Assembly: GCF_006345805.1 (NCBI RefSeq)
Contig: NC_043004.1
Coordinates: 87,172,001 to 87,236,000, forward strand
Reading direction: 5' to 3'
DNA from: Octopus sinensis
Lineage: Eukaryota
DNA length: 64,000 bases
In this document: positions 1 to 64,000 of the stretch, one piece after another
Position numbering within the stretch: the stretch's first letter is position 1
Layout of the letters: each line of letters starts with the position of its first letter
Notes under the pieces: model-generated
The model's database searches: none
What the model saw: the letters and a program-made list of their open reading frames with translations, nothing else
Told to the model about the DNA's origin: nothing
Program-made: the position numbers and the translations under genes

Positions 1-499
1 CTCAAAATTCATTGGCAAGTGCTCCAGGACACACCAGTCATATCAACAAGTTCATGAATTATTCAATGGTAGTCCCCCAAGATCAGTTCATGGATTTCCC
101 TGATGTTTTCATTCATTTGGGAGGTCAACAGTCATTCTGAACGATGTTGGTCTTCAAGCGACAAGTAACCATTCCTAAAGCATGTAAACCACTTGTAAGC
201 TTGTGTTTTGCTCATGGCAGTGTCCTTGTAAGGTGTTTGAAGCATGGCAACTGTTTTGGCCACCATTTTCCCCAGCAGAAATCAGAATTTCACAGAAGCA
301 CACTGTTCCTTTGTTTCAATCATCGCGAAAATTAATGAACAAAGACAAGCTACATGGCAGTGCAGTCTCACTCAACAATGCCAGTCAGCAGACTGATGCC
401 CGAAGGTTGCATCAAGTGGCTTCTAGCAGTGGAAGCCTGAACTACAATGGGCTTGTCCAACAGAGAACGTTTCCGGTTACTTTTGGCTACCCCCTCATA
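1..499 (-). mobile_element. Mariner DNA transposon relic: 5' TIR plus degenerate transposase N-terminus, continuing off the window edge
   Basis: Minus strand begins TA-TGAGGGGTAGCCAAAAAGTAACCGGAAAC (mariner-type TIR with TA site). Manual translation from ATG at 323: MIETKEQCASVKF*FLLGKMVAKTVAMLQTPYKDTAMSKTQAYKWFTCFRNGYLSLEDQHRSE*LLTS...IHELILGD...VSWSTCQ*IL, matching the mariner HTH pattern, with in-frame stops. Confidence 0.85.
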
Positions 500-2127
500 T
501 ATGTTTATGCATATATATGTGTGTGTGTGTTTAGTTTCAATTAATTTGCAACAAATTATTTTTAAAATGTATACATATTTGAAGATGTCATTTATGTCAT
601 CAAATTGGGGAACTGAAAACAATTACTGTGATACTGATATATCCAAAAAAATATCAAGAAATCAAATCCAGTGAGGGACTTGTTAGCAAGCTGCAACAAA
701 TCCCATAAATATATCAGGTTTTATTTACAGTTCAATATTGAATGCTGTTTATATAAAATATGTTCCTCAACTTCAATTAACATAGCTGAAAATTTGCTGT
801 CACTACAAATTAATAGTTATTATTTGGATGGGTATCCTTTACCAAATATTCTAGGAAAAGATTAATAAGAAAAATAAATTTGATAATTATCTGGATCTTC
901 TACAATGATTTTGTTCTGAAATTTTTAATCAGTATACAAAACTTAAACTACCCATTAGTTGGTTTATTTTCACAAGCCAAAAATAATTTTATCAAATAGT
1001 TTCCCTTAAGGATATAAATATTATTTACAAGAAAATTTGTTTTAAATTTCAAAACCAAGATAAATTCTGATTAGTTTTTACAATATAAATGACAGTATAG
1101 TAAATACTGTTCCAAGAATATAGTAATTATTGCCTTTGTATATTACCTATGGGATGATAATAACAATAAAGAAATATTAACTCTGCTGATGTGTACATAT
1201 ATTTCACTCTCTTTCTTATTGTATATAATTTGATGTTAGTTATTCCCATCATGAGTAGCACATATCAAGTATGATTATAACAAAGTTATCTACTATTACA
1301 TGTAAATAGTGTCCTTTGAAATTTAAGGCAATATTAATAAATTAGCTATCACTAAAAACAAAGCATTTCACTGAATTGCAGATATATTTCTAAGTAAAGA
1401 AGTATTTCCTGGCAAATTTTTCTGACTATCAAAAATTCTCTTCAAGACAAACATTAGTTTTAATGATATCAACATTTTACCTATATTATTAAATTTGGTA
1501 CTGTTAAACTTCAAAATAACATTTAAGATATTTTTGTTTTAGTATTCAGTCAGTGGTGGGAGAGTAACACCCATGATCCTTCAGTTTTGGAGCCTTTCAA
1601 GCTTGATGGAAGGAGAGGTGGATGTTATTTTCAAACTAGAGATTTGGCCTTGAATGGTTGCAAAAGAGGAAGAACCATGTGGTGGTGTTAAAACAGAAAG
1701 TAGATTAAGTATAACACCTAAGAACACAAAACACAAAGAACTGAAATAAATACCACAAGGTATCATGTCTTATGCTCTAAGAATTTTTCCAAACCATAAC
1801 CTTCAACTGGTGCTTTGTTTTATTGATTCTGAAAGAATAAAGGCAAAGCTGACTTCTTTGGGATTTGAACTCAGAAAATCAGAACATATCCCACAAAGTA
1901 TTTTGTCCTATGCTTTAACAATTCTGCCTATTTGTCATCATGATGAGATCTAACATAAAAGTTTTCCTTTTATACATATTCATAATTTGAGATAGAGTTG
2001 GTATCAATTCTTATTTATCGATTTCATCTAGATACTTCAGTATATTACTTGTAATTATTTAATATACTCGCATAGTAATTATTATTTAATATATAATATT
2101 TATTTTTAATGTATATTTATTGTAGTA

Positions 2128-2550
2128 GGCATAGACATAGCTTTGTGATAAGACATTTTACAACCATATGGCTTTGTGTCGAGTTCTATTGCATGGCAGC
2201 TTAAGCAAGTGTCTCCTACTATAGTCCCAGATTGACCAAAGCCTCATAAAGAGATTTGGTTAGCAGAAACTAAATTGTGTGTGTTTGTGTATTCATTCAT
2301 TCATGTTTCCTTGTCTTGACATTATGTGCAAGTTGTAAATCTAATGCCACCATCAAACAAATGGTGGTGTTTGTTTGAAATCTGTATTGAAATCGTGTTC
2401 AGCCATTGTGCTGTTTGTGTACAGAGGACAAGGGGAAGTGGAGATCGATGACAGGAAGTGTACCCAACCATGCAATATCTGCCACATCAAATTTCATCTG
2501 ACTTATGTAAGCATGGAAAAATAGACATTAAAGTGATGATGTTGGTGATG
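2128..2550 (+). mobile_element. Degenerate tRNA-headed SINE with RTE-like (GAT)n tail
   Basis: Same layout as copies at 20851, 30528, 43455 and 45557: GCAAGTGTCT..TACTATAG..GACCAAAGCC..GATTTGGT..GAAAC, internal (GT)n, tail CATGGAAAA..GACATTAAA.TGATGATG. Confidence 0.7.
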
Positions 2551-3364
2551 TATAATATAGTTTGAAATTAAATTTCATAAACCTGAAATCAAAAGTTGCT
2601 GACAAACATGTCAAGAATTAATGTTCTTTGTGCCAATTAAATTAGGTATATATCAGCATTCTTAGAAAGCTGATGGTGTATTTATATTTTATGGTGATCA
2701 AGTTGCACTAATAATAAATAGTTAGTCCCTACATGAACACCTCAGTTAAGGGATGAACCATTGCTTCTCAACCTGCTAGAAATAGTAACCAAATCTTTTC
2801 TAACCTATATCCTACAGCCTTTTAAGAAAAATAGGGGTTGCACTGAATAGGTAATCCTACATTACACTGTTTGAAAAAAAGGCCAAGTGGAACAGTTTAG
2901 ATAAGTTTTCTCAGTCAGGGCTAATCTGGGAGCTAAGCAACAACCACAATTTTTGTTAAGGAAAATGGTGACAGTAATAAAAATTCTGTTACTTAGATAA
3001 TTTTTATGTTATTGGCTTCAGATACAGCATAATGACCACGATCCATAATATTTTAATGTTCTAGAGATGAAAGATTGACGTCATATGACGAAGAGGTTTT
3101 TTTTTTTTTTATGTGATACCAGAGATCAATTAATGTTGTAGAATTTTTTAACCACTTTTGATTACCAACAATGGAGAAGATGAAAAGGGTTCCAAGCAAA
3201 AAGAATATTTTATTGAACTATGCAAGAGAGACTTAGTGGAATTGGTTGGTAGTTAATTAAAGAATCCAAAACATAAGGATTGCCTATAAAATATGAAGAA
3301 CAGTAAATATGTTTGTAGTAGTAAAAGGAACCAAAGGAGTTTTAGAGAAAAAATTGTGTGTGTG

Positions 3365-3405
<41 letters not shown>

Positions 3406-3708
3406 TTATGTATCATCATCCTTTTAATGTCTACTTTTCCATGCTAAAATGGATCAGATGGAATTCATTGAAACAGATTTTCTGCAGTGAGATGTCCTTC
3501 CTGCCACCAACCCTCATCTGTTTCCAAGTAACACTTTCTCATGGCCAGGTGTTTTTGCAGAATATTGGAAATGAATGACACTGCTTGTATGGCAGAGACA
3601 TTCATTTACACCTATCAAGTGATGTCAAGATAAGAAGACACACACACAAGCATACATACAGATACATAAATACATATGTATGTACCTATGTACATACATA
3701 CATACATA

Positions 3709-4870
3709 AGAGACAGGGATGCAGAAAAAGTAGTAAAATGTGATAAATGGTGTAGACTTCGTAGTGTTAACACCGAAGATATCACCCACATCATAAGCAG
3801 TTGGCCAAAAATGTTGTCACGGTATTATCTACTGATGAGACATGATGTTGTAGCTAGGATGCTGTATAAGGAGATCCATAAGAAGGATAAGCCTGAGACC
3901 AAAGAAATAAGATCCTACAATATGGTAGAAGCTATAGCCACTCATAATAAAAAGGAGTACTGGTGAAATGTCCCAGTGAAAACCTCAATAAAATATGAAC
4001 ATAATAGACCTGACATAGTAATTTGGGATAGAGAAGAAAAACTGTATACAGTGGTGGAAATCAGTTGCCCAGTAGATGTTAGCATAAAGCTAAAGATCAG
4101 TGAAAAAGAAAATACCTATGCTGATCTATTGAGGAATCTACAGCTACTTTATCCAGATTACAAGTTCAGGTTTATACCTGTAATTATTGGGGCACTGGGA
4201 TATGTAACATACTGCCTAAATACCAATCTTGAGAAATTAGGATTCTCAAAACCAGAAAGGAGAAAGCTGATTCAAAGACTAGAGATCCAAACTATCATTG
4301 AAAATGTAAAAATCTGTAAAACTTTCCAGAACTTTATCTTTTAAGTATATATGAGCATGTCTAGATCGTGTGCAGACAGGATGCCGAATGCACCTTTGCC
4401 AAATGACTAGAAGCCAAAGCCAAGAAGCCGAACAGACACAATGCTGGACACAATAATAGAAAAATAAACATTCTTACCTACATAGTTTTATGACCAATTC
4501 ACCAATTTAGCACTTTAAGCATTTTAATTTTCGTATGTCTTTTTGGTACCTTGTCCATTTGGCTTTATGTCTGTTCGGCATTGTGTCTGTTCAGCTTCTT
4601 GTCCTTCAGCAAAAGTCCATTTGGCATCCCAACTGTGTACCATCTAGACTTGCAACTATATGCATAAGAATACATACATAAAATGATACACTCAAATCTG
4701 CACATATACATACATACATACATACATACATACATACATACATACAAACAAACAAAAATACCCTGTTGATGTTCTTGAAATTCCAATGAAGTAGCCTTGG
4801 ATCTAGGTTAGAAACTGGCTCTTTCTCTATTGGCAAGAAATCTTGAAATAAAATTGAATAATGACATACA
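3709..4870 (+). mobile_element. 5'-truncated non-LTR retrotransposon with restriction-like endonuclease (R2/R4/NeSL/HERO group), copy 1
   Basis: ORFs 3676-3966 and 3976-4344 are in one frame separated by a stop: decayed CCHC knuckle CRLRSVNTEDITHIISSW, RHDVVARML motif, PD-(D/E)xK nuclease RPDIVIWD...VVEISCP...KISEKENTY and PVIIGALG. Confidence 0.9.
4366..4642. mobile_element. MITE (~277 bp) inserted in the RLE LINE 3'UTR, copy 1
   Basis: Flanked by TCTAGA at 4360-4365 and 4643-4648; imperfect TIRs (GGATGCCGAATGCACCTTTGC vs GCAAAAGTCCATTTGGCATCC); ~15-bp subterminal repeats GCCGAACAGACACAA in inverted orientation at the two ends. Confidence 0.75.
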
Positions 4871-5273
4871 AAATAAATACACACATGCATGCATGGCTTC
4901 TTTCAGTCTCTGTTTACCAAATCCACTCACAAGGTTTTGTTTGGCTAGGGCTACAATAGAAGATACTTGTCCAAGGCACCATGATTGTGAATTAAACTTA
5001 TTGACACTCCAATTTCAAACTTTAAAGTCTTTATTGTAATTGGCCTGACCATGTCCATATGAATTTGTCATCTATTAGAAAATATATCTCATCATCATCA
5101 TTTAATGTCTATCTTCCATACTGTAAGGGTTTGGAAGGTTTGATAAGATCCAACAAACTGTCAAGCTCTAATGTTGGTTTTGACATGGTTTCTGTGGTTG
5201 GATGCTTTTCCTCACCAACTACCTAACAGTGTACTGAGTGCCTTTTTTCAGGCTAATATATATATATATATAT

Positions 5274-5304
<31 letters not shown>

Positions 5305-5609
5305 TTATGTATCATCATCCTTTTAATGTCTACTTTTCCATGCTAAAATGGATCAGATGGAATTCATTGAAACAGATTTTCTGCAGTGAGATGTCCTTCC
5401 TGCCACCAACCCTCATCTGTTTCCAAGTAACACTTTCTCATGGCCAGGTGTTTTTGCAGAATATTGGAAATGAATGACACTGCTTGTATGGCAGAGACAT
5501 TCATTTACACCTATCAAGTGATGTCAAGATAAGAAGACACACACACACAAGCATACATACAGATACATAAATACATATGTATGTACCTATGTACATACAT
5601 ACATACATA

Positions 5610-6896
5610 AGAGACAGGGATGCAGAAAAAGTAGTAAAATGTGATAAATGGTGTAGACTTCGTAGTGTTAACACCGAAGATATCACCCACATCATAAGCA
5701 GTTGGCCAAAAATGTTGTCACGGTATTATCTACTGATGAGACATGATGTTGTAGCTAGGATGCTGTATAAGGAGATCCATAAGAAGGATAAGCCTGAGAC
5801 CAAAGAAATAAGATCCTACAATATGGTAGAAGCTATAGCCACTCATAATAAAAAGGAGTACTGGTGAAATGTCCCAGTGAAAACCTCAATAAAATATGAA
5901 CATAATAGACCTGACATAGTAATTTGGGATAGAGAAGAAAAACTGTATACAGTGGTGGAAATCAGTTGCCCAGTAGATGTTAGCATAAAGCTAAAGATCA
6001 GTGAAAAAGAAAATACCTATGCTGATCTATTGAGGAATCTACAGCTACTTTATCCAGATTACAAGTTCAGGTTTATACCTGTAATTATTGGGGCACTGGG
6101 ATATGTAACATACTGCCTAAATACCAATCTTGAGAAATTAGGATTCTCAAAACCAGAAAGGAGAAAGCTGATTCAAAGACTAGAGATCCAAACTATCATT
6201 GAAAATGTAAAAATCTGTAAAACTTTCCAGAACTTTATCTTTTAAGTATATATGAGCATGTCTAGATCGTGTGCAGACAGGATGCCGAATGCACCTTTGC
6301 CAAATGACTAGAAGCCAAAGCCAAGAAGCCGAACAGACACAATGCTGGACACAATAATAGAAAAATAAACATTCTTACCTACATAGTTTTATGACCAATT
6401 CACCAATTAGCACTTTAAGCATTTTAATTTTCGTATGTCTTTTTGGTACCTTGTCCATTTGGCTTTATGTCTGTTCGGCATTGTGTCTGTTCAGCTTCTT
6501 GTCCTTCAGCAAAAGTCCATTTGGCATCCCAACTGTGTACCATCTAGACTTGCACTATATGCATAAGAATACATACATAAAATGATACACTCAAATCTGC
6601 ACATATACATACATACATACATACATACATCATACATACATACATACATACATACATACATACATACATACATACATACATACATACATCATACATACAT
6701 ACAACATACATACATACAACATACATACATACATACAACATACATACATACATCATACATACATACATACAAACAAACAAAAAATACCCTGTTGATGTTC
6801 TTGAAATTCCAATGAAGTAGCCTTGGATCTAGGTTAGAAACTGGCTCTTTCTCTATTGGCAAGAAATCTTGAAATAAAATTGAATAATGACATACA
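5610..6896 (+). mobile_element. 5'-truncated RLE-type non-LTR retrotransposon, copy 2 (product of the tandem duplication)
   Basis: ORFs 5577-5867 and 5877-6245 are identical to copy 1, including the same premature stop. Confidence 0.9.
6267..6542. mobile_element. MITE, copy 2
   Basis: Duplicate of 4366-4642, flanked by TCTAGA on both sides. Confidence 0.75.
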
Positions 6897-7277
6897 AAAT
6901 AAATACACACATGCATGCATGGCTTCTTTCAGTCTCTGTTTACCAAATCCACTCACAAGGTTTTGTTTGGCTAGGGCTACAATAGAAGATACTTGTCCAA
7001 GGCACCATGATTGTGAATTAAACTTATTGACACTCCAATTTCAACTTTAAAGTCTTTATTGTAATTGGCCTGACCATGTCCATATGAATTTGTCATCTAT
7101 TAGAAAATATATCTCATCATCATCATTTAATGTCTATCTTCCATACTGTAAGGGTTTGGAAGGTTTGATAAGATCCAACAAACTGTCAAGCTCTAATGTT
7201 GGTTTTGACATGGTTTCTGTGGTTGGATGCTTTTCCTCACCAACTACCTAACAGTGTACTGAGTGCCTTTTTTCAGG

Positions 7278-7322
<45 letters not shown>

Positions 7323-7468
7323 AGCCACTACACACATTTTTTTTCTCTCCTTGTTTTTTTCTGTGTCCCTTTCTGTAGAAGAGCGTAGGCTCAAAACATA
7401 AAAGACTTTTTCAATTCCTGAGCATTATACTAATACATCTGTTTGTTTTGTACACCACCTGTCTTCAT

Positions 7469-7509
<41 letters not shown>

Positions 7510-7864
7510 AGATAGGGGTTGAAAATTCAACCCACCATGGGATAATATATATCCAATATACTGCTAGATAGGTACCCAACAAAATTAATACATAGATGTT
7601 AAAAATTGTCAAACAATCAGTTCATCTATTGCATTATATGGGTAAAGGTAATAATATTACCGTAAATTAATACTACAAAATTAGAGAATGGAGAAATATA
7701 CTTAAATCAGTAAACCATCAACTATCCGATGATACTCAATCCATACTTTAATACACCATTACATATGAGTAAAGGCAATACACAAAATGAAATGAGATAT
7801 ACAGTAATAGTAAAAAGATAAAGAGATATAAGTAAAAAATTTTCAAATATAATATGCAAATAAA

Positions 7865-7985
7865 TCAAAACTGACAGCTGTTTCGGCAGTGAGGACAGTC
7901 ATACCTCATTTAACCTATAAGCCATAAAGGCAGGTATAAATGAGGCATTAACAAGGATGCCCCACGGCCTCTTCAGAGAATTAAA
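7865..7985 (-). ncRNA. Type I hammerhead ribozyme motif (Penelope-type, long stem II), left-arm copy
   Basis: Reverse complement reads CTGAAGA (7976-7970) GGC...GCC GAAA CAGCTG TC (7884-7873); mirror of the 9140-9242 motif. Confidence 0.7.
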
Positions 7986-8326
7986 TTAAATTTGTTATAA
8001 TAGTGAAAAAATTATACAATCATATACATATAAATATAAAAATATAAAAATGTAAAATATAAAAACTTATACATCATAAAGCTACACTTATATAATATAA
8101 TACACATTTGTACAAAAAAGGAAGGTAAACAGAACAAAATAAAACAAAATATATAATAGTGTATATATTAATATCAATAAGTACCGATATTATACATATT
8201 TGGCTAATAGTTTTTTTTTAAATATATATAAAAAAAAGGCTAACATATATGGAGATGAAAAATAATAATTAAATCCGTGGTACAGTTCATAAGATTCTAA
8301 AGCTATAAAAGTTAATAAAAATTACT

Positions 8327-8377
<51 letters not shown>

Positions 8378-8735
8378 TATAATTGTGCCTCAGAGGCACA
8401 ATTATAATTTTGAAGGACTAAATTGTAGCATAGTTGCTTCCCTTTTTGTTTATCTATGTGCTAGTTGTTGCTTGTAATTATGTATGTGTATAAGTGTATG
8501 CATATACATATTACTATGTGTGTATGTGCGATTGATCTGTAGATGGTGTGTGAATATTGGCGTTCCCTGACTAACCAACCGTATAATTTTCTTTTGTGAT
8601 TTAATTTCAAACCAATAGCCATCGAATTAATCTATATTTTCTTTACCTAGTGGTCAGCATTTCTTAACTCATAGTTATTTCGATCTTATAAGGATGGACT
8701 TGGTGCTAACTTAACTGTATCTATTTTTTATTATA

Positions 8736-8785
<50 letters not shown>

Positions 8786-9129
8786 TATTAATAGTAATTT
8801 TTATTAACTTTTATAGCTTTAGAATCTTATGAACTGTACCACGGATTTAATTATTATTTTTCATCTCCATATATGTTAGCCTTTTTTTTATATATATTTA
8901 AAAAAAAACTATTAGCCAAATATGTATAATATCGGTACTTATTGATATTAATATATACACTATTATATATTTTGTTTATTTTGTTCTGTTTACCTTCCTT
9001 TTTGTACAAATGTGTATTATATTATATAAGTATAGCTTTATGATGTATAAGTTTTTATATTTTACATTTTTATATTTTATATTTATATGTATATGATTGT
9101 ATAATATTTTTCACTATTATAACAAATTT

Positions 9130-9250
9130 AATTTATTCTCTGAAGAGGCCGTGGGGCATCCTTGTTATGCCTCATTTATACCTGCCTTTATGGCTTATAG
9201 GTTAAATGAGGTATGACTGTCCTCACTGCCGAAACAGCTGTCAGTTTTGA
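9130..9250 (+). ncRNA. Type I hammerhead ribozyme motif (Penelope-type, long stem II), right-arm copy
   Basis: CTGAAGA 9140-9146, G10.1:C11.1 pair (9147:9230), stem II GGC-c-GTGGGG / CCTCAC-t-GCC, GAAA 9231-9234, palindromic stem III ACAGCTGT, GUC triplet ending at 9242. Stem I is weak (2 bp, then U-U mismatches). Confidence 0.72.
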
Positions 9251-10004
9251 TTTATTTGCATATTATATTTGAAAATTTTTACTTATATCTCTTTATCTTT
9301 TTACTATTACTGTATATCTCATTTCATTTTGTGTATTGCCTTTACTCATATGTAATGGTGTATTAAAGTATGGATTGAGTATCATCGGATAGTTGATGTT
9401 TTACTGATTTAAGTATATTTCTCCATTCTCTAATTTGTAATATATATATATATATATAATATATATATATATAATATAGGGAGAGTTCACAAAAAAAAAA
9501 CAAAAAACAAAGACAGGTGGTGTAGACAACAACAGATGTATTAGTATAACGCTCAGGAATTGAAAAAGTCTTTTATGTTTTGAGCCTACGCTCTTCTACA
9601 GAAAGGGGCATATATATATATATATATAAGATATATAAGAAATAATTAAGATTCAGTTGAATTGGGTACTTAAGTTGAAGCACCAAGTCTGTCCAATATC
9701 ATCTGTACAGCTCTAAATCATTGTAGACTTTAGATATTTTCCCCTAAATTCATTCTGATACAATAATAGCAAAAAGACTCAATGTATTCTAAATCCCTAA
9801 TAATGATGAAAGATTTGCTAAAAAATTATAATGGAGTATCCTGTATGTTGGAAATCTATATGGTCATATGCTTCCGAGGAGAGCAGTTTATTTCAAATTG
9901 ATGTAATGTGTGCATTGATCTATTAAATGGAGCCACTTGAAATGGCTGTAATGCACTAATTACCTTGACATTCCTGTTACTTATTTGCTTGTGTGTGTGT
10001 ATAG

Positions 10005-10385
10005 TCATGGCTAATGCTGGTGTCCTGTAACTGGCACCCATGTTGATAGCACGTAAAAAGCACCTTTAGGGCATTGGGCCTCATGGAGGCAATGACTGAG
10101 ACCTTTGGCATTATGCTGTGCTTAAGAAGAAGACCCATCAAGCCAAGTAAAATTGGCGTCCTGGCAGATACTGGTGTCACGCAAATGGCACCCATGCTGG
10201 TGGTACATAAAAGCACCCATTACACTCTCAGAGTGGTTGGTGTTAGGAAGGGCATCCAACCATAGAAATCTTGCCAAATCAGACTGAAGTCTGGTGTAGC
10301 CTTCCAGCTAGCCAGCCCTAGTCAAACTGTCCAAACCATGCCAGCATGGACAACAGACATTAAATGACAATGAGGATGATGATAT
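10005..10385 (+). mobile_element. RTE LINE 3'UTR-derived fragment with (GAT)n tail
   Basis: GAGTGGTTGGTGTTAGGAAGGGCATCC...CCATGCCAGCATGGA..GACATTAAATGAC..GATGATGAT matches 17625-17775. Similar tail fragments at ~5094-5250(-), 23455-23640(-), 30920-31088, 40033-40075, 49030-49090, 50740-50850(-), 56065-56236 and 59815-59898. Confidence 0.85.
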
Positions 10386-10689
10386 ATATAAAAGAACAAC
10401 TTTCATATTTATTCCTAATATGTTCTGGCAGATTTAAGCATGAATATGCTAATTGCTGTTGTGTTTCATCACAGGAAAACAGCTTCTCTTTGACAACAAA
10501 TATGTATTCACAACACACCCAATTCATTAGTACAAGGGATTCTGGGTCAGCCGGTGTTTTGCCATCATTGTGTCTTGTCAGGCAGAAGCATCTCCAGACC
10601 AATGAATCTAATTCATAGCTATCAGTTATACGTATGATCTAGTTGCGTGTACCATGATTTCACTAATTGTTTTAGGTGCCTATGCAGTT

Positions 10690-10927
10690 GTGAGCAAGCA
10701 TAGATGTCTTCTTGATTCCCACATCCATTGACCCAGTGGAACATCGAGGATATGACAGCTGGAGGGAGAGGGGGAGCTGCACCAGCACTAGGCCAGTATT
10801 TGTTTTCAACTTAGATCAACATGAAATGAAGTGTCTTACTCAATGCTGCCATTTGGGTCTAGGAATTGAATCTACAACCCTATGGTCATGAACCTAACAT
10901 GTTAACCATAAGGCCACATGCCTTCAC
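10690..10927 (-). mobile_element. Degenerate tRNA-headed SINE
   Basis: Ends ..GAAATGAAGTGTCTT.CTCAA...GGAATTGAA...AACCATAAGGCCACATGCCTTCAC, homologous to the head at 13620-13733; another copy at ~38260-38498. Confidence 0.65.
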
Positions 10928-11894
10928 ACACACACATAAGGCCACATGTCTTCACACATGCACACACACACACATATTGGCCCTGTATGTCAGATTTGGA
11001 TCAATTTATAACAAATTAATGAATGCCAAATAATCAAGAGATGAGCCTGTTCTAAAGAGCAATCAATATTTTAGTTAGAAAAATTGCCTTGTGGTATTTA
11101 GTTTCAGCACTTTATATTTTGTGTTCAGATCCAACTTAGGTCATCTTTATTTTTCACCCTTCTGGGACCAATAAAATAAAGTGCTAGTCACATACTAGCA
11201 TTGATAAGATCAACTACACCCTTCCCAAAATATTCGACCTTATGCTAATAATTTAGTAATAGTAAACAAAACCAAAGGAAAATATGATATTTGGATCAAT
11301 TGTTGAGATTTTCCAGCATCACAAAAAAAAGTGATGTGAAGATTAATCAATCTTTTCAGCCCTGTTTTGCTAAAGGAGCTCTGAAAGGTTAATCTGTTTT
11401 CCTTTTGATCCTTATATGAAAATAACTTTATTTGTGTAAAGACTTTGCTTTTATAATAGTTCAAATTGTTAATAACAACAATGGCTCTTTCCTTGGCCAT
11501 ATGCCATGGAAAGAAGTAAATGACATAAAATGCTTTTATAAAGAATATAGATTGAATTTGAATGTCTCATTCTTTGGTATGTTTACGTATTATTGATCTC
11601 ATTATTGGCAAACACTGAATGTCTCACAGGTAAGACGTGGGTGGATTCAGTATTTAAACATAAGCTGGAGGAAAATTAATCATACACACACACACATATA
11701 TATTACAATCTGTCTTATCTTATCTTGATGAAACCACTACACTATACGGTAAATATATTTTCCCTTTTTACTGTATTTGAAGAATAAATTCAGTTTCATG
11801 GTTGTCTTTGGAAATTCCAAAATTATTATTATAAAAGCAGAGAGCAACCTTGTACTTTTTTCTGAAAATCTAAAATTACTAATACCAAATATTA

Positions 11895-12070
11895 AGGCAG
11901 CGAGTTAGCAGAATTGTTAGTATGCTGAGCAAAATGCTTAGCCACCAAGGTCAACTTTGCCTGTCATCCTTTTGAGGTTGATAAAATAAGTACCAGTTGA
12001 GGACTTGGGGTGATGTAATCAACTCACCCCATCCCTTGAATTTGCTGGCCTTGTGCCAAAATTTGAAACC
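11895..12070 (+). mobile_element. SINE with conserved central domain GTCAACTTTGCCT.TCATCCTTT.GAGGT..ATAAAATAAGTAC.AGT
   Basis: Second copy at 30295-30508 with the same head (GGCAG..AG.T.GCAGAATTGTTAG) and end (CCTTGTGCCAAAATTTGAAA). Weaker copies at ~11120-11245, 47345-47430(-) and 63780-63900. Confidence 0.75.
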
Positions 12071-12457
12071 AATAATATCAAATATTAATAGTCTTTATTC
12101 TTAATTGTCTAAATTCTTAATAGTCTAAATTTTTGAAAGATTATTTTCACTCTTCACATGTTTTGGATGTTAAACTAGATTAGGTTGTTGTTGTTGTTGT
12201 TGAGGCCCAAGTCAGTCTTGATTGCTTAGGTATCTAATCAAGGCATTTCAACTATGGTCATCCTGTGTTTTACCTATATACAAGGAATCCAAGAGGATAC
12301 TATCCAATGTGTCATTTTCTCAGAAGTGGAAATATGATTTGAGAGATATTAAGCTACTATTTCTAGCAGGATGAATAACCACAAAGAGGCTCCAAAACAA
12401 GTCTTTCCTCCTTAGGCTTAAAAATACAGTAATCTATAAGTACTAAACCAATATTAC

Positions 12458-12880
12458 TTTTCTACAGCATCCATAATCCATCTAAAATTATTTGTGAATC
12501 CTTCCTTTTATCCTATATTGCATAGATCTTTCCATGAAATTTTGCAAGTCGTAAGTTTTTATTCAATTTCTGTATGATCTGCAGAAATATGTCTTAAATC
12601 TGAAAAGTCCAAGTCTTGATAATTGAATAACACTTGGTTAGCTATGTAGTCTATATCAGCTGCCTCACTTTCATCAATTTCTGCTATTGTAAATATGCAG
12701 GTCAATCCTTCCCCTATCCTTCCTAAACTGTTTGAGTCATTCATATGCATTGTGTGGTTTCATGTGAAGTAGTGAAATACCAGGATATTGTAAAGATAAT
12801 ACTTCAATATAGTTGTGTTTTATGATGAAGAATTCTTGCATTGTAGAGAATTTCATTTACCCATCCACCAAGTCTTTGAT
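12458..12880 (-). pseudogene. Exon-like segment with broken reading frames; possible decayed coding exon or lncRNA exon
   Basis: Acceptor TTGTTTCTTTAG before 12880 and GTAATA after 12458. Complex non-repeat composition; one frame gives GEGLTCIFTIAEIDESEAADIDYIANQVLFNYQDLD...EIE*KL...GFTNNFRWIMDAVEK, but all frames have stops. Confidence 0.25.
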
Positions 12881-13391
12881 CTAAAGAAACAAGTAATTGT
12901 AGTAATAAAAGGTTTTCTCAATTGTACTCGTATTAAGACTGCCCTGAGGTATAGCTAGAATGCTGACAGTTCATATAAACTAACAGACATTTATCAACTT
13001 AGCAAACTTTCTTAGCTATATTTTGGCATTGAACCTAGATCTGATGAATAACATGTATGGCTGCTTTCATAGAAAAACTGGTGTTAGAGAAATTGATTGT
13101 GTATTTGAGGTTTTATTTCTTTTATTGTGTAAAGTATGTATGTAGACAAGGCCAACCAAAACCTTGTGAGTATATTTAGCAGATGGAAACTGAAAGAAAC
13201 TCTAGTGTGTGTGTGAATGTGTATGTATGTATGTATGTAATATATATATATATAATCATCATCACTATTTAGTGTGCCTTTTTCCATGTTGACATGGTTT
13301 ACATAAAATGTATATGTATACATATGTGTGTATATATATATATATATATGTATATGTATGTGTGTATATATATGTATGTTATTTATATATG

Positions 13392-13733
13392 TAAAGGGTA
13401 AAGACCCCCTTCGGTCATGAATGACCATGGGATTTCACCTAGAAAGTTACCCTCCTAGACACAAGTCCGGGCAAGGTTGTTTATGGAAGACCAGCAGTCG
13501 CCCATGCATACCGTACTCCCCTCTCCACGCCACCAGTGTTATCCAAGGGAAAGACAAAGGTCGATACAGCTTGGAACCAGTGACGTCGCAACTCATTTCT
13601 ACAGCTGAGTGAACTGGAGCAACGTGAAATAAAGTGTTTTGCTCAAGACCACAACACGCAGCCGGTCCGGGATTGAGCTCACAACCTGACGATCGTAAGC
13701 TCGACGCTCTAACACTGAGCCATGCGCCTTCAC
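13392..13733 (-). mobile_element. Young full-length tRNA-derived SINE
   Basis: Minus-strand head GTGAAGGCGCATGGCTCAGTGTTAGAGCGTCG..GAGCTCAATCCCGGACCGG with Pol III A/B-box-like motifs and intact CpGs; head duplicated at 14258-14361. Confidence 0.85.
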
Positions 13734-13781
13734 ATTTATATATGTATGTTATGTATTATATATATATATATATATAATATC

Positions 13782-13812
<31 letters not shown>

Positions 13813-13975
13813 TATGTATAATATATATAATGTATGTATGTTATTTTATATGTATGTTATGTATATATATAGATATGTATGTATGTTATTTATATATGTA
13901 TGTTATGTATATATATATATATATATATGTATGTTATGTATGTATGTATATATATATATATGTATGTTATGTATG

Positions 13976-14016
<41 letters not shown>

Positions 14017-14430
14017 TATGTATGTATGTATATATATATATATATATATATGTATGTTATGTATGTTTGTATATATATATATATATATATGTATGTTATG
14101 TATGTATGTATATATATATATAATATATATATATATGTATGTATGTATGTATGTATATATAATATATATATGTATGTTATGTATGTATGTATATATATAT
14201 ATATATAATATATATATGTATGTTATGTATATATATATGTATGTTATGTATATATATAGTGTTTTGCTCAAGAACACAACACGCAGCCCGGTCCGGGAGT
14301 TGAGCTCAAAACCTGACGATCGTAAGCTCGACGCTCTAACCACTGAGCCATGCGCTTTCACATTTATATATGTATGTTATGTATATATATATATATATAT
14401 TATATGTATGTTATTTTATATTATGTTATG

Positions 14431-14465
<35 letters not shown>

Positions 14466-14525
14466 GTATGTATATATATATATATATATATAATATATAT
14501 ATATATATATGTGTATGTTATGTAT
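13734..14525. repeat. Compound (TA)n/(TATG)n microsatellite with higher-order unit ATGTATGTTATGT; contains a duplicated SINE head
   Basis: Directly visible; resumes after the RTE LINE at 17776-18150. Confidence 0.95.
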
Positions 14526-17500
14526 GTCAACAAGCCACCTGGTCACCTACCGATCAGGCCGGCATACAGCCAAATCGACTACATCCTTGCCAGAAAAAGG
14601 GAAAGATGGCTGCTTATAAATGCCAAAACCTTCCCAGCGAAGAATGCACCCCACAACATAGGCTGGTAGTTAGTGACTTTAGGATCAGGACTAAGAGGGC
14701 GACTAGAAGACGACCAACATGGAGAAGAAGGGCCTGGAAGCTTAAAGCCCCTGCGAATGGACAGAGATTTAGAGATATGTTACTTGAAGCCTTTGACGAA
14801 GTGGAAGGGGGTATAGCTACACATGGGGTAGAAGACAACTGGACGTTTCTGAGGGACAACCTGCTGAAAGCCGCTGACCAGATCTGTGGCTGGTGCAAAG
14901 TCCCCTTAAGACCAAAATACCTTGATGGTGGAACAATATTGTTGACAGGGCTATTAGACAAAAGAAACAGGCTTGGAAGGCCTGGAAGAACGGTGGTAGC
15001 AGGGAAGGGTATCAGACTGCCAGAGGGAAGCTAGGAGACAGGTCTATCTAGCCAGAGGGAAGCAGATAAGAGAAATTTGCCAATGTCCTGCGCCGTGAGG
15101 ATGAAGACTTGAGGTATTTCGTGTTGCAAGACAGTGTGTGAGAGAGAATCGTGATGTGGTAGGAGAGAAATGTGTTCGCATGGAGGATGGTTCACTTGCG
15201 CTAAATGAGGATGCAAAGAGAGAAGCTTGGAGACGCCACTATGAAAGGTTACTGAATGAGGAAAATGAATGGGATAAAGAGAGTCTGCCGAATGTTGACC
15301 CTACAGAGGGACCAGCTATCCGAGTTGATAGTTCCGTAGTAGCTAAGGCAATTAGAAGCATGAAGACAGGGAAAGCCCCAGCCCATCAGGAATTACTGCA
15401 GAGATGCTCAAAATATCTGGCATGTCGGCTATAACCTAGTCACCCGTATAGTCAACCAGGTGATACACGAAGGAGTCATACCCATGACTGGTGCAGCAGC
15501 ATACTAGTCAACTGCTACAAAGGTAAAGGTGATGCCCTAGATACAAATAATTACAGAGGTATCAAGCTGTTGGATCAAGTAATGAAGGTTACGGAGAGGG
15601 TCATAGCCCAACTAATTAGAGAGAGAGTTAGTTTAGATGAGATGCAGTTTGGGTTCGTGCCAGGGAAAAGTACCACTGATGCTATATTCCTGGTAAGGCA
15701 GCTGCAGGAGAAATACCTAGCCAAAGATAAGCCCCTGTACCTGGCTTTCGTTGACATGGAGAAAGCTTTTGATAGGGTCCCCCGATCCCTATCTGGTGGT
15801 CAATGAGGAAACTAGGGATAGATAATGGCTGGTGAGGACTGTGCAAGCCATGTACAGAGATGCCGTAAGTAAGGTTAGGGTTGGCAACATGTACACAGAA
15901 TTCAAAGTAGAGGTTGGGGTCCCACCAGGTTCAGTACTCAGCCCCCCCCTATTTATCATAGTACTCCAGGCAATTACGGAGGAATTCAAGACAGGCTGTC
16001 CCTGGGAGCTCCTCTACGCTGACGACCTTGCTCTTATTGCTGAGTCACTATCAGAACTGGAGGAGAAGTTCCAGGTGTGGAAGGAGGGTTTAGAATCAAG
16101 GGGCCTTAGAGTCACCTAGCTAAAACCAAAGTACTAATAAGTAGAAAGGTAGACAATCCACAAATATCTTCAGGAAGATGGCCCTGCTCGATCTGTAGAA
16201 AAGGTGTAGGTAGAAACTCTATAAGATGTACCCAGTCTAAGCTATGGCACATAAGAGGTGCAGCAATGTCAAAGGTAGGCTAACTGGAAGATAGTTTTTG
16301 TATGTGCAGATGCTCGGGAGCATTAACCTCCGAAAATCTGCAGAAAACAACTTCCGTCACTTTCCAGGGGAAACTAGAAGTAGTTGATAGCTTCCGTTAT
16401 CTAGGTGACCAAGTCAGTAGTGGGGGTGGGTGCGCTGAAAGTGTAACTGCTAGAATAAGAATAGCCTGGGCAAAGTTTAGGGAGCTCTTACCTCTGCTGG
16501 TGACTAAAGGCCTCTCGCTCAGAGTAAAAGGCAGACTGTATGATGCGTGTGTACGAACAGCCATGCTACATGGCAGCGAACATGGGCCGTGACTGCTGAG
16601 GACATGCGTAAGCTCGTGAGGAATGAAGCCAGTATGCTCCGATGGATGTGTAATGTCAGTGTACATACTCGACAGAGCGTTAGCACCTTGAGAGAAATGT
16701 TGTACCTAAGAAGCATCAGTTGTGGTGTGCAGAGAGACGATTGCGCTGGTATGGTCATGTGGCGAGAATGGATGAAGATAGGTGTGTGAGAAAGTGCCAA
16801 TCTCTAGCAGTTGAGGGAACCCGTGGAAGAGGTAGACCCAGGAAAACCTGGACGAGGTGGTGAAGCACGACCTTCGAACTTTAGCCTCACTGAGGAAATG
16901 ACCAGAGACCGAGACCTTTGGAAATATTCTGTACGTGAGAAGACCAGGCAGGACAAGTGAGCCCAGCCCACTTATGAATGCTTTCCTCCCTTGGACACAA
17001 AGACCGGTTGAGGCAAGCGAAGTCGATATAGAACCTCATCCACGACAGACACCCATGCCACCCCCCATGCTTGCGAAGACATGTTAGGGCAAGCGAAATC
17101 GAAATCGAAACCGAATTGAACCAGCCAGGATCCCTGGCCTGGTGGTACGTAAAAAGCACTATCCGACTCGTGGCCGTGGCACGTAAAATACTCCAATGCG
17201 ACCGTACGACAGGCACCCATGCCAACCCCCTTTGCTTGTGAAGACATGTTGGGGCAAGCGAAATCGAAATCGAAACCGAATTGAACCAGCCAGGATCCCT
17301 GGTCTGGTGGTACGTAAAAAGCACTATCCGACTCGTGGCCGTGGCACGAAAATACTCCAATGCGACCGTACGACAGGCACCCATGCCAACCCCCTTTGCT
17401 TGTGAAGACATGTTGGGGCAAGCGAATCGAAATCGAATTGAACCAGCCAGGATCCTGGTCTGGTGGTACGTAAAAAGCACTATCCGACTCGTGGCCGATG

Positions 17501-17775
17501 AAGCACCGCCTCGACTGGCTTCCGTGCCGGTGGCACATAAATACACCAATCTGACCGTGGCCGTTGCCAGCCCCGCCTGGCACCTGTGCAGGTGGCACGT
17601 AAAAAGCACCCACTACAACTCACGGAGTGGTTGGCGTTAGGAAGGGCATCCAGCTGTAGAAACATTGCCAGATTAGACTGGAGCCTGGTGCAGCCTTCTG
17701 GCTTCCCAGAACCCCGGTCGAACCGTCCAACCCATGCTAGCATGGAGAACGGACGTTAAACGACGATGATGATGA
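14526..17775 (+). mobile_element. 5'-truncated RTE-clade LINE (end of APE endonuclease, RT, Cys/His finger, 3'UTR, (GAT)n tail), frameshifted
   Basis: SQIDYIL and QHRLVVSDF (APE C-terminus); MKTGKAP, NYRGIKL, QFGFVPGKSTTDAIF, FVDMEKAFDRV, GSVLSP, LLYADDLAL, FRYLG, AMLHGSE (RT/thumb); ends GGACGTTAAACGACGATGATGATGAT. Confidence 0.95.
17044..17497 (+). repeat. 164-bp tandem repeat (~2.8 copies) within the RTE 3'UTR
   Basis: Unit start GACAG(G/A)CACCCATGCCA at 17044, 17208 and 17372. Confidence 0.92.
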
Positions 17776-17971
17776 TATATATGTATGTTATGTATATATA
17801 TATATGTATGTTATGTATATATATATGTGTTATATATGTAATTATATGTATGTTATGTATATATATATGTGTTATATATGTAATTATATGAATGTGTGTG
17901 TATATATATATATGTGTTATATATGTATATATATGAATGTGTGTATATATGTATGTATATATGCATGTGTG

Positions 17972-18016
<45 letters not shown>

Positions 18017-18049
18017 ATGTATATATGCATGTGTGTATATATGTATATG

Positions 18050-18082
<33 letters not shown>

Positions 18083-18240
18083 ATGTATATATGTGTGTGT
18101 ATATGTATGTATATATATATATACATGTGTGTGTGTGTGTGTGTGTATGTAAGTGTATAATTGTTAAAGAGGACAACAAACATTAAGGCAAGGCAAATAT
18201 CTCAAGTCATATACATTATTATTATTGGAAAAACTTCAAA

Positions 18241-18296
18241 GTCTTACAGCTGTTTCTGAGATATCCCAGAGTATAGGATATTCTGTCATCAGAGAC
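18241..18296 (-). ncRNA. Degenerate type I minimal hammerhead motif in a Penelope-like repeat fragment (~18165-18435)
   Basis: Minus strand: GTCT-CTGATGA-cagaATATCCTAtactcTGGGATATctca-GAAA-CAGCTG-TA-AGAC. Stem I GTCT/AGAC is perfect, stem III is palindromic, the base of stem II is mismatched. Confidence 0.7.
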
Positions 18297-18442
18297 AAAT
18301 GGAAATCTGCAATGGCTCCATAACTACCATCTCAGCTACAGCCTTGGAGCCCTAATAATCTGTTACAGCACTTAGCTAACATACCTAATCATTTAGATCA
18401 CTTGTGAACTAAACCCCCATACTTTATAAGTATGTGTATATA

Positions 18443-19741
18443 TCATCATCATCGTTTAATGTCCGCTTTCCATGCTGGCATGGGTTGGACAGTTTGACTA
18501 AGGACTGCACCAGGCTCCAATCTGATCTGGCAGAGTTTCTATAACTGGATGCCTTTCCTAACGCCAACCAACTCCAAGAGTGTAGTGGGTGCTTTTACGT
18601 GCCAGTAAGGTGACACTGGTAACGATTACACTCAAATGGTGCTTTTTAAGTGCCACTGGCACAGGAGCCAGTCAGCAGCCCTGGCAATGATCACGCTCTA
18701 GATGGTGTTTTTAACATTCCACTGGCACAGGTGCCTGTTAGGCGGTGCTGTCATCAACCATATTAGCGATTTTGATTGTGATTTTACTTGCCTCAACAGG
18801 TCTTCACAAGCAACGCATAAGTAAGCTGGTTACACTGCTGGCATAGGCCATGAGTTATGGTCTCACTTGGCTTGCCAGGTCTTCTCAAGCACAGCATATT
18901 TCCAATGGTCTCGGTCACTAGTCATTGCATTGGTGAAGCCCAATGTTCGAAGGTCGTGCTTCACCACCTCATCCCAGGTCTTCCTGAGTATACCTCTTCC
19001 ACAGATTCTATCAACTGCTAGGGTGTGACACTTTTTCACACAGCTATCCTCATCCATTTGCACCATATGTCCATACCAGCACAGTCATCTCTCTTGCACA
19101 CCACATCTGATGTTTCTTACGTCCAACTTTTCTTTCAAGGCACTTACACTCTATCTTGTATGCACACTGACATTACACATCCAGCGGAGCATACTGGCTT
19201 CATTCCTCGCAAGCTTACACATGTCCTCAGTAATCACGGCCCATGTTTCGCTGCCATGTAGCATGACTGTTCGTACACATGCATCATACAGTCTACCCTT
19301 TACTCTGAGCAAGAGGCCCTTTGTCACCAGCAGAGGTAGGAGCTCTCTGAACTTTGCCCAGGCTATTCTTATTCTAGCAGCTACACTTTCAGAGCATCCA
19401 CCCCCGCTACTGACTTGGTCACCTAGGTAACAGAAGTTGTCAACTACTTCTAGTTTTTCTCCCTGGAATGTGACAGAAATTGTTCTCTGCACATTTCCAG
19501 TGTTTATTGCTCCTGAGCATCTGCCACATACAAAAACTATCTTCCCAGTTAGCCTTTCTTTGATATTGCTGCACCTCTTATGTGTCCATAGCTTACACTG
19601 GGTACGTCTTATAGAGTTTCTACCTATGCCTTTTCTACAGATCGAGCAGGGCCATCTACCTGAAGGGATTTGTGGTTTGTCTGCCTTCCTACTTATTAAG
19701 GCACTGGTTTTAGCTAGGTTGACTCTAAGGCCCTTCGATTC
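18443..19741 (-). mobile_element. Second 5'-truncated RTE LINE (related subfamily), inverted relative to the first
   Basis: ORF 19151-19804: ESKGLRVNLAKT...CSICRKGIGRNSI...WTHKRCS...CGRC...FCYLGD...MLHGSETW; (ATC)n tail at 18443; truncated at a (TG)n tract. Confidence 0.95.
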
Positions 19742-20211
19742 TGTGTGTGTGTGTGTGTGTGTGTGTGTATTTAATTTTGGTTGAATCAGTCTCTGTGAGT
19801 GCACAGGGATACAGGCAAGTTGCCCTCACAACCATAGCTCAGCGTAGCAAGAGACTGACTGAACCAAAATGAAATATATTATTACATCCTACATTATTGT
19901 TTCATGTACTCTAACTGAAAGGTTTTTAAGGCCTTTCAATTTTATCACTAACTTGCAACCCTAAATTCAGAGACAGTTCTAATATTTCAACAGAGCTTAT
20001 AAATTGAAAAGAGGAGTAAAGTTGGGAAATTTACTGAAGACATCAGTTTCAGTAAACAAATGTATAGCATAACAGTTTTATCGGCAACATGTAGAATAAT
20101 TGAACTGTGGTAGTCATTGTTCCATTAAAATTATACAATGTCATATTCATTTTTATTTCATGATTATTAGTAATTATAACAGACATCTACATTTATAACC
20201 TGGTCACTCAC

Positions 20212-20360
20212 ACTAACTACTTCAATGCATCTCTTCTACTGTTTCTGATGAGTGGCCATTTTCTTTTCAGTCTCCACTCCAATGCTTGGATTTCGTGTGA
20301 ATATACAGATTCTGGCTATTGCCAGCGTCTTATATCCTTCTAGATTTAATGTCTTACTTC
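20212..20360 (-). other. Candidate non-coding or decayed exon on the minus strand
   Basis: TTTATTGAATTTGGCAG acceptor and GTGAGT donor bracket 149 nt of non-repeat, GC-richer sequence; no frame is fully open. Confidence 0.2.
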
Positions 20361-20850
20361 CTGCCAAATTCAATAAAATTGCAATAAAAAATGGGCTATT
20401 AAAGCAAATGAAACAAAATCAATTTTAAAACTTTAAATTTTCCCCCTTAATAAAATAGATGCAGCAGCAGTAGCAGTAGTAACTTTTCATGTGTTATTGC
20501 AACATGATTTTATTTTCTTACTTTATCAGAAGCTATAAAACGTAATAGGAAAGGTATTGATTGTGAGCTTGTCTCTGTCCACATTTAATGACTACTATTA
20601 ACATAAACCTACGTTATTTAACTTATTATTGCAAAATTCAGGAGTTGTTAGCATAATTTTTGTAGACGTCCACACATTAATTATAATAATAATTTATTCA
20701 TAATGATAATGTATTTTGATGTCCAGCTGTTTGAATTATATATGCCTTGTAAGTCCAAAAGAATGTTGTAGTTAACTAAAGATAGTTTGCTATATAATTC
20801 CAGTCAGTCATTTACTAGGTAAACAGTTTAAGAAATTGAAGGTGTGTAAA

Positions 20851-21245
20851 GGCACAGATGTGGCTGTGTGGTAAAAAGTTTACTTTCCAACCACATGGTT
20901 TCAGGTTCAGTCCCACTGTGTGGAACTTTGGCCAAATGTCTTCTATTACAGCCCCTAACCAATTAAAACCTTGTTAGTGGATTTGGTAGATGGAAACCAA
21001 AAGAAACCCATTTTGTGTGTGTGTGTTAGGGTCTCCTTGCCTTGATAGTTTTAAGCAGCTGTTACTATCATACAAGCAGTGATTTTCATGAACACATGCC
21101 TGGTAATGGGGAAATATCTTACTTGGAAACAAGTGAGAGTTGATGACAGGAAGAGCATCCAGCCAAAGAAAATTCTGTCTCAACAAATTCTGTGTGGCTC
21201 ATACAAGCACAGATAAGTAAACATTAAAATGATGATGATGATGAT
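20851..21245 (+). mobile_element. tRNA-headed SINE with RTE-like tail
   Basis: GGCACAGATGTGGCTGTGTGGTAA (A box)...GGTTCAGTCCCACTG (B box)...GGATTTGGTAGATGGAAAC...(GT)n...ACATTAAAATGATGATGATG. Confidence 0.85.
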
Positions 21246-23197
21246 AATCATGATATCAAAGGGCATAGAATTAGAGGTTGGTGCAGTTATGATTTAAGTA
21301 ATTAAAATATACAAATTGACTGAGTGGATGACAACAAATATACAGGAAAAGGAGAAAATAACAAAACATAACAAATAACTGAGGACCGGGAGCATCATTG
21401 CTGGTTTCAGATTTAATGCTTAAGTACATTTGAGTTCATAATTCTTCATCATATGAATGGATTTGTTTTCTCATCAACAAAATAAGGAGTTGGAAGCACC
21501 AGAATACATGGATATAAAATATGTATTTTGACCTGTTTAGCTCTCCTCTATGGTCCAGGGTAGAGTTTTGCCTTCTAATGAAGTGTGCCTCCACAATCCA
21601 AAAGTTAAGTTCACAGCACCTGTGATGTCTTGCTAAGGTTTGTGTTTTTATATTTGTCTGGTATATTCATCTGTGCTGAAAAGCTGCACTGAGTGATTTT
21701 GCCTTATTGTTTATTTTGTCAATGCGGAGACAGATACGTTGGATCAATAAAGTGACAGTTATGTCAGAATAGTGGAACAGTTTATCAAAGCAACTTCACT
21801 CAACACAGTATTCCAGCACAGATATGAAAATATAGACCTTAGCAAAACATACTGAACACTATAAATTTCTGTATTGTGGAAGCACGCTTGGTTTGGAGAC
21901 AAGACCTGACCCTGAGCTACAGAGAAGAGTTGGACATGTGGAAATACTTCTTCAATATCTCTGAGCTGTACAGATATATATTTTTGCACTTTCAACTCTC
22001 AATTTATCAATGAGAGGATGAAATCAAATCAGTTCATCAGATGAACTTGAAAGCACTAATGGCTGAAGTATTGAGACTTAAACAAGCAACAATGTTTCTA
22101 ATTGACAATTATTTTATATTTTGTTACTTTGCTATATTTGTTATCACATGTTCATCCACTTAGCTGCTCACACATCCATTTACTTGTCAGTCTATCCATC
22201 ACTTAAATCACACATCACTGCACTAACCCACTACTACCCAAAGTATAAACATGTTGTGTGAGATGCACTAATGCATTATATGCATTATACCAATCCATTT
22301 AATCTTGATGAATTAGTAGAAAGGTTTTGTGATAAACTACAGCTTGACATGTACATGTTACTTTTTACATGAGTAAAAATCTTATCCTGATTACAATAGA
22401 AATGACTCTTTGTAATTGTTTCTGACCTTATAATTTAGTCTCAGGAACTGCTCCAAGTTTTACCTAAAAGCAATTAGTTCTTGTTTTTGTTTAGCCCTAG
22501 GTATCCCTGAACAAGCTTGCTTATGGTCAAAGGTGTTTGAGACATCACTATCCTGTCTTTTATTGAGATATTATTATATCTAATACTACATTAGGCAATG
22601 TGTCCTTCCTCTCTTTAAAATAATAGTAGGATATGATTTAAGGAAAATTGATAGCTGTTTCTAGCAAGTCATTTTATCCACTAAAAATGGCAGTCAAGAT
22701 CCTCATTTGTTCATATTCCAATTAATAATAGGGGAAATATATAGAACACTATGGTCCCAGAATATAAAATGCATAGATACCAGCTGTTAAGAAACAGCCA
22801 ACTGTGATAGACATCTAATAGTTAGAAATTTAATTTTTCATGGACTCTGAGTACTGTTTCCTAAACTTCAGATAATGTACCCTTAGTACCTTATGCATAC
22901 TGTATTCTTGAACTATTCTTAGACTGATAAACTACACAGAGATGTCCAGTCACAAATATTTCATTATCATGTTCCTTATTTTCATCTTCAGCTTCTTTTT
23001 AATCTTCATGTGTGTTATTTTATGCTAGTGTTGTTAGCATAAAACAAGTACTCAATACACACTGTAAAATGGCATTAGGAAGGGCATCCAGCCACAGAAA
23101 CCAATTCAAAAATGACATTGGAGTTTGACAAAGCCCCTGTACTTTTTCCAGGTTTTGTCAAACCATTGTCTTAGGTATTCCTCGTGTGTGAAAGTAA

Positions 23198-23445
23198 AAA
23201 GTAAAAGAGTCAAGAGGAAGAGTAAGTACGGTTAGGCAGCTTTTTAATTGCTACAAATGTTTCGATGCATACAGATCCTCGTATATACAGGATTTTATAG
23301 ATCTTGTACAGGTAAATCGTTAAATAATTTAATTTAAACTTAACTTTAAATCCTGTATATATGAGGATCTGTATGTATCGAAACATTTTTAATGATTAAA
23401 AAGCTGCCTAACCATACTTACTCTTCCTTTTGACTATTTTACTTT
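23198..23445. repeat. Fold-back element with ~100-bp arms carrying a hammerhead-like 3' half
   Basis: GGAAGAGTAAGTACGGTTAGGCAGCTTTTTAAT..ATGTTTCGATGCATACAGATCCTCGTATATACAGGATTT is mirrored by AAATCCTGTATATATGAGGATCTGTATGTATCGAAACAT..ATTAAAAAGCTGCCTAACCATACTTACTCTTCC. Confidence 0.9.
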
Positions 23446-23770
23446 ATATATATAATCATCATCATCTTCATTTAATCTCTATCTTCCATTCTATCATGGT
23501 TGGACAGTTCAATAGGATCGAACAAGCTTGAGGATTGCATTGAGATCCAGTGTGTGTTTTGGCAAAGTTTCTACAGTTAAATACCCTTTCCAACACTAAC
23601 CACTTTACAAAATCTACTGAGTGCTTTTCTTGTGACACGAGCACTAGTGAAATACAGGAACAGGTATCTTGCTGTAGAAGAGACATGTGGCTACCCTGTA
23701 TTATATGAGTATTATATAAGTAAGGAGAGTAGCTGAAAAGAAGACAATGGTGGTGATAACAAGATATCAG

Positions 23771-23939
23771 TATATAGTCTCGTGATTTTTTTCGCCACCA
23801 GCGGTCTAGTGAGAGAGAGAAAATAGTCAGAGACTATATATATAAATTCAACAACAATTGAGGAACGGTTTGAGTCCTGGCTGCTCTTTCTAGTGGGTCG
23901 AATGGCCTATTTGAGGCCGTTCCTCAATTGTTGTTGAAT
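23771..23939. repeat. Two adjacent TA-flanked mini inverted-repeat elements (23771-23840 and 23846-23939)
   Basis: TATATAGTCTC...GAGACTATATA, then a perfect 23-bp IR ATTCAACAACAATTGAGGAACGG (23846-23868) / CCGTTCCTCAATTGTTGTTGAAT (23917-23939). Confidence 0.85.
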
Positions 23940-25289
23940 ATATATCTAATATATATATATATATATGTCAAAATAGTTGTGTATTAAAATTAGTATGCTT
24001 TATTTTGAAATTATAAAAAGAAAACTAGACCATAAATAAAAGTAGATAAGTCAATTATTTGATATACAATAAATTTGACTTTGCAGATGTAACAAAAATG
24101 TTTTCTCATAAAGAATGAAACCAAATCCTGTGAGGTACTTCAGGCATGTCATGGACAGTCTCCAAGAACGATTTGAAACTTTTACTTTAATGTCTCAAAG
24201 TTGTAGCATTATGACTTGTAGGCTTCTTAAAGAGATGATTATTTCTGCTGTATTAGAGCACATTAAAGTGGCTTGTTTGTATGAAAAACCTGTTTGTATG
24301 AAAAGAAAGTAGCTTCTTTTAACCAATAGATAATAGTTTCTATTATATGAGGGTATCATAGAATAATATGCAGTGTTTTATAAATGAGTGCAAATGGTTT
24401 AAATTATCCATCTATGAATTGTGATTTTTGTTTCTCATAGTTAATGTTTCACTGTGTCTTTGACAATGCATCAAATCTTCCTTCACCTCCCCACTACACT
24501 TATATGGCAATAGAATAGACAAAAGAAAATTTGTAAATGATTCAGTGGTAGAGTGTTAAACTAATGAAGAAACGATGAGGTTGTTTACAATAATAATGTG
24601 TACACCTGAACACAAACATTTCACAAACACCTGTTTAATCAAAGAAAAGTATAAAAGGTATATAAAAATAAAAGCTTTATGGAAAAATTTAAATGGTTGT
24701 ATGTCACTTTGGTATATTTTGTCTGAATTTTCCGTATTTATTATATTTAAAAAACTAAAGGGAGACCTTTTAAGTTGCTCAATTGTTGCGGTTTTTGAGG
24801 AAACCCTATCTCTCCAACTGTGAAACCAGCATTAACTAATTATTTCTATTCATTTGGAGAAATTAAAGATTCTCTTGCTTTCATTTTTATGGTGAGAAGG
24901 GGTTCCTTTTCTTGATTTGAAAGAAATCTTTGGGGGTTACTGTTGCAATTTTTGGAAAGCCTTTTCCTCGCTTGTTTCTTGAGATAACAGAATCAATGAA
25001 GTTAAGGCTTAACCTTTGAGTAAAGGTTTGATTGTATATCATTTACACCAGGATCACTATATTCCTTCCTTTCTTTTCTTTTTCGTTTTATTGCACTGAA
25101 ACTCTGCACCCTGACTGCAATGGTTATGTACCTTGATTTGGGTCATAAATTTATTTAATGGCAAATATTGATTCCATATCAAAGTTTACTAATCAATATA
25201 TATTTCTATTCGATATGTGTATAATGGTGAAATAGAGTGGGAGTATCTTTACTGACTGCTGAGCAAGAACACTGGCTTTATCTTACATT

Positions 25290-25825
25290 TCAACACTTGC
25301 TTCTTTCCTTTATTCCTTCCTTCTCTCTCCAGCTCTCTTATTCCAATCCTTTATCTGTCTGTCTTTCAGTCTCTCCATCTCTCTGTCTTTCTCTCTCACT
25401 TTCTCGCTTCATCTTTTATTCTCTTTTTCTTTCCCTGCTCATCTTTAAATCTTATCTATCTTCCATTTCTCTCATTTCTTTTTCCTTTCCTCATCAAATT
25501 GTCTCTTTTTCTCTCTCATCTCTTCTGTTCATCTTGTTATTCATCTCTTCTCTCTTCTCTCTCTCTTTTCTCTTCTCTTCTCTATTCTCTCTCTCCTCCC
25601 TCTCACTCATTTTCGATTTAGGTTTCCATCCCCACCTCTCTCTATTCACTTTTTATCCATTCTTGCACACTTTCTCTCCACCCACTCATATTCTCTCAGT
25701 TGACACTCTCCTTTCTCTCCACAATATTATTCTCTCCTTACTCTCTCTTTTCACTCTTCATTTTCCCCCCATTTCACTTTCCTCTTTCTGTCTTCTCATT
25801 CTTTCTCTTTCTCTCCCTCCTGTCT

Positions 25826-25856
<31 letters not shown>
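25290..25856. repeat. Long CT-rich polypyrimidine tract ending in (CT)n; possible promoter-proximal GA-repeat region
   Basis: Directly visible; lies just upstream of the candidate first exon. Confidence 0.85.
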
Positions 25857-25929
25857 AAAAAAAAATTAGTTTATGATATTAGCACAGCTGTTAGTACTGC
25901 TCATTATCCCATAATCCAAGTCATTGCTA

Positions 25930-26328
25930 TAGCAGTAGCAGCATTAGTAGCAGCAGCAGTAGTTCCAACTACAACAATAGTAGCAGATAACTTAAGAAGC
26001 AATAGCAGTAGTGGTAGCAGTACCAGTAGTAGCAAGTCATTGACAGCAGCTATGTGCCACCTCACTCTCTCTAACTTATGTTCTGCTGCTGTATGTGGGA
26101 TTTAAATATTTAGCTGCTAACACATAGAGACGCATATACAAATTGCTGTGTATAATATAATTACACACACATACGCACACTCACTCATACACATACGCAG
26201 TTTACCTTTTCTCTCTTTCTCCCTACCTTTTCTCTCCCACCCTCACTCTCCCATTTAATTTTTTTTTTGTTGTGGTGTTTGTGATTATATCCAACGTTGA
26301 ATCTGAAGGATTTTCATTCCCTCCTACG
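25930..26328 (+). promoter_or_regulatory. Candidate non-coding first exon (5'UTR) of Rab3; start approximate
   Basis: Strong donor CCTACG|GTAAGA (intron from 26329); preceded by (AGC/AGT)n, CA- and CT-rich low-complexity sequence typical of long 5'UTRs; TE-poor neighbourhood. Confidence 0.45.
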
Positions 26329-27787
26329 GTAAGACTTGGAAATTTTTTCCCAATTCTGCGTTATTATAGTTAAACAATTCTGGAATTATTTGTTGATTAG
26401 AAATGATGGTGAAACAAAGATGAAGGGGATGGAATATAATAGGCTGTTGACTATTTACTCATATATTTCTTTTAAAGTAAATTAGCTAATTAACCAGTAA
26501 ACACAGCTAGCAGATACCATTGATTATATGTAAACTGTATGCCTTGATATTATTTAGGCTAGTGAAGATACGTGCATTGATTATTATAATTATTATTGTT
26601 AATATTCTATAAACCCTTTTTTCTTCTTTTTTTTAAAACCTTGAACCTAATATATCTGGTTTTTGTTTTATGCTCATTATTGATATTATATCAATTACTG
26701 TAAAAAAAAAAACCAGATAAGGAAGGTTCATGTAGGGAATCATATTCTAATTTCTTTAAACACACCACACACACACACACACATCAAAATGAGGCATTTT
26801 AACCGAAAATACTCCTATCATTTGTACAGGAATTCTTGGTTGTTGCCCCACTTGTTAAATGACACCTGACAAAAATCAGTCTCCCAGAACTAAATCATAT
26901 ATTGCTCTCATACTCAATATTAGATAAACAAACAAGTAAATGGTATTATCATATACATTTTCTTTTTGTTTTTGTTCTTTTGATAAAACGTAGAAAAAGA
27001 TCATATTTTAAGCCCAAATACATTTCTGTTCATTCATCTATTATCTCACAAAATTGTGAACTGTCATTCTGGCTAATACTTCACCTCTCTCCTTTTCTTT
27101 AATTGCTGTTAGTTCTGTCAATTTTATCTTGGTGCCTCAATTCTTAGATTCTTTCTATGTTTGTTTCTTTGTGAAGTATCATTTAATAAAAAAAAAATGT
27201 TTGAATTCTATGTCTATGTACCCATTATGTGTGTGTGTACATATACATACCCATACATACATGTGTGTATATGCATGTGAGTGTGGGCTTGCTTGGATTT
27301 CTTTATTGATTTTAAAGCTCAGAAATATCAATGTACTTATTTCATGTCTAAAAAAAAGAGAAAAAGAGAGTAATTGAGTCAATGAGCTTACAGTGAAAGC
27401 ACATTCAGACATAGTTTTCATTTAAGGTTTCATTTAAACCATCATCCATTTAGAATCTGCTAATGAGGTGTTGAATGCCAAAAAGACCACTTGCTTATTG
27501 TTAGCCTATGGTTATCTTAGAGAGATTATGGTTTCTTATAAATGACACATAAAACAGTAGTTGTGTGTTATTATATTTGTCCTTTGTCCTTCAGGATCAG
27601 GAATTCAACACACCATCTCTGAATTCCATTGCTTTTGATATATAATTTATGAGTATTGTTTTCATTACAATGTTTAAAAAATTTTAGAGCAGAAGTTAAG
27701 ATGTTAAAAGGAGAAAATTTATGATAAAGTTAACATTGTAGAATTATTGTCTTAAAATGATCATCTTAAAATTACAAAAAAATATGC

Positions 27788-27818
<31 letters not shown>

Positions 27819-28315
27819 GATATAGATATAGATGTATATAGATAAGACATCAGTTAAAAAGATAGGTAATTCTGGTAGGGAAATCTAGTAAACAAGAATA
27901 AATCTGTACTGTAGCACAAAATTATTTTAATGAAGAGCAAATTTATTGACTTCTAGTTTCTGTTTTACTGTAATAAAAAGTTACCTTTAAAATAAATAGC
28001 TTACTCTAGATAAGGGGAAATGAATCTAGCTTATATGATGAAAATAAATGAATATAGAAGCTCAAGAGATATAATTTCATCAAGTTTACCATTTATTTAT
28101 TGTATTTTTCATATCAATTATATATGAGTTTATTATTTGTTTTGTTTGTGTAAACAAATTATTCTTACATTGAGATATAAGAACTTTATATTCTTCATGC
28201 CTCATACAAAATTTCTTCATTTACAGACAATCATCAGCAATCATTATGACTAAAACAATCATTTACTATACATTTTATAATCTCTGACTTTAATATGCAC
28301 ATACACACGAACGAA

Positions 28316-28420
<105 letters not shown>

Positions 28421-29630
28421 TTCTATAGACTAATAAAATATGATTTCCTATGGAACAAAATATTCTGATTTCTTTGAATTAACTCTTTTGAAGGCCTTAG
28501 AAAACTATTGAAGCTCTGGAAAGAGTCTCTATTCTATTGTAAGCAGTTAAATTATATGACATTCAATAACCGGAAATAAACGAGTTGAATATGATCCATT
28601 GGCTAGGCTCTGTGAACTTAGAAGACAGACTGATTGAAAAAAATTATGATTGGATACAAAATACATTGATGTGTGAGTAGGAGGGTAGGTTATGAGATAT
28701 ATTGATGCGTGCATGCACACCTACGCCAGAGAATAAATATCTCAACATTGGAATGTATGTATGGTAAGAAGGGATGATAGCTATTACATAAATAGGTATC
28801 ATAAGTTGATAATATATGCTAACTGGGTAGAAAGAAACCACTTTTCTCAAAGATAGGTCAAAGATGCAACAGCAGAGAAAAGATGTGCAAATAGTTCAGA
28901 AGCTATTTTACATCATGGTCAAACCCATAACTATTGAAAAAATATGAAAAATTAGATGTTAATAATGATGAGGAAGAATTAAAGATTAAGAATTTTTCAG
29001 ACCTGATATTATTGCACAATTAAAAAGAGAAAAAAAAACACTAAAATAAATGATAATTATAAATCTCTAGTTTGAAGCGTTAATAACTTGGTTGATTATA
29101 TTGATTTGTTTCAGTTCATTTAGCACCAAATAAATATAAAAAGGTTAAGTTGGCTTTTAGATGGAACTGAAAATGTTTAGATAATGATGTGTTACTCTGG
29201 TTTATATTAAAAACACTACTGTATATTTCGTTGATGTGTTTCCATTCGGAGATGTGATCCATGTTTTGTTATTGTAATCAAATAAAAATGTTTGGATATT
29301 TCTTAAATTTCAAAAGATATATTTTTATGATTCGTTCTATGTTTTCCTGATTGTTACATTGAGAACAAGGCTGCTGAAGCCATTTTTATAATGTAAAGTT
29401 TAGTGTATTTAGATTGGTTTTTAGAAGTCATGTGAATAGTGTGATTTGGGAGACATCTTGAATATGAGTGCATGATGTAATTGCATAAATGGCAGTTGAT
29501 AGTTATAGAACCTCACACAAATAAGTTATGTACGTGTGTGCTTATTTTCCATCATGCTGTGTGGAAAGGCATATTAAATAGCTTGTATGAGTGATTTAAG
29601 TACATATGTAAGTGTTATTGTGTGTGTGTG

Positions 29631-29662
<32 letters not shown>

Positions 29663-30294
29663 TAAATGAATGTGTGTGTGTATATATATATGTATATATG
29701 TATGTATAAATGAATGTGTGTGTGTAAAAGTATAAATACATAGATATGAGTGTATGAATTTGTTATTGTAATTGTAAAATCACGTCAAAAATATGAATAC
29801 GATCCTGTTTGTGAATCCAAAGGCTAATGTAATCACCTCAGTTTTCTCAATGAATATATTTGTGCCAAATATAAACTATATATGCAAAGAATCTATTTAA
29901 GAGCAATAGGCACTGAATATCTAAGAAATTTAAGATAGTACTGTCACATGGTGGTAAGGAAAATTGACAAGAAAAGTTTGTGATTGGTCATGCTTTAAGC
30001 TATCCAGAAGAAAAGCATGGATTTAAGCTAGAAATGCTAGTGTGTGAAATCTGGGGATGAAAAAGGAGAATTTTAGCTGAAGACAGCATGGAATGGATAG
30101 ATGTTGTCAAATAGACTGTCTGATTATGAAAAACGAAAAAATATTAAAACAGGGATTATAATGACAGTGATTAATATAAGAAGAACAGAGACAGTATATC
30201 ACCTAGTTTTTAATGTTTTATAAAGTGTCTATTTAGTTGGAATTTACTGTGTCTTTGATCTCTCATATTGTTTATTAATATAAGTACTTACATT

Positions 30295-30890
30295 AGGCAG
30301 CAGCTGGCAGAATTGTTAGCATGCTGAATAAAAGCTTAGCAGTATTTTGCTTATCTTTATGTAGTGAGTTCAAATCCCACCAAGGTCAACTTTGCCTTTC
30401 ATCCTTTCGAGGTCAATAAAATAAGTACTAGTTAAACACTGGGGGTTGATGTAATCAACTTCCCCCTTCCCTCAAAATTGCTGACCTTGTGCCAAAATTT
30501 GAAATCAATATAAGTAATTAAATAGTAGGCACACACTTCCCAACCAATTTCAGGTCCAGTCCCACTGCATGGCACCTTAGGTTGACCAAAGTCTTGTGAG
30601 CGGATGTGGTAGATGGGAACTGAAAGAAGTCTGTCATGTGTCTGTGTTTGTTTATGTGTGACTGCCTCCTTGCTTTGACTTTGTGTGATAGTCATAAACA
30701 AGTGCCGTCATCATACAAGTAGTGTCCTTCGTTTCCAATCTTCCATGAAAACATGTTATGGAGAAATATTATCTTACTTGGACACAAGTGAGGGTTGGCA
30801 ACAGCAAAGACATCTGGCTATAGAAAATTCTCTTCAACAAATTCCATCTGACCTATGTTAGCATGAAAAAGTGAATGTTAAAATGATGAT
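30295..30890 (+). mobile_element. Two adjacent SINEs (30295-30508 central-domain family; 30528-30890 RTE-tail family)
   Basis: Homologous to 11895-12070 and 20851-21245 respectively. Confidence 0.8.
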
Positions 30891-31780
30891 GAATATACTG
30901 GAGTATATTACAGAACTAAAAGCACCCAGTACATAATGTAAAGTGGTTGGTGTTAAGAAGGGCATTGAGCTGTAGAGACCATGCCAAACCAGCCAGTGAA
31001 GCACATTGCAATCCTCAGACCTGTTGGATCCTGTCAAACCATCCAACTAATACTAGCATGGAACATGGACAATAAATGGTGATGATGAACCCTCTCGCTT
31101 ACAAAACAGTCGCCTGGTATCTCAAAGGAAATCCTGATGGTAAAAATATATAATAAGAGTGTGTCATGCTGGTAAAAGGTTTGCTATAACAACGTTCTCT
31201 CGAATAACATTATCTAGATAAATTGTAAGTGAGACAAATCACCCAGCTGGCAGATATTTCCGCAACAAATAAATACATTGATCACTATTAGTTTCAATTT
31301 ACAATCTGTTACTTCTGCATATTTCTGCTGTTTATTTGAATATACTCTGTGTGTGTGTGTCCATGATTGTATGTCTCTATAATGCTTCATTTGTGCCTAT
31401 TCTTTCCAACGGGTATTATTTTATGAATATATTACCATCTGGAAATAAAAAGCAGTTTATATTTTTGCTCACAATAAACAGTTATCATAAATAAACTCTG
31501 TGTGTGTGTGTTAAGTCCTACATAAATATAAAGGTAAAAAAAAAGAAAGAAATTATAATGCGTGCTGAGCCTTGAAAATTAAAATTCTTCAGATTCTGAC
31601 TAAATACCCTCACTTCCCAAAACAACTAGTCCATCACATCATTTTATTGTCTTTTTGGACTCTATAGGATTTACAATGTAAATAAAGAAATATCTCCATA
31701 ACATCCGAGATATATTATTATTATGCTTTTCCATACTGGTTTGGGTTGGTTGAGTCATTTTCAACTCAGTATCTCTTCAG

Positions 31781-32100
31781 TGAAGGCACATGGCTTAATG
31801 ATTAGGATATTCACCTAGTGATAATAAAATCATGAGCTCTATTCTCAACGGCATGTTCTGTCCTTGAGCAAGACACTGGACATTGCTCCAGTCCACTCAG
31901 TTGGCAAAAATGAGTTGTACCTGTATTTCAAAGGATCATCCTTGTCACATTCTGTGTCACACTGAATATCCCTAAGAACTACATTAAGGGTACATGAGTC
32001 TGTGCTGTGCTCAGTCACATGCATGTTAATTTCATGCGCAAGCTGTTCCATTGGTCAGATCAACTGCAACCCTCACCATTGTAACTGATGGGGTACTACT
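31781..32100 (+). mobile_element. tRNA-headed SINE (GTGAAGGC head) with distinct 3' body
   Basis: GTGAAGGCACATGGCTTAATGATTAG...TGTCCTTGAGCAAGACACT..TTGCTCCAGTCCACTCAG, shared with the 13392-13733 head. Confidence 0.8.
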
Positions 32101-32104
32101 TTAG

Positions 32105-32435
32105 TGTCTTTTTGCTTGACATAGTTCTTTACCATCTTTGTGAGACCCAGTATCCCAAGATTTGAATGCTTCTATTTAGATTTTCAGTTTTCCTCTTCTG
32201 TAAGTTTTTTCTAATCCCATTGTTTAACACTTTTTCCACACAACTCTCACTCTTCATGTACATCACATGCCCATCCCATCATAGTTGTCTCTCTTTGACA
32301 CTACAGTAGTTAGTTCAGTTGCACACTTTTTCTCTCAACACTTTTGCGCCATATCTTTCATGTCCATTGATATTACATGTCCATTGATATTACATGTCCA
32401 GCTGAGAATATTCACCTTATTCCTTTCCAAACTTT
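32105..32435 (-). mobile_element. Old RTE LINE ORF C-terminal fragment
   Basis: Resembles 18880-19220 (TTTTCCACACAACT.TC..CTT.CAT..CA.CACATG.CCAT.CCA.CA.AGT..TCTCTCTT..CAC); contains a short duplication CCATTGATATTACATGT. Confidence 0.55.
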
Positions 32436-33919
32436 GAAAATAATTAGGATGATGGTGATTTGTTTTGCCTCAATAAGAGGCTCACTTTTGTGAAAGTAAA
32501 GAATATAGTCAGTTAAATCAAACCAATACCTTGTTGGTAAATGTTTGATCTACCTTTGAGCAATGAAGCTCAAAGACAACCCTTACGGGATGTGACTTTA
32601 GAATAGTGAAGTCATAAAGTATTGAGTTTGATGCCTTACCATTTGTATCAATCCATCAATTATAACAATCATCGTCATCATCTTCAACAGTAGCAGTAGA
32701 AGCATCCTCTTTTTATGTCTGTTTTTCATTGCTAGCATGAACTGGATATGTTTGTTATGGTATAGTACACCGCCTGTCATGTACTATATCATCCCTCACA
32801 GCATCATGTGATCTAATTTCATCACTTCTTTCCATATCTCTCTTTATTAAACAACGTATATGTACTGAGAAATATTACTCCAGGTTAATCTTTCCATTCT
32901 ATGTGTCTGTTAAGAAAGACATGGCTGTCTTTACTGTGGCTTATAAGCCACCTAAGACAATAAATATGCAATCCAAATAAACTGATCATAATGAGAAAGG
33001 AAACTTTCCAAAACATTGTGCAGAAGAGAGGAGGTGTTTTAGACCAAAATAAATACTGTTGTAGTTGATGATAGAAAGGACATCTAGTCATGAAAAAACA
33101 GCTCATCAACCATTGTATCCCAGATTACCAGGATATGTTAAATTGTCAGAAAACCAATAATTTGTAGAGTGGGAATAGTATATAGGTTTCAATAACCTCC
33201 CATATTGCATTGATTTGCTGCTTCAAGAGAGCTCCAACATAAATCAATTTAGGTTGGATTTGAACTCAGAATGCTGAGGAATGGATTAAATTCTGTAACA
33301 CAATGAAGTGTTCTATTGTTTCTGACACTTGGTGACTTAATAGCTTCAGTAATACTGTGTAGTTAATAAGTTTGTTTTGCAGCTGTGAGTTTTGATTTGA
33401 TCCCATGGTACTCACTATTTTAACCTTTAGTCAATCAAAGCTTTAAAAGTAGAATTTAGTTTGTAGATGCCTGTCAAATGGGAATGTTCCTGGTCTTGGG
33501 TGGTAATTTAACCCATCACTGAGTTAAACATCGCCACCTGGTCCTTGGGCATGTTTAACTAAGTGCATTGTGTTACAAGCGTTTGGAGCATATCTCCAGT
33601 CTGTGGATTGTGGATACTTCTTTCTCTTTTCCTTTCACCAGTTTCAGAGATCCTGAAAAAGATCATAGATGCTGCCCTAATAAAAATTTAAGCTTTTTGT
33701 GTTGCTTAGGCACACAATACAAGAAAAATTATATTGGATAATGAATGATGAACCAACAATAATATTTCTATATATGGGTGATGCAAATTAAAATGGTCTG
33801 AACATATTCTTCATATTTATATCCACTTCGTATATCTTCTAATTATCTTTGGGTTCTTTACATTAGCATATACTGAGTTAAAGTTATATATTCATAATTT
33901 AAAGACATGCTTGTGTATG

Positions 33920-33920
<1 letters not shown>

Positions 33921-33980
<60 letters not shown>
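33921..33980. repeat. (GT)n microsatellite
   Basis: Directly visible; others at 35251-35295 and 41864-41895. Confidence 0.97.
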
Positions 33981-33982
<2 letters not shown>

Positions 33983-35247
33983 CAAAGTTATTCTATTGCT
34001 ACACTATATTTCTCATATCCACTTTTCACAATCTGTGTGAAGCAAGAAACTCAGAGTAGTAACAAAGATAAGCCTCATCTTCTGATAAACTACTAAACTC
34101 TATGACAAGTATTCAATCATAAAGAAAAAGTACTGAATACTTTTTCTTTCTGTGTGTAAATACAAATGCAAATAGAAGTATATGACACATTATAAACAGA
34201 ACTGATAAAGTTAGTAATGCCCACTCATCTATGGCACACCTTCTTTTAGTGTTAGCCTAGTGATTGCAAGATCAAATGGTCAAACCTTGCTACAAATGTT
34301 GTATTGTGCTCCTAAGCATAAAGCATCTTATACTTATCTATTTATTGAGTTTGTGTCTATATTTGAGGGATTTACACTTCAAATGGTATGAAACTTTCAT
34401 GTAAATATACATATTTTCAAAATGAAAAAAGCTACTCTGGACAGAGAGATTAAATGTATATTATCTTCAAAAATTAACAGAAATGCTTTGCCCTTATCTA
34501 TGGTACTGGTTTAAATGTCTTGCACTATCATGGACTTAGTATGGGAGAAAAATGTTTTTGTTTATTATTTGTGTTACTAGTGGACCACTTCCTTTTGCCA
34601 ATGAGTATGCAAAAAAGGTTGAGCTTTAATAGGTACAACATAGAAAAATAGAACTGTCACTATTTATATTTTGTTACTATTCTTTTCTCTTTATTTGTAT
34701 GCTAATTCTAATAATGACAATGGTGATGACAATTCTTCATATTAACACAATGTTTATAAATATAGTATAGTTCATTAGATTGACTACAATATGTTTGGGG
34801 CCCTGAAACAAGCTGAAGGTAAAATTGACCCTAGTGGCATTTGAATATAGACTGTAAAAGAATACAACAAAGGAACTGTAAAACATTTAGTCTGGCACAA
34901 ATTTGAAAGTTTCAAGTTTTGTGTATTGTTCACAATGTATACAAAACAATTCTGTCTGGGAATTAAAACTGAATTAACATTTATAAGAAGAAAATATGTC
35001 AAAAAGAAGTATTTCCTGCAGAATAGCTTTGCCTGATTAAGAATTGTAGAGTGCAAAGTAAAACTTTTAGATTATAGTTGAAGAATATAATCCAAGTGAC
35101 TGAATGAAGAGATACTGATGAAGGGATTCTGACTCGTAGCATTGGAGATTAGAATATTTATCATTGTTGTTCATCATCATGATTTCATTAATCTCTTCTG
35201 TTCTGTTATGGTTTAGAATGATTTGGAGTCTTAACTATTACTATAGC

Positions 35248-35297
<50 letters not shown>

Positions 35298-38200
35298 CAT
35301 TACATGATCTAGTACACTGTGATTTGAGCAAATATTAGATAGCTTTCTTAACATAAATTACACTAGGATGAGAGAAACACACACACACACACACATGATT
35401 AGAAATAGCAAAAAAGATAAGACATATTTAATGGAACAGTGAGATTTAGTTTGATGTTGTTGTTATGGTGGTAGTGTTGGTGAGGGTTAATGAGGAAGCT
35501 TACTCAAGTGAAAGTTTGACCTTGTATTTTTATGCTATGATTACATGAGTTTAGTTAGTATCACTAACCTGTGAATATGAGATATGTCATTCTACCATAC
35601 ATCGATTTGCAGAGAGAATAGACATACATTGTTTTGTTGTTTTTTATTTTTAATTAGTTTTTGTGATTTAACAGTTTTAGTTTTTAGAGCAAATGGTTCA
35701 GTAACCTTACACATGTTTCAGTGTGTCTGTCAGTTAATTTTTATTTTCTTTCTTTCCTTTTTTTTTATTAAATGAAGTGTTCAGTTGACATTCCATTTAC
35801 CAGTTCAAAAAAGAAAAATCTATCTTGTTTCCACTTCTATGTCAGCTGGGATATCTTAATTAAATAAAATCATGCTCATCCATTTCCTCTACTAATTAAT
35901 AATGGAAAACTTAAGTCATTGCACTCTTTTACACATGCTCTCTTTAACAATTTCCAACAACCTTATATGGAAATTCCATATAAGCCATATAACCAAAATA
36001 TTATTATAAAATATGTTGGATTCTATACCAAAAAACCTATTCAGTCCTTCTTCCTTCAGAACTGTTCCCCCTGAAATCCCTTCTGCCAGCATTTTCCTTG
36101 TAGCAGTAAAATGGTTGAAGTGATATAGTAATAGACTACCTGTTCGTAGATCTTTAATTGTTGCTGTTATTCAAGCCATCACTCACATACATATTGTATT
36201 CCGAGCTATATTAACTAATGTATTTTTCAATATGATAGATTTAGTTTAAGGGAGATTTAGTTATTTCTAGCAGGTCAACTGACCTTGTAGAGGTTCATTT
36301 GCTGGCTCAGAGGTATTAAGTTTAAATCCTTCACATGCTTATTGTATGTATTAAGATACTACTTTACATGCTTCAGTTCAATGAGCTTTCAAAGAGTAAG
36401 AACTAGGATCATCTGAGAAAGATTTATTTATCATCCACTTAAAATAAGAGCTAAGCACCAGCTCTTTGATCTTTGAATAGCTACATAATAACCATAAATT
36501 ATCAGTATCAAACTGTAAGTTGACTTCTCTAAACCTACCCAGTTATCTCTATATTCCACTTTAGGAAGGTTTAAACTAAGAAACACTGCTGTACCTTGTC
36601 AAATTAATCAATAGAAAAGATTACTTTTATCTACAAGAAAAGCTGTCTACTTGATAAGCAAATACACTCAGGCATACTCCTCCAAATATTGACCAATGTA
36701 CACCAACCCACTTTCTATCTTCCTACAGTTACAATGAGCCAACACTGAATGGTCCCTTGACTTACCAAATCTTCAAATCACACCTTATCATCTTAGAAAA
36801 AAAGAACACTTTGGATAGTGTGGTCCTATGAAAAAGACAGTGATTATGGTTGATCGTAGCTCTGCTCAGTTAGAGCTGACCTGGAGTTAAACAGCTATTA
36901 CCTTTGATTTACTCCTTTAAATTTGTTACTAACTCTTGGCATTTCTATTTAAGCCTCTCTCTAGACATTACATTCTCTTCTTACTGTATCTCCCCAATGA
37001 CAAACCTTTTAACTAAATACACCCAATCTTCTACTCTCCAGAATTGCATTTTGCTGGAATTCACTCACTGTCAAAATATTCTCACCAACTTCCTATTTTG
37101 CAATGAGTTACATTGAACCAAGTTATATTAGTCTTATCTACTGCTTCCAGTTTTCCTATCTAGGAGAATGGCTTTCGATTTATATAAATAATCTTTTGCT
37201 CCATAAGATATTAAAAAAACATTATCATTGAGTGTCAGAAAATTTTATTTGTTATTTTTTCTGAAGAAAAAGATATTGATGTGTTGATATTTCATTGATC
37301 TTCAGTGAGTCAGACATTTGGTTTCTAGATTAAAGCTGACCTTATTTAAAAGTAAAATAGAATTGAATTCTGAATAAAACAAAGGTGGCCAGCCCATTCA
37401 GTATCAAAGGTTTGACCTACCAAAGGAAATATAAAACCATGAAGATTTTTTAATAGTTCAACCTATATGAGTCACTGTGTATATATACACTCCTACATAC
37501 AGAAGGCAAACAGTCAATTTTAATGATTCACAATGTACTGTTAATTTCATTCTTAACATGTCATATATTCTCTTATTTAAGGAAAAGTTTTTTTTATTTT
37601 TTTTTTTTTTCCTGAACATTATCAAGATCAATATGTTTGACACTTGTCAAAGCAAAGAAAATAAATTGAGCCCAACTTAGTTTTAAATGCTTATATTGGG
37701 ACTGCAATATCAGAGTAGTAGATTATTGGACATATAAGACTTTTCTGTTATAAGTTGCAAGATAATCCTTTGTTATTAATTAACTAGTTCTGTTATTTTA
37801 AACAACAGTGTTATAGATATATTTTTGTTATTTAGTATTTCGATTTGATTCAATATTTATTTTGATTTTTATGCAATATTATTACATTGGAAACATTTTC
37901 TGTAATTCTGAACATGGCTACCTAAAACAACTATCTTGTATGATAATAAGCATTTGACTTTAGCAAGGTTCTGCTCAACATAATTTAGTTAAAAGTAGTT
38001 GATAGGATATGCCATCAATATGTAATAATCTTCAATATATTCTAGCCATTTATAATGTTTGCTGATTCATGCCTGTGTCTGAATATTGTGCAGAAGATCT
38101 GATCAGTGGTGCCATTTGTTTGTGTCCCATTCTTCATTATACATTAAATAGGTTTCTTTGTTTTCACCACCAATACTACTATGAAGCTTACTCTCAAGCC

Positions 38201-39427
38201 TTTACTATGAATGTTGTTGGAAATATTCTGCTTGAGTTAGAACTTACTTAGGTTTGTCATAAGGCCAGAGTTTATTTCAGTTTCCATGGCATATGAGTGA
38301 CTGAGATTACCACACTCCCTGCTGAACAAGATAGTAGTAGTCTGTAACAGGGTTAACTTCCCAGCTATTGCAGAATGGACTTGAGCAATGTGAAATGGAG
38401 TTCTTCAAGAACACAACTCACCACCCAGTCTGGGAATTGAAATCATGATCATGCAGTTGTGAGTGCTGCATCCTAAACATTAGGCCATACACCTTCACTT
38501 GAGTTAGAACACCAGAGTATAATTAATGCTTGCTACCACAGTATTAGTGTCATCAACAAACTGGAGTACTGACAGGAATGAATATTAGCAAGGACAAATT
38601 TGTAGTGTTGCAACTCACACATGCAGGAAGAAGTCTTTATTGTTTTGTGCGGATGTTTGTTACTGGATCATGAACTCCATTAAATTATTTATTGACTAGT
38701 CCATTTCAGATCTTTAGATGACCAGAAACTGAGTCAGGATCATTGCCCATACATGGCCTGTATCACTTCAATAATTACACTTGTTAATGACATCTTGCCT
38801 CATGAACAACTGGCCAGACTAAATGTTTTCTTTGACTTTTCTTATGTGCTTTCTCATGATCAAAACGTCTATCTTTTTGACCAATAGAGAGAGAGAAACT
38901 TTTTCTCATGGCCACACTACTGACAGTGTCTATTTTTCACTTACTAACCACCATACATATTGATGTTGTTTATATCATATACAAATTTACAAGGGTTTTT
39001 TTTTTCATTTTGTAATGTCCTCTATTCTTTCTTGTTTCTTGACAAAGAAAAGAAATATTTCTTTCTTCCATTACACTTTCATCTTGTTCTAAATTATATA
39101 AATTTTGCTTCCTGTCAATGTACGGACCAGCATAAAAGACGCAATCAATTGAATACATTAGTAAATAGATCAATTAGCATAATTTATGAATTGAATTTTT
39201 CATATCTTATGAGTATATTTTCAATTACAATGATGTAGTTTTACACTAACATTCTGAGTTAAATTTAATCCAAAAAGAACTTACCTCTGAATTGTTTGAG
39301 TGTGACAACTTCATAAAGAACTGAGAAGTTTTTGGATGTTTATGCCTGTGGTAGAATGCTTTCCTTTAGCTTTCTCCTTGTTAACCAATTAGAGTGATTC
39401 CTGAACAACCCCACCCTTCATTTGTAG

Positions 39428-39588
39428 TGTAGCACTGCTGCTGTTGATGTTACCAGCCTGTGTCACCTTTAGTCTAGCAGTTTCCTCCAACAACAACAAC
39501 AACACAGATTTGCATCTCCATCCACACCACGGGCTCCATCTCTCACTAGAAATTTTATCACTTTTCGAGAATGGAAGTCTATAAAATG
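39428..39588 (+). other. Candidate alternative upstream exon of Rab3 ending in the short ORF MEVYKM
   Basis: Donor AAAATG|GTGAGT (intron from 39589). ATG GAA GTC TAT AAA ATG (39571-39588) is phase 0, so in frame with the Rab3 exon; in-frame TAG upstream at 39547; possible acceptor TTCATTTGTAG at 39427, or a first exon. Confidence 0.5.
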
Positions 39589-40668
39589 GTGAGTCTCTGC
39601 TCTAGTTATTTGTTTGATATTTTATGGTGATGTTGTGCTGTTTTTAAAGTAACCTCTGTTATGCCTTCATACCTTTCAAGAATGCTTGATACACTTTTTA
39701 TTTTTATTTTTTAGTTATTTGTTTGTTTTATTTTCCTCATTTTTGAAATTCTATGGCTTATCAGCAGTAATCTTTTCTATCTTAGTATGTTTTATTTTTC
39801 TAATAGAATTAACCCTGATGGCTAGTAGCTTTATCATATCTGTGTCTCTTTACTATTACATTTTATTTTTATTTTCAACAGTCCATAAAATAATACTGCA
39901 ACCCTTTCTTTTTATCTTTATTAAAACTGTCCTTTAGCTTATAAATTAAAGTTAGCATCTTATTTGGAATGGTTCTCATACAGTTCATGATATATAACTA
40001 CATTCCTGTCATAGCTCATCAAATTGGATAGCGACCCATGCCAGCATGGAAGGCAGACGTTAAGCAACGATGATGTTTATTCTTTAAGAGTTCTTCATAA
40101 GTTCCTATATATTAATGTTGTATACACCCCCTCCTTTCCCTTTAGAAATTTTAAGTTTATATCACAAAGACAATACTCCCAATTTGTGTTACATAGGTTT
40201 CCCAAACATGTCTATTCATTTTCTGAAACATTTTATTGTCGCTGTATGCTATTGGCTTCAAACTTTACAAACATTTCAAAATTATGTTGCTATAGTCATT
40301 GAACTTACATAACATCTATATTAAGTTACATATTCTACTACTGTTTTTATAACTCTGGTTAACTCTCATAAACTATTTTAAATCAATTACAGCCCTATCT
40401 ATGTTTTCCAGTTCAGCTGTGCTCTCATTTCTACACTCTCCAATTGAATGTACAGTCATCCATAATCTTTGGTCAAACTGTGTTCTCTTTGCTACTTTCT
40501 ATCTCTCTCTCTATTTGAGTTGTAATGCTACATTTATACTATTTATAGTGTTATTTTAAATTTCATATATATTTGTATCCTATTTTCTTCAGTCTGTTGA
40601 GATTACACTTCCAAATTTTTAAGTTATATATCAGATTGTGCTCCTTTAAACGAATTTCTTCTCAGACT

Positions 40669-40845
40669 GTTCCTTTATGCATGTTAACTATCCAACTATT
40701 CCTTTTTGCATGTTGTTTATCCCAATGTGCCTTTCTGCATGTTAGTTATCCCAATGTGCCTTTCTGCATGTTGATTATCCAGCTGTTCCTTTATGTATGT
40801 TACTTAACCCATTCTTATTTTCTGCATGTTAATTGTCTCACCTAC
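40669..40845 (+). repeat. 29-bp degenerate minisatellite (~6 units) with conserved TGCATG core
   Basis: TGCATG at 40678, 40707, 40736, 40765 and 40823, plus TGTATG at 40794: exact 29-bp period. Confidence 0.92.
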
Positions 40846-41122
40846 TGATTATCTTCCTGTATATAAGTCGTTTATTGTCTTTTCCACAAACCAGTTGTTG
40901 TATTGTAAGCTTATTTTTTGCATGCCAGATTTAAATTGTTGTGTATTTTGGTTTTGGTTTTTCTTAATTTATTTTGCATGTTGGTTTTCAGTTTACACTC
41001 TATGCATACCCATTTTTAAAGTTTAAAAAAAATATATTCTACTTACTCTGTTCTTTAATTTCTGCATGATATTCACTAAATTTCTGGTAGAGTTGTTTCT
41101 GTTTGTCAAAGTTGTTTTGTAG

Positions 41123-41153
41123 AATCCCCCCTAGTTAAGATACCCACTTACTG
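41123..41153 (+). other. Candidate 31-nt microexon in the Rab3 5' region
   Basis: GTTGTTTTGTAG|AATCCCCCCTAGTTAAGATACCCACTTACTG|GTGAGT; branch-like CACTAAA at ~41074; U/UG-rich upstream tract. Confidence 0.5.
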
Positions 41154-41861
41154 GTGAGTACCTGTATGTAGTGAAGTTAATGTAGCATCATAGATTGACA
41201 AATGCAAATCTTGACATGCAAATGTGTCAGAATCAAGTCTTGGATCTAATGGTAATGCTGACTTGGACAGTTTGGATCAGCCGTACTTTATCATCTCCAA
41301 GCCTGGATTCAGCACTGAAATCTAACAAAATATACTCATTCTACAGTGCTTGTGCTCCTCATATTTACAGTGCTAGTATTGGAATTTGAAATATTGAGCT
41401 TTTAAGCCAATCCCCTATCAACACAACCATTTGTAATTCTCTTAGAATTAATATACGGCTTTTTACAACTTTAATTTGTTGTTTTGAAATCAGAGTAGAA
41501 ATGGCATTGAACTATAAACAGTATTATTTTAAATTTAACTTACAATGAAAGTAAACAAAGTTTGCTTTAGAAGCGTTGAGATATATTGAAAGATACAGAA
41601 ATAATTTATTCTCAAACGATTTTTTTCTGAAATATATGGATAGTTTATCCTGTTCATGCTATTATATTAACATTATCATGTGTTTGAGAATAAATAATTT
41701 CTGTATCTTTCAATATTCTTTTAATATTTGTAACTTGTTAACAGCAAATTCATTACAAATTTTACTATGTTGAGTCTTCATTTTAAAAAGAATTCCTAAT
41801 AGCAGTAATCAGGTTAGATCTATATATCTTTAACTATTAAGAAAATGATCTCAAGAGTTTA

Positions 41862-41897
<36 letters not shown>

Positions 41898-42698
41898 TGT
41901 GTTCACATCTTAGTATGATACTGAATGATTCATCTGAAAAATTAAGATTTTCACATCTTGTAACATATTTTAAAGTGACACTATTAAGCCACCATAGTAC
42001 ATAACCATCACAAAAATAAATTTATTCAACATTTTGCAGTTGTGGCATATCAAAGCTGAAATGTTGAATACATTACCTTTGTAGCATTTTGTTTATCTGA
42101 AAAATATAGGCTTAAACCTCATACATTGATTGAATTAATGACCAAGAATTGAAAATTGAAAGTTTCATCAACAAATGACTTCAATTTTTAAGAGAACAAA
42201 AAATGATTTGAATAAACTGTTTCCATCTGTGACACATCACATCAAAGCATTAGAATAATGCCATGAAAAACAGACAGTGTCTTTCAAGTTTAATGTAATT
42301 GTAACCATAACCATATATTTTACAAAGGTGAATGCTTATAATGCCTAAAACGTGCCAAGAAGAGGAAACTTTACAAACAGATTCAAACGGATTCAAATGA
42401 ACAAGTTAAAGAACAATTTAAAACTCTTTGATTATGGTTATCTTTTAAAATCCAATGTGAGAGAAAAATAGTTTCATTTCCTCCTAGTTTTAGCTGTGTG
42501 TGTGTGTGTGTGTGTATAAGTAGAGATATAAATACACATATGTACATGTACACAAGTTGGAAACAGGTAAGAGTTGGTGAAAAGAAAGGCAGCCAGTCAT
42601 AGAAAATATGCTTCAACAAATCTTAGTCATTTATCTTTTATTTGTTTCTGTCACTGGACTTCGGCCAAGCTTGGGCACCACCTTGAAGGGTTTTAGTT

Positions 42699-42935
42699 CA
42701 GTGATTCTCAACCGAGGTCCACATGACCCTTGGGGGTTCATATAATATTTTCTTATTAAAGTTTATGGGCAATAAATTGGTTATTCTTCTACACTACACA
42801 AAATATTTTGACAATGTTCTAATACAATTCCTAATAATATTTTATTATTAAAATGTAATGGGATGCTTTTTAAACATCAAATTGCAATGGAGGAGGTCCA
42901 GTAGCGTAAATTAAAAGTCAAAGGGGTCCATAGGC
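42699..42935. mobile_element. hAT-like non-autonomous element fragment inserted in a SINE
   Basis: Starts CAGTGATTCTCAACCG (hAT/Charlie-type terminus) with GGGGTCCA subterminal motifs at both ends; right TIR not clearly retained; SINE sequence on both sides (42630-42698, 42950-43090). Confidence 0.5.
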
Positions 42936-43159
42936 AATGAAGTGGAACTTTTAATGGAACAAATCAACCTCAGTACTTATTTATTTTTTAAGTGTGGTAC
43001 TTACTCTATTGGTCATTTTTGCCAAAGTGCTAAGTTACAGGGACACAAACAAACTAATGGCTGTCAAGTAGTGGTGGGAGACAAACACAACACACACACA
43101 CACTATATATATAATAATACTAATAATAATAAACATTGTGTACAGTGCTCAGGTGCACT

Positions 43160-43243
<84 letters not shown>

Positions 43244-43404
43244 CAGATGCCTTTCTCCATGTAGTCGGGTTGGGGGTGCTGTTAGAACAGTGGGATATTT
43301 TCCTACTTTTCTTAACATGAGGCCAATGGTGGCCTTAATTCACAAATAAAGAAATTATATCCACCAACACGGTGTTGAATGCTCATTTTCATCATTCATA
43401 ATAT

Positions 43405-43449
<45 letters not shown>

Positions 43450-43454
43450 TATGT

Positions 43455-43610
43455 GTGGGTGTGTGGTAAGAACCTTACTTCCCAACCACATGGTACTGGG
43501 GTCAGTCCACTGCGTGGCACTTTGGGCAAGTGTCTTCTACTATAGTTTCAGGCTGACCAAAGCCTTGTGAGTGGATTTGGTAGACGGAAACCAAAAGCAG
43601 TCCAACGTGT
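43455..43610 (+). mobile_element. tRNA-headed SINE 5' half, followed by an inverted partial copy (43670-43778)
   Basis: GTGTGGTAAGAA..TTACTTCCCAACCACATGG..GGG.TCAGTCC.CTGCGTGGCAC.TTGGGCAAGTGTCTTCTAC..GGATTTGGTAGACGGAAAC. Confidence 0.8.
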
Positions 43611-44342
43611 ATATATGTATATGTTTGTGTGTGTGTATGTGTGTGTGTGTGCATGTGTGTATAATGGATGTCTTTCAGTTTCTGTTTACCAAATCCATTT
43701 ACAAAACTTTAGTAAGTCTGGTGCTATTGTAAAAAGCACTTGCCAAAGGTGTCACACAGTGGGACTGAACCCAAGACCTATATATATATATATACACACA
43801 CACATATACATATGTTCATATATATATTGATTTTAATGAATTTACAGTGACTTAAAATGTTAGCAGTAATTGGCTGTGTCACACTGCGAGGTCTGTCCAT
43901 TTCTATGCATGGGCTCATCATATGGGTTGATGATTTCATTGAAATGTATGCATGATTTACAAAGTAGAAATATCTGAAGTAATAAAATATTGAATTGAGT
44001 TGAGAAGTAGAAATGATTCTTAACTTGCACTGGAGTACTTGAGTAAGGTTGATAAGCCTTTGCCAAATTTTCCATGTGAAAGCAAATATTATAATCTACT
44101 TAAATATTTATTAATAACACTTTTAGTTAATGCTTGATTATGAAGGGCTATACTTAAAGAAACATATATATATATATATCTAATATAGGATATTTTCGAA
44201 AATAGATTTTATCAAAGGCCAGCATATTAAAAAATACCTTTAAAGGTTAAATTTATAAGCAACTTATAAACAAGGGCAAAAGAAAAAATTTTCTAATGCC
44301 AAATATGCCGAAACTAGACACAACGTCCATAACCATATAAGT

Positions 44343-44377
<35 letters not shown>

Positions 44378-44559
44378 AAGTTTATTATTATAGAAGATAA
44401 AGATAAGCATCAATCAATATTTTCATCTCTCAAAGAAGTTGAGACTCCAGGTCTTTTTGAAAGCTCTAGCATTGAAATACACATAACAAATTATAAAACC
44501 TATGAGCAAGACAGAGAACAAATGCATGTATAAAAGCCCAGTAGAGTTTATAATGGAGA

Positions 44560-44592
<33 letters not shown>

Positions 44593-44965
44593 AAACTGAT
44601 ATGATTGTCACTGTGCCTCCTTTTTCCTGTTTGTCTATCTCTGATTCTCCATTTAATGAAAGGAACTTTTGGCTGCTAAAATACTTTCGGTACATCAGTA
44701 ATTCATTAGAACATTGTTAATTAACTGCATAGTGATAAGATTATGCATTGTGAGTTTAGATATCCATCTGTAACTTGCATAGAATTATTTAATTCTATGT
44801 AGATTTAACTTTTTAATTAAATGATAAAGAGGAACAATGATGGCATATTTTATTCAATTAAGCCCTCTTGATACAGTTTGTCACAAGTTATTAATTATAA
44901 AATTAAATATTTATAAACAACGTTATTTTTCTTAAGTAGAAATTTCTATCACTATCAAGATATCT

Positions 44966-44996
<31 letters not shown>

Positions 44997-45073
44997 AGTC
45001 AATTTGGCAATCAATCATGCACATACACATTGATAGATATTATATATAAATTTATTTCTGTATGTGTATGTAT

Positions 45074-45122
<49 letters not shown>

Positions 45123-45159
45123 TCATCGGTAAATTATAAATCTGAAAGAGCTATAACTT

Positions 45160-45258
<99 letters not shown>

Positions 45259-45556
45259 TATATATATAGTTATAATTTTCTTTCGAAACACATAGACAGC
45301 ATAGAAGTGCTCAAGTCAAGCTTGAAGTGTTAGGATTACAATAGAAAAAGTTCAAATCAGGAAAACTACAGTTAACACATATATATATATATATATAGAT
45401 ATAGAGAGAGAGAGAGAGAGAGAGAGGTTTAATTAAGATAAAATAAGAATTGTCCAAGCTGAAACATGTATTGATATATTAGAGATATAAAGATATATGA
45501 ATACTAAAAATATTCATGGACATATAAATATATGAAGATATATATATATATATGGA

Positions 45557-46060
45557 CAGGTGCCATAATGGCTGCATGATTAAAAAGCTCACTCCCTAAT
45601 CACATGGCTTGATCAGTCCTGCTGTGCAGCACTTTGAGCAAATGTCTTCTATGATAGCCACAGGCCCACTGAAATATTAGAAAACCCCTTTGTGTGTGTG
45701 TGTATGTAGTGGGAGTGGTATTTATATATGTATATATTTATGAGTATATGTATTGAAATATATGTACATGTATATGTACAGAAACTGTTAAGCTTCTGGT
45801 GTTCGTGTATGCATATATGTCTGTGGATGTTTGTGCTTGTGTGTGTGTATACCCTTGTCTTGATATCACATGATGGTTGTAAATGAATACCAACGTCATG
45901 CAGGCAATGTTGTTTATTTCCAGTCTTCCATGAGAAATGTATCTGACTTTTGCAAATGTTACCTTGCTTGGAAACAGGTGCATCCAACTATAGACAATAT
46001 GCCTCAGCAAATTCCATCTGACCCATGTAAGCATGAATAAGTGGACATTAGACAAGATGA
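45557..46060 (+). mobile_element. tRNA-headed SINE with RTE-like tail and expanded internal microsatellite
   Basis: Homologous head (GAGCAAATGTCTTCT.TGATAGCC) and tail (TTGCTTGGAAACAGG..AAATTCCATCTGACCCATG.AAGCATG..GGACATTA). Confidence 0.75.
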
Positions 46061-46310
46061 AATCTTTATATATAAATCCATGAAACAGAATAAGAACATG
46101 ACGAATGACAATTAAAACATACGGACAGAAAGATGATACAAAGACGGACATGAAAAACCAGAACAGATCCTTCATGGCTTTCTTTTCATCAGTCAAGTTT
46201 CCAATTATCATTACAGTTTCAGCCTGTTACATTTGAAACTGTTCAAAATTGGTAGGCCCCAAAAATCTACGCTAACAGCATTAACTTTCTGGAAGAAAGC
46301 AAGCACATGT

Positions 46311-46738
46311 GTAAAACAGGCAAACAACTGGTATCAAGTTAGATTATGACATTTATACCTTTAAACATGACGGTTGAGTTGTTAAAGGAGTATAGATCAT
46401 AAGGAGAAAGGAAATAAATAGGTGTGCAGAAAGTCTCTAACAGCTGTTTCAAGAACAGATGCACAGATTATGCATCTTGTGCAAATAAATGCTAGCTATC
46501 CATATAACAGCAGTCTATTCCATTACTGAAAGGAGATTTGAGATATAGCAGAGGATGATGGAATAGATCACTGCTGCTGTTTGTTTTAGACAAGGTGCAT
46601 CTATTCTTGAAATAGCTGTAAGAGACTGTCTGCACACATTATTACTTCCTTATCATCTGTACTCATGTAACAACTTAACTGTCATATTTAAAGATATGTC
46701 ATAATCTTATCTGATACCAGTTGTCTGCTTGTTTATAC
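46311..46738. repeat. Fold-back element with ~150-bp arms carrying hammerhead 3' halves
   Basis: AAACAGGCAAACAACTGGTATCA..GATTATGACAT..GTGTGCAGAAAGTCTCTAACAGCTGTTTCAAGAACAGATGCAC (to 46464) is mirrored by GTGCATCTATTCTTGAAATAGCTGTAAGAGAC..TGCACAC..ATGTCATAATC..TGATACCAGTTGTCTGCTTGTTT (from 46595); additional inner IR TCTATTCCAT/ATGGAATAGA. Confidence 0.9.
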
Positions 46739-46959
46739 TTTTATTCTGTTGTGTAGGTACCTGCTCAGTTGATAAACTTTTTTATAGCTAATTGTCATAA
46801 GGCAGTTATAACATCCCTGCTTTTAGCTGCAGTTTAAATTAGAGTCATAGGCAGCAAGTCAACCTTGAGTATTAACTGTATGTAACTATTTTTATGTCAT
46901 CAGACATGATATTACTTGAATTCTATCTTTATGTATTATGTATTCTTCATGATGGTACA

Positions 46960-47890
46960 AAACAGAAGAGAGCTAAGGATCCAACTCGGATAGATCCCAA
47001 CCTACTCACTTAATTCATTGTTAACTCTCACCTTGTTAACTGCCTTTACAAACATAGTTTCACAACCTTATTAGCCATTCTTCTACTAGCTTCTTTTGTG
47101 CCCACTAGATGACAGAGCAAAGGAGTCTGCTAATGATATTTTTCAGATCTGCAAATGCTAGGCATAGAGGCTTATTTCTAGCTAAATATTTCTCTGGCAT
47201 TTATCTCACTAGGAAGATGACATCAGTGATTCTTCATGGTGATACAAAACAAAACTGTGTCCCTTGTAGGTTAATCTTACTTCAGATCAACTTTGCTATA
47301 ATTCCTTCACCTTTATATCAGTTTACAATAATCATTTCTATTATAGGCACAAGGCCTGAAATTTGTGGGGAGGGGGTAAGCCAATTATATTAATCCCCAG
47401 TGTGTAACTGGTACTTATTTAATCGATCCAATAATGCTGCTATGTCAGCCACTAGATATGAAACTCTTTTATTACCTGATTAACTCTTTGAGTGACTAAA
47501 CCATACCCTTCTTCACCAGATATTTTGAGCATCTGTGACTGTTTCCCTTTGGCTAGCTATTTTCCCTGCTTTCATATCCTTAACACCCTATCCATCTTGT
47601 CTACTTGAGTGGATGGTCCCTGTCGTGAGTCTTCTTGGGACAGACTCCCTCCCTCTCATGTGTTCTCCACGTTCAACAGCCCCTCATAGTTGCACCTCCA
47701 TAGCCTTTCTTTTCAGTGTCATTGAGAGTAAGTGTGCCATTATCATTTTGCTTACAGTTCTCCCTGATGATATCTTATTTCACTTTAGTACATTATTTCA
47801 ATATTCTGAACATCTTGTGCTGCTGATCCTCATACTGCAAAACATGAACAATCTTCTTTCTTTCTACTTCTCCCTCTGCCTAAATGTATT
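46960..47890 (-). mobile_element. Old RTE LINE RT fragment interrupted by a SINE piece
   Basis: Minus strand gives EKYLARNKPLCLAFADL-like sequence at ~47140-47195, homologous to QEKYLAKDKPLYLAFVDM of the young copy. Confidence 0.75.
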
Positions 47891-47907
47891 TGCTGTCTAA
47901 CCTCACC

Positions 47908-47913
47908 TGTATG

Positions 47914-47964
<51 letters not shown>

Positions 47965-48180
47965 ATGTGTATGCGTATATGTATGTATATGTATATATGT
48001 ATATGTGTGTATGTATATATGTATGTGTATGTATGTGTGTATGTATATATGTGTATGTGTGTGTATACGTATGTATGTGTGTGTGTATGTATATATGTGA
48101 GTGCATATGTATGTATATGTGTGTGTATATGTATCTATATGTGTATGTAAATGTATGTATATATATGTATATATATATAT
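47908..48180. repeat. (TA)n/(TATG)n/(TG)n compound microsatellite
   Basis: Directly visible. Confidence 0.95.
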
Positions 48181-48568
48181 TTACTTTGAGCCCTCAGTTT
48201 CTTTGTGGAATCATAAGAGTGGCCTCATCACATATAACGTGTCTTGGGTATATTTAGACTTGGCAAAGTCTAACCCACTCTAGGTTTGATGATAGTCAAT
48301 TTTTTCCAGAAGAGAGAAAGTCACACAGACAGAAAGAAAGTGAGAGAAAGAGAAGTGCTTTTGTCATGAACAAAAATATAAAAGCAATTTAAGAGCAGAT
48401 GCTAACTACAGATCCATTAGATAGAAGGTCAGCTGCTTATCACCCTTGCTTTTAATGTTGTGGTCATTGTTTAACCTTAGATCTGCTTTGGTCAAGCAAA
48501 GTCATGTTCAAAGGTGCTCCAGTCATTACTACATTGTGTCCATCATTTCTTTAAAACAGTCAACTATA

Positions 48569-48750
48569 TGCAACTATGAAGGGCTGTTGTGCAACTATGA
48601 AGGGCTGTTGTGCAACTATGAGGGGCTGTTGAATGTGGAGAAAACATGGGAGAGAGGGAATCTGTCCCGAGTACTCATGACAGGGACCAGCCACTCAAGA
48701 AAAGATGGATAGGGTGTTAAGGATATGGAAGCAGGGAAAATAGCTGGTCA
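48569..48750 (+). repeat. 21-bp triple tandem repeat leading into an inverted copy of RTE fragment 47551-47695
   Basis: TGCAACTATGA(A/G)GGGCTGTTG x3 (48569-48631); 48611-48750 is the diverged reverse complement of 47551-47695. Confidence 0.85.
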
Positions 48751-51193
48751 GAAGGATTTGGCTGATATTTCTTGCAGGTTGAGCAACTTTTAAGAGGCTC
48801 ATTTGTTGGATCTACATTCAATATATTTTGGTTTGCCTTATCATTCATTTGAATATACTCTTTTACTCTTTCTCTTGCTTCAGTCTTTCAAAATACAGCT
48901 CTGCTGAGCCACCAACAGAATTGCTTCAGATTCTGGAATCAGAGGCTTTTTTAAATTTTTTTATTTTAATGAAAACATGGTGATCTAATTGTTTTGTGAA
49001 ATCATATATTGTAATATATTACCAGTTCTCAGTCAAACCATCCGACCCATGCCAGCATGGAAAATGGACGTTAAATGATGATGATGATGAGGTTGAGTTA
49101 TATCAATGTTAATGCTTTGTAAATAATCTAATTTTAGCTACAGGTAATGATTTTAAGGCTGTAGAAACCTGCACTGGTGATCAAAAATGTACCTACATCC
49201 CATATTTGATGGCATAAAAGACTTACAAGCATATTAGACACACCCTAATTTCAGCGGCACATATTCAGAAAAAAAGGCTTTTAGTACATTAAAACTTATG
49301 GAGGCTCAAATTCACAAATAAGACCGGGGGGGGGGGTCTGAAGAAGTGTGTCTTATATGTCTTCAAAAACAGTACTTGTTCAGAAGTTCATTTTCCCTCA
49401 CATATAGGTTTTCAGGTTCTAATTTGTTCAAAATATGATAATCTGAAGAATTGTGAGCAAATATTTTCTTTAAAAAGAAAAGACATTCAAACATGAAATA
49501 GCGTTGTTGTTGGTGAATTTGAACCAAGTTTGTAAATCAATAAAAACAACAGTTGGCAATTTGTTAAAACCACTCCTTGAATTATTTAGGAAATTTGTTC
49601 CATACATTGTCATTCAAACTTTATATACCTAATCTTTGATTTGTTGAACTATCATAGTAGTTTATATTCAAGTGAGCATCTTTGTTTTTAATATTAAACA
49701 ACCAAAATAAAATATGATGGATTGTTCAGACCACAGAGTATTGATCTAAGTCCTTGTCAGCTTTATCCCTCTTTGTTCCTACTTCAAATTCCACCATAGT
49801 TTAACTTGCCTTTTACTTTTCCAGAGCCAGTATTTTATCAAGAATCAATTTTATCAATCATACTTCCAGCACTAGAAAAATTTCTGTTGTACGTCATCAA
49901 AATATATTAAAAAATTTTAAATCCAAATAAAAGGTGTTTTAAATAACATTCTATTTTTTCAATATTTTAATACAACCTGCAGTCACAATTGTATAAAATA
50001 TAGAGAACAGTGGCTTTCAAGTTAGAAAAGTAAAAGGCATAGAACTGTTTATATCAATCTTATAGAAGCTATCTTCAGTGAACATAACACAAAGTTGGGT
50101 TTTGAGGGAGGTGGTGGGGGTATACAGTACTAGCTACTCAAATAATGGGTTCATTGATTTTTCAGGCTTTTTTTTTTATTGTCTTGATTTAGTAGTTTTC
50201 AAAAATAAACTTGATTACAAAATAGCACACTGTGAACTTTATTACCTTCCAGGTAGAGTTTGATTACTTAACCTAATAAAGTCTCTTATAACAGGATTAT
50301 CTCAAGGAATCCATAGGCTATTAAAAGATTAATTTTCAACAACCAAATTCCCTCACTATAATTCATTATATTATTATCTTAACCAAAATGTACTAAAGTT
50401 TAAAAATGGATTAATCACACTTTCTTGCTTGGTTATTTAAATAAAGGGTCACAGTGTTAAATAAACTTAGCTATGAAGTGTTAAATTGATCTGATTGTAT
50501 TCGATTAGGATCAGCAGATTGTTGAGGATAGTTGGCAATACTAAATTATTAATGAGTAGAAAATGTAATCCATTTTTGATACCTAAAATTCTTTTTAATG
50601 AGTAATTATTATTATTGATAACAGAAAAAATTCTGTAGTTACTAAAATTAATCTGTTCCATTTTGAAGTAAAACTCACATTTTGATCAAGTTAGCCCTTG
50701 TTCATTATCATGTCACATAAGTACATGTTGATTAGTTCTGTTGCACCAGGCTCCAACTGTTTGTTTTGGCAAGGTTTCTATGACTGGATGCACTTCCTAA
50801 TAATGCCAACCACTTTGCTGAATGTACTGGGTGCTTTTTACATGGAGCCAGTACATAAATAGATCTGTAAATACATTAACCAATGTATTCTTTGTTTTAA
50901 GATGGAAGGATATAATTTGAGTTAGATTGGCTGCTAGTTCTTGCTGATGAAGCAACTATGTAGGAGCTTCATCTTTGGACTATATGCATATATATATATA
51001 TATATATATATATAATTGAAAAATAGGATAAAATCTTTATAAGAATTTATCAAGTAGTAAGGGAAAAATACATCAATTTATTCCTCTTAACTATATTTAT
51101 TTATATTAAGGGCATTACTATACATAAATGCCTCACGCTAGGAGGGATGCTTAAAGTCAAAACTACCATAATAAATAAACAGTATTGCCCTTA

Positions 51194-51228
<35 letters not shown>

Positions 51229-52984
51229 TGTATATAAAACAAATATATGTATTTGTGGTACCTGATGACAAACAAATTAAACTGCTGAACTGACACTTAT
51301 TGAGCATCCACAGTTGGAGCAGTAATTCAGACAAGTGAAAACCTGTGTCTTCTGCAGGGCCAGCATGACTTCTTCTTTTCTTTGTTCTGGATGTTTCAGG
51401 ATCCAATCTGCCTGTTGTCTGTATGTTACTATCTTAGTAATATATGTGTTAAAGGATATATGTACACATATGCACATATATATATATGCAGATATAAATA
51501 CACACACAGACACACATATTAGATTAGTTTCCTCATCTTAGTTATTATAGTCACAAAGTTTTGGCTGATGTGCCCTTCCAGCCTTTCTTCAAGTGCTTGT
51601 TGCATACAGTAACATTAAGAGAATTTCAGACTAAGCCCTTTACTCAGACTTTTTATGCTATCAGTTAATGTAAAAAATAAACACATCTCTTTCAGAACTT
51701 TCTTTTAATAAAACTGTACCGGCATTGCTCAATACTGCAATGAACTATTCATATTAATTACTTGTCATTTTTAAAATAAATTTTGTTGAATTTTTAAAAA
51801 ATTTTCTATCTGTCAAGGAAATTTTTGCCAGAGAAATTGTTAACACCTGTTCCATAATTTAGTACAAATTCAAACTGTTATTTAGAACCGTCTGAGTTAT
51901 CCTTTTGAATTGGTTTATTATAAACTAGCTTATCTGGACTGTATCTTACTGCACATGTCAAGCAAAATTATTTCTCAACTAGACACTGCAATACACCAAT
52001 ATCTGATAAAAAGATTATTCTGCAGCCTTAGAATTATTTTGACAATATATATATATAACTAATGATCAAGGTTAAGGGTGTAACATTCAAACTTTTCACT
52101 AAATATAGTAAATCTTCCTCTTATCTGAATGAAAAGCTCTTAACTTTTCTGTGTAGGTCACTGATCATTATTTATTCTCAACATTAAACCTATTTGTCCT
52201 CCTGCTTGGCTGTCAGAATCCAACTTTGAGAATATTCATGTGAAGGAGTATTATTTTTCAATTCTTTCAATTTTTCTTTTCAATTTAGTTCAGAACACTG
52301 AACATATCATTATATTCTGAACAAGGTTTAGACCTCATTAGGTATCTCAAGCCAAAAATATAGAATAAGGATTTTTTTAAAGTTTTTTTTTTTTTTCAAA
52401 ATGTAATAGAATGGCTAGATATCTTTAGAATCTTTAGAATGAGCTCTGTTTTAGTTTGGTAACTAAAAGCTTCATAAAACAGTTAATTTTTCCCATCTAT
52501 TTTAGTAATCGTGATAGCCAATGGAAGATATTTTCTGAATGGTCAATAAATTGATATGGCAACAGTAATAAAGAATATTAGCATGATTGTATACTCTCTC
52601 TTAAGTGCATCCGATTATCATTGTTATTATAACTATAGTCACCATGACTATTATTATTAGAACCACCACAAGGAACAATGAATGGTAGACTAAATGCCTT
52701 GAATTGTTTAATTACATTTTTTTTTTTTCATTCTATGTTTTAAAATCTTCTTTTCAGCTTCTAGGATTTATAAAGTAATTATCTGTAATGTACCAGTAAT
52801 TATAGAATGTTTTGTCAACTATAACCCTATCTACAAATTGGTGACCTTGTGCCAAAGTTATAAAAGCATATTATACTTACCACTAACAAATTTAATTGTT
52901 GTGATGGCCAGTTGTTGACATTAATTTTACCAAAATCTAAGTTGTACAAATTTCATTAATTATCAATTACCACTTTCCTTGCAG

Positions 52985-53209
52985 ATGGCATCAGCAAATG
53001 ACTCCAAGTGGCAAAAAGATGCAGCAGACCAGAACTTTGACTACATGTTCAAATTGCTCATTATTGGCAACAGTAGTGTTGGAAAAACTTCCTTTTTATT
53101 CCGATATGCTGATGACTCGTTCACATCTGCTTTTGTAAGCACAGTTGGAATAGATTTTAAAGTCAAGACAGTCTTCAGACAAGATAAACGGGTAAAGCTA
53201 CAGATATGG
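52985..53209 (+). CDS. Rab3: Ras-related protein Rab-3, first coding exon (aa 1-75); remaining exons lie beyond the window
   Basis: [75 protein letters not shown]: Rab3-diagnostic P-loop GNSSVGKT and switch [10 protein letters not shown]. Acceptor CACTTTCCTTGCAG directly before ATG; phase-0 donor TGG|GTGAGT. Confidence 0.98.
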
Positions 53210-53763
53210 GTGAGTATGATTTAATCAACTTTTATTCTTCTCTTTATGCTTTTTTTTTAACTCAAAACAGAAGTTAATTCCTTTTTGGAAGGGATATTGT
53301 CTTTAGAATTTCAAATATCTTAATTATTCCTTTCTTTTTGTCATTAAAAATACTGTGATTGGTGATTAAAGTTTGCTTTATTTTATTTATTTTATTATTA
53401 AACTCACTGTATTTACTTGTGTAGAAATCACACTGTTTTATACTTGGTCTTAGCTGAAAAATCTGGAGTATGACTTATACATGGGGCAAAGCTGATATCA
53501 AGTTTGAGTATGAGAGGGGAAAAATTTTGTATCATGACAAATGCAACTTATATGCAAGGTACAATGATAAATATAAGTTCAAACATTGCTTATTAGTTCT
53601 TAATTTATTCTTTTTAAAAATGATGGGTTTCATTTTTATTTCAATTTGTGAAAATCCATCCATGAAGTTTGACTTTTTTTCTTACTTTTTATATTGTCTA
53701 AAACTTGTTAAATTTACTTGAAAAAACATTAAAGCTCCTACAGAACATTTTCAAATTATACTT

Positions 53764-53957
53764 TTAACATTCAGATTACCCTGTCAAATGTAATGCTTAT
53801 TTATTTGCATTGTTTTGAATTTGAGATTTCAATGACACGATTGTCTATTTTCAGAATGACATTGTAGGGTAGATGCAAGAGGTTGAGTGTGGCTGGTTTG
53901 AACTTGAAATAAGATACAATATTTGAGCTGGATATGGCTGGTTTAAATGCTAAAGGG
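53764..53957. mobile_element. Degenerate MITE, possibly piggyBac-like
   Basis: Ends TTTAACATT... / ...AATGCTAAAGGG form an imperfect TIR with a CCC/GGG-type terminus on the right; TTAA site not intact. Confidence 0.4.
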
Positions 53958-54450
53958 ATGGTTTTATTCATTTTCCCCTCATCCCTGCTAGAATCACTGA
54001 TAATAATATATAATAGTCAACAAAAAGTAGTTATAACAAACAGCTGTTATAATGTGGGAGAAAAAAACCATCACACAAATACATTGTATTTGATGTCTTC
54101 GGGTGAAATACTGTAGTTGTTAGCTAACATGTGTTATCTTCAGTCAATTGACCATGTCCATGATTTTCATCATTGAACATTTGCCAACACAAAACATTGT
54201 AGATTATAGATAAAACATGCATTTGTTTAATCCTATTTTTTTTTCTCCTGAATTGAAGCCAAGTGTTCTGAGATGGTGTTTCTATGATATTGGCTTGGTG
54301 GCTTGTTTCAGGAATCTGCAACAATGAAGCTAAAGAGATTGTCTTATACTGTTAACATGGAACTGAAGATAACTTCTCCACAAATTGCTCTACCTATAAT
54401 TGGGTGCTTCAAGTAAATCATCTATGCAGATATCTATATCTATCTATATA

Positions 54451-54494
<44 letters not shown>

Positions 54495-57400
54495 TCCTTA
54501 CTATATCCCTAAATGTAACCCTTAACATGCCATATTGTAATTTCATGAAACTGGCTTCTCCAGTCATGTCAAATACGTGATTAACAACTCAAAGAGAACA
54601 AAAGGAGGAAAGATGATGGAAAAATGAGAAGCAGCTCCATACAGCTACCTCCACCTCATTTTACTCAGCTTGTAGCACTGACCCATTTCAGCTTTGTATC
54701 TATTAAGATGAAACATCCCTAATATCACTAAATGTGTATTCTTTTGTCGAGTCAGCTATCAATTATTATCAGCACGATTGTAAAATTGATCTTTCATAGA
54801 TTTTGTTCATTGAGCAACTGTGTGATTAGGTTTTCTATTTGTTGCTCTATACAAATAACTCTTCATTTTACCTTTTTTTTTTTCATTTTGCACCCTCAGT
54901 GACCAGACAATATTACTTCTTACAAAATAGAGGTAAGCCTAATAACAAATAAGGATCAAATATGAATAACCTTGATGGCAGAGTGGGCCATGCAATATTA
55001 TTGATATTAGTTATGTTGGAAGTGAAAATGGTTATGATGATGATAAAGAGGAGGATAGCCTTGAGATTAATGATCACTTAGTGATCCAAGTGATAATGAC
55101 TTCATTACTATCAAAACCACTTTTCCCTATCACATGGTGGTAGAGAAAAGTGGTCTTGGTAATAAGGCATTTAGCTTTTTAGTTATTTTTCTCTCAAGTA
55201 TGAAATCAGTGTACTTGATCCAATAGAAATACCCATCATATATTAGTAATTGTTGATTATTCAGCAATGATGATCTCATTAAATGAATATAATTCATTGA
55301 CAGACACTGCTGGATTTCATAAATTAGTAGTTGTGTTAATCCTGAATTATGAGCTTAATCCATAATAATGTCTTACTGTGTGATTGTCCTACTCACAAAC
55401 AACTATTCATACTGTTATAGCACCACTCTTTTAAAGGACCTTCAAAAGGGAATTGTTTACAGTATATCAAATATCAAATGGCTACTATAAACTTCTTAGT
55501 GTCATAATCCAGACCATTAGGTATTCTTCCATTTATGTTTTATTCAATTGCTGTTGAACAAAATTATATCATACTTAAGTTGATAATCTTCAGAGTAATT
55601 ATGTAATTATATCTAAATTTGAAGTTATAATATGTTCTTCTTTAATTGGTTCGTATATTATTACATAGTCAACTCTTAATGGTCAAGTAAAATAAAGTTT
55701 TGCTGTCCTTGCTTTCAACAACTGAAATATAGTCACAACATTCAGATTATAAATATATTCTCTCTAACTCTCTTAAATATTAACAGAAGTGGTTGAAAAT
55801 AGAGGGGACTTAATAGTTAAATACTAAAATGCCAAGGTTATTTTTATATGGGTAAATGACTTAAAATTCTGAGTTAATATTTAGCAACAATTGATAGCTT
55901 CTCAACCTCTGGCTTTTCAAAATCACAATTAATAATGTTCCTAAAAAATAAAGAATCATATGATGGATTTGTGAATTACTACTACCCATGCATTGACTAT
56001 TTGTCTTGTATAGGTTTGTTTAATTACAAAAAGTGCTTTCATAAAATATATATGGCATGAAAAAAACCACCCAGTACACTGTAAAGTGGTTGGTGTTAGG
56101 AAGGGCATCCAGCTTTAGAAACCATGCCAAAACTGACATTGGAGCTTGATGGAACCATGGGATTGTTTAGGATCCTGTCAAACCATCCAACTCATGCCAG
56201 CATGAAAAATGGATGTTAAATGATGATGATGATGATTTTGATATATCCACCTCATATTACAACAGATACATATTCATTAACAACACAATAGCACACTTAA
56301 AAAAAAGATTTTATATGAACTTTTATGATACCAGTGTATATATGTGTGGAGTTTTTCCTGAACATAACATATCTATTGATCCTGTTATCTTTGAAATTAA
56401 TTTCAGCTGTTGTTTATTGCTATGAAATATTTTATTTTGTTTTCTAATAAAACTATTTGTTAATTTCTTCCAAAAAACTGGTCATTTGCCACAACTGAAA
56501 TATCAGGGAATATATATACCATCATCATCATCATTTTATGTCTACTCTTCCTGCTGGCATGGGTTGGATGGGTTGTCACAGTTCAAATCAGTTCTTATTC
56601 AGAGTAACTACCTTTCTAGATTGATCATACAATCTTACTCTCATACATTTAATTTTTATCTTAGTTTCTATAGCTGCATACCCTTCCAATCTACAACCTC
56701 TTTACATAGTGAACTGGAAATATATAAACACAAAATTATACCTGTATTGTATTGTAAGGAGATAGAACAAAATTTCGCTCCTATCGTTAATGACAATAGC
56801 TACAATAATTATAAAACCATTATAAACATTATAAGGGACTGTGATGAGGGTTGAATGTGTGCAATTATTTGTCTACATTTTCAAGGTTTAGACAATTAAT
56901 GTTTTGTATAAAAGTAGCCATAGCTGTAGTTACGCTTGTGTTACCAGAAAGACCTGTTCATAAGAGTTCATAAAAACAAAAGTATTTATTGAAAAGAAGG
57001 GTATAATCAATTTCAATATCGATGAAACACTGACTGCACTGCCATTGATGTGCTCCCTTTTCTTTTTTTCTTGTTTTCCAATCATCCTGCAATTCAAGTT
57101 GTTGTACTAACAAACCACACTCTCTTGTTCTGTGGTTGCTCAGTTGTTTTCTCAAATCTAGATCACATTCTCTCCAATATCTGCTGATAGAGAAAATGAT
57201 ATTTCATCAATTATTTGATTTGCTCTAGTGTTTTAAAATGCCCTTCACTATCTGCACATCTCTTGGCTGAAATGTGGTGTGATTCTAAGCTTCTACTGCC
57301 TTATCAACTGTTGCACCATTTCAGCTTTTACTTACAGTACAGAGAGAATGGAAGTTAACATTATTGATTTCTCTCTCATCATGAGTTAGATATCATATAA

Positions 57401-57699
57401 TAAATAAAAAAAAGCATATAGCAATAACAATTTTGTTCTGACTATAAGGCTATAACTGTAAAGTTATGTGCTGACCAACTTTGCTAGTTTTGCTATATGA
57501 ATAAATTCACTTTCAAATCTGCATAATTAGAATCATTGCTACGAAGCCACCAATCTATTAGTTTATTATATGTCAGACTGCCACTTCTCTATAAAATTAG
57601 TAATTAGTAGTCCAACACTGTGGCTATCCTGCTCAGAGGTTTACAAGAATAAACACACACATACATATTAAACGAAAATATTACTACTCATGTTTGAAA

Positions 57700-58340
57700 C
57701 AGAATTGAAGAAATATTTATAAACACATACCCTACAAACTCTACCTCCATAAAACACAAAGGTTAAAATTTCTACATATTAATCATATTGCTTATAGAAC
57801 AATGAACACCTAGAGAGAAACATATAGACCAACAACCTTTACAATTACCCATATCCTTTTGTAAACATCAAAGCAAAAGATGAACACATTTCTATATCAT
57901 CAACACCATGATATGCCAGACTAATAACCCCCACCTTCCAAATACAAACTGGAAATACTCTTAATAACCACAACAAGTAAAGAAACTGACCAGCTAAAAC
58001 ATACAACCTACTTACATTCTTTTGTGAACCCCTAAAAAATTCTATTACAAAAGTTGACTCACCTAATTATTAAGTTTTTAAAAACTGGACTAAACTTTGA
58101 ATATTTAACCTTTACACTGTCAAAGAAAAGGATTAGCTCCAATAAAACCAGAAATAACAAAAACAAATGGCACATCCTATGCCTGCCTACCAAAAGGGAC
58201 ACACCTGCTTACAAAATTCTACATGAATACATTCTAAACAATAACGTAACCCCAACTTTAGTCAATAAAAATTTTTCCATAACACCTCTCCATATCAAGC
58301 TACCCTAAAACCTAATTACCAGTACACTCAAACCCACATA
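57700..58340 (+). mobile_element. Highly decayed retroelement ORF, possibly Penelope-like RT thumb/linker
   Basis: Strong A/C strand skew; manual frames give PYKLYLHKTQRLKFLHI, TNNLYNYPYPFVNIK...SSTP*YARLIT and KWHILCLP...AYKILHEY, loosely resembling the PLE FLD-x / Y-x-H-P / RYxR / LPY motif order. Confidence 0.35.
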
Positions 58341-61300
58341 TCGAAGGTAGATTTTAACATAATAAAAACTATATGAAGCCAAGATTAACTCCAATGCAGC
58401 ACTGTCAATAATATTCTTGTTTAAGTATAATGAATTTGTACTTTACTAAAGTTTGGAATAAGCCATCAGATGAATGTAAAATTGTTTTTATTATAACAAC
58501 ATAAAAACATATATATCTATAAACACACACATGCATGGATTAAGAAGCTGATTCATGAAGATAACAAATTTTTTGAATACTAGAGGTGTTTTATACCAGC
58601 TAGGGCTGATCTAGGGCTGACCTTCATTAGTTATTTTGTAAGTTTATTAAAACAGTAATTCAAAAGATAGATAAATTATGCTTTCAAGTTTTTAAAAAAA
58701 TATTTCAAACTCTTGAGAAACCTCTGCTATGAAATGAAAACAAAATTAAATTAGAATAGAATTTGAGTTAAAAAGTTGTATTTTTAGATAAAACTTATAG
58801 GATAAAACTTATTAACATTTATTACAAAGGCATACATGTTGCAGCTTCCCATTTTCCTAATCTTAAAATATCTCCAGTGTCCTATCTCTGGAAGAAACAA
58901 CTGTTATTAAAATTAGGATGGTAGATTTGATGCAACCCTAAGCAAGTTGTATTAGAAGCTTTTATTAATATTTTTATCTTTTACTTGTTTCAGTCATTGG
59001 ACTGCAACCATGCTGGGGCACACCACCTATATATATATATATATTATATATATATATATATATAGACATATAATAATTTATGTATATATAATAAATATAT
59101 AAAGAATACTTCAGTAGCATCTTTTGAAGTTCCTACTTTTCTCAAATATAAAATTATAGACTGAGGTTAGGTACAATCTTATCTTTGGCAATGTCATATG
59201 ATAAAAAAACATTTGCTCTATTTAATCTCTCTCTCTCTCTCTTTCTCCCCTTCTCTCCCATATTTACACACATGCGCATTGAAAACAGAGATCACAAGAT
59301 CACAACCAGTTATAGATCTAAAACCAGTGTTGCTATTGATTTTGACTTCCTTGGCTTAAATTTCTTTCTCTATGGCAACAGCAGAACACTCTCACATTTT
59401 AAGACCTCCTATATACTCTACACAAACCAATCCAATAAAATCTGGTTGTTGGTTACTAACATTACAATGTGTTTTTTTTTTATGTTACTGAGTTGTAAAA
59501 TCACCTCCAAAATGGCTTCTTTATTAAACCATGTTTGCATAACAATATATCATGAGATTAACTACTGTTGCCAGCTCATTTCATTTAACCCTTTCACTGC
59601 AATTAAATCAGATACATCCACTTAAAATTTCATTACCCTTAACTGCAGAGAGCACTTTTAATACCAATCTATCTTTTGTTAAAACATGTCAAATTTTTAG
59701 TCACAAGGTTTTGGTTGACCTGAGGTTATGGTAGAAAACACTTATTCAGCTGTGCCATGCAGTGAGATTAAGCCCCAAAACCACATACTTATGAAGTAAA
59801 CTTCTGAGCTGCATAGCTTTCGGGCTCCCCAGACCCCAGTTGAACCGTCCAACCCATGCTAGCATGGAAAGCGGACATTAAACGATGATGATGATGATAT
59901 TTAACATCATTACTGGAACAATCATGAAATTTATTTTTACAGTTAAAGGATTAAGACGAAGCAAATTGCTCTTCTTCAAGCAATGAAGCTGAAAATATCA
60001 GTCTCACTTCATGCTTTCTCTCCCCATTCAATTTTTAATTAGTTTGTGTTTTGAAATTTTTTCCTCTTGCTGTTCTTAACGAGAATTAATCATTAAAAAC
60101 TAATGATTTTTCTCTTCATTATGGGTGTAATTTTAATTAGTTAATTATGTTACCTTCACTTCTTAGTTCAAGATTAATGGTTTTGAGAGCATTCAAATTT
60201 GAAAAGCAATCTGATCTATACTGTTGTAAAAACGTTAACAGCAATGATAGCGGCAGCCTTTGTTAAGGACAATACTTTGTTGTTTTGTAAGGAAAAGAAT
60301 ATAGTCATCTGGATCCATTCCATTTCTTATTTTATTGATACTACCATATGGAATGAAAATAAATTAGAACCATGAGACACCACTGTCAATCCATATGTCA
60401 TGAAACATCTAAATGAATTTGGTAAAGACTGCATCAAATTTACTGTACAAAGAATTGTTTCTTTTGAAGACAAGATATTGGAAACATTTGAGAATTAAAC
60501 ACAGGAGAAGCATTTTTTATATAATAACTAATATTCATTAAGACTAATTTACAAGTAATTCAATTTTGTTTCCATTACATATTTTTAGAGGTTTCCTGAT
60601 TGTTTAAAATTATTAACTTGATCATATGTTGTATTAATCTTTCAAGTTATTGCTTTAATTAACTACCAGAATAATAGCTAATATAGGTTAATTCTAAATT
60701 ATATCAAGCATTTGTTCATATTCAACAAATTTGTTAATTCACACGAACTAACTTCTTAATCCATTAATTAGAAACATTTTTATTTATTATTTACTTCAAT
60801 ATTCACTTTTCTTTACCAACATGGATTAGCTGGTTATACAAATTTAAGCTTGTGCATGATCAAATTTTAAAATAATTTATCACTTAGTTGGAAGAGAAAA
60901 GGCAGCATTCACCTTATTTTTCAGGACCTCTGAGAACTGATGGGAGAAAGTAAGTCATCCTCAGGCTGGGGACTTAACCTAAATGCTTGCAACAGAGTGG
61001 ACTTCAGATCCATCCAAGATGAGAAATTACCTCTTCATTGCGCTTCTTTAAATTTCATTCACCAAGCTTTGGTTGATCTAAGATCATGGGAGAAAACACC
61101 CAGTGTACCACACAGTGAAATCAAACCCCAAATCACAAACTTCTGAACAATAAAATCATGCCTGCACCTGAGTTTTACACTTCAAAGGCTCAAAACAATA
61201 CCAAGATTCAGTGATTGATTAAAACCACTATAGCATCTCATTTCTTTTGGTGATATTATGTTGAAAAGTATATTCTTAGTAAGAATTAATAAATAATTAA

Positions 61301-64000
61301 CAAAAGAAACTGTATGATTAAGTGTCAAATTGATTAGCCTCTTTATTTCTCTACAAGAAACTTTACAAACAATAAAATTCAAGACCAAATGATAGTAAAT
61401 CCTCAGCAAGTGAGTAGTCTTGTAGTTTTAATGTTGAATTTTTTTTGACTCTCTATCAATTGGAACTTAAACAAAAAATGAAACAATTTACTTTTGGTAA
61501 ATATTAGGAAAATATAAACTAAGAATCTTGATCTCTGGCAAAGCTTTATTCCAAGAAATTTTCAGTTTAAAGGCAATTCTAGCTTCAATTCATATCAGGT
61601 ATCAAGCTCAATATTAAGTTAATGAAATAATATATATAAGGAGTTGAAAGGTCTACAGAGCTGCTTCACTGCTTGATGAGACATCAACTCCTGCATTTGA
61701 AGATGGAGTACTGTAGTACCCTCAGCACATAAGTGTTTACCCTAATATATACTATAAAAAGATTATTCCTACAATACGCATGTTCTTCCTGATATGACCA
61801 CCATCACCAATATCACTATTACCTTCCCTATTTTTACAGCCTAAAATCTAATGCTGAATTGTAAGATGAACAATTTACTGATAAATGGTCACATTCACCT
61901 TCCAACAAGACTGACTCTTAATGTTAAGATCTTAATTTCACATTTCTGAATTTCAAAAATAAATGACAAAACAGTTTGTTGTTCATATTTTCACATAGAT
62001 TTATTATCAGATAGTAAAAATCAGTTGTATTTGTTAATCAGTTAAAATGAAACCAGTGTTCTACTTTCTACTAGAAAGACCAAGAGAAGGATTTTAGTAC
62101 ATAAGCTTACATAGTCTCTATATTCAAAATCATTTGTACTGAAATGGTAGATAACCATTATTTATTTACTCCAAGAAATTTTGATGTTATTTTCTTAATT
62201 TATACAGTTTGGTATCTCAGGCTAGAGTTGACGACAGCTTTAACTATATTATTCTATTTCACTGATTTGCAGCTGGCCAAATCATTATGTATCCATCAAC
62301 TGAAATAAAAATCTGTTCAAAGGTCTTGAGTTCAAACCCACTGCAGGCATATCATTGTATGTTTAAAGCAGAACATTCAGTTTTACATTCTTAGGTATCA
62401 GGAATAGGTACCAAATCATCCAAGAATGTTATATGATAAACTAGCACTCTTATTCAGTGGATGGTTTGACTCTCCTCTGTTTAGCACTCTAAAGCAAAAG
62501 GTAAAGATGGGATCTTGAGGCTTTTATGGTTTGGAAGATAGTTATTTCCTAACAACTGAAGATTAAACATTTTTATGAAACCAGCTGTGCTTAAATAATT
62601 CTTTATTGTTAATGACCACCAATTCACTTAACTGTAAAATATCTACCATCAGTAGGTATAGGTTACTGCTGTAAGTAGCTGGAATACTGAAAAATTGTCA
62701 AGTAATTTATCATTTTGGGATGTTTTCATGAACAAAATCCAGTGAGTAAAACTTGCAGCAAATCAACATCTGTAGTAATGTTTATCTTTACATTTTATAA
62801 GACTTTATTTTTGCTTTGATTTTTTTTTTTTTTATATTTCAAAAATCACGTAAAAGAAATTATGCATTCTTTCTGGTAAAAATAACTTAAATACCCTAAA
62901 TTATTTTTTAAATATTGAAAACTAATAAATCTAATTTATTATGTAGATGAATTCAAAAATATTATTAATTTCAACAGCTAGATGCTGGCTGCTCTTCAGA
63001 GGCATAAATTCGCTTTCTGTTTGTTAAATGAAGTTAGCACCTGTACCTGATCAGCAATTTTCATTGACTGACCTTACATCATGAATCCTCTACCTAATTA
63101 AGGAGAGCAATTTTGCATCCTAAATTATTTTTTAAACTAAGAATTCTTCATGATGACCTGACTCCAAATTAACAATTTAAAACTTTTATATTATACTTCA
63201 TTTTTACATTTAGTTTGCAAGATTCTTGTTATGAATTTGTGTGTTGAAACAAATCTTGTATCTTGGAAGGGTTATTACACCAATAATAATAACACACTGC
63301 TCAATATCACTTCTGTATTGTTAGTCAATTGGTTAAATATCTAACTAATTGATCATTTATTTAATGCACTGGTTAAACAGTCAATCAGTTGTTTGTTGGT
63401 CAAAGTCCTTTTGTTTGCTCTTCATGACCTTCTCAATGGCTCACCTTCTCTCTCGATGATTGTATATAAACAAGTGTTAGGAAAGATTTTCTTCCCTTCT
63501 CAGACCATCAGTCCTAACAATAACATCCATAAACACATAATCATTACCATTAGTTTTTAGACATACTCTTAATTTATGCATACTCTTCCTTGAAATAGAA
63601 AAATTCTCACATCTACCTAAATTCTGGTTGAAAATATTGTTGCATAGTCATTTTAACAGATTGCTAATTCATTTCACTGGTAGCTGATCAAATGTTATTT
63701 CAGGCTCACAGACTATCAAGTCTGAAGAAACAGTAGTCATTGGACTAAATACCTTGCAATATTTAATTTTTTTCCTTTATGTTCTGAGTTGAGATACTTA
63801 TGGAACAAGCTTTGCATTTATCTCTCTCTAGGATCATGAAAACTGATAGCAAGGTCAATTTACTATATCTATTCTATACAAATTTGTAGCCTTGTCCCAT
63901 CATATCAAATTAATATTTCTTGATAATTTTTATGAAAAATATCGTAAATGCCCCATGGCAATTAAAATTTAAATTTCCTGAATTTTCTTAACAATTTTGA

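What the first reader, a model, noticed from the sequence alone, without database searches (positions are those of the whole stretch)
7366..9608. 2.2-kb nested palindrome with two complete hammerhead cores pointing outward
Seen: ~700-bp near-identical inner arms plus ~100-bp outer arms; each inner arm holds CTGAAGA...GAAACAGCTGTC. Known: Penelope-like elements (PLEs) and non-autonomous retrozymes carry type I hammerheads with a palindromic stem III that can act as dimers, and PLEs often form inverted terminal arrangements. Inference: a young, ORF-less PLE-derived fold-back unit. A transcript from either strand would carry one sense hammerhead in its 3' arm and its antisense in the 5' arm, so self-cleavage would compete with formation of a ~700-bp dsRNA (ADAR/Dicer substrate).
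Basis: partly seen in the sequence, partly recalled or inferred. Interest (0 to 1): 0.8.

Follow-up and report, generated by a model that had tools for sequence, protein, structure and literature searches.

The report
Head-to-head Hydra retrotransposon, long-armed hammerheads
The palindrome is two truncated tail-ends of a common jumping gene (a Penelope-like retrotransposon) joined head to head, which is ordinary for this class, but its predicted self-cutting RNA has an unusually long arm and its two ends almost always differ by one fixed 173-base extension, a likely footprint of how these elements insert.

Summary
The inner palindrome is real: 709 aligned columns, 3 mismatches, 9 gaps. Each arm holds an intact hammerhead core pointing outward. 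It is not a stand-alone ORF-less unit. Both arms are 5'-truncated 3' ends of a young, ORF-bearing Penelope-like family whose 947-aa protein shows every Hydra-clade motif I could test. Head-to-head inverted copies are a published hallmark of Penelope-like elements.

The ~100-bp outer arms are two copies of a different repeat (at least 18,411 motif matches). They likely flanked the (TA)n target already.

Three things depart from described members:
- Helix II of the hammerhead spans 85 nt (10-24 nt in 26 published Hydra rows). It has compensatory changes and is missed by Rfam.
- The one-sided 'tail' is 173 nt rather than 30-40.
- The unit is 5.6 kb with a 2.6-kb 3' UTR.

In 35 of 36 inverted insertions, one end is long and the other short; none is long+long or short+short. 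A second family follows this in 8 of 9 pairs.

Cleavage, transcription and read support for this locus are untested. Verdict: ordinary locus, modestly novel family variant.

The parts
7281..7318 (.). (TA)n tract before the left outer repeat
7319..7470 (+). Copy of a separate high-copy short repeat with a variant minimal hammerhead-like motif (CTGTNGA core); here decayed and about 30 nt short at its 3' end; left 'outer arm'
7471..7504 (.). (TA)n target tract at the long end of the insertion
7500..8382 (-). Left 5'-truncated PLE copy, unit positions 4669-5558, long 3' end (outer edge blurred by the TA tract)
   Evidence: mapping to natural copy L034
7500..7669 (-). One-sided tail (173 nt in the reference copy), absent from the right arm
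7873..7976 (-). Hammerhead motif, 85-nt helix II region, palindromic helix III; predicted cleavage after 7873
8375..8409 (.). Perfect junction hairpin: first 18 nt of the right copy repeated in reverse, then a jump into the (ATT)n tract of the left copy
8393..9443 (+). Right 5'-truncated PLE copy, unit positions 4331-5389, short 3' end; its first ~350 nt form the unpaired spacer and are ordinary 3' UTR
9140..9242 (+). Hammerhead motif (84-nt helix II region in this arm); predicted cleavage after 9242
9440..9478 (.). (TA)n target tract at the short end
9479..9610 (-). Second copy of the separate short repeat, 5'-truncated, tail-to-tail with the left copy; right 'outer arm'

Best explanation
Window 7500-9443 is two 5'-truncated 3' ends of a Hydra-clade Penelope-like retrotransposon joined head to head between (TA)n tracts, likely made in one insertion event by the family's own reverse transcriptase and endonuclease. 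Shown: both arms map to the 3' UTR end of a 5.6-kb unit with a 947-aa ORF; one arm stops at unit position 5389 and the other at 5562; the outer arms are another repeat. Inferred: the GIY-YIG endonuclease cuts both strands of a (TA)n tract. Each DNA end then primes reverse transcription at one of two fixed internal sites 173 nt apart, on RNA from the same source. The two prematurely ended cDNAs are joined through short microhomology or a small fold-back. The template was uncut or rejoined at the hammerhead site, because both arms run across it and both start sites lie downstream of it. The hammerhead is predicted to be off as a monomer and to need a partner RNA (8-bp palindromic helix III) or the element's protein. 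It likely serves the transposon's RNA processing, not this locus.
For: Family: 1,191 candidates, best 40 at 98-100%; 1,066 exact core-to-core pattern matches against 1 control, including a sister family. Full element in L034. Motifs RWR, DKT, YRDD, CxCx5C, C-terminal VVY..YIG without the CCHH pair, CxxC and CxH match the Hydra definition (PMC8557442 section 11). The AlphaFold model's four best PDB matches are telomerase RTs. Ends: 35 of 36 distinct inverted insertions are long+short, 1 long+other, none long+long or short+short (p about 6e-11 against a 50:50 null). A second family shows 8 of 9. The tail sits on the more truncated arm in 14, the less truncated in 20, equal in 2 (counted). Both arms share a minority variant in 12 of 19 young insertions; substitutions within insertions 0.39%, between 0.91%. 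Hammerhead: 1 deviating cell of 702 in the two core zones against 16% in the flanks; 3 pairs with two-sided change, 96.5% of cells paired. Literature: inverted 5'-truncated copies and a one-sided tail (PMC8557442); tail equals the distance between two RT start sites, both strands are cut, and HHR cutting is not needed (PMC11167929); junction palindromes (PMC3846280).
Against: Pfam gave 0 families for the 947-aa protein and the PDB sequence search gave no meaningful hit, so domain calls rest on motifs, homologues and the fold search. No phylogeny with published Hydra proteins was built. Covariation is thin: pairs with two-sided change did not beat the shuffle (219 of 500), and the rows are related. 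One pair in the second family is short+short. Several full-length copies show no inverted partner in the stretch fetched (e.g. L133, L134, L135), so the head-to-head form is not obligatory. Shared arm variants could also come from later gene conversion. No read, expression or cleavage data.
Confidence: 0.88

Rival explanations
1. Same element, different route to the palindrome. A single cDNA or an antisense template self-primes and folds back to make the second arm, as proposed for rotifer Penelope elements. This rivals only the two-priming step of the best explanation.
For: Perfect 35-bp junction hairpin here; equal 5' start points in L095 and L139 and short templated inserts in a few junctions; arms share private variants; model argued in PMC3846280.
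Against: Most junctions join two different unit positions by 1-10 nt of overlap. Simple fold-back from a tailed first strand predicts that the tailed arm always reaches further 5', yet it is the more truncated arm in 14 of 36, this locus included.
Confidence: 0.3
2. The whole 2.2 kb, outer arms included, is one non-autonomous fold-back or retrozyme-like unit that moves as a palindrome.
For: Outer arms are 95-96% alike and share a decayed motif variant. They flank the insertion symmetrically.
Against: Outer sequence is absent beside the element in 8 of 8 other loci. The inner element is absent beside 29 of 29 other outer-repeat copies. Outer arms differ by 3 substitutions in 98 nt against 3 in 700 for the inner arms (Fisher p=0.027), and 6 of 29 unrelated copies are as close. 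21 tail-to-tail pairs of the outer repeat occur at a spacing too short to hold the element. Retrozymes are tandem direct repeats (10.64898/2026.07.22.740005).
Confidence: 0.04
3. The palindrome is a fold-back read chimera or assembly artefact.
For: Near-identical arms; the gaps are mostly single-base slips in homopolymer runs. No read-level check was obtained.
Against: Flanks on the two sides are not mirrored beyond the repeats. The spacer is genuine unpaired 3' UTR. The arms end at the family's two fixed, different termini, as in 35 of 36 insertions. The architecture is published for PLEs.
Confidence: 0.04
4. The host uses this copy as a regulated dsRNA or self-cleavage switch in a read-through transcript, for example of the downstream Rab3-like gene.
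For: A read-through RNA would form a ~700-bp duplex. A Ras-family first exon lies about 43 kb downstream on the + strand.
Against: The copy is young and maps at 96.6-97.6% to another copy, mostly by gaps. More than a thousand such motifs exist. Nothing marks this copy as special.
Confidence: 0.03

Closest known systems
Hydra clade of endonuclease-bearing Penelope-like elements (PMC8557442), including Hydra-1_Obim and Penelope-13_HM
   Same: Single ORF with RT and C-terminal GIY-YIG; RW[K/R], DKT, CxCx5C, no CCHH; (TA)n targets; 3' type I hammerhead with palindromic helix III; inverted 5'-truncated copy (noted for Penelope-13_HM).
   Different: Unit about 5.57 kb with 2.6-kb 3' UTR (described members generally under 3 kb). 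Helix II region 85 nt against 10-24 nt in 26 listed Hydra rows. 947 aa against about 700 in most homologues, through two Asn-rich inserts. The listed Hydra-1_Obim hammerhead and protein differ from this family.
Poseidon element PAc of the green anole (PMC11167929)
   Same: Two fixed 3' ends whose spacing is the tail; AT-rich targets; hammerhead retained uncut in insertions.
   Different: There the start sites lie inside the ORF and the general tail is 30-40 bp. Here the ends lie about 137 and 310 nt upstream of the next unit's ATG and the tail is 173 nt.
Penelope elements of Adineta vaga (PMC3846280)
   Same: Head-to-head inverted repeats, junction palindromes, one-sided tail, Asn-rich inserts in the ORF.
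   Different: Penelope/Poseidon group, very low copy number, 31-bp tail.
Metazoan minimal PLE hammerheads and non-LTR retrozymes (PMC4209133; 10.64898/2026.07.22.740005)
   Same: Type I topology, G10.1-C11.1 pair, palindromic helix III, short helix I as in D. virilis; opposite-strand pairs 100-700 bp apart already noted in Schistosoma.
   Different: Helix II there is 6-8 bp; here about 31 bp in three stacked segments. Retrozymes are tandem and non-coding; this family encodes its own protein.

Membership tests
EN+ Penelope-like element | Single ORF with telomerase-like RT | tested here: met
   960-codon frame (947 aa from ATG) in L034 and L130, YRDD at 376; top four fold matches are TERTs. Pfam gave no hit for this protein.
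EN+ Penelope-like element | C-terminal GIY-YIG endonuclease | tested here: met
   VVY...YIG at 828-845 with downstream R, E and N conserved across alignment A1; by motif only, no profile hit.
EN+ Penelope-like element | Pseudo-LTR partial tandems, inverted 5'-truncated copy, one-sided tail | tested here: met
   L034, L129, L130, L133 tandems; 36 inverted insertions; tail at one end.
Hydra clade | RWK motif and DKT in place of DKG | tested here: met
   RWR at 37 (R for K, as in several homologues), DKT at 138.
Hydra clade | CxCx5C linker; no CCHH in EN; CxxC and CxH around conserved E and N | tested here: met
   CNCRNKNKC at 809, CSLC at 907, CIH at 935; a single Cys between the two EN motifs.
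Hydra clade | Insertion into (TA)n | tested here: met
   TA-repeat flanks at nearly all free 3' ends listed.
Hydra clade | Canonical 3' hammerhead and short (<3 kb) element, described as typical rather than defining | tested here: inconclusive
   Core and position fit, but helix II is 85 nt and the unit is 5.6 kb.
Hydra clade | Phylogenetic placement with published Hydra proteins | not tested
   Published sequences were seen only as cut passages in the supplement; no tree was built.
Type I hammerhead ribozyme | Conserved core CUGANGA / GAA / A15.1-U16.1 / H17 with three helices | tested here: met
   helix I has only 2 bp at the junction; 135 of 136 aligned copies (overlapping loci not removed) keep the core.
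Type I hammerhead ribozyme | Self-cleavage at C17 | not testable with these tools
   Needs a cleavage assay or RNA ends.
Non-LTR retrozyme | Tandem direct non-coding units, each with a hammerhead | tested here: not met
   Copies here are inverted and belong to a coding 5.6-kb unit.

The most novel reading that the evidence does not exclude
This genome holds thousands of long-helix-II hammerheads (55-100 nt; 3,704 plus 1,066 exact pattern matches) that standard searches miss, and they organise a two-RNA integration complex. The palindromic helix III would pair two element RNAs, and the long helix II would be a platform for the protein dimer. One RNA would be primed at the short site and the other at the long site, giving the strict one-long-one-short rule. 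The ribozyme fold would then act as an RNA dimerisation and priming device rather than mainly as a cutter.
Probability: 0.15. Interest if true: 0.7.

Novelty: new variant of a known kind. Interest (0 to 1): 0.38.

Why it matters
How Penelope-like elements make their inverted ends and tails, and what their hammerheads are for, is still open in the papers read. This family is young, has intact ORFs, two sharply defined ends 173 nt apart and hundreds of insertions. It therefore gives a clean genomic test: ends are not chosen independently. It also shows that hammerhead searches with short helix II limits undercount these motifs. The locus itself is one ordinary copy among many.

Tried and rejected
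Rfam at gathering threshold on the whole window (0 hits) and at E<=10 on 7200-9800 (27 hits, none a hammerhead, mostly on the TA repeats).
Pfam on the ORF (0) and PDB by sequence (1 hit at E 0.22).
Sequencing runs: 24 listed, 20 hold part of the stretch, no RNA holder listed on record. Since the sequence is a repeat, this says nothing about this locus. No read or contig overlay was obtained, so the artefact question lacks a direct test.
Pile-up of 5' truncation points at the predicted cleavage site: 0 of 72 junction ends within 10 nt of unit position 5187 (counted); weak, because most loci were found through the hammerhead or ORF.
A common short end for the outer repeat: only 12 matches genome-wide, so the left copy's truncation is not a standard terminus.
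Similarity between the tails of the two families: nothing significant.
Three 10-11-nt motifs searched in the PMC8557442 supplement: 0 hits; line breaks could hide matches.
Earlier scan notes: nothing in 3 look-ups.
(bacterial promoter scan of 21 bases) was uninformative.
Paper searches showed no description of long-helix-II Hydra hammerheads or a ~170-nt tail. The library lacks most subscription papers, and Repbase/Dfam were not searchable. The same supplement does list two non-canonical spike-moss PLE-X hammerheads with about 50-nt helix II regions, so long helix II is not without precedent.

Full report
Observation. The inner arms are 7670-8377 and 8743-9443: 709 columns with 697 matches, 3 mismatches and 9 gaps. 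The outer arms, about 7364-7465 and 9510-9610, are 95-96% alike. Each inner arm carries CTGAAGA...GAAACAGCTGTC, on + from 9140 to 9242 and on - from 7976 to 7873. Rfam recognises neither. The left arm runs about 170 nt further than the right, and a perfect hairpin sits at 8375-8409.

The inner arms belong to a coding retrotransposon. A search of the genome with the hammerhead region gave 1,191 candidates; the 40 scored are 98-100% identical and many lie in inverted pairs. Of eight pairs fetched whole, L034 holds an inverted truncated copy, a partial tandem and a 960-codon open frame followed by a 2.6-kb 3' UTR. Using that natural copy as ruler, the ATG is at 130, the stop at 2973, the hammerhead core at 5083, the predicted cut after 5186 and the end at 5562; the tandem period is about 5,570. 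The window's right arm is unit 4331-5389 and the left arm 4669-5558, plus an 18-nt reversed copy of 4330-4347 at the junction. The 'spacer' is therefore plain 3' UTR. Two of ten loci checked keep the full frame. Copies with 80-100% identity over an ORF segment show several subfamilies.

Clade. The protein has 92 homologues at E<=1e-10 among 7,988 scored candidates, most about 700 aa. I aligned 24 of the 92. The alignment shows RW[R/K], DKT, YRDD, CxCx5C, a C-terminal GIY-YIG without the CCHH cysteine pair, CxxC and CxH. These are the Hydra-clade features in PMC8557442 (section 11). The extra length comes from two Asn-rich stretches (20-26% Asn in four of five 50-residue bins between 501 and 750), modelled with low confidence. 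Such inserts are known from rotifer Penelope elements (PMC3846280). The model's four best PDB matches are telomerase RTs. Against this, Pfam and PDB sequence searches gave nothing useful and no tree was built. The paper's supplement lists Hydra-1_Obim, 2,507 bp, with a different hammerhead and protein.

Two fixed ends. Free 3' ends fall at unit 5389 or about 5562, almost always followed by (TA)n (63 short, 91 long, 10 other over overlapping loci; the long class includes internal tandem junctions). After removing duplicate loci by hand, 36 insertions show both outer ends in inverted arrangement: 35 are long+short, 1 long+other, none long+long or short+short (p about 6e-11 for 35 of 35 under a 50:50 null). 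Eight of the 36 were found with the tail as query, which guarantees one long end but not a short partner. Loci with only one end in view were not counted, and some full copies have no inverted partner in the stretch fetched. The tail lies on the more truncated arm in 14, the less truncated in 20, equal in 2. Most junctions overlap by 1-10 nt; a few carry short inserts or hairpins. In 19 young insertions, arms differ at 0.39% of sites against 0.91% between insertions, and 12 share a minority variant in both arms, this locus included. A second family, 40-50% identical in protein, has ends about 60 and 220 nt past its hammerhead; 8 of 9 pairs are long+short and 1 is short+short. A one-sided 30-40-bp tail is known (PMC8557442), and in the anole element it equals the distance between two RT start sites (PMC11167929). 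The length here and the near-strict pairing were not found in the papers searched.

The hammerhead. Between CUGAAGA and GAAA lie 85 nt folding into a long rod (z -5.3 and -4.0 for the two arms; -2.9 for the antisense strand). In 26 distinct copies spanning subfamilies, the two core zones show 1 deviating cell in 702, helix II 6% and the flanks 16%. Of 910 cells, 96.5% pair; 3 pairs change on both sides (13 cells, 0 of 500 shuffles as high), though the count of such pairs does not beat the shuffle (219 of 500) and rows are related. Helix III is the palindrome ACAGCTGT (-11.1 kcal/mol as a duplex), helix I has 2 bp at the junction, and the active monomer is 5.2 kcal/mol above a fold that traps the core. 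This fits the dimer-dependent, weakly active PLE hammerheads of PMC4209133. The 26 Hydra rows in the supplement have 10-24 nt in this position; two spike-moss PLE-X rows have about 50. Exact patterns find 1,066 motifs with a 70-100-nt spacer (control 1) and 3,704 with a 45-75-nt spacer and another palindrome (control 1), many in outward pairs. Both arms here cross the predicted cut site intact and both 3' ends lie 203 and 376 nt downstream of it, so the template was uncut or rejoined. Cleavage itself is untested.

The outer arms are a different repeat. One 21-nt pattern matches 18,411 places (control 0). The repeat is absent beside the element in 8 of 8 loci, and the element is absent beside 29 of 29 other copies. 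The two window copies differ by 3 substitutions and a gap in 98 nt, against a mean of 4.4 substitutions to other top copies; 6 of 29 are as close. Tail-to-tail pairs at 220-250 nt spacing occur 21 times, against 4 head-to-head pairs at 250-280 nt. The likely history is two such copies sharing a (TA)n tract, later split by the Hydra insertion.

Mechanism and rivals. Best reading (0.88 for identity and origin): one retrotransposition event gave two truncated cDNAs joined head to head. For the step that makes the second arm, I favour two priming events at different fixed sites (about 0.55) over self-priming fold-back (about 0.3; PMC3846280). An artefact is unlikely (0.04) but was not excluded by reads. 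A read-through RNA would pair all 103 hammerhead bases with the opposite arm, but no call shows transcription.

Papers seen: PMC8557442, passages, sections 3 and 11, supplement part 2 of 59 and term searches; PMC11167929, parts 1-2 of 4; PMC4209133, parts 1-2 of 4; PMC3846280, parts 1-4 of 5; 10.64898/2026.07.22.740005, part 1 of 5; PMC13282606 and PMC3088659, passages only; other titles as search listings only. Supplements other than that of PMC8557442 were not read and may list longer tails or helices. Hammerhead position numbering and the name Rab3 are from recall.

Verdict. Real, explained, and ordinary as an architecture. The family is a new variant of a known kind, with a long-helix hammerhead, a long tail and a countable end rule. 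Interest 0.38.

Noticed in passing
window 7319-7470 and 9479-9610; L040-L068, L163-L172: The outer repeat carries a minimal hammerhead-like motif CTGT-N-GA A GAGC-GTAG-GCTC GAAACGT. Position 7 varies freely (A, T, G, C) while position 6 is U instead of A. At least 18,411 matches, variable 5' ends and a fixed 3' end on (TA)n: likely a PLE-derived non-coding family. No parent ORF was looked for.
   Followed up: partly
L143-L162, L173-L177: A second, more abundant Hydra-like family (40-50% protein identity) with a 55-nt helix II hammerhead, palindrome ACACGTGT and a ~155-160-nt one-sided tail.
   Followed up: partly
L178-L184: Sister family of the window's element with a 99-100-nt helix II region, the same ACAGCTGT palindrome and A at the cleavage position; no ORF match in the stretches fetched.
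   Followed up: partly
L137:1037 and 1471, L185, L186: Three further long-helix hammerhead families (64, 56 and 73 nt). L137:8412-10001 holds another Hydra-type ORF, 37% identical; several PLE families nest in the same TA-rich sites.
   Followed up: no
window 52925-53221 (+): First coding exon of a Ras-family GTPase (Pfam Ras, E 4.6e-15); the sequence looks like Rab3 (name recalled). About 43 kb downstream of the insertion.
   Followed up: no
window 5018-5273 and 7043-7298; 3967-4344 and 5868-6245: Exact local duplications about 2 kb apart, including an identical 125-codon frame resembling the C-terminal endonuclease region of a non-LTR element (resemblance recalled, no Pfam hit); recent tandem duplication or assembly duplicate just left of the finding.
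   Followed up: no
window 14400-16600 and 19154-19825: Broken LINE-type reverse transcriptase fragments (RVT_1 at 15435-15803 and 15826-16116).
   Followed up: no
L034, L129, L130, L132, L133, L134: Upstream partial tandems of very different lengths (about 110 nt to over 2 kb) all end at the long terminus and run straight into the next unit.
   Followed up: partly

What the first reader, a model, noticed from the sequence alone, without database searches (positions are those of the whole stretch)
40669..41160. Eight TGCATG (RBFOX-type) sites upstream of a candidate Rab3 microexon
Seen: TGCATG at 40678, 40707, 40736, 40765, 40823 (29-bp phased array whose other positions have diverged), then 40919, 40975 and 41063 outside the array, all in U-rich context on the Rab3 sense strand and ending ~55 nt before a clean AG/GTGAGT-bounded 31-nt exon. 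Known: UGCAUG is the RBFOX element; upstream binding usually represses inclusion; Rab3 is a synaptic vesicle GTPase. Inference: a minisatellite co-opted as a multivalent splicing-regulatory array.
Basis: partly seen in the sequence, partly recalled or inferred. Interest (0 to 1): 0.72.

Follow-up and report, generated by a model that had tools for sequence, protein, structure and literature searches.

The report
UGCAUG repeat cluster in Rab3 intron
A 29-base tandem repeat plus three nearby sites puts eight UGCAUG motifs into an intron of a Rab3 gene, about 1.1 kb downstream of an annotated alternative 5' coding exon; the cluster is predicted to bind the splicing factor RBFOX, but any regulatory effect is untested and the proposed 31-base microexon has no support.

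Summary
All eight TGCATG lie where stated, on the Rab3 sense strand. Five belong to a locus-specific 29-bp minisatellite (40666-40834). A 31-nt AG/GTGAGT-bounded segment follows 54 nt after the last motif.

The cluster is intronic in Rab3 pre-mRNA. The proposed microexon lies 11.8 kb upstream of the common ATG exon (52985-53209). It has a stop in every frame, a weak acceptor and no RNA support, although the RNA test had little power.

The tools also showed that octopus RefSeq Rab-3 isoforms differ only in short N-terminal peptides: MRQDALLK-, MDSNL- and MEVYKM-. MEVYKM is encoded at 39571-39588, followed directly by GTGAGT. The cluster therefore sits 1.09-1.48 kb downstream of a real alternative 5' exon (39428-39588).

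The three motifs outside the array are more than chance: 0 of 20,000 shuffles reach three, and the empirical clump rate is about 8e-4. They are not detectable eroded repeat units.

Best reading (0.42): a deep-intronic UGCAUG cluster of the kind described for mouse Ntrk2, predicted to recruit RBFOX and to favour the MEVYKM exon. A neutral minisatellite is nearly as likely (0.38). Interest is modest.

The parts
40666..40834 (+). 29-bp minisatellite, 5.8 copies; unit consensus carries CCTTTnTGCATGTT..TTATCC. It supplies TGCATG at 40678, 40707, 40736, 40765 and 40823; the fifth copy reads TGTATG at 40794.
   Evidence: TRF; copies in register; the repeat finder D1. The unit is unique to this locus in the 2.7-Gb genome: 4 of 6 pattern hits are the array itself, the other 2 have one mismatch each, and the reversed-pattern control gives 2. 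The region 40640-41180 is single copy.
40919..40924 (+). TGCATG outside the array (TTTTTTGCATGCC)
   Evidence: flank identity to the unit is 9 of 23 against a background of 6.4 +/- 2.1
40975..40980 (+). TGCATG outside the array, ending 10 nt before the AG at 40990-40991. It shares 16 of 18 nt with array copy 2.
   Evidence: (D2)
41063..41068 (+). TGCATG outside the array. It shares 15 of 17 nt with array copy 6.
   Evidence: D8
41123..41153 (+). The donor CTG|GTGAGT at 41154 is strong and the acceptor is weak. Stops in all frames; no RNA support.
40992..41153 (+). Alternative 162-nt exon model using the better acceptor ttggttttcag| at 40991. It is noncoding, has two upstream ATGs and has no RNA support.
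39428..39588 (+). Alternative 5' exon of Rab3. It ends ...ATGGAAGTCTATAAAATG|GTGAGT, which encodes MEVYKM in frame with the common exon. The 5' boundary at the AG of 39426-39427 is inferred; the exon could also be a first exon that starts nearby.
   Evidence: The peptide of RefSeq isoform P0124 maps exactly to 39571-39588, followed by GTGAGT. Acceptor 4.6 and donor 6.0 bits. Single copy.
39589..52984 (+). 13,396-nt intron between the MEVYKM exon and the common exon. It contains the cluster 1,090-1,480 nt from its 5' end.
   Evidence: arithmetic on coordinates
52985..53209 (+). Common first coding exon of Rab3 (75 codons, [10 protein letters not shown]...QIW). The ATG directly follows the acceptor AG.
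   Evidence: Best solved-structure match is 4rkf_A Rab-3, E 1e-42. Pfam Ras, E 4.6e-15.

Best explanation
This is a deep-intronic cluster of eight UGCAUG motifs in Rab3 pre-mRNA, five of them made by a locus-specific 29-bp minisatellite, and it is predicted to recruit RBFOX and would then most likely favour use of the alternative 5' exon encoding MEVYKM that ends 1.09 kb upstream.

Shown:
- the motifs, the array and its uniqueness in the genome;
- the sense-strand orientation of all eight motifs;
- the position of the cluster inside the 13.4-kb intron between the MEVYKM exon (39428-39588) and the common ATG exon (52985-53209);
- two further alternative 5' coding exons, MDSNL and MRQDALLK, which lie 126 kb and 269 kb upstream of the common exon on the same strand, so the whole region is transcribed as intron in those isoforms too.

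Inferred:
- that the octopus RBFOX homologue binds these sites, as Fox-1 proteins from nematodes to mammals bind (U)GCAUG;
- that many adjacent sites raise the local RBFOX concentration, as proposed for the Ntrk2 clusters;
- that binding downstream of an exon promotes its use, and so shifts Rab3 towards the MEVYKM N-terminus in RBFOX-rich neurons.

The 31-nt 'microexon' is likely not an exon. If the strong donor at 41154 is ever used, it would add only untranslated sequence.
For: Anatomy: eight TGCATG in 391 nt, all on the sense strand. This meets the published operational definition of a (T)GCATG cluster, four or more within 500 nt. It also matches the 7-9 motifs in about 300 nt of the two functional Ntrk2 clusters (PMC12435732, sections 7-8).

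Location in the gene:
- MEVYKM of RefSeq isoform P0124 maps to 39571-39588, followed by GTGAGT.
- MRQDALLK has a single genome hit at C8:86955874, with reversed-pattern control 0/0.
- MDSNL lies in L016, followed by GT.

Motif-specific enrichment beyond the tandem array:
- Three extra sites lie in the 326 nt downstream. 0 of 20,000 shuffles reach three. The empirical clump rate is 8.2e-4.
- Of the 29 hexamers of the unit, only TGCATG and TTTCTG recur three times there. Equally conserved unit words such as TTATCC, CCTTTC and TTCCTT recur 0 times.
- With the hexamers masked, the flank shows no homology to the unit (P 0.83 and 0.59) and no 29-nt periodicity.

Accessibility: the RNA is not unusually structured (z +0.69; 75 of 100 shuffles fold at least as well).

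Trans factor: RBFOX3-like transcripts are reported in an octopus transcriptome (PMC5736919, one passage). The Fox-1 RRM and its GCAUG specificity are conserved across metazoans, multiple copies act more strongly, downstream sites activate, and the NMHC-B N30 repeats act from about 1.5 kb (PMC2777236, abstract and passages).
Against: - There is no binding data, no cross-species alignment and no usable RNA evidence.
- Five of the eight sites are one recent tandem duplication; copies 3 and 4 differ at 3 of 29 positions. They are not independent evidence of selection.
- Within the array the hexamer (1 mismatch in 36 cells) is not uniquely conserved. Columns 13-20, TGCATGTT, are one block. The Fisher P of 0.016 is post hoc and the copies are related by descent.
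- Two outer sites share 15-16 of 17-18 nt with array copies. They may be relics or short local duplications rather than selected sites.
- The context is U-rich (27 poly-U pentamers against 12.2 +/- 8.7). GU-rich pentamers are not clearly enriched (21 against 11.4 +/- 11). Mammalian clusters are GU-rich and poly-U-poor (PMC12435732, section 12).
- 1.1-1.5 kb is outside the usual proximal window.
- If the MEVYKM exon is a first exon with its own promoter, cassette-exon logic does not apply.
- The other two alternative 5' exons show no comparable cluster in the downstream sequence held: about 1.5 kb after the MRQDALLK exon and 3.3 kb after the MDSNL exon.
Confidence: 0.42

Rival explanations
1. 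Neutral minisatellite. Replication slippage or unequal exchange amplified a 29-bp intronic unit that happened to contain TGCATG. The three outer sites are relics or chance. The RNA is spliced out with the intron and has no effect on Rab3 expression, whether or not RBFOX touches it.
For: - The array has the plain anatomy of a minisatellite, with 58- and 87-bp higher-order periods.
- Conservation is spread over most of the unit, not just the hexamer.
- Two outer sites resemble array copies over 17-18 nt.
- This AT-rich, repeat-rich DNA clumps hexamers about five times more than Poisson predicts.
- Window-wide TGCATG is not enriched.
- In mouse about 21,000 such clusters exist, and only about a fifth of CLIP-positive genes have a peak on one (PMC12435732, section 8).
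- No RNA or conservation evidence for function was obtained.
Against: - Three extra intact hexamers lie in 326 nt that otherwise show no homology to the unit. This is unlikely at about 1e-3 under either chance or uniform erosion.
- All eight motifs are on the sense strand.
- The cluster lies next to a real alternative exon and to one of the three strongest donor matches in 64 kb.
Confidence: 0.38
2. The array is an upstream RBFOX repressor of a cassette exon ending at 41153, either 31 nt from 41123 or 162 nt from 40992. The exon would be included only where RBFOX is low.
For: - The donor CTG|GTGAGT scores 7.1 bits, and only 3 of 3662 GTs on the strand score as high.
- The acceptor at 40991 scores 3.3, close to the real Rab3 acceptor at 3.8.
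- For the 162-nt model, one UGCAUG ends 10 nt before the acceptor AG and one is exonic. This is the arrangement described for repressed exons such as CGRP exon 4 and CaV1.2 exon 9* (PMC2777236, passages).
Against: - The acceptor at 41122 scores -4.5 (71st percentile) and has an AG 12 nt upstream.
- The segment cannot code in any frame and lies in the 5' untranslated part, so it is not a microexon in the usual sense.
- It appears in none of the three octopus N-terminal isoforms seen.
- Depth over 40581-41520 was 0 in two contig sets, 0.74 in one bin of a third, and about one or two reads in the raw run. No joint with an end at 40991, 41122 or 41153 was among the 15 shown; 86 were not shown.
Confidence: 0.05
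3. DNA-level element. The repeat is an intronic enhancer or part of an alternative promoter, with the unit read by a transcription factor. Three sites read TTTTGCAT, a 7-of-8 match to the complement of the octamer ATGCAAAT (motif recalled, not from a call).
For: - The cluster lies 1.1 kb downstream of an alternative 5' exon and possible promoter.
- An A/T-rich TATA-like stretch and a strong donor follow within about 100 nt.
- Repeated units are common in enhancers (general knowledge).
Against: - There is no perfect octamer.
- There is no CpG or GC signature: 2 CpG in 700 nt.
- There is no transcript start or exon evidence at 41050-41153 (weak).
- The uniform sense orientation of the three independent sites is not required for a DNA element.
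Confidence: 0.06

Closest known systems
Deep-intronic (T)GCATG clusters flanking the TrkB.T1 exon of mouse Ntrk2 (Tomassoni-Ardori et al. 2025, PMC12435732; abstract and sections 7, 8, 12 read)
   Same: Many canonical RBFOX motifs packed into a few hundred nucleotides: 9 and 7 in about 300 nt there, 8 in 391 nt here. They are far from splice sites, in an intron of a neuronal gene that makes alternative isoforms. This cluster meets their definition of four or more motifs within 500 nt.
   Different: Their clusters sit about 25 kb from the exon, are embedded in GU-rich and (TG/CA)n sequence, and are poor in poly-U. Here the context is U-rich and GU pentamers are not clearly enriched. Theirs are backed by eCLIP and deletion experiments; here nothing is tested. 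Here most sites come from one 29-bp minisatellite.
UGCAUG repeats downstream of fibronectin EIIIB and of the NMHC-B N30 exon (as summarised in Kuroyanagi 2009, PMC2777236; passages read)
   Same: Repeated UGCAUG in the intron downstream of an alternative exon; the N30 repeats lie about 1.5 kb downstream. More copies give a stronger effect, and the downstream position activates.
   Different: Those repeats are evolutionarily conserved and were tested in minigenes. They regulate internal coding cassette exons, not a 5' exon that carries its own start codon.
Upstream or exonic (U)GCAUG repression, as at F1-gamma exon 9, CGRP exon 4 and CaV1.2 exon 9* (PMC2777236; passages read)
   Different: No exon is shown to exist at 41123-41153 or 40992-41153.
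Ordinary intronic minisatellite (VNTR)
   Same: Head-to-tail 29-bp units at 77% identity, with higher-order periods, unique to the locus, in AT-rich intronic DNA.
   Different: The unit carries a high-affinity splicing-factor motif on the sense strand. Extra copies of that motif lie outside the array.
Neuronal microexons (SRRM4-dependent programme; recalled, and PMC8797185 seen in a search listing only)
   Same: Short length and a neuronal gene.
   Different: Microexons are coding and frame-preserving. This segment is 31 nt, untranslatable in all frames and upstream of the start codon.

Membership tests
(T)GCATG cluster sensu PMC12435732 | At least four (T)GCATG within 500 nt | tested here: met
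   8 TGCATG (which are also all 8 GCATG) between 40678 and 41068
(T)GCATG cluster sensu PMC12435732 | Lies in an intron, on the sense strand of an alternatively spliced gene | tested here: met
   It lies between the MEVYKM exon (39428-39588) and the common exon 52985-53209, on the same strand. Three N-terminal isoforms are known.
(T)GCATG cluster sensu PMC12435732 | Embedded in LASR-type sequence: GU-rich pentamers and (TG/CA)n enriched, poly-U depleted | tested here: not met
   GU-rich 21 against 11.4 +/- 11 (13.7% of windows reach it). Poly-U 27 against 12.2 +/- 8.7, which is enriched, not depleted. Poly-G 0.
(T)GCATG cluster sensu PMC12435732 | RBFOX CLIP peak on the cluster, and loss of RBFOX-dependent isoform regulation when it is deleted | not testable with these tools
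   No CLIP data or experiment is available.
Conserved intronic RBFOX splicing enhancer (EIIIB / N30 type) | Motifs conserved between species more than their flanks | not testable with these tools
   No related animal genome is held (one search states none).
Conserved intronic RBFOX splicing enhancer (EIIIB / N30 type) | Downstream of a regulated alternative exon | tested here: inconclusive
   It lies 1,090-1,480 nt downstream of the annotated MEVYKM exon. Whether that exon is an internal cassette or a first exon is not known.
Neuronal coding microexon | Very short exon that preserves the reading frame within the coding sequence | tested here: not met
   31 nt. Stops in frames 0 and 1, and TG|A at the junction in frame 2. 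It lies 11,831 nt upstream of the ATG exon.
Neuronal coding microexon | Spliced reads that use both of its splice sites | tested here: inconclusive
   None were seen in 4 runs.
Minisatellite | Tandem head-to-tail copies of a 10-100 bp unit | tested here: met
   Period 29, 5.8 copies, 77% matches, 0 indels
Rab3 subfamily (host gene) | N-terminal exon most similar to Rab3 rather than to other Rabs | tested here: met
   The nine best solved-structure matches are Rab3 entries (E 1e-42 to 8e-31), counting 1zbd_A, which the depositors name RABPHILIN-3A; the next, Rab10, is at 3e-21. Over this exon the peptide is identical to named mollusc Rab-3 proteins and to the octopus Rab-3 sequences.

The most novel reading that the evidence does not exclude
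A lineage-specific minisatellite has been co-opted as a multivalent RBFOX landing pad. In octopus neurons it switches the synaptic-vesicle GTPase Rab3 from its ancient MRQDxLxx N-terminus, shared with bivalves, gastropods and a brachiopod, to an octopus-type MEVYKM N-terminus, by activating the 5' exon 1.1 kb upstream.
Probability: 0.18. Interest if true: 0.55.

Novelty: new member of a known kind. Interest (0 to 1): 0.33.

Why it matters
If the cluster is functional, it would be a dated, lineage-specific example of a tandem repeat creating a high-valency RBFOX site. It would also be a first handle on how cephalopods choose among the alternative N-termini of a core synaptic-vesicle protein. 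The Rab3 N-terminus lies next to the effector-binding surface (recalled from the Rab3A-rabphilin structure, not tested here). If it is neutral, the lesson is practical. UGCAUG clusters are common (about 21,000 in mouse, PMC12435732), and a motif array beside an AG...GTGAGT pair is not evidence of a regulated exon. Either way, the useful product of this check is the gene structure. Three alternative 5' coding exons lie 269 kb, 126 kb and 13.4 kb upstream of the common exon. That tells anyone with octopus RNA-seq which junctions to count.

Tried and rejected
RNA evidence.
- No listed holder of the Rab3 exon is on record as RNA. The runs used are guessed RNA contig sets plus one raw RNA run.
- The second lay (34001-48080; X1, X13, X4, X24) put almost only dispersed repeats on the stretch.
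- Over 40581-41520 the depth was 0/0/0.74/0 and 0/0/0/0.41.
- No joint at the candidate splice sites was among the 15 shown; 86 were not shown.
- The annotated MEVYKM exon was not clearly covered either. Depth in its bin comes at least partly from contigs that touch only the (CAA)n run at 39487-39504.
- The tool warns that human-like records are dropped. The lay therefore neither supports nor excludes any exon here.

Searches that found nothing useful.
- Fox-1_C (PF12414) in the own genome gave no match, and the control rang nowhere, so this is uninformative.
- Rfam gave nothing in 40000-41500 and nothing at gathering score in 38000-44000.
- Earlier findings of the scan held nothing relevant.
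- CpG and GC profiles found no promoter; only a degraded LINE stands out.
- Pfam on 87 open frames of at least 55 aa (low-complexity frames left out) between 20164 and 52915 found no family, so no other gene was detected there.
- The N-terminal extension of the Logan protein P0020 did not map to the window; by its C-terminus it is probably a decapodiform sequence.

Hypotheses tested.
- Eroded-copy hypothesis for the outer sites: gapless flank identity is 9-10 of 23 against 6.4 +/- 2.1. Local alignment scores are 15-21 against a shuffle 95% point of 16 and 99% point of 20. Homology with the hexamers masked gives P 0.83 and 0.59. Whole-unit homology is not demonstrable; only 17-18-nt core matches are seen.
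- RNA structure: none beyond shuffles.
- Dispersed-repeat or transposon origin of the array: rejected.

Literature.
- 'Rbfox'+'Rab3'+'UGCAUG': 4 papers, none about Rab3 splicing (listing only).
- 'microexon'+'cephalopod': 2 papers, not relevant (listing only).
- 'GCAUG'+'cephalopod': 0 papers.

The splice-site scores come from crude matrices typed from recalled consensus frequencies. They are used for ranking only.

Full report
OBSERVATION

- Tandem Repeats Finder reports a 29-bp array at 40666-40834 with 5.8 copies, 77% matches and no indels. It also reports 58- and 87-bp higher-order periods.
- Written in register, the six copies carry the hexamer in columns 13-18. The fifth copy reads TGTATG.
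- The 31-nt segment 41123-41153 is preceded by AG and followed by GTGAGT. It begins 54 nt after the last motif.
- The stretch is T-rich: 45.9% T against 34.5% for the window.

IS IT MORE THAN CHANCE?

Over the window TGCATG is not enriched. There are 47 on both strands against 49.5 +/- 7.6 in shuffles, 27 on + and 20 on -. Locally the cluster is unique. It has eight in 400 nt, against at most three in any 400 nt of ten further 10-kb stretches taken upstream.

Five of the eight are one tandem duplication. Copies 3 and 4 differ at only 3 of 29 positions. The independent evidence is therefore the three sites in the 326 nt downstream of the array.
- 0 of 20,000 dinucleotide-preserving shuffles reach three, and Poisson gives P = 1.4e-4.
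- This DNA is cryptically repetitive, so I calibrated on 1,581 comparable hexamers in the same window. The empirical rate of three or more in 326 nt is 8.2e-4, about five times the Poisson rate.
- Of the 29 hexamers of the repeat unit, only TGCATG and the overlapping T-rich TTTCTG recur three times in that flank. Equally conserved unit words (TTATCC, CCTTTC, TTCCTT) recur 0 times. The upstream flank has no TGCATG.
- With the hexamers masked, the flank shows no homology to the unit (P 0.83 and 0.59) and no 29-nt periodicity.
- The repeat finder does link two outer sites to array copies over 17-18 nt, with 16/18 and 15/17 matches. They may be relics or short local duplications of the core.

Inside the array the hexamer has 1 mismatch in 36 cells, against 24 in 138 elsewhere (one-sided Fisher P = 0.016). 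This is post hoc. The conserved block is TGCATGTT together with CCTTT and TTATCC, and the copies are related by descent.

WHAT THE ARRAY IS NOT

- It is not a dispersed repeat. The 541-nt region has one hit in the 2.72-Gb genome. A 22-nt pattern of the unit finds the array four times, two single 1-mismatch hits elsewhere, and two hits for the reversed control.
- It matches no Rfam family.
- As RNA it folds no better than shuffles (z +0.69).
- The open frames across it have no Pfam match.

WHERE IT LIES IN THE GENE

The only Rab3 coding exon in the window is 52985-53209. Its ATG directly follows the acceptor AG. It encodes 75 residues. The nine best solved-structure matches are Rab3 entries (4rkf_A, E 1e-42).

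The finding therefore lies 11.8 kb upstream of the start codon. The RNA lays did not reveal the 5' exons, so I looked at proteins instead.
- A search with the exon and the members of the cluster of P0020 gave three RefSeq Rab-3 isoforms named for Octopus bimaculoides and O. sinensis.
- They differ only before [16 protein letters not shown]- (227 aa), MEVYKM- (225 aa) and MDSNL- (224 aa).
- MEVYKM is encoded at window 39571-39588 and is followed at once by GTGAGT. It ends a unique, exon-like segment that begins after a good acceptor at 39427. An in-frame TAG lies upstream, at 39547-39549, read directly.
- MDSNL, with a CACCATGG start context and a following GT, lies 126 kb upstream of the common exon.
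- The back-translated MRQDALLK+GT pattern has one hit in the genome, on the same contig and strand, 269 kb upstream.
- The MRQD-type N-terminus is shared with bivalves, gastropods and a brachiopod.

Rab3 here therefore has at least three alternative 5' coding exons that all join the acceptor at 52984. The UGCAUG cluster is intronic in all three isoforms. It sits 1,090-1,480 nt downstream of the MEVYKM exon, in a 13,396-nt intron.

THE PROPOSED MICROEXON

- On crude position matrices (typed from recalled consensus frequencies and used only for ranking), the donor at 41154 scores 7.1 bits. Only 3 of 3,662 GTs on the strand score as high.
- The acceptor at 41122 scores -4.5, the 71st percentile of 3,540 AGs, and has another AG 12 nt upstream.
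- The AG at 40990-40991 is better, at 3.3. The real Rab3 acceptor scores 3.8.
- Neither the 31-nt nor the 162-nt model can code. The 31-mer has stops in two frames and forms TGA with the first base of the next exon in the third frame. The 162-mer has stops in all frames and two upstream ATGs. It would be 5'-untranslated sequence, not a microexon in the accepted sense.

RNA EVIDENCE

- No listed holder of the Rab3 exon is on record as RNA. I used three contig sets guessed to be RNA that hold the exon's words, and one raw RNA run.
The second, on 34001-48080, laid mostly dispersed repeats.
- Depth over 40581-41520 was 0 in X1 and X13, 0.74 in one bin of X4, and about one or two reads in X24.
- No joint at 40991, 41122 or 41153 was among the 15 shown; 86 were not shown.
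- The lay did not clearly show the annotated MEVYKM exon either, and the tool warns that human-like records are dropped.

This negative result carries little weight.

HOW IT MOST LIKELY WORKS

Fox-1/RBFOX proteins bind (U)GCAUG with a conserved RRM from nematodes to mammals. They activate exons from downstream sites and repress them from upstream sites, and they act more strongly with more copies. The NMHC-B N30 repeats work from about 1.5 kb downstream (PMC2777236, abstract and passages). An RBFOX3-like transcript is reported in an octopus transcriptome (PMC5736919, one passage).

Tight deep-intronic clusters of 7-9 motifs in about 300 nt are necessary for RBFOX regulation of Ntrk2 isoforms. 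Such clusters, defined as four or more motifs within 500 nt, number about 21,000 in mouse (PMC12435732, sections 7, 8, 12). The present cluster meets that definition but differs in context. It is U-rich, and GU-rich pentamers are not clearly enriched.

I therefore read it as a new member of that kind. It is predicted to bind RBFOX on Rab3 pre-mRNA and, being downstream of the MEVYKM exon, to favour that exon (0.42). A neutral minisatellite without effect is almost as likely (0.38).

VERDICT

The motif cluster is mildly non-random beyond the tandem repeat. The microexon is unsupported. The useful new facts are the gene structure and the neighbouring real alternative exon. The cluster is an untested candidate for a known kind of regulatory element, not a new kind, so interest is modest.

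Noticed in passing
window 39428-39588; G000:C8:87098680-87098694 (L016:6680-6694); G000:C8:86955874-86955897 (L019:1501-1524): Rab3 has three alternative 5' coding exons (MEVYKM, MDSNL, MRQDALLK) at 13.4, 126 and 269 kb upstream of the common exon. Each has its own ATG in a good start context and ends in phase 0. The MRQD-type N-terminus is shared with bivalves, gastropods and a brachiopod; MEVYKM and MDSNL were seen only in the octopus entries.
   Followed up: yes
window 52985-53209: The 75-residue peptide of the common exon is 100% identical in many gastropod, bivalve, brachiopod and cuttlefish Rab-3 proteins, which is extreme conservation. That may be why conserved Rab3 records were filtered out of the read lay.
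   Followed up: partly
window 14600-16600 (+) and 19150-19830 (-): A GC-rich island (41-48% GC) that is a degraded non-LTR retroelement. RVT_1 matches at 15435-15803 and 15826-16116, with stops between them. A related fragment lies on the other strand, with a weak PHD-like match.
   Followed up: partly
window 3297-4344 and 5198-6245: A direct duplication about 1.9 kb apart. The open frames 3670-3963 / 5571-5864 and 3967-4341 / 5868-6242 are identical. No Pfam family.
   Followed up: no
window 43507-43591 and 47327-47426: Short dispersed repeats (SINE-like) with very high depth in all four RNA runs, and loose ends that share consensus sequences. The same element tail occurs at L019:2660-2700.
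   Followed up: no
window 41583-41617 / 41682-41716: An inverted repeat of 35 nt, 97% complementary, with a 64-nt loop. It lies about 430 nt downstream of the candidate donor. The bin has moderate depth in the runs, with fixed differences, so it is probably a member of a repeat family such as a MITE or hairpin element.
   Followed up: no
window 25280-25860 and 25880-26110: A 580-nt CT-rich tract (GC skew -0.51), followed by a (GCA/AGC)-rich stretch and a possible donor ACG|GTAAGA at 26329. I first suspected a 5' exon or promoter here, but found no evidence.
   Followed up: partly
window 40015-40080, 48984-49112, 17741-17800: The same short repeat tail, which translates as ...DPCQHG.(Q/W)TL.(N)DDD..., occurs at three places in the window. 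The copy at 39841-40176 is well covered by contigs that carry a shared G>A at 40064.
   Followed up: no

Follow-up and report, generated by a model that had tools for sequence, protein, structure and literature searches.

The palindrome that begins at position 46311 of the window (the whole 64,000-nucleotide stretch of Octopus sinensis DNA analyzed here) consists of two 5'-truncated, decayed copies of a repeat placed head to head, likely in one insertion during which a Penelope-like element (PLE) enzyme used both ends of its cut target as primers for reverse transcription. A single-event origin is favored because of the adjacency of the two copies, their orientation, and a rule that relates their outer ends. 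As an earlier note read it, this locus would have amounted to a new route from ribozyme-bearing retroelements to MITE-like palindromes. The evidence points instead to an ordinary, old instance of a known PLE insertion architecture, here on a protein-free passenger repeat. That architecture is already published for PLEs (Craig et al. 2021; PMC8557442), and the locus is not a new class of element, such as the undescribed non-autonomous PLE class that the earlier note had envisaged.

Layout of the two-armed insertion

A palindrome search recovered inverted repeat arms at 46408-46464 and 46595-46651 (57 nt, 86% complementary) and a second arm pair at 46314-46352 and 46696-46734 (39 nt, 87% complementary), confirming that the palindrome described previously at 46311-46738 is real. 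Its extent needs correction. A BLAST search of the family reference against the window returned exactly two matches, 46554-46314 on the minus strand and 46554-46925 on the plus strand, and the right copy reaches ∼46925, which is past 46738 and 187 nt past the apparent terminal inverted repeat (TIR). The palindrome appears to stop at 46738 because the shorter arm is exhausted there. The entire two-armed insertion therefore occupies 46311-46925 and is made up of a left arm, a junction, and a right arm with its tail.

We describe both arms in family coordinates, numbered from the G of GAAAC as 0; on this scale the CUGANGA box lies at -80 and the predicted cut falls after +11. The left arm (46314-46553, minus strand) covers family positions of about -104 to +141, and its outer end, located at 46311-46314 by direct reading, is the short 3' end of the family; its score in the alignment to the long-end block (L-block) was 16, which is background level. 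The right arm (46554-46925, plus strand) covers -78 to +329 and terminates in the long 3' end, with an L-block score of 59. Only the right arm carries the "tail" (46752-46925, plus strand), the ∼170 nt that separate the short and long 3' ends of the family. The two copies meet head to head at a symmetry axis that sequence reading and alignment to relatives place at 46550-46554, with a precision of ∼2 nt, and their inner ends lie at -104 in the left arm and -78 in the right.

The arms differ from each other by ∼14-18%, and each differs from the family reference by 11-13%. Contigs from three other public runs cover the palindrome: two of 1115 nt run across 46240-47100 with 1-2 differences, and a third of 408 nt (46221-46628) bridges the axis. 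The divergence of the arms together with these contigs rules out an assembly artifact as the source of the palindrome. No run recorded as RNA was listed as holding the stretch, a result with no bearing on expression, and the contigs from one presumed-RNA run were of low depth. The flanks of the insertion are weakly microsatellite-like, with a faint repeat character, and on inspection they contain no visible target-site duplication. Directly to the left of the palindrome, positions 46179-46269 have a summed contig depth in the thousands across three runs, and this segment is therefore a very high-copy repeat. The window copy is old, with both of its boxes ruined; it is most likely inert today, and nothing suggests a present function for it.

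Both palindrome arms carry GAAAYAGCTGTWAGAGAC, and a pattern search located the outward GAAAY-AGCTGT-AGAGAC-type motif that had been noticed on each of them, as GAAAC-AGCT-GTT-AGAGAC (GAAACAGCTGTTAGAGAC) at 46433-46450 on the minus strand in the left arm and as GAAAT-AGCT-GTA-AGAGAC (GAAATAGCTGTAAGAGAC) at 46609-46626 on the plus strand in the right arm. In the left arm, this sequence spans hammerhead positions G12-A14, then helix III and its palindromic loop, H17, and the strand that forms the 3' side of helix I. The window contains 3 matches to the pattern when up to 3 mismatches are tolerated, versus 0.20 expected, the third being at 18239-18256. The two GAAAY motifs of the arms lie 159 bp apart on opposite strands.

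The arms had been thought to keep only the 3' half of a hammerhead. We found no exact CTGANGA upstream of either arm motif, in agreement with that view, but alignment to relatives with intact boxes shows that both arms retain the homologous 5'-half position as well as all of stem II. The left arm aligns as TCAGTAA-T-GGAATAGAC, with the decayed CUGANGA box TCAGTAA at 46523-46529 and the stem II 5' strand GGAATAGAC at 46513-46521 (both on the minus strand), the latter pairing with 46452-46460 (ATCTGTTCT). The right arm aligns as (AG)GATGA-T-GGAATAGAT, with a box remnant, AGGATGA, at 46552-46558, of which only GATGA (46554-46558) belongs to the copy, and a stem II 5' strand GGAATAGAT at 46560-46568 that pairs with 46599-46607 (ATCTATTCT); both features are on the plus strand. 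Read as its reverse complement, the left arm gives CTCAAATCTCCTTTCAGTAATGGAATAGAC, a full-length motif region with a mutated box. The right arm opens at GATGATGGAATAGATC, inside the box, with stem II complete and two internal deletions in loop 2. These alignments indicate that the left-arm 5' half is present but decayed and that the arms are not "3' half only"; what looks like a "half hammerhead" in a palindrome can turn out to be a full motif that has decayed or been truncated. The central hairpin reported earlier is nothing more than the palindrome as it passes through the two stem II regions and the box remnants.

Other hammerhead-like features occur in the window. At 9140-9242 (plus strand), CTGAAGA at 9140 is followed by GAAAC-AGCT-GTC at 9231-9242, with a stem II insertion of ∼80 nt, and at 18292-18240 (minus strand), CTGATGA at 18292-18286 is followed by GAAAC-AGCT-GTA at 18256-18245. 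The earlier note had called these sites, at 9231 and 18256, complete hammerheads, a description that holds at the level of motifs (CTGANGA and GAAACAGCTGT are both there) but is not backed by any Rfam match. By BLAST neither site belongs to the family, despite the common GAAAC-AGCT-GTM. A second palindrome at 23195-23448 has 101-nt arms that are 90% complementary and separated by a 52-nt spacer; its arms read outward as ...ATCGAAACATTT(G/T)TA..., and its right outer end adjoins (TA)n. It is part of a different family, probably with an insertion of the same head-to-head type.

The repeat family and its putative ribozyme

The arms are copies of a dispersed non-coding repeat that measures ∼0.82 kb in its short form and 1.0 kb in its long form. 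The 428-nt query returned at least 80 matches and at least 196 first-look candidates from its own 2.7-Gb genome, so that the copy number of the family is in the hundreds, with every count a lower bound. From this lower-bound family we drew a sample of 65 loci chosen by their likeness to the window, and the family reference was built from the same copies. A full-length 5' boundary ∼668 nt upstream of GAAAC is common to at least 14 loci. Copies otherwise begin at variable points, which lay between -15 and -150 in the first sample and between +220 and -333 across both locus samples. No open reading frame (ORF) was found in the 0.8-1.0-kb family unit, no tRNA-like head at its 5' end, and no reverse transcriptase (RT) or endonuclease domain among the window ORFs. 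With neither an ORF nor such a domain, the family is a non-autonomous retroelement and not itself a PLE.

The 3' side of the family has two alternative termini, a short end at about +140 to +165 (...GCCTGTTTATAC TTTTATYCTATTAT) and a long end at about +325 (...CATCATCAGATGTGATATTACTTGAATT), both of which often directly abut a microsatellite of the (TA)n, (CA)n, (ACAT)n, (TATG)n, or (TAGA)n type. The hammerhead-like motif lies 150-330 nt from the family 3' end, and the predicted cut site is ∼130-150 nt upstream of the short end. Solo copies in the unbiased, arm-selected sample are split between the two termini (about 14 short versus 14 long). In two long-form copies (L004 1742-2058 and L132 668-1474), foreign DNA of 300-800 nt lies precisely at the short-end site of ∼+160, and this site may also be a hot spot for later insertions or microsatellite growth. 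We also note that an antisense tRNA-like (SINE-like) sequence abuts the truncated 5' end in L003, L011, and L015, and that in L003 and L011 it sits between both arms.

Among 26 fetched loci, most of which are single-armed, GAAACAGCTGTAAGAGAC is a conserved motif, and GAAAC-AGCT-GT(A/T) is intact in 35 of 46 family copies. Upstream of the motif, many relatives read ...CTCATTCTCCCT-CTGATGA-T-GGAATAGAT...(∼50 nt)...ATCTGTTCT-T-GAAAC-AGCT-GTA-AGAGAC, which places a CTGATGA box ∼80 nt ahead of GAAAC and supplies a stem II of 9 bp, a helix III of two base pairs with a palindromic loop, and also H17 and a short helix I. The proposal that the arms derive from a retroelement with a hammerhead motif is upheld, and the observations that the earlier note named as refuting it were not made, as relatives do have CTGATGA upstream and the family has no TIR or target-site duplication signature that we could see. 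Among the 29 copies that cover the box, it is exact in 7 (as CTGATGA upstream of the motif), CCGATGA-like in 7-9, and CCA in 3. U4 is C (CCGATGA) about as often as T among the copies, and exact genome-wide 20-mers over the box gave 4 CTG versus 4 CCG; the CTG boxes may in part be products of CpG decay. One subfamily (L004, L007, L009, L017, L018, L022, and L028) carries a tandem 40-nt duplication of the module formed by the box and the stem II 5' strand, at positions of about -135 to -95, and has two CTGATGA/CCGATGA boxes 40 nt apart.

In the family alignment, stem II is paired in 243 of 286 cells (85%), versus 34-53% in slid registers, while helix III is paired in 82 of 90 cells and helix I in 99 of 135; since the structure was read from the consensus, these counts establish a possible fold only. 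The core-adjacent pair of stem II is U/U instead of G10.1-C11.1, and compensatory changes are almost absent. Minimum free energy folds of single copies recovered the three-way junction in some cases, which is weak evidence. Rfam hammerhead models had no match in the whole window at the gathering score, and none at an E value of ≤10 in 46000-47000, in 9000-18500, or in 7 relatives with intact boxes; what Rfam did match was miRNA and snoRNA noise of a microsatellite-like kind. The absence of a hammerhead match may be due to the long loop 2. Because no Rfam model matches, our statements about the hammerhead are founded on motif and pairing rather than on a curated model, and we refer to the family motif as a hammerhead-like putative ribozyme.

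Head-to-head pairs and the origin of the palindrome

Head-to-head pairs were present at 18 of the 65 loci (the window and 17 more), with a single arm at 45 loci and a tail-to-tail arrangement at 2. The arm-selected sample, comprising 40 fetched loci and the window copy, contributed 10 head-to-head cases among 41, and an independent, tail-selected sample of 24 new loci, from which 5 already-seen loci had been dropped, contributed 8, alongside 14 solo copies and the 2 tail-to-tail cases. In the latter (L121 1116-1967 and L126 1474-1799), both long ends face each other at a distance of 13-50 nt, which suggests repeated hits on one target. Partial tandems are rare in the sample, with one in L021 and perhaps another in L039. 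A search for hidden short inverted partners beside 44 solo copies returned scores at shuffle background in 40; the other 4 rose marginally above their highest shuffle (L016, 14.0/13.0; L027, 11.0/10.1; L033, 16.5/15.5; L038, 14.5/14.5), and none was convincing. This test is invalid for copies capped at -108, as their true 5' end lies farther upstream.

We classified the outer ends of the pairs by local alignment to short-end and long-end blocks with score thresholds, reading the end of L023 directly. Thirteen pairs proved to join one short and one long end (the window, L019, L032, L021, L007, L003, L011, L113, L117, L120, L125, L135, and L136). L023 is a probable further short/long pair whose long arm has an internal deletion, three pairs (L012, L124, and L130) yielded no clear class, and L039 is complex, with both arms extending past the short site. 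None of the 18 is clearly a short/short or long/long pair. We estimate that, given the solo frequencies, 13 discordant pairs out of 13 would have a probability of roughly 1e-4, and the chance adjacency of copies within 1 kb, with hundreds of copies in 2.7 Gb, is inferred to be far below 1%. The gap separating the paired arms is 0-60 nt in most pairs, microsatellite sequence lies beyond both outer ends in L023, L032, L117, L120, and L136, and no target-site duplication was evident in the 10 pairs inspected (the window and 9 others). The inner ends are scattered from -333 to +213, and the junction is unique to each locus.

We consider it likely that a PLE-type enzyme primed reverse transcription at both ends of a cut target. 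Each arm would then be a cDNA that started from one or the other of two RT start sites in the element RNA, with a different DNA end for each cDNA. At the window locus, one cDNA would have started at the short site and the other at the long site, each being copied inward; the cDNAs would have extended variable distances before their tips were joined, in this case at 46550-46554. The enzyme would have been supplied by one of the many PLEs in the genome. GIY-YIG loci number at least 5029 as first-look candidates, with open frames of up to 883 amino acids, and 147 of 150 candidates scored above E 0.001. No DNA shared with the family was found in 30 sampled GIY-YIG loci out of these at least 5029 candidates, and several of the sampled PLE loci (L085, L090, and L096) bear CTGATGA...GAAAC-palindrome-GTH motifs of a similar style. 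In one of them (L090, G000:C6:110417068-110420328), two near-identical CTGATGA...GAAAC-GATC-GTA motifs lie on opposite strands, at plus-strand offset 1022 and reverse-strand offset 2364, ∼100 nt apart in plus-strand coordinates, and form an inverted hammerhead pair at a protein-coding PLE. The family itself shares with PLE-type insertions its variable 5' truncation, shared 3' ends, inverted 5'-adjacent copy, tail at one end, and microsatellite-flanked relatives, and it lacks the single ORF with a telomerase-like RT and a GIY-YIG endonuclease.

The alternative that survives best, although we consider it unlikely, is that each pair reflects two independent insertions, a second family copy having landed beside the 5' end of an older one, for example because the element endonuclease or a local microsatellite drew repeated hits. 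The tail-to-tail loci show that separate insertions do cluster, and PLE protein reportedly nicks its own terminal repeat and other AT-rich DNA (PMC11167929). The arms also have no more private variants in common than copies paired at random do: those of the window are 82% identical over -50 to +140 and have 4 of 162 derived sites in common, which is the 55th percentile of 1024 pairs. This comparison shows that paired arms are not mutual nearest relatives and does not discriminate between one event and two; such values are expected from a consensus-like template and fit two insertions equally well. Independent insertions fare less well with the arrangement of the copies, given that 18 of 65 loci are head to head, mostly with gaps of 0-60 nt, versus 2 that are tail to tail, that short and long ends are combined in 13 pairs, with no pair clearly concordant, when solo copies are divided ∼50:50, and that microsatellite sequence lies outside both ends of several pairs, as one insertion predicts.

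Less probable still is the mechanism advanced in the earlier note, in which cDNA would fold back on a long stem II hairpin and recopy the 3' flank, leaving the 3' hammerhead half on both arms. It predicts an axis within stem II and loss of the 5' half, yet the position of that half is kept in both arms, the window axis at 46550-46554 is at or upstream of the box, the inner ends (-104 and -78) leave stem II whole in both arms, and across the family, where inner ends range from -333 to +213, only ∼7 of 34 fall within stem II or loop 2 (-73 to -1). Fold-back also predicts one common outer end, whereas the 13 pairs combine a short and a long end, each a canonical end of the family. Nearly symmetric inner ends do occur in L125 (+87/+85), L130 (-25/-18), and L136 (+37/+25), as a fold-back would produce, and a snap-back could in principle yield asymmetric inner ends too, but these same three pairs are short/long or without a clear class. 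Palindromic forms are recurrent, as the earlier note expected, with head-to-head copies at 18 of 65 loci, while the route through stem II is unsupported. Nor were the palindromic forms mobilized as a unit with identical ends, because ends and junctions are not shared between loci and no two loci have the same junction. We give almost no credence to a MITE-like DNA transposon moved by a transposase through terminal inverted repeats, for although the locus resembles a 428-bp palindrome with termini that match at 87%, a single arm is the majority form (45 of 65 loci), 5' ends are variable and inner junctions locus specific, the outer ends are unequal, with the right copy running 187 nt beyond the apparent TIR, and target-site duplications are absent from the 10 pairs inspected.

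Comparison with Penelope-like and other elements

Insertion by a PLE enzyme at both target ends, the reading we prefer, agrees with what has been described for these elements. PLE insertions often consist of a copy with an inverted, 5'-truncated copy abutting its 5' end, a tail at one end, and a bias toward microsatellites (Craig et al. 2021; PMC8557442). In the study of Frangieh et al. (2024; PMC11167929), a purified PLE protein was able to cleave both strands of DNA and to extend both of them; it initiated reverse transcription at two internal positions of the RNA that are separated by the length of the tail, with the hammerhead cut site ∼90 nt upstream of the first RT start site; in vitro, no strand difference in the RT start site was found for the lizard PLE (PMC11167929). 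The octopus family resembles this architecture (PMC8557442, PMC11167929) in its 5' truncation, head-to-head inverted copy, extension at one end, microsatellite or AT-rich targets, and hammerhead motif shortly upstream of the 3' end. A stricter version of the model is that each two-armed insertion is one double-strand priming event that uses the short site on one DNA end and the long site, ∼170 nt away, on the other. We regard this version as tentative and somewhat doubtful; if true, RT start-site choice would be strand-specific in vivo, unlike in the in vitro work on the lizard PLE. The value of the present locus is modest: it allows the rule of one short and one long end in two-armed insertions to be counted in a further family, and this rule bears on how PLE enzymes prime both DNA strands.

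The family also departs from PLEs in several respects. It has no RT or GIY-YIG ORF and is non-autonomous, its tail of ∼170 nt is unlike the published PLE tail of 30-40 nt, and the partial tandems (pseudo-LTRs) of PLEs are rare in our sample. A related outcome is known from L1 twin priming, in which the cut target provides primers for reverse transcription at both of its ends and inverted segments become joined internally. The octopus pairs are similar in that both target ends would prime and inverted segments are joined, but in L1 it is the 5' part of a single copy that becomes inverted, unlike in the family, where both arms repeat the same 3' region and two templates or two passes are therefore needed. 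The palindromic helix III may pair two template RNAs, one per arm.

At the level of the ribozyme, the minimal hammerheads of metazoan PLEs combine a long stem II with short helices I and III, of which helix III is palindromic, and have a spacer following the box; dual motifs on opposite strands, separated by 100-700 bp, have also been noted (Cervera and De la Pena 2014; PMC4209133). The family motif is similar in its 9-bp stem II, its spacer nucleotide after the box, its short helix I, and a helix III of two base pairs whose palindromic loop (ACAGCUGU) would suit the formation of dimers, and the opposite-strand GAAAY motifs of the window have a spacing like that of the dual motifs. It is unlike the PLE minimal hammerheads in lacking G10.1-C11.1, in having C at U4 in about half of the copies, and in its loop 2 of ∼50 nt. 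A further parallel exists with the metazoan non-LTR retrozymes (Cervera and De la Pena 2020; PMC7229834), with which the family shares being non-autonomous, AT-rich, hammerhead-bearing, and resident in a PLE-containing genome. Retrozymes form tandem arrays of 150-450-bp monomers, each with a type I hammerhead, and are expressed as small circular RNA; the family unit, by contrast, is 0.8-1.0 kb and is dispersed in solo or two-armed form. PLEs have been proposed as mobilizers of such hammerhead-bearing repeats (PMC7229834; Li, Clavereau and Pollet 2026, preprint).
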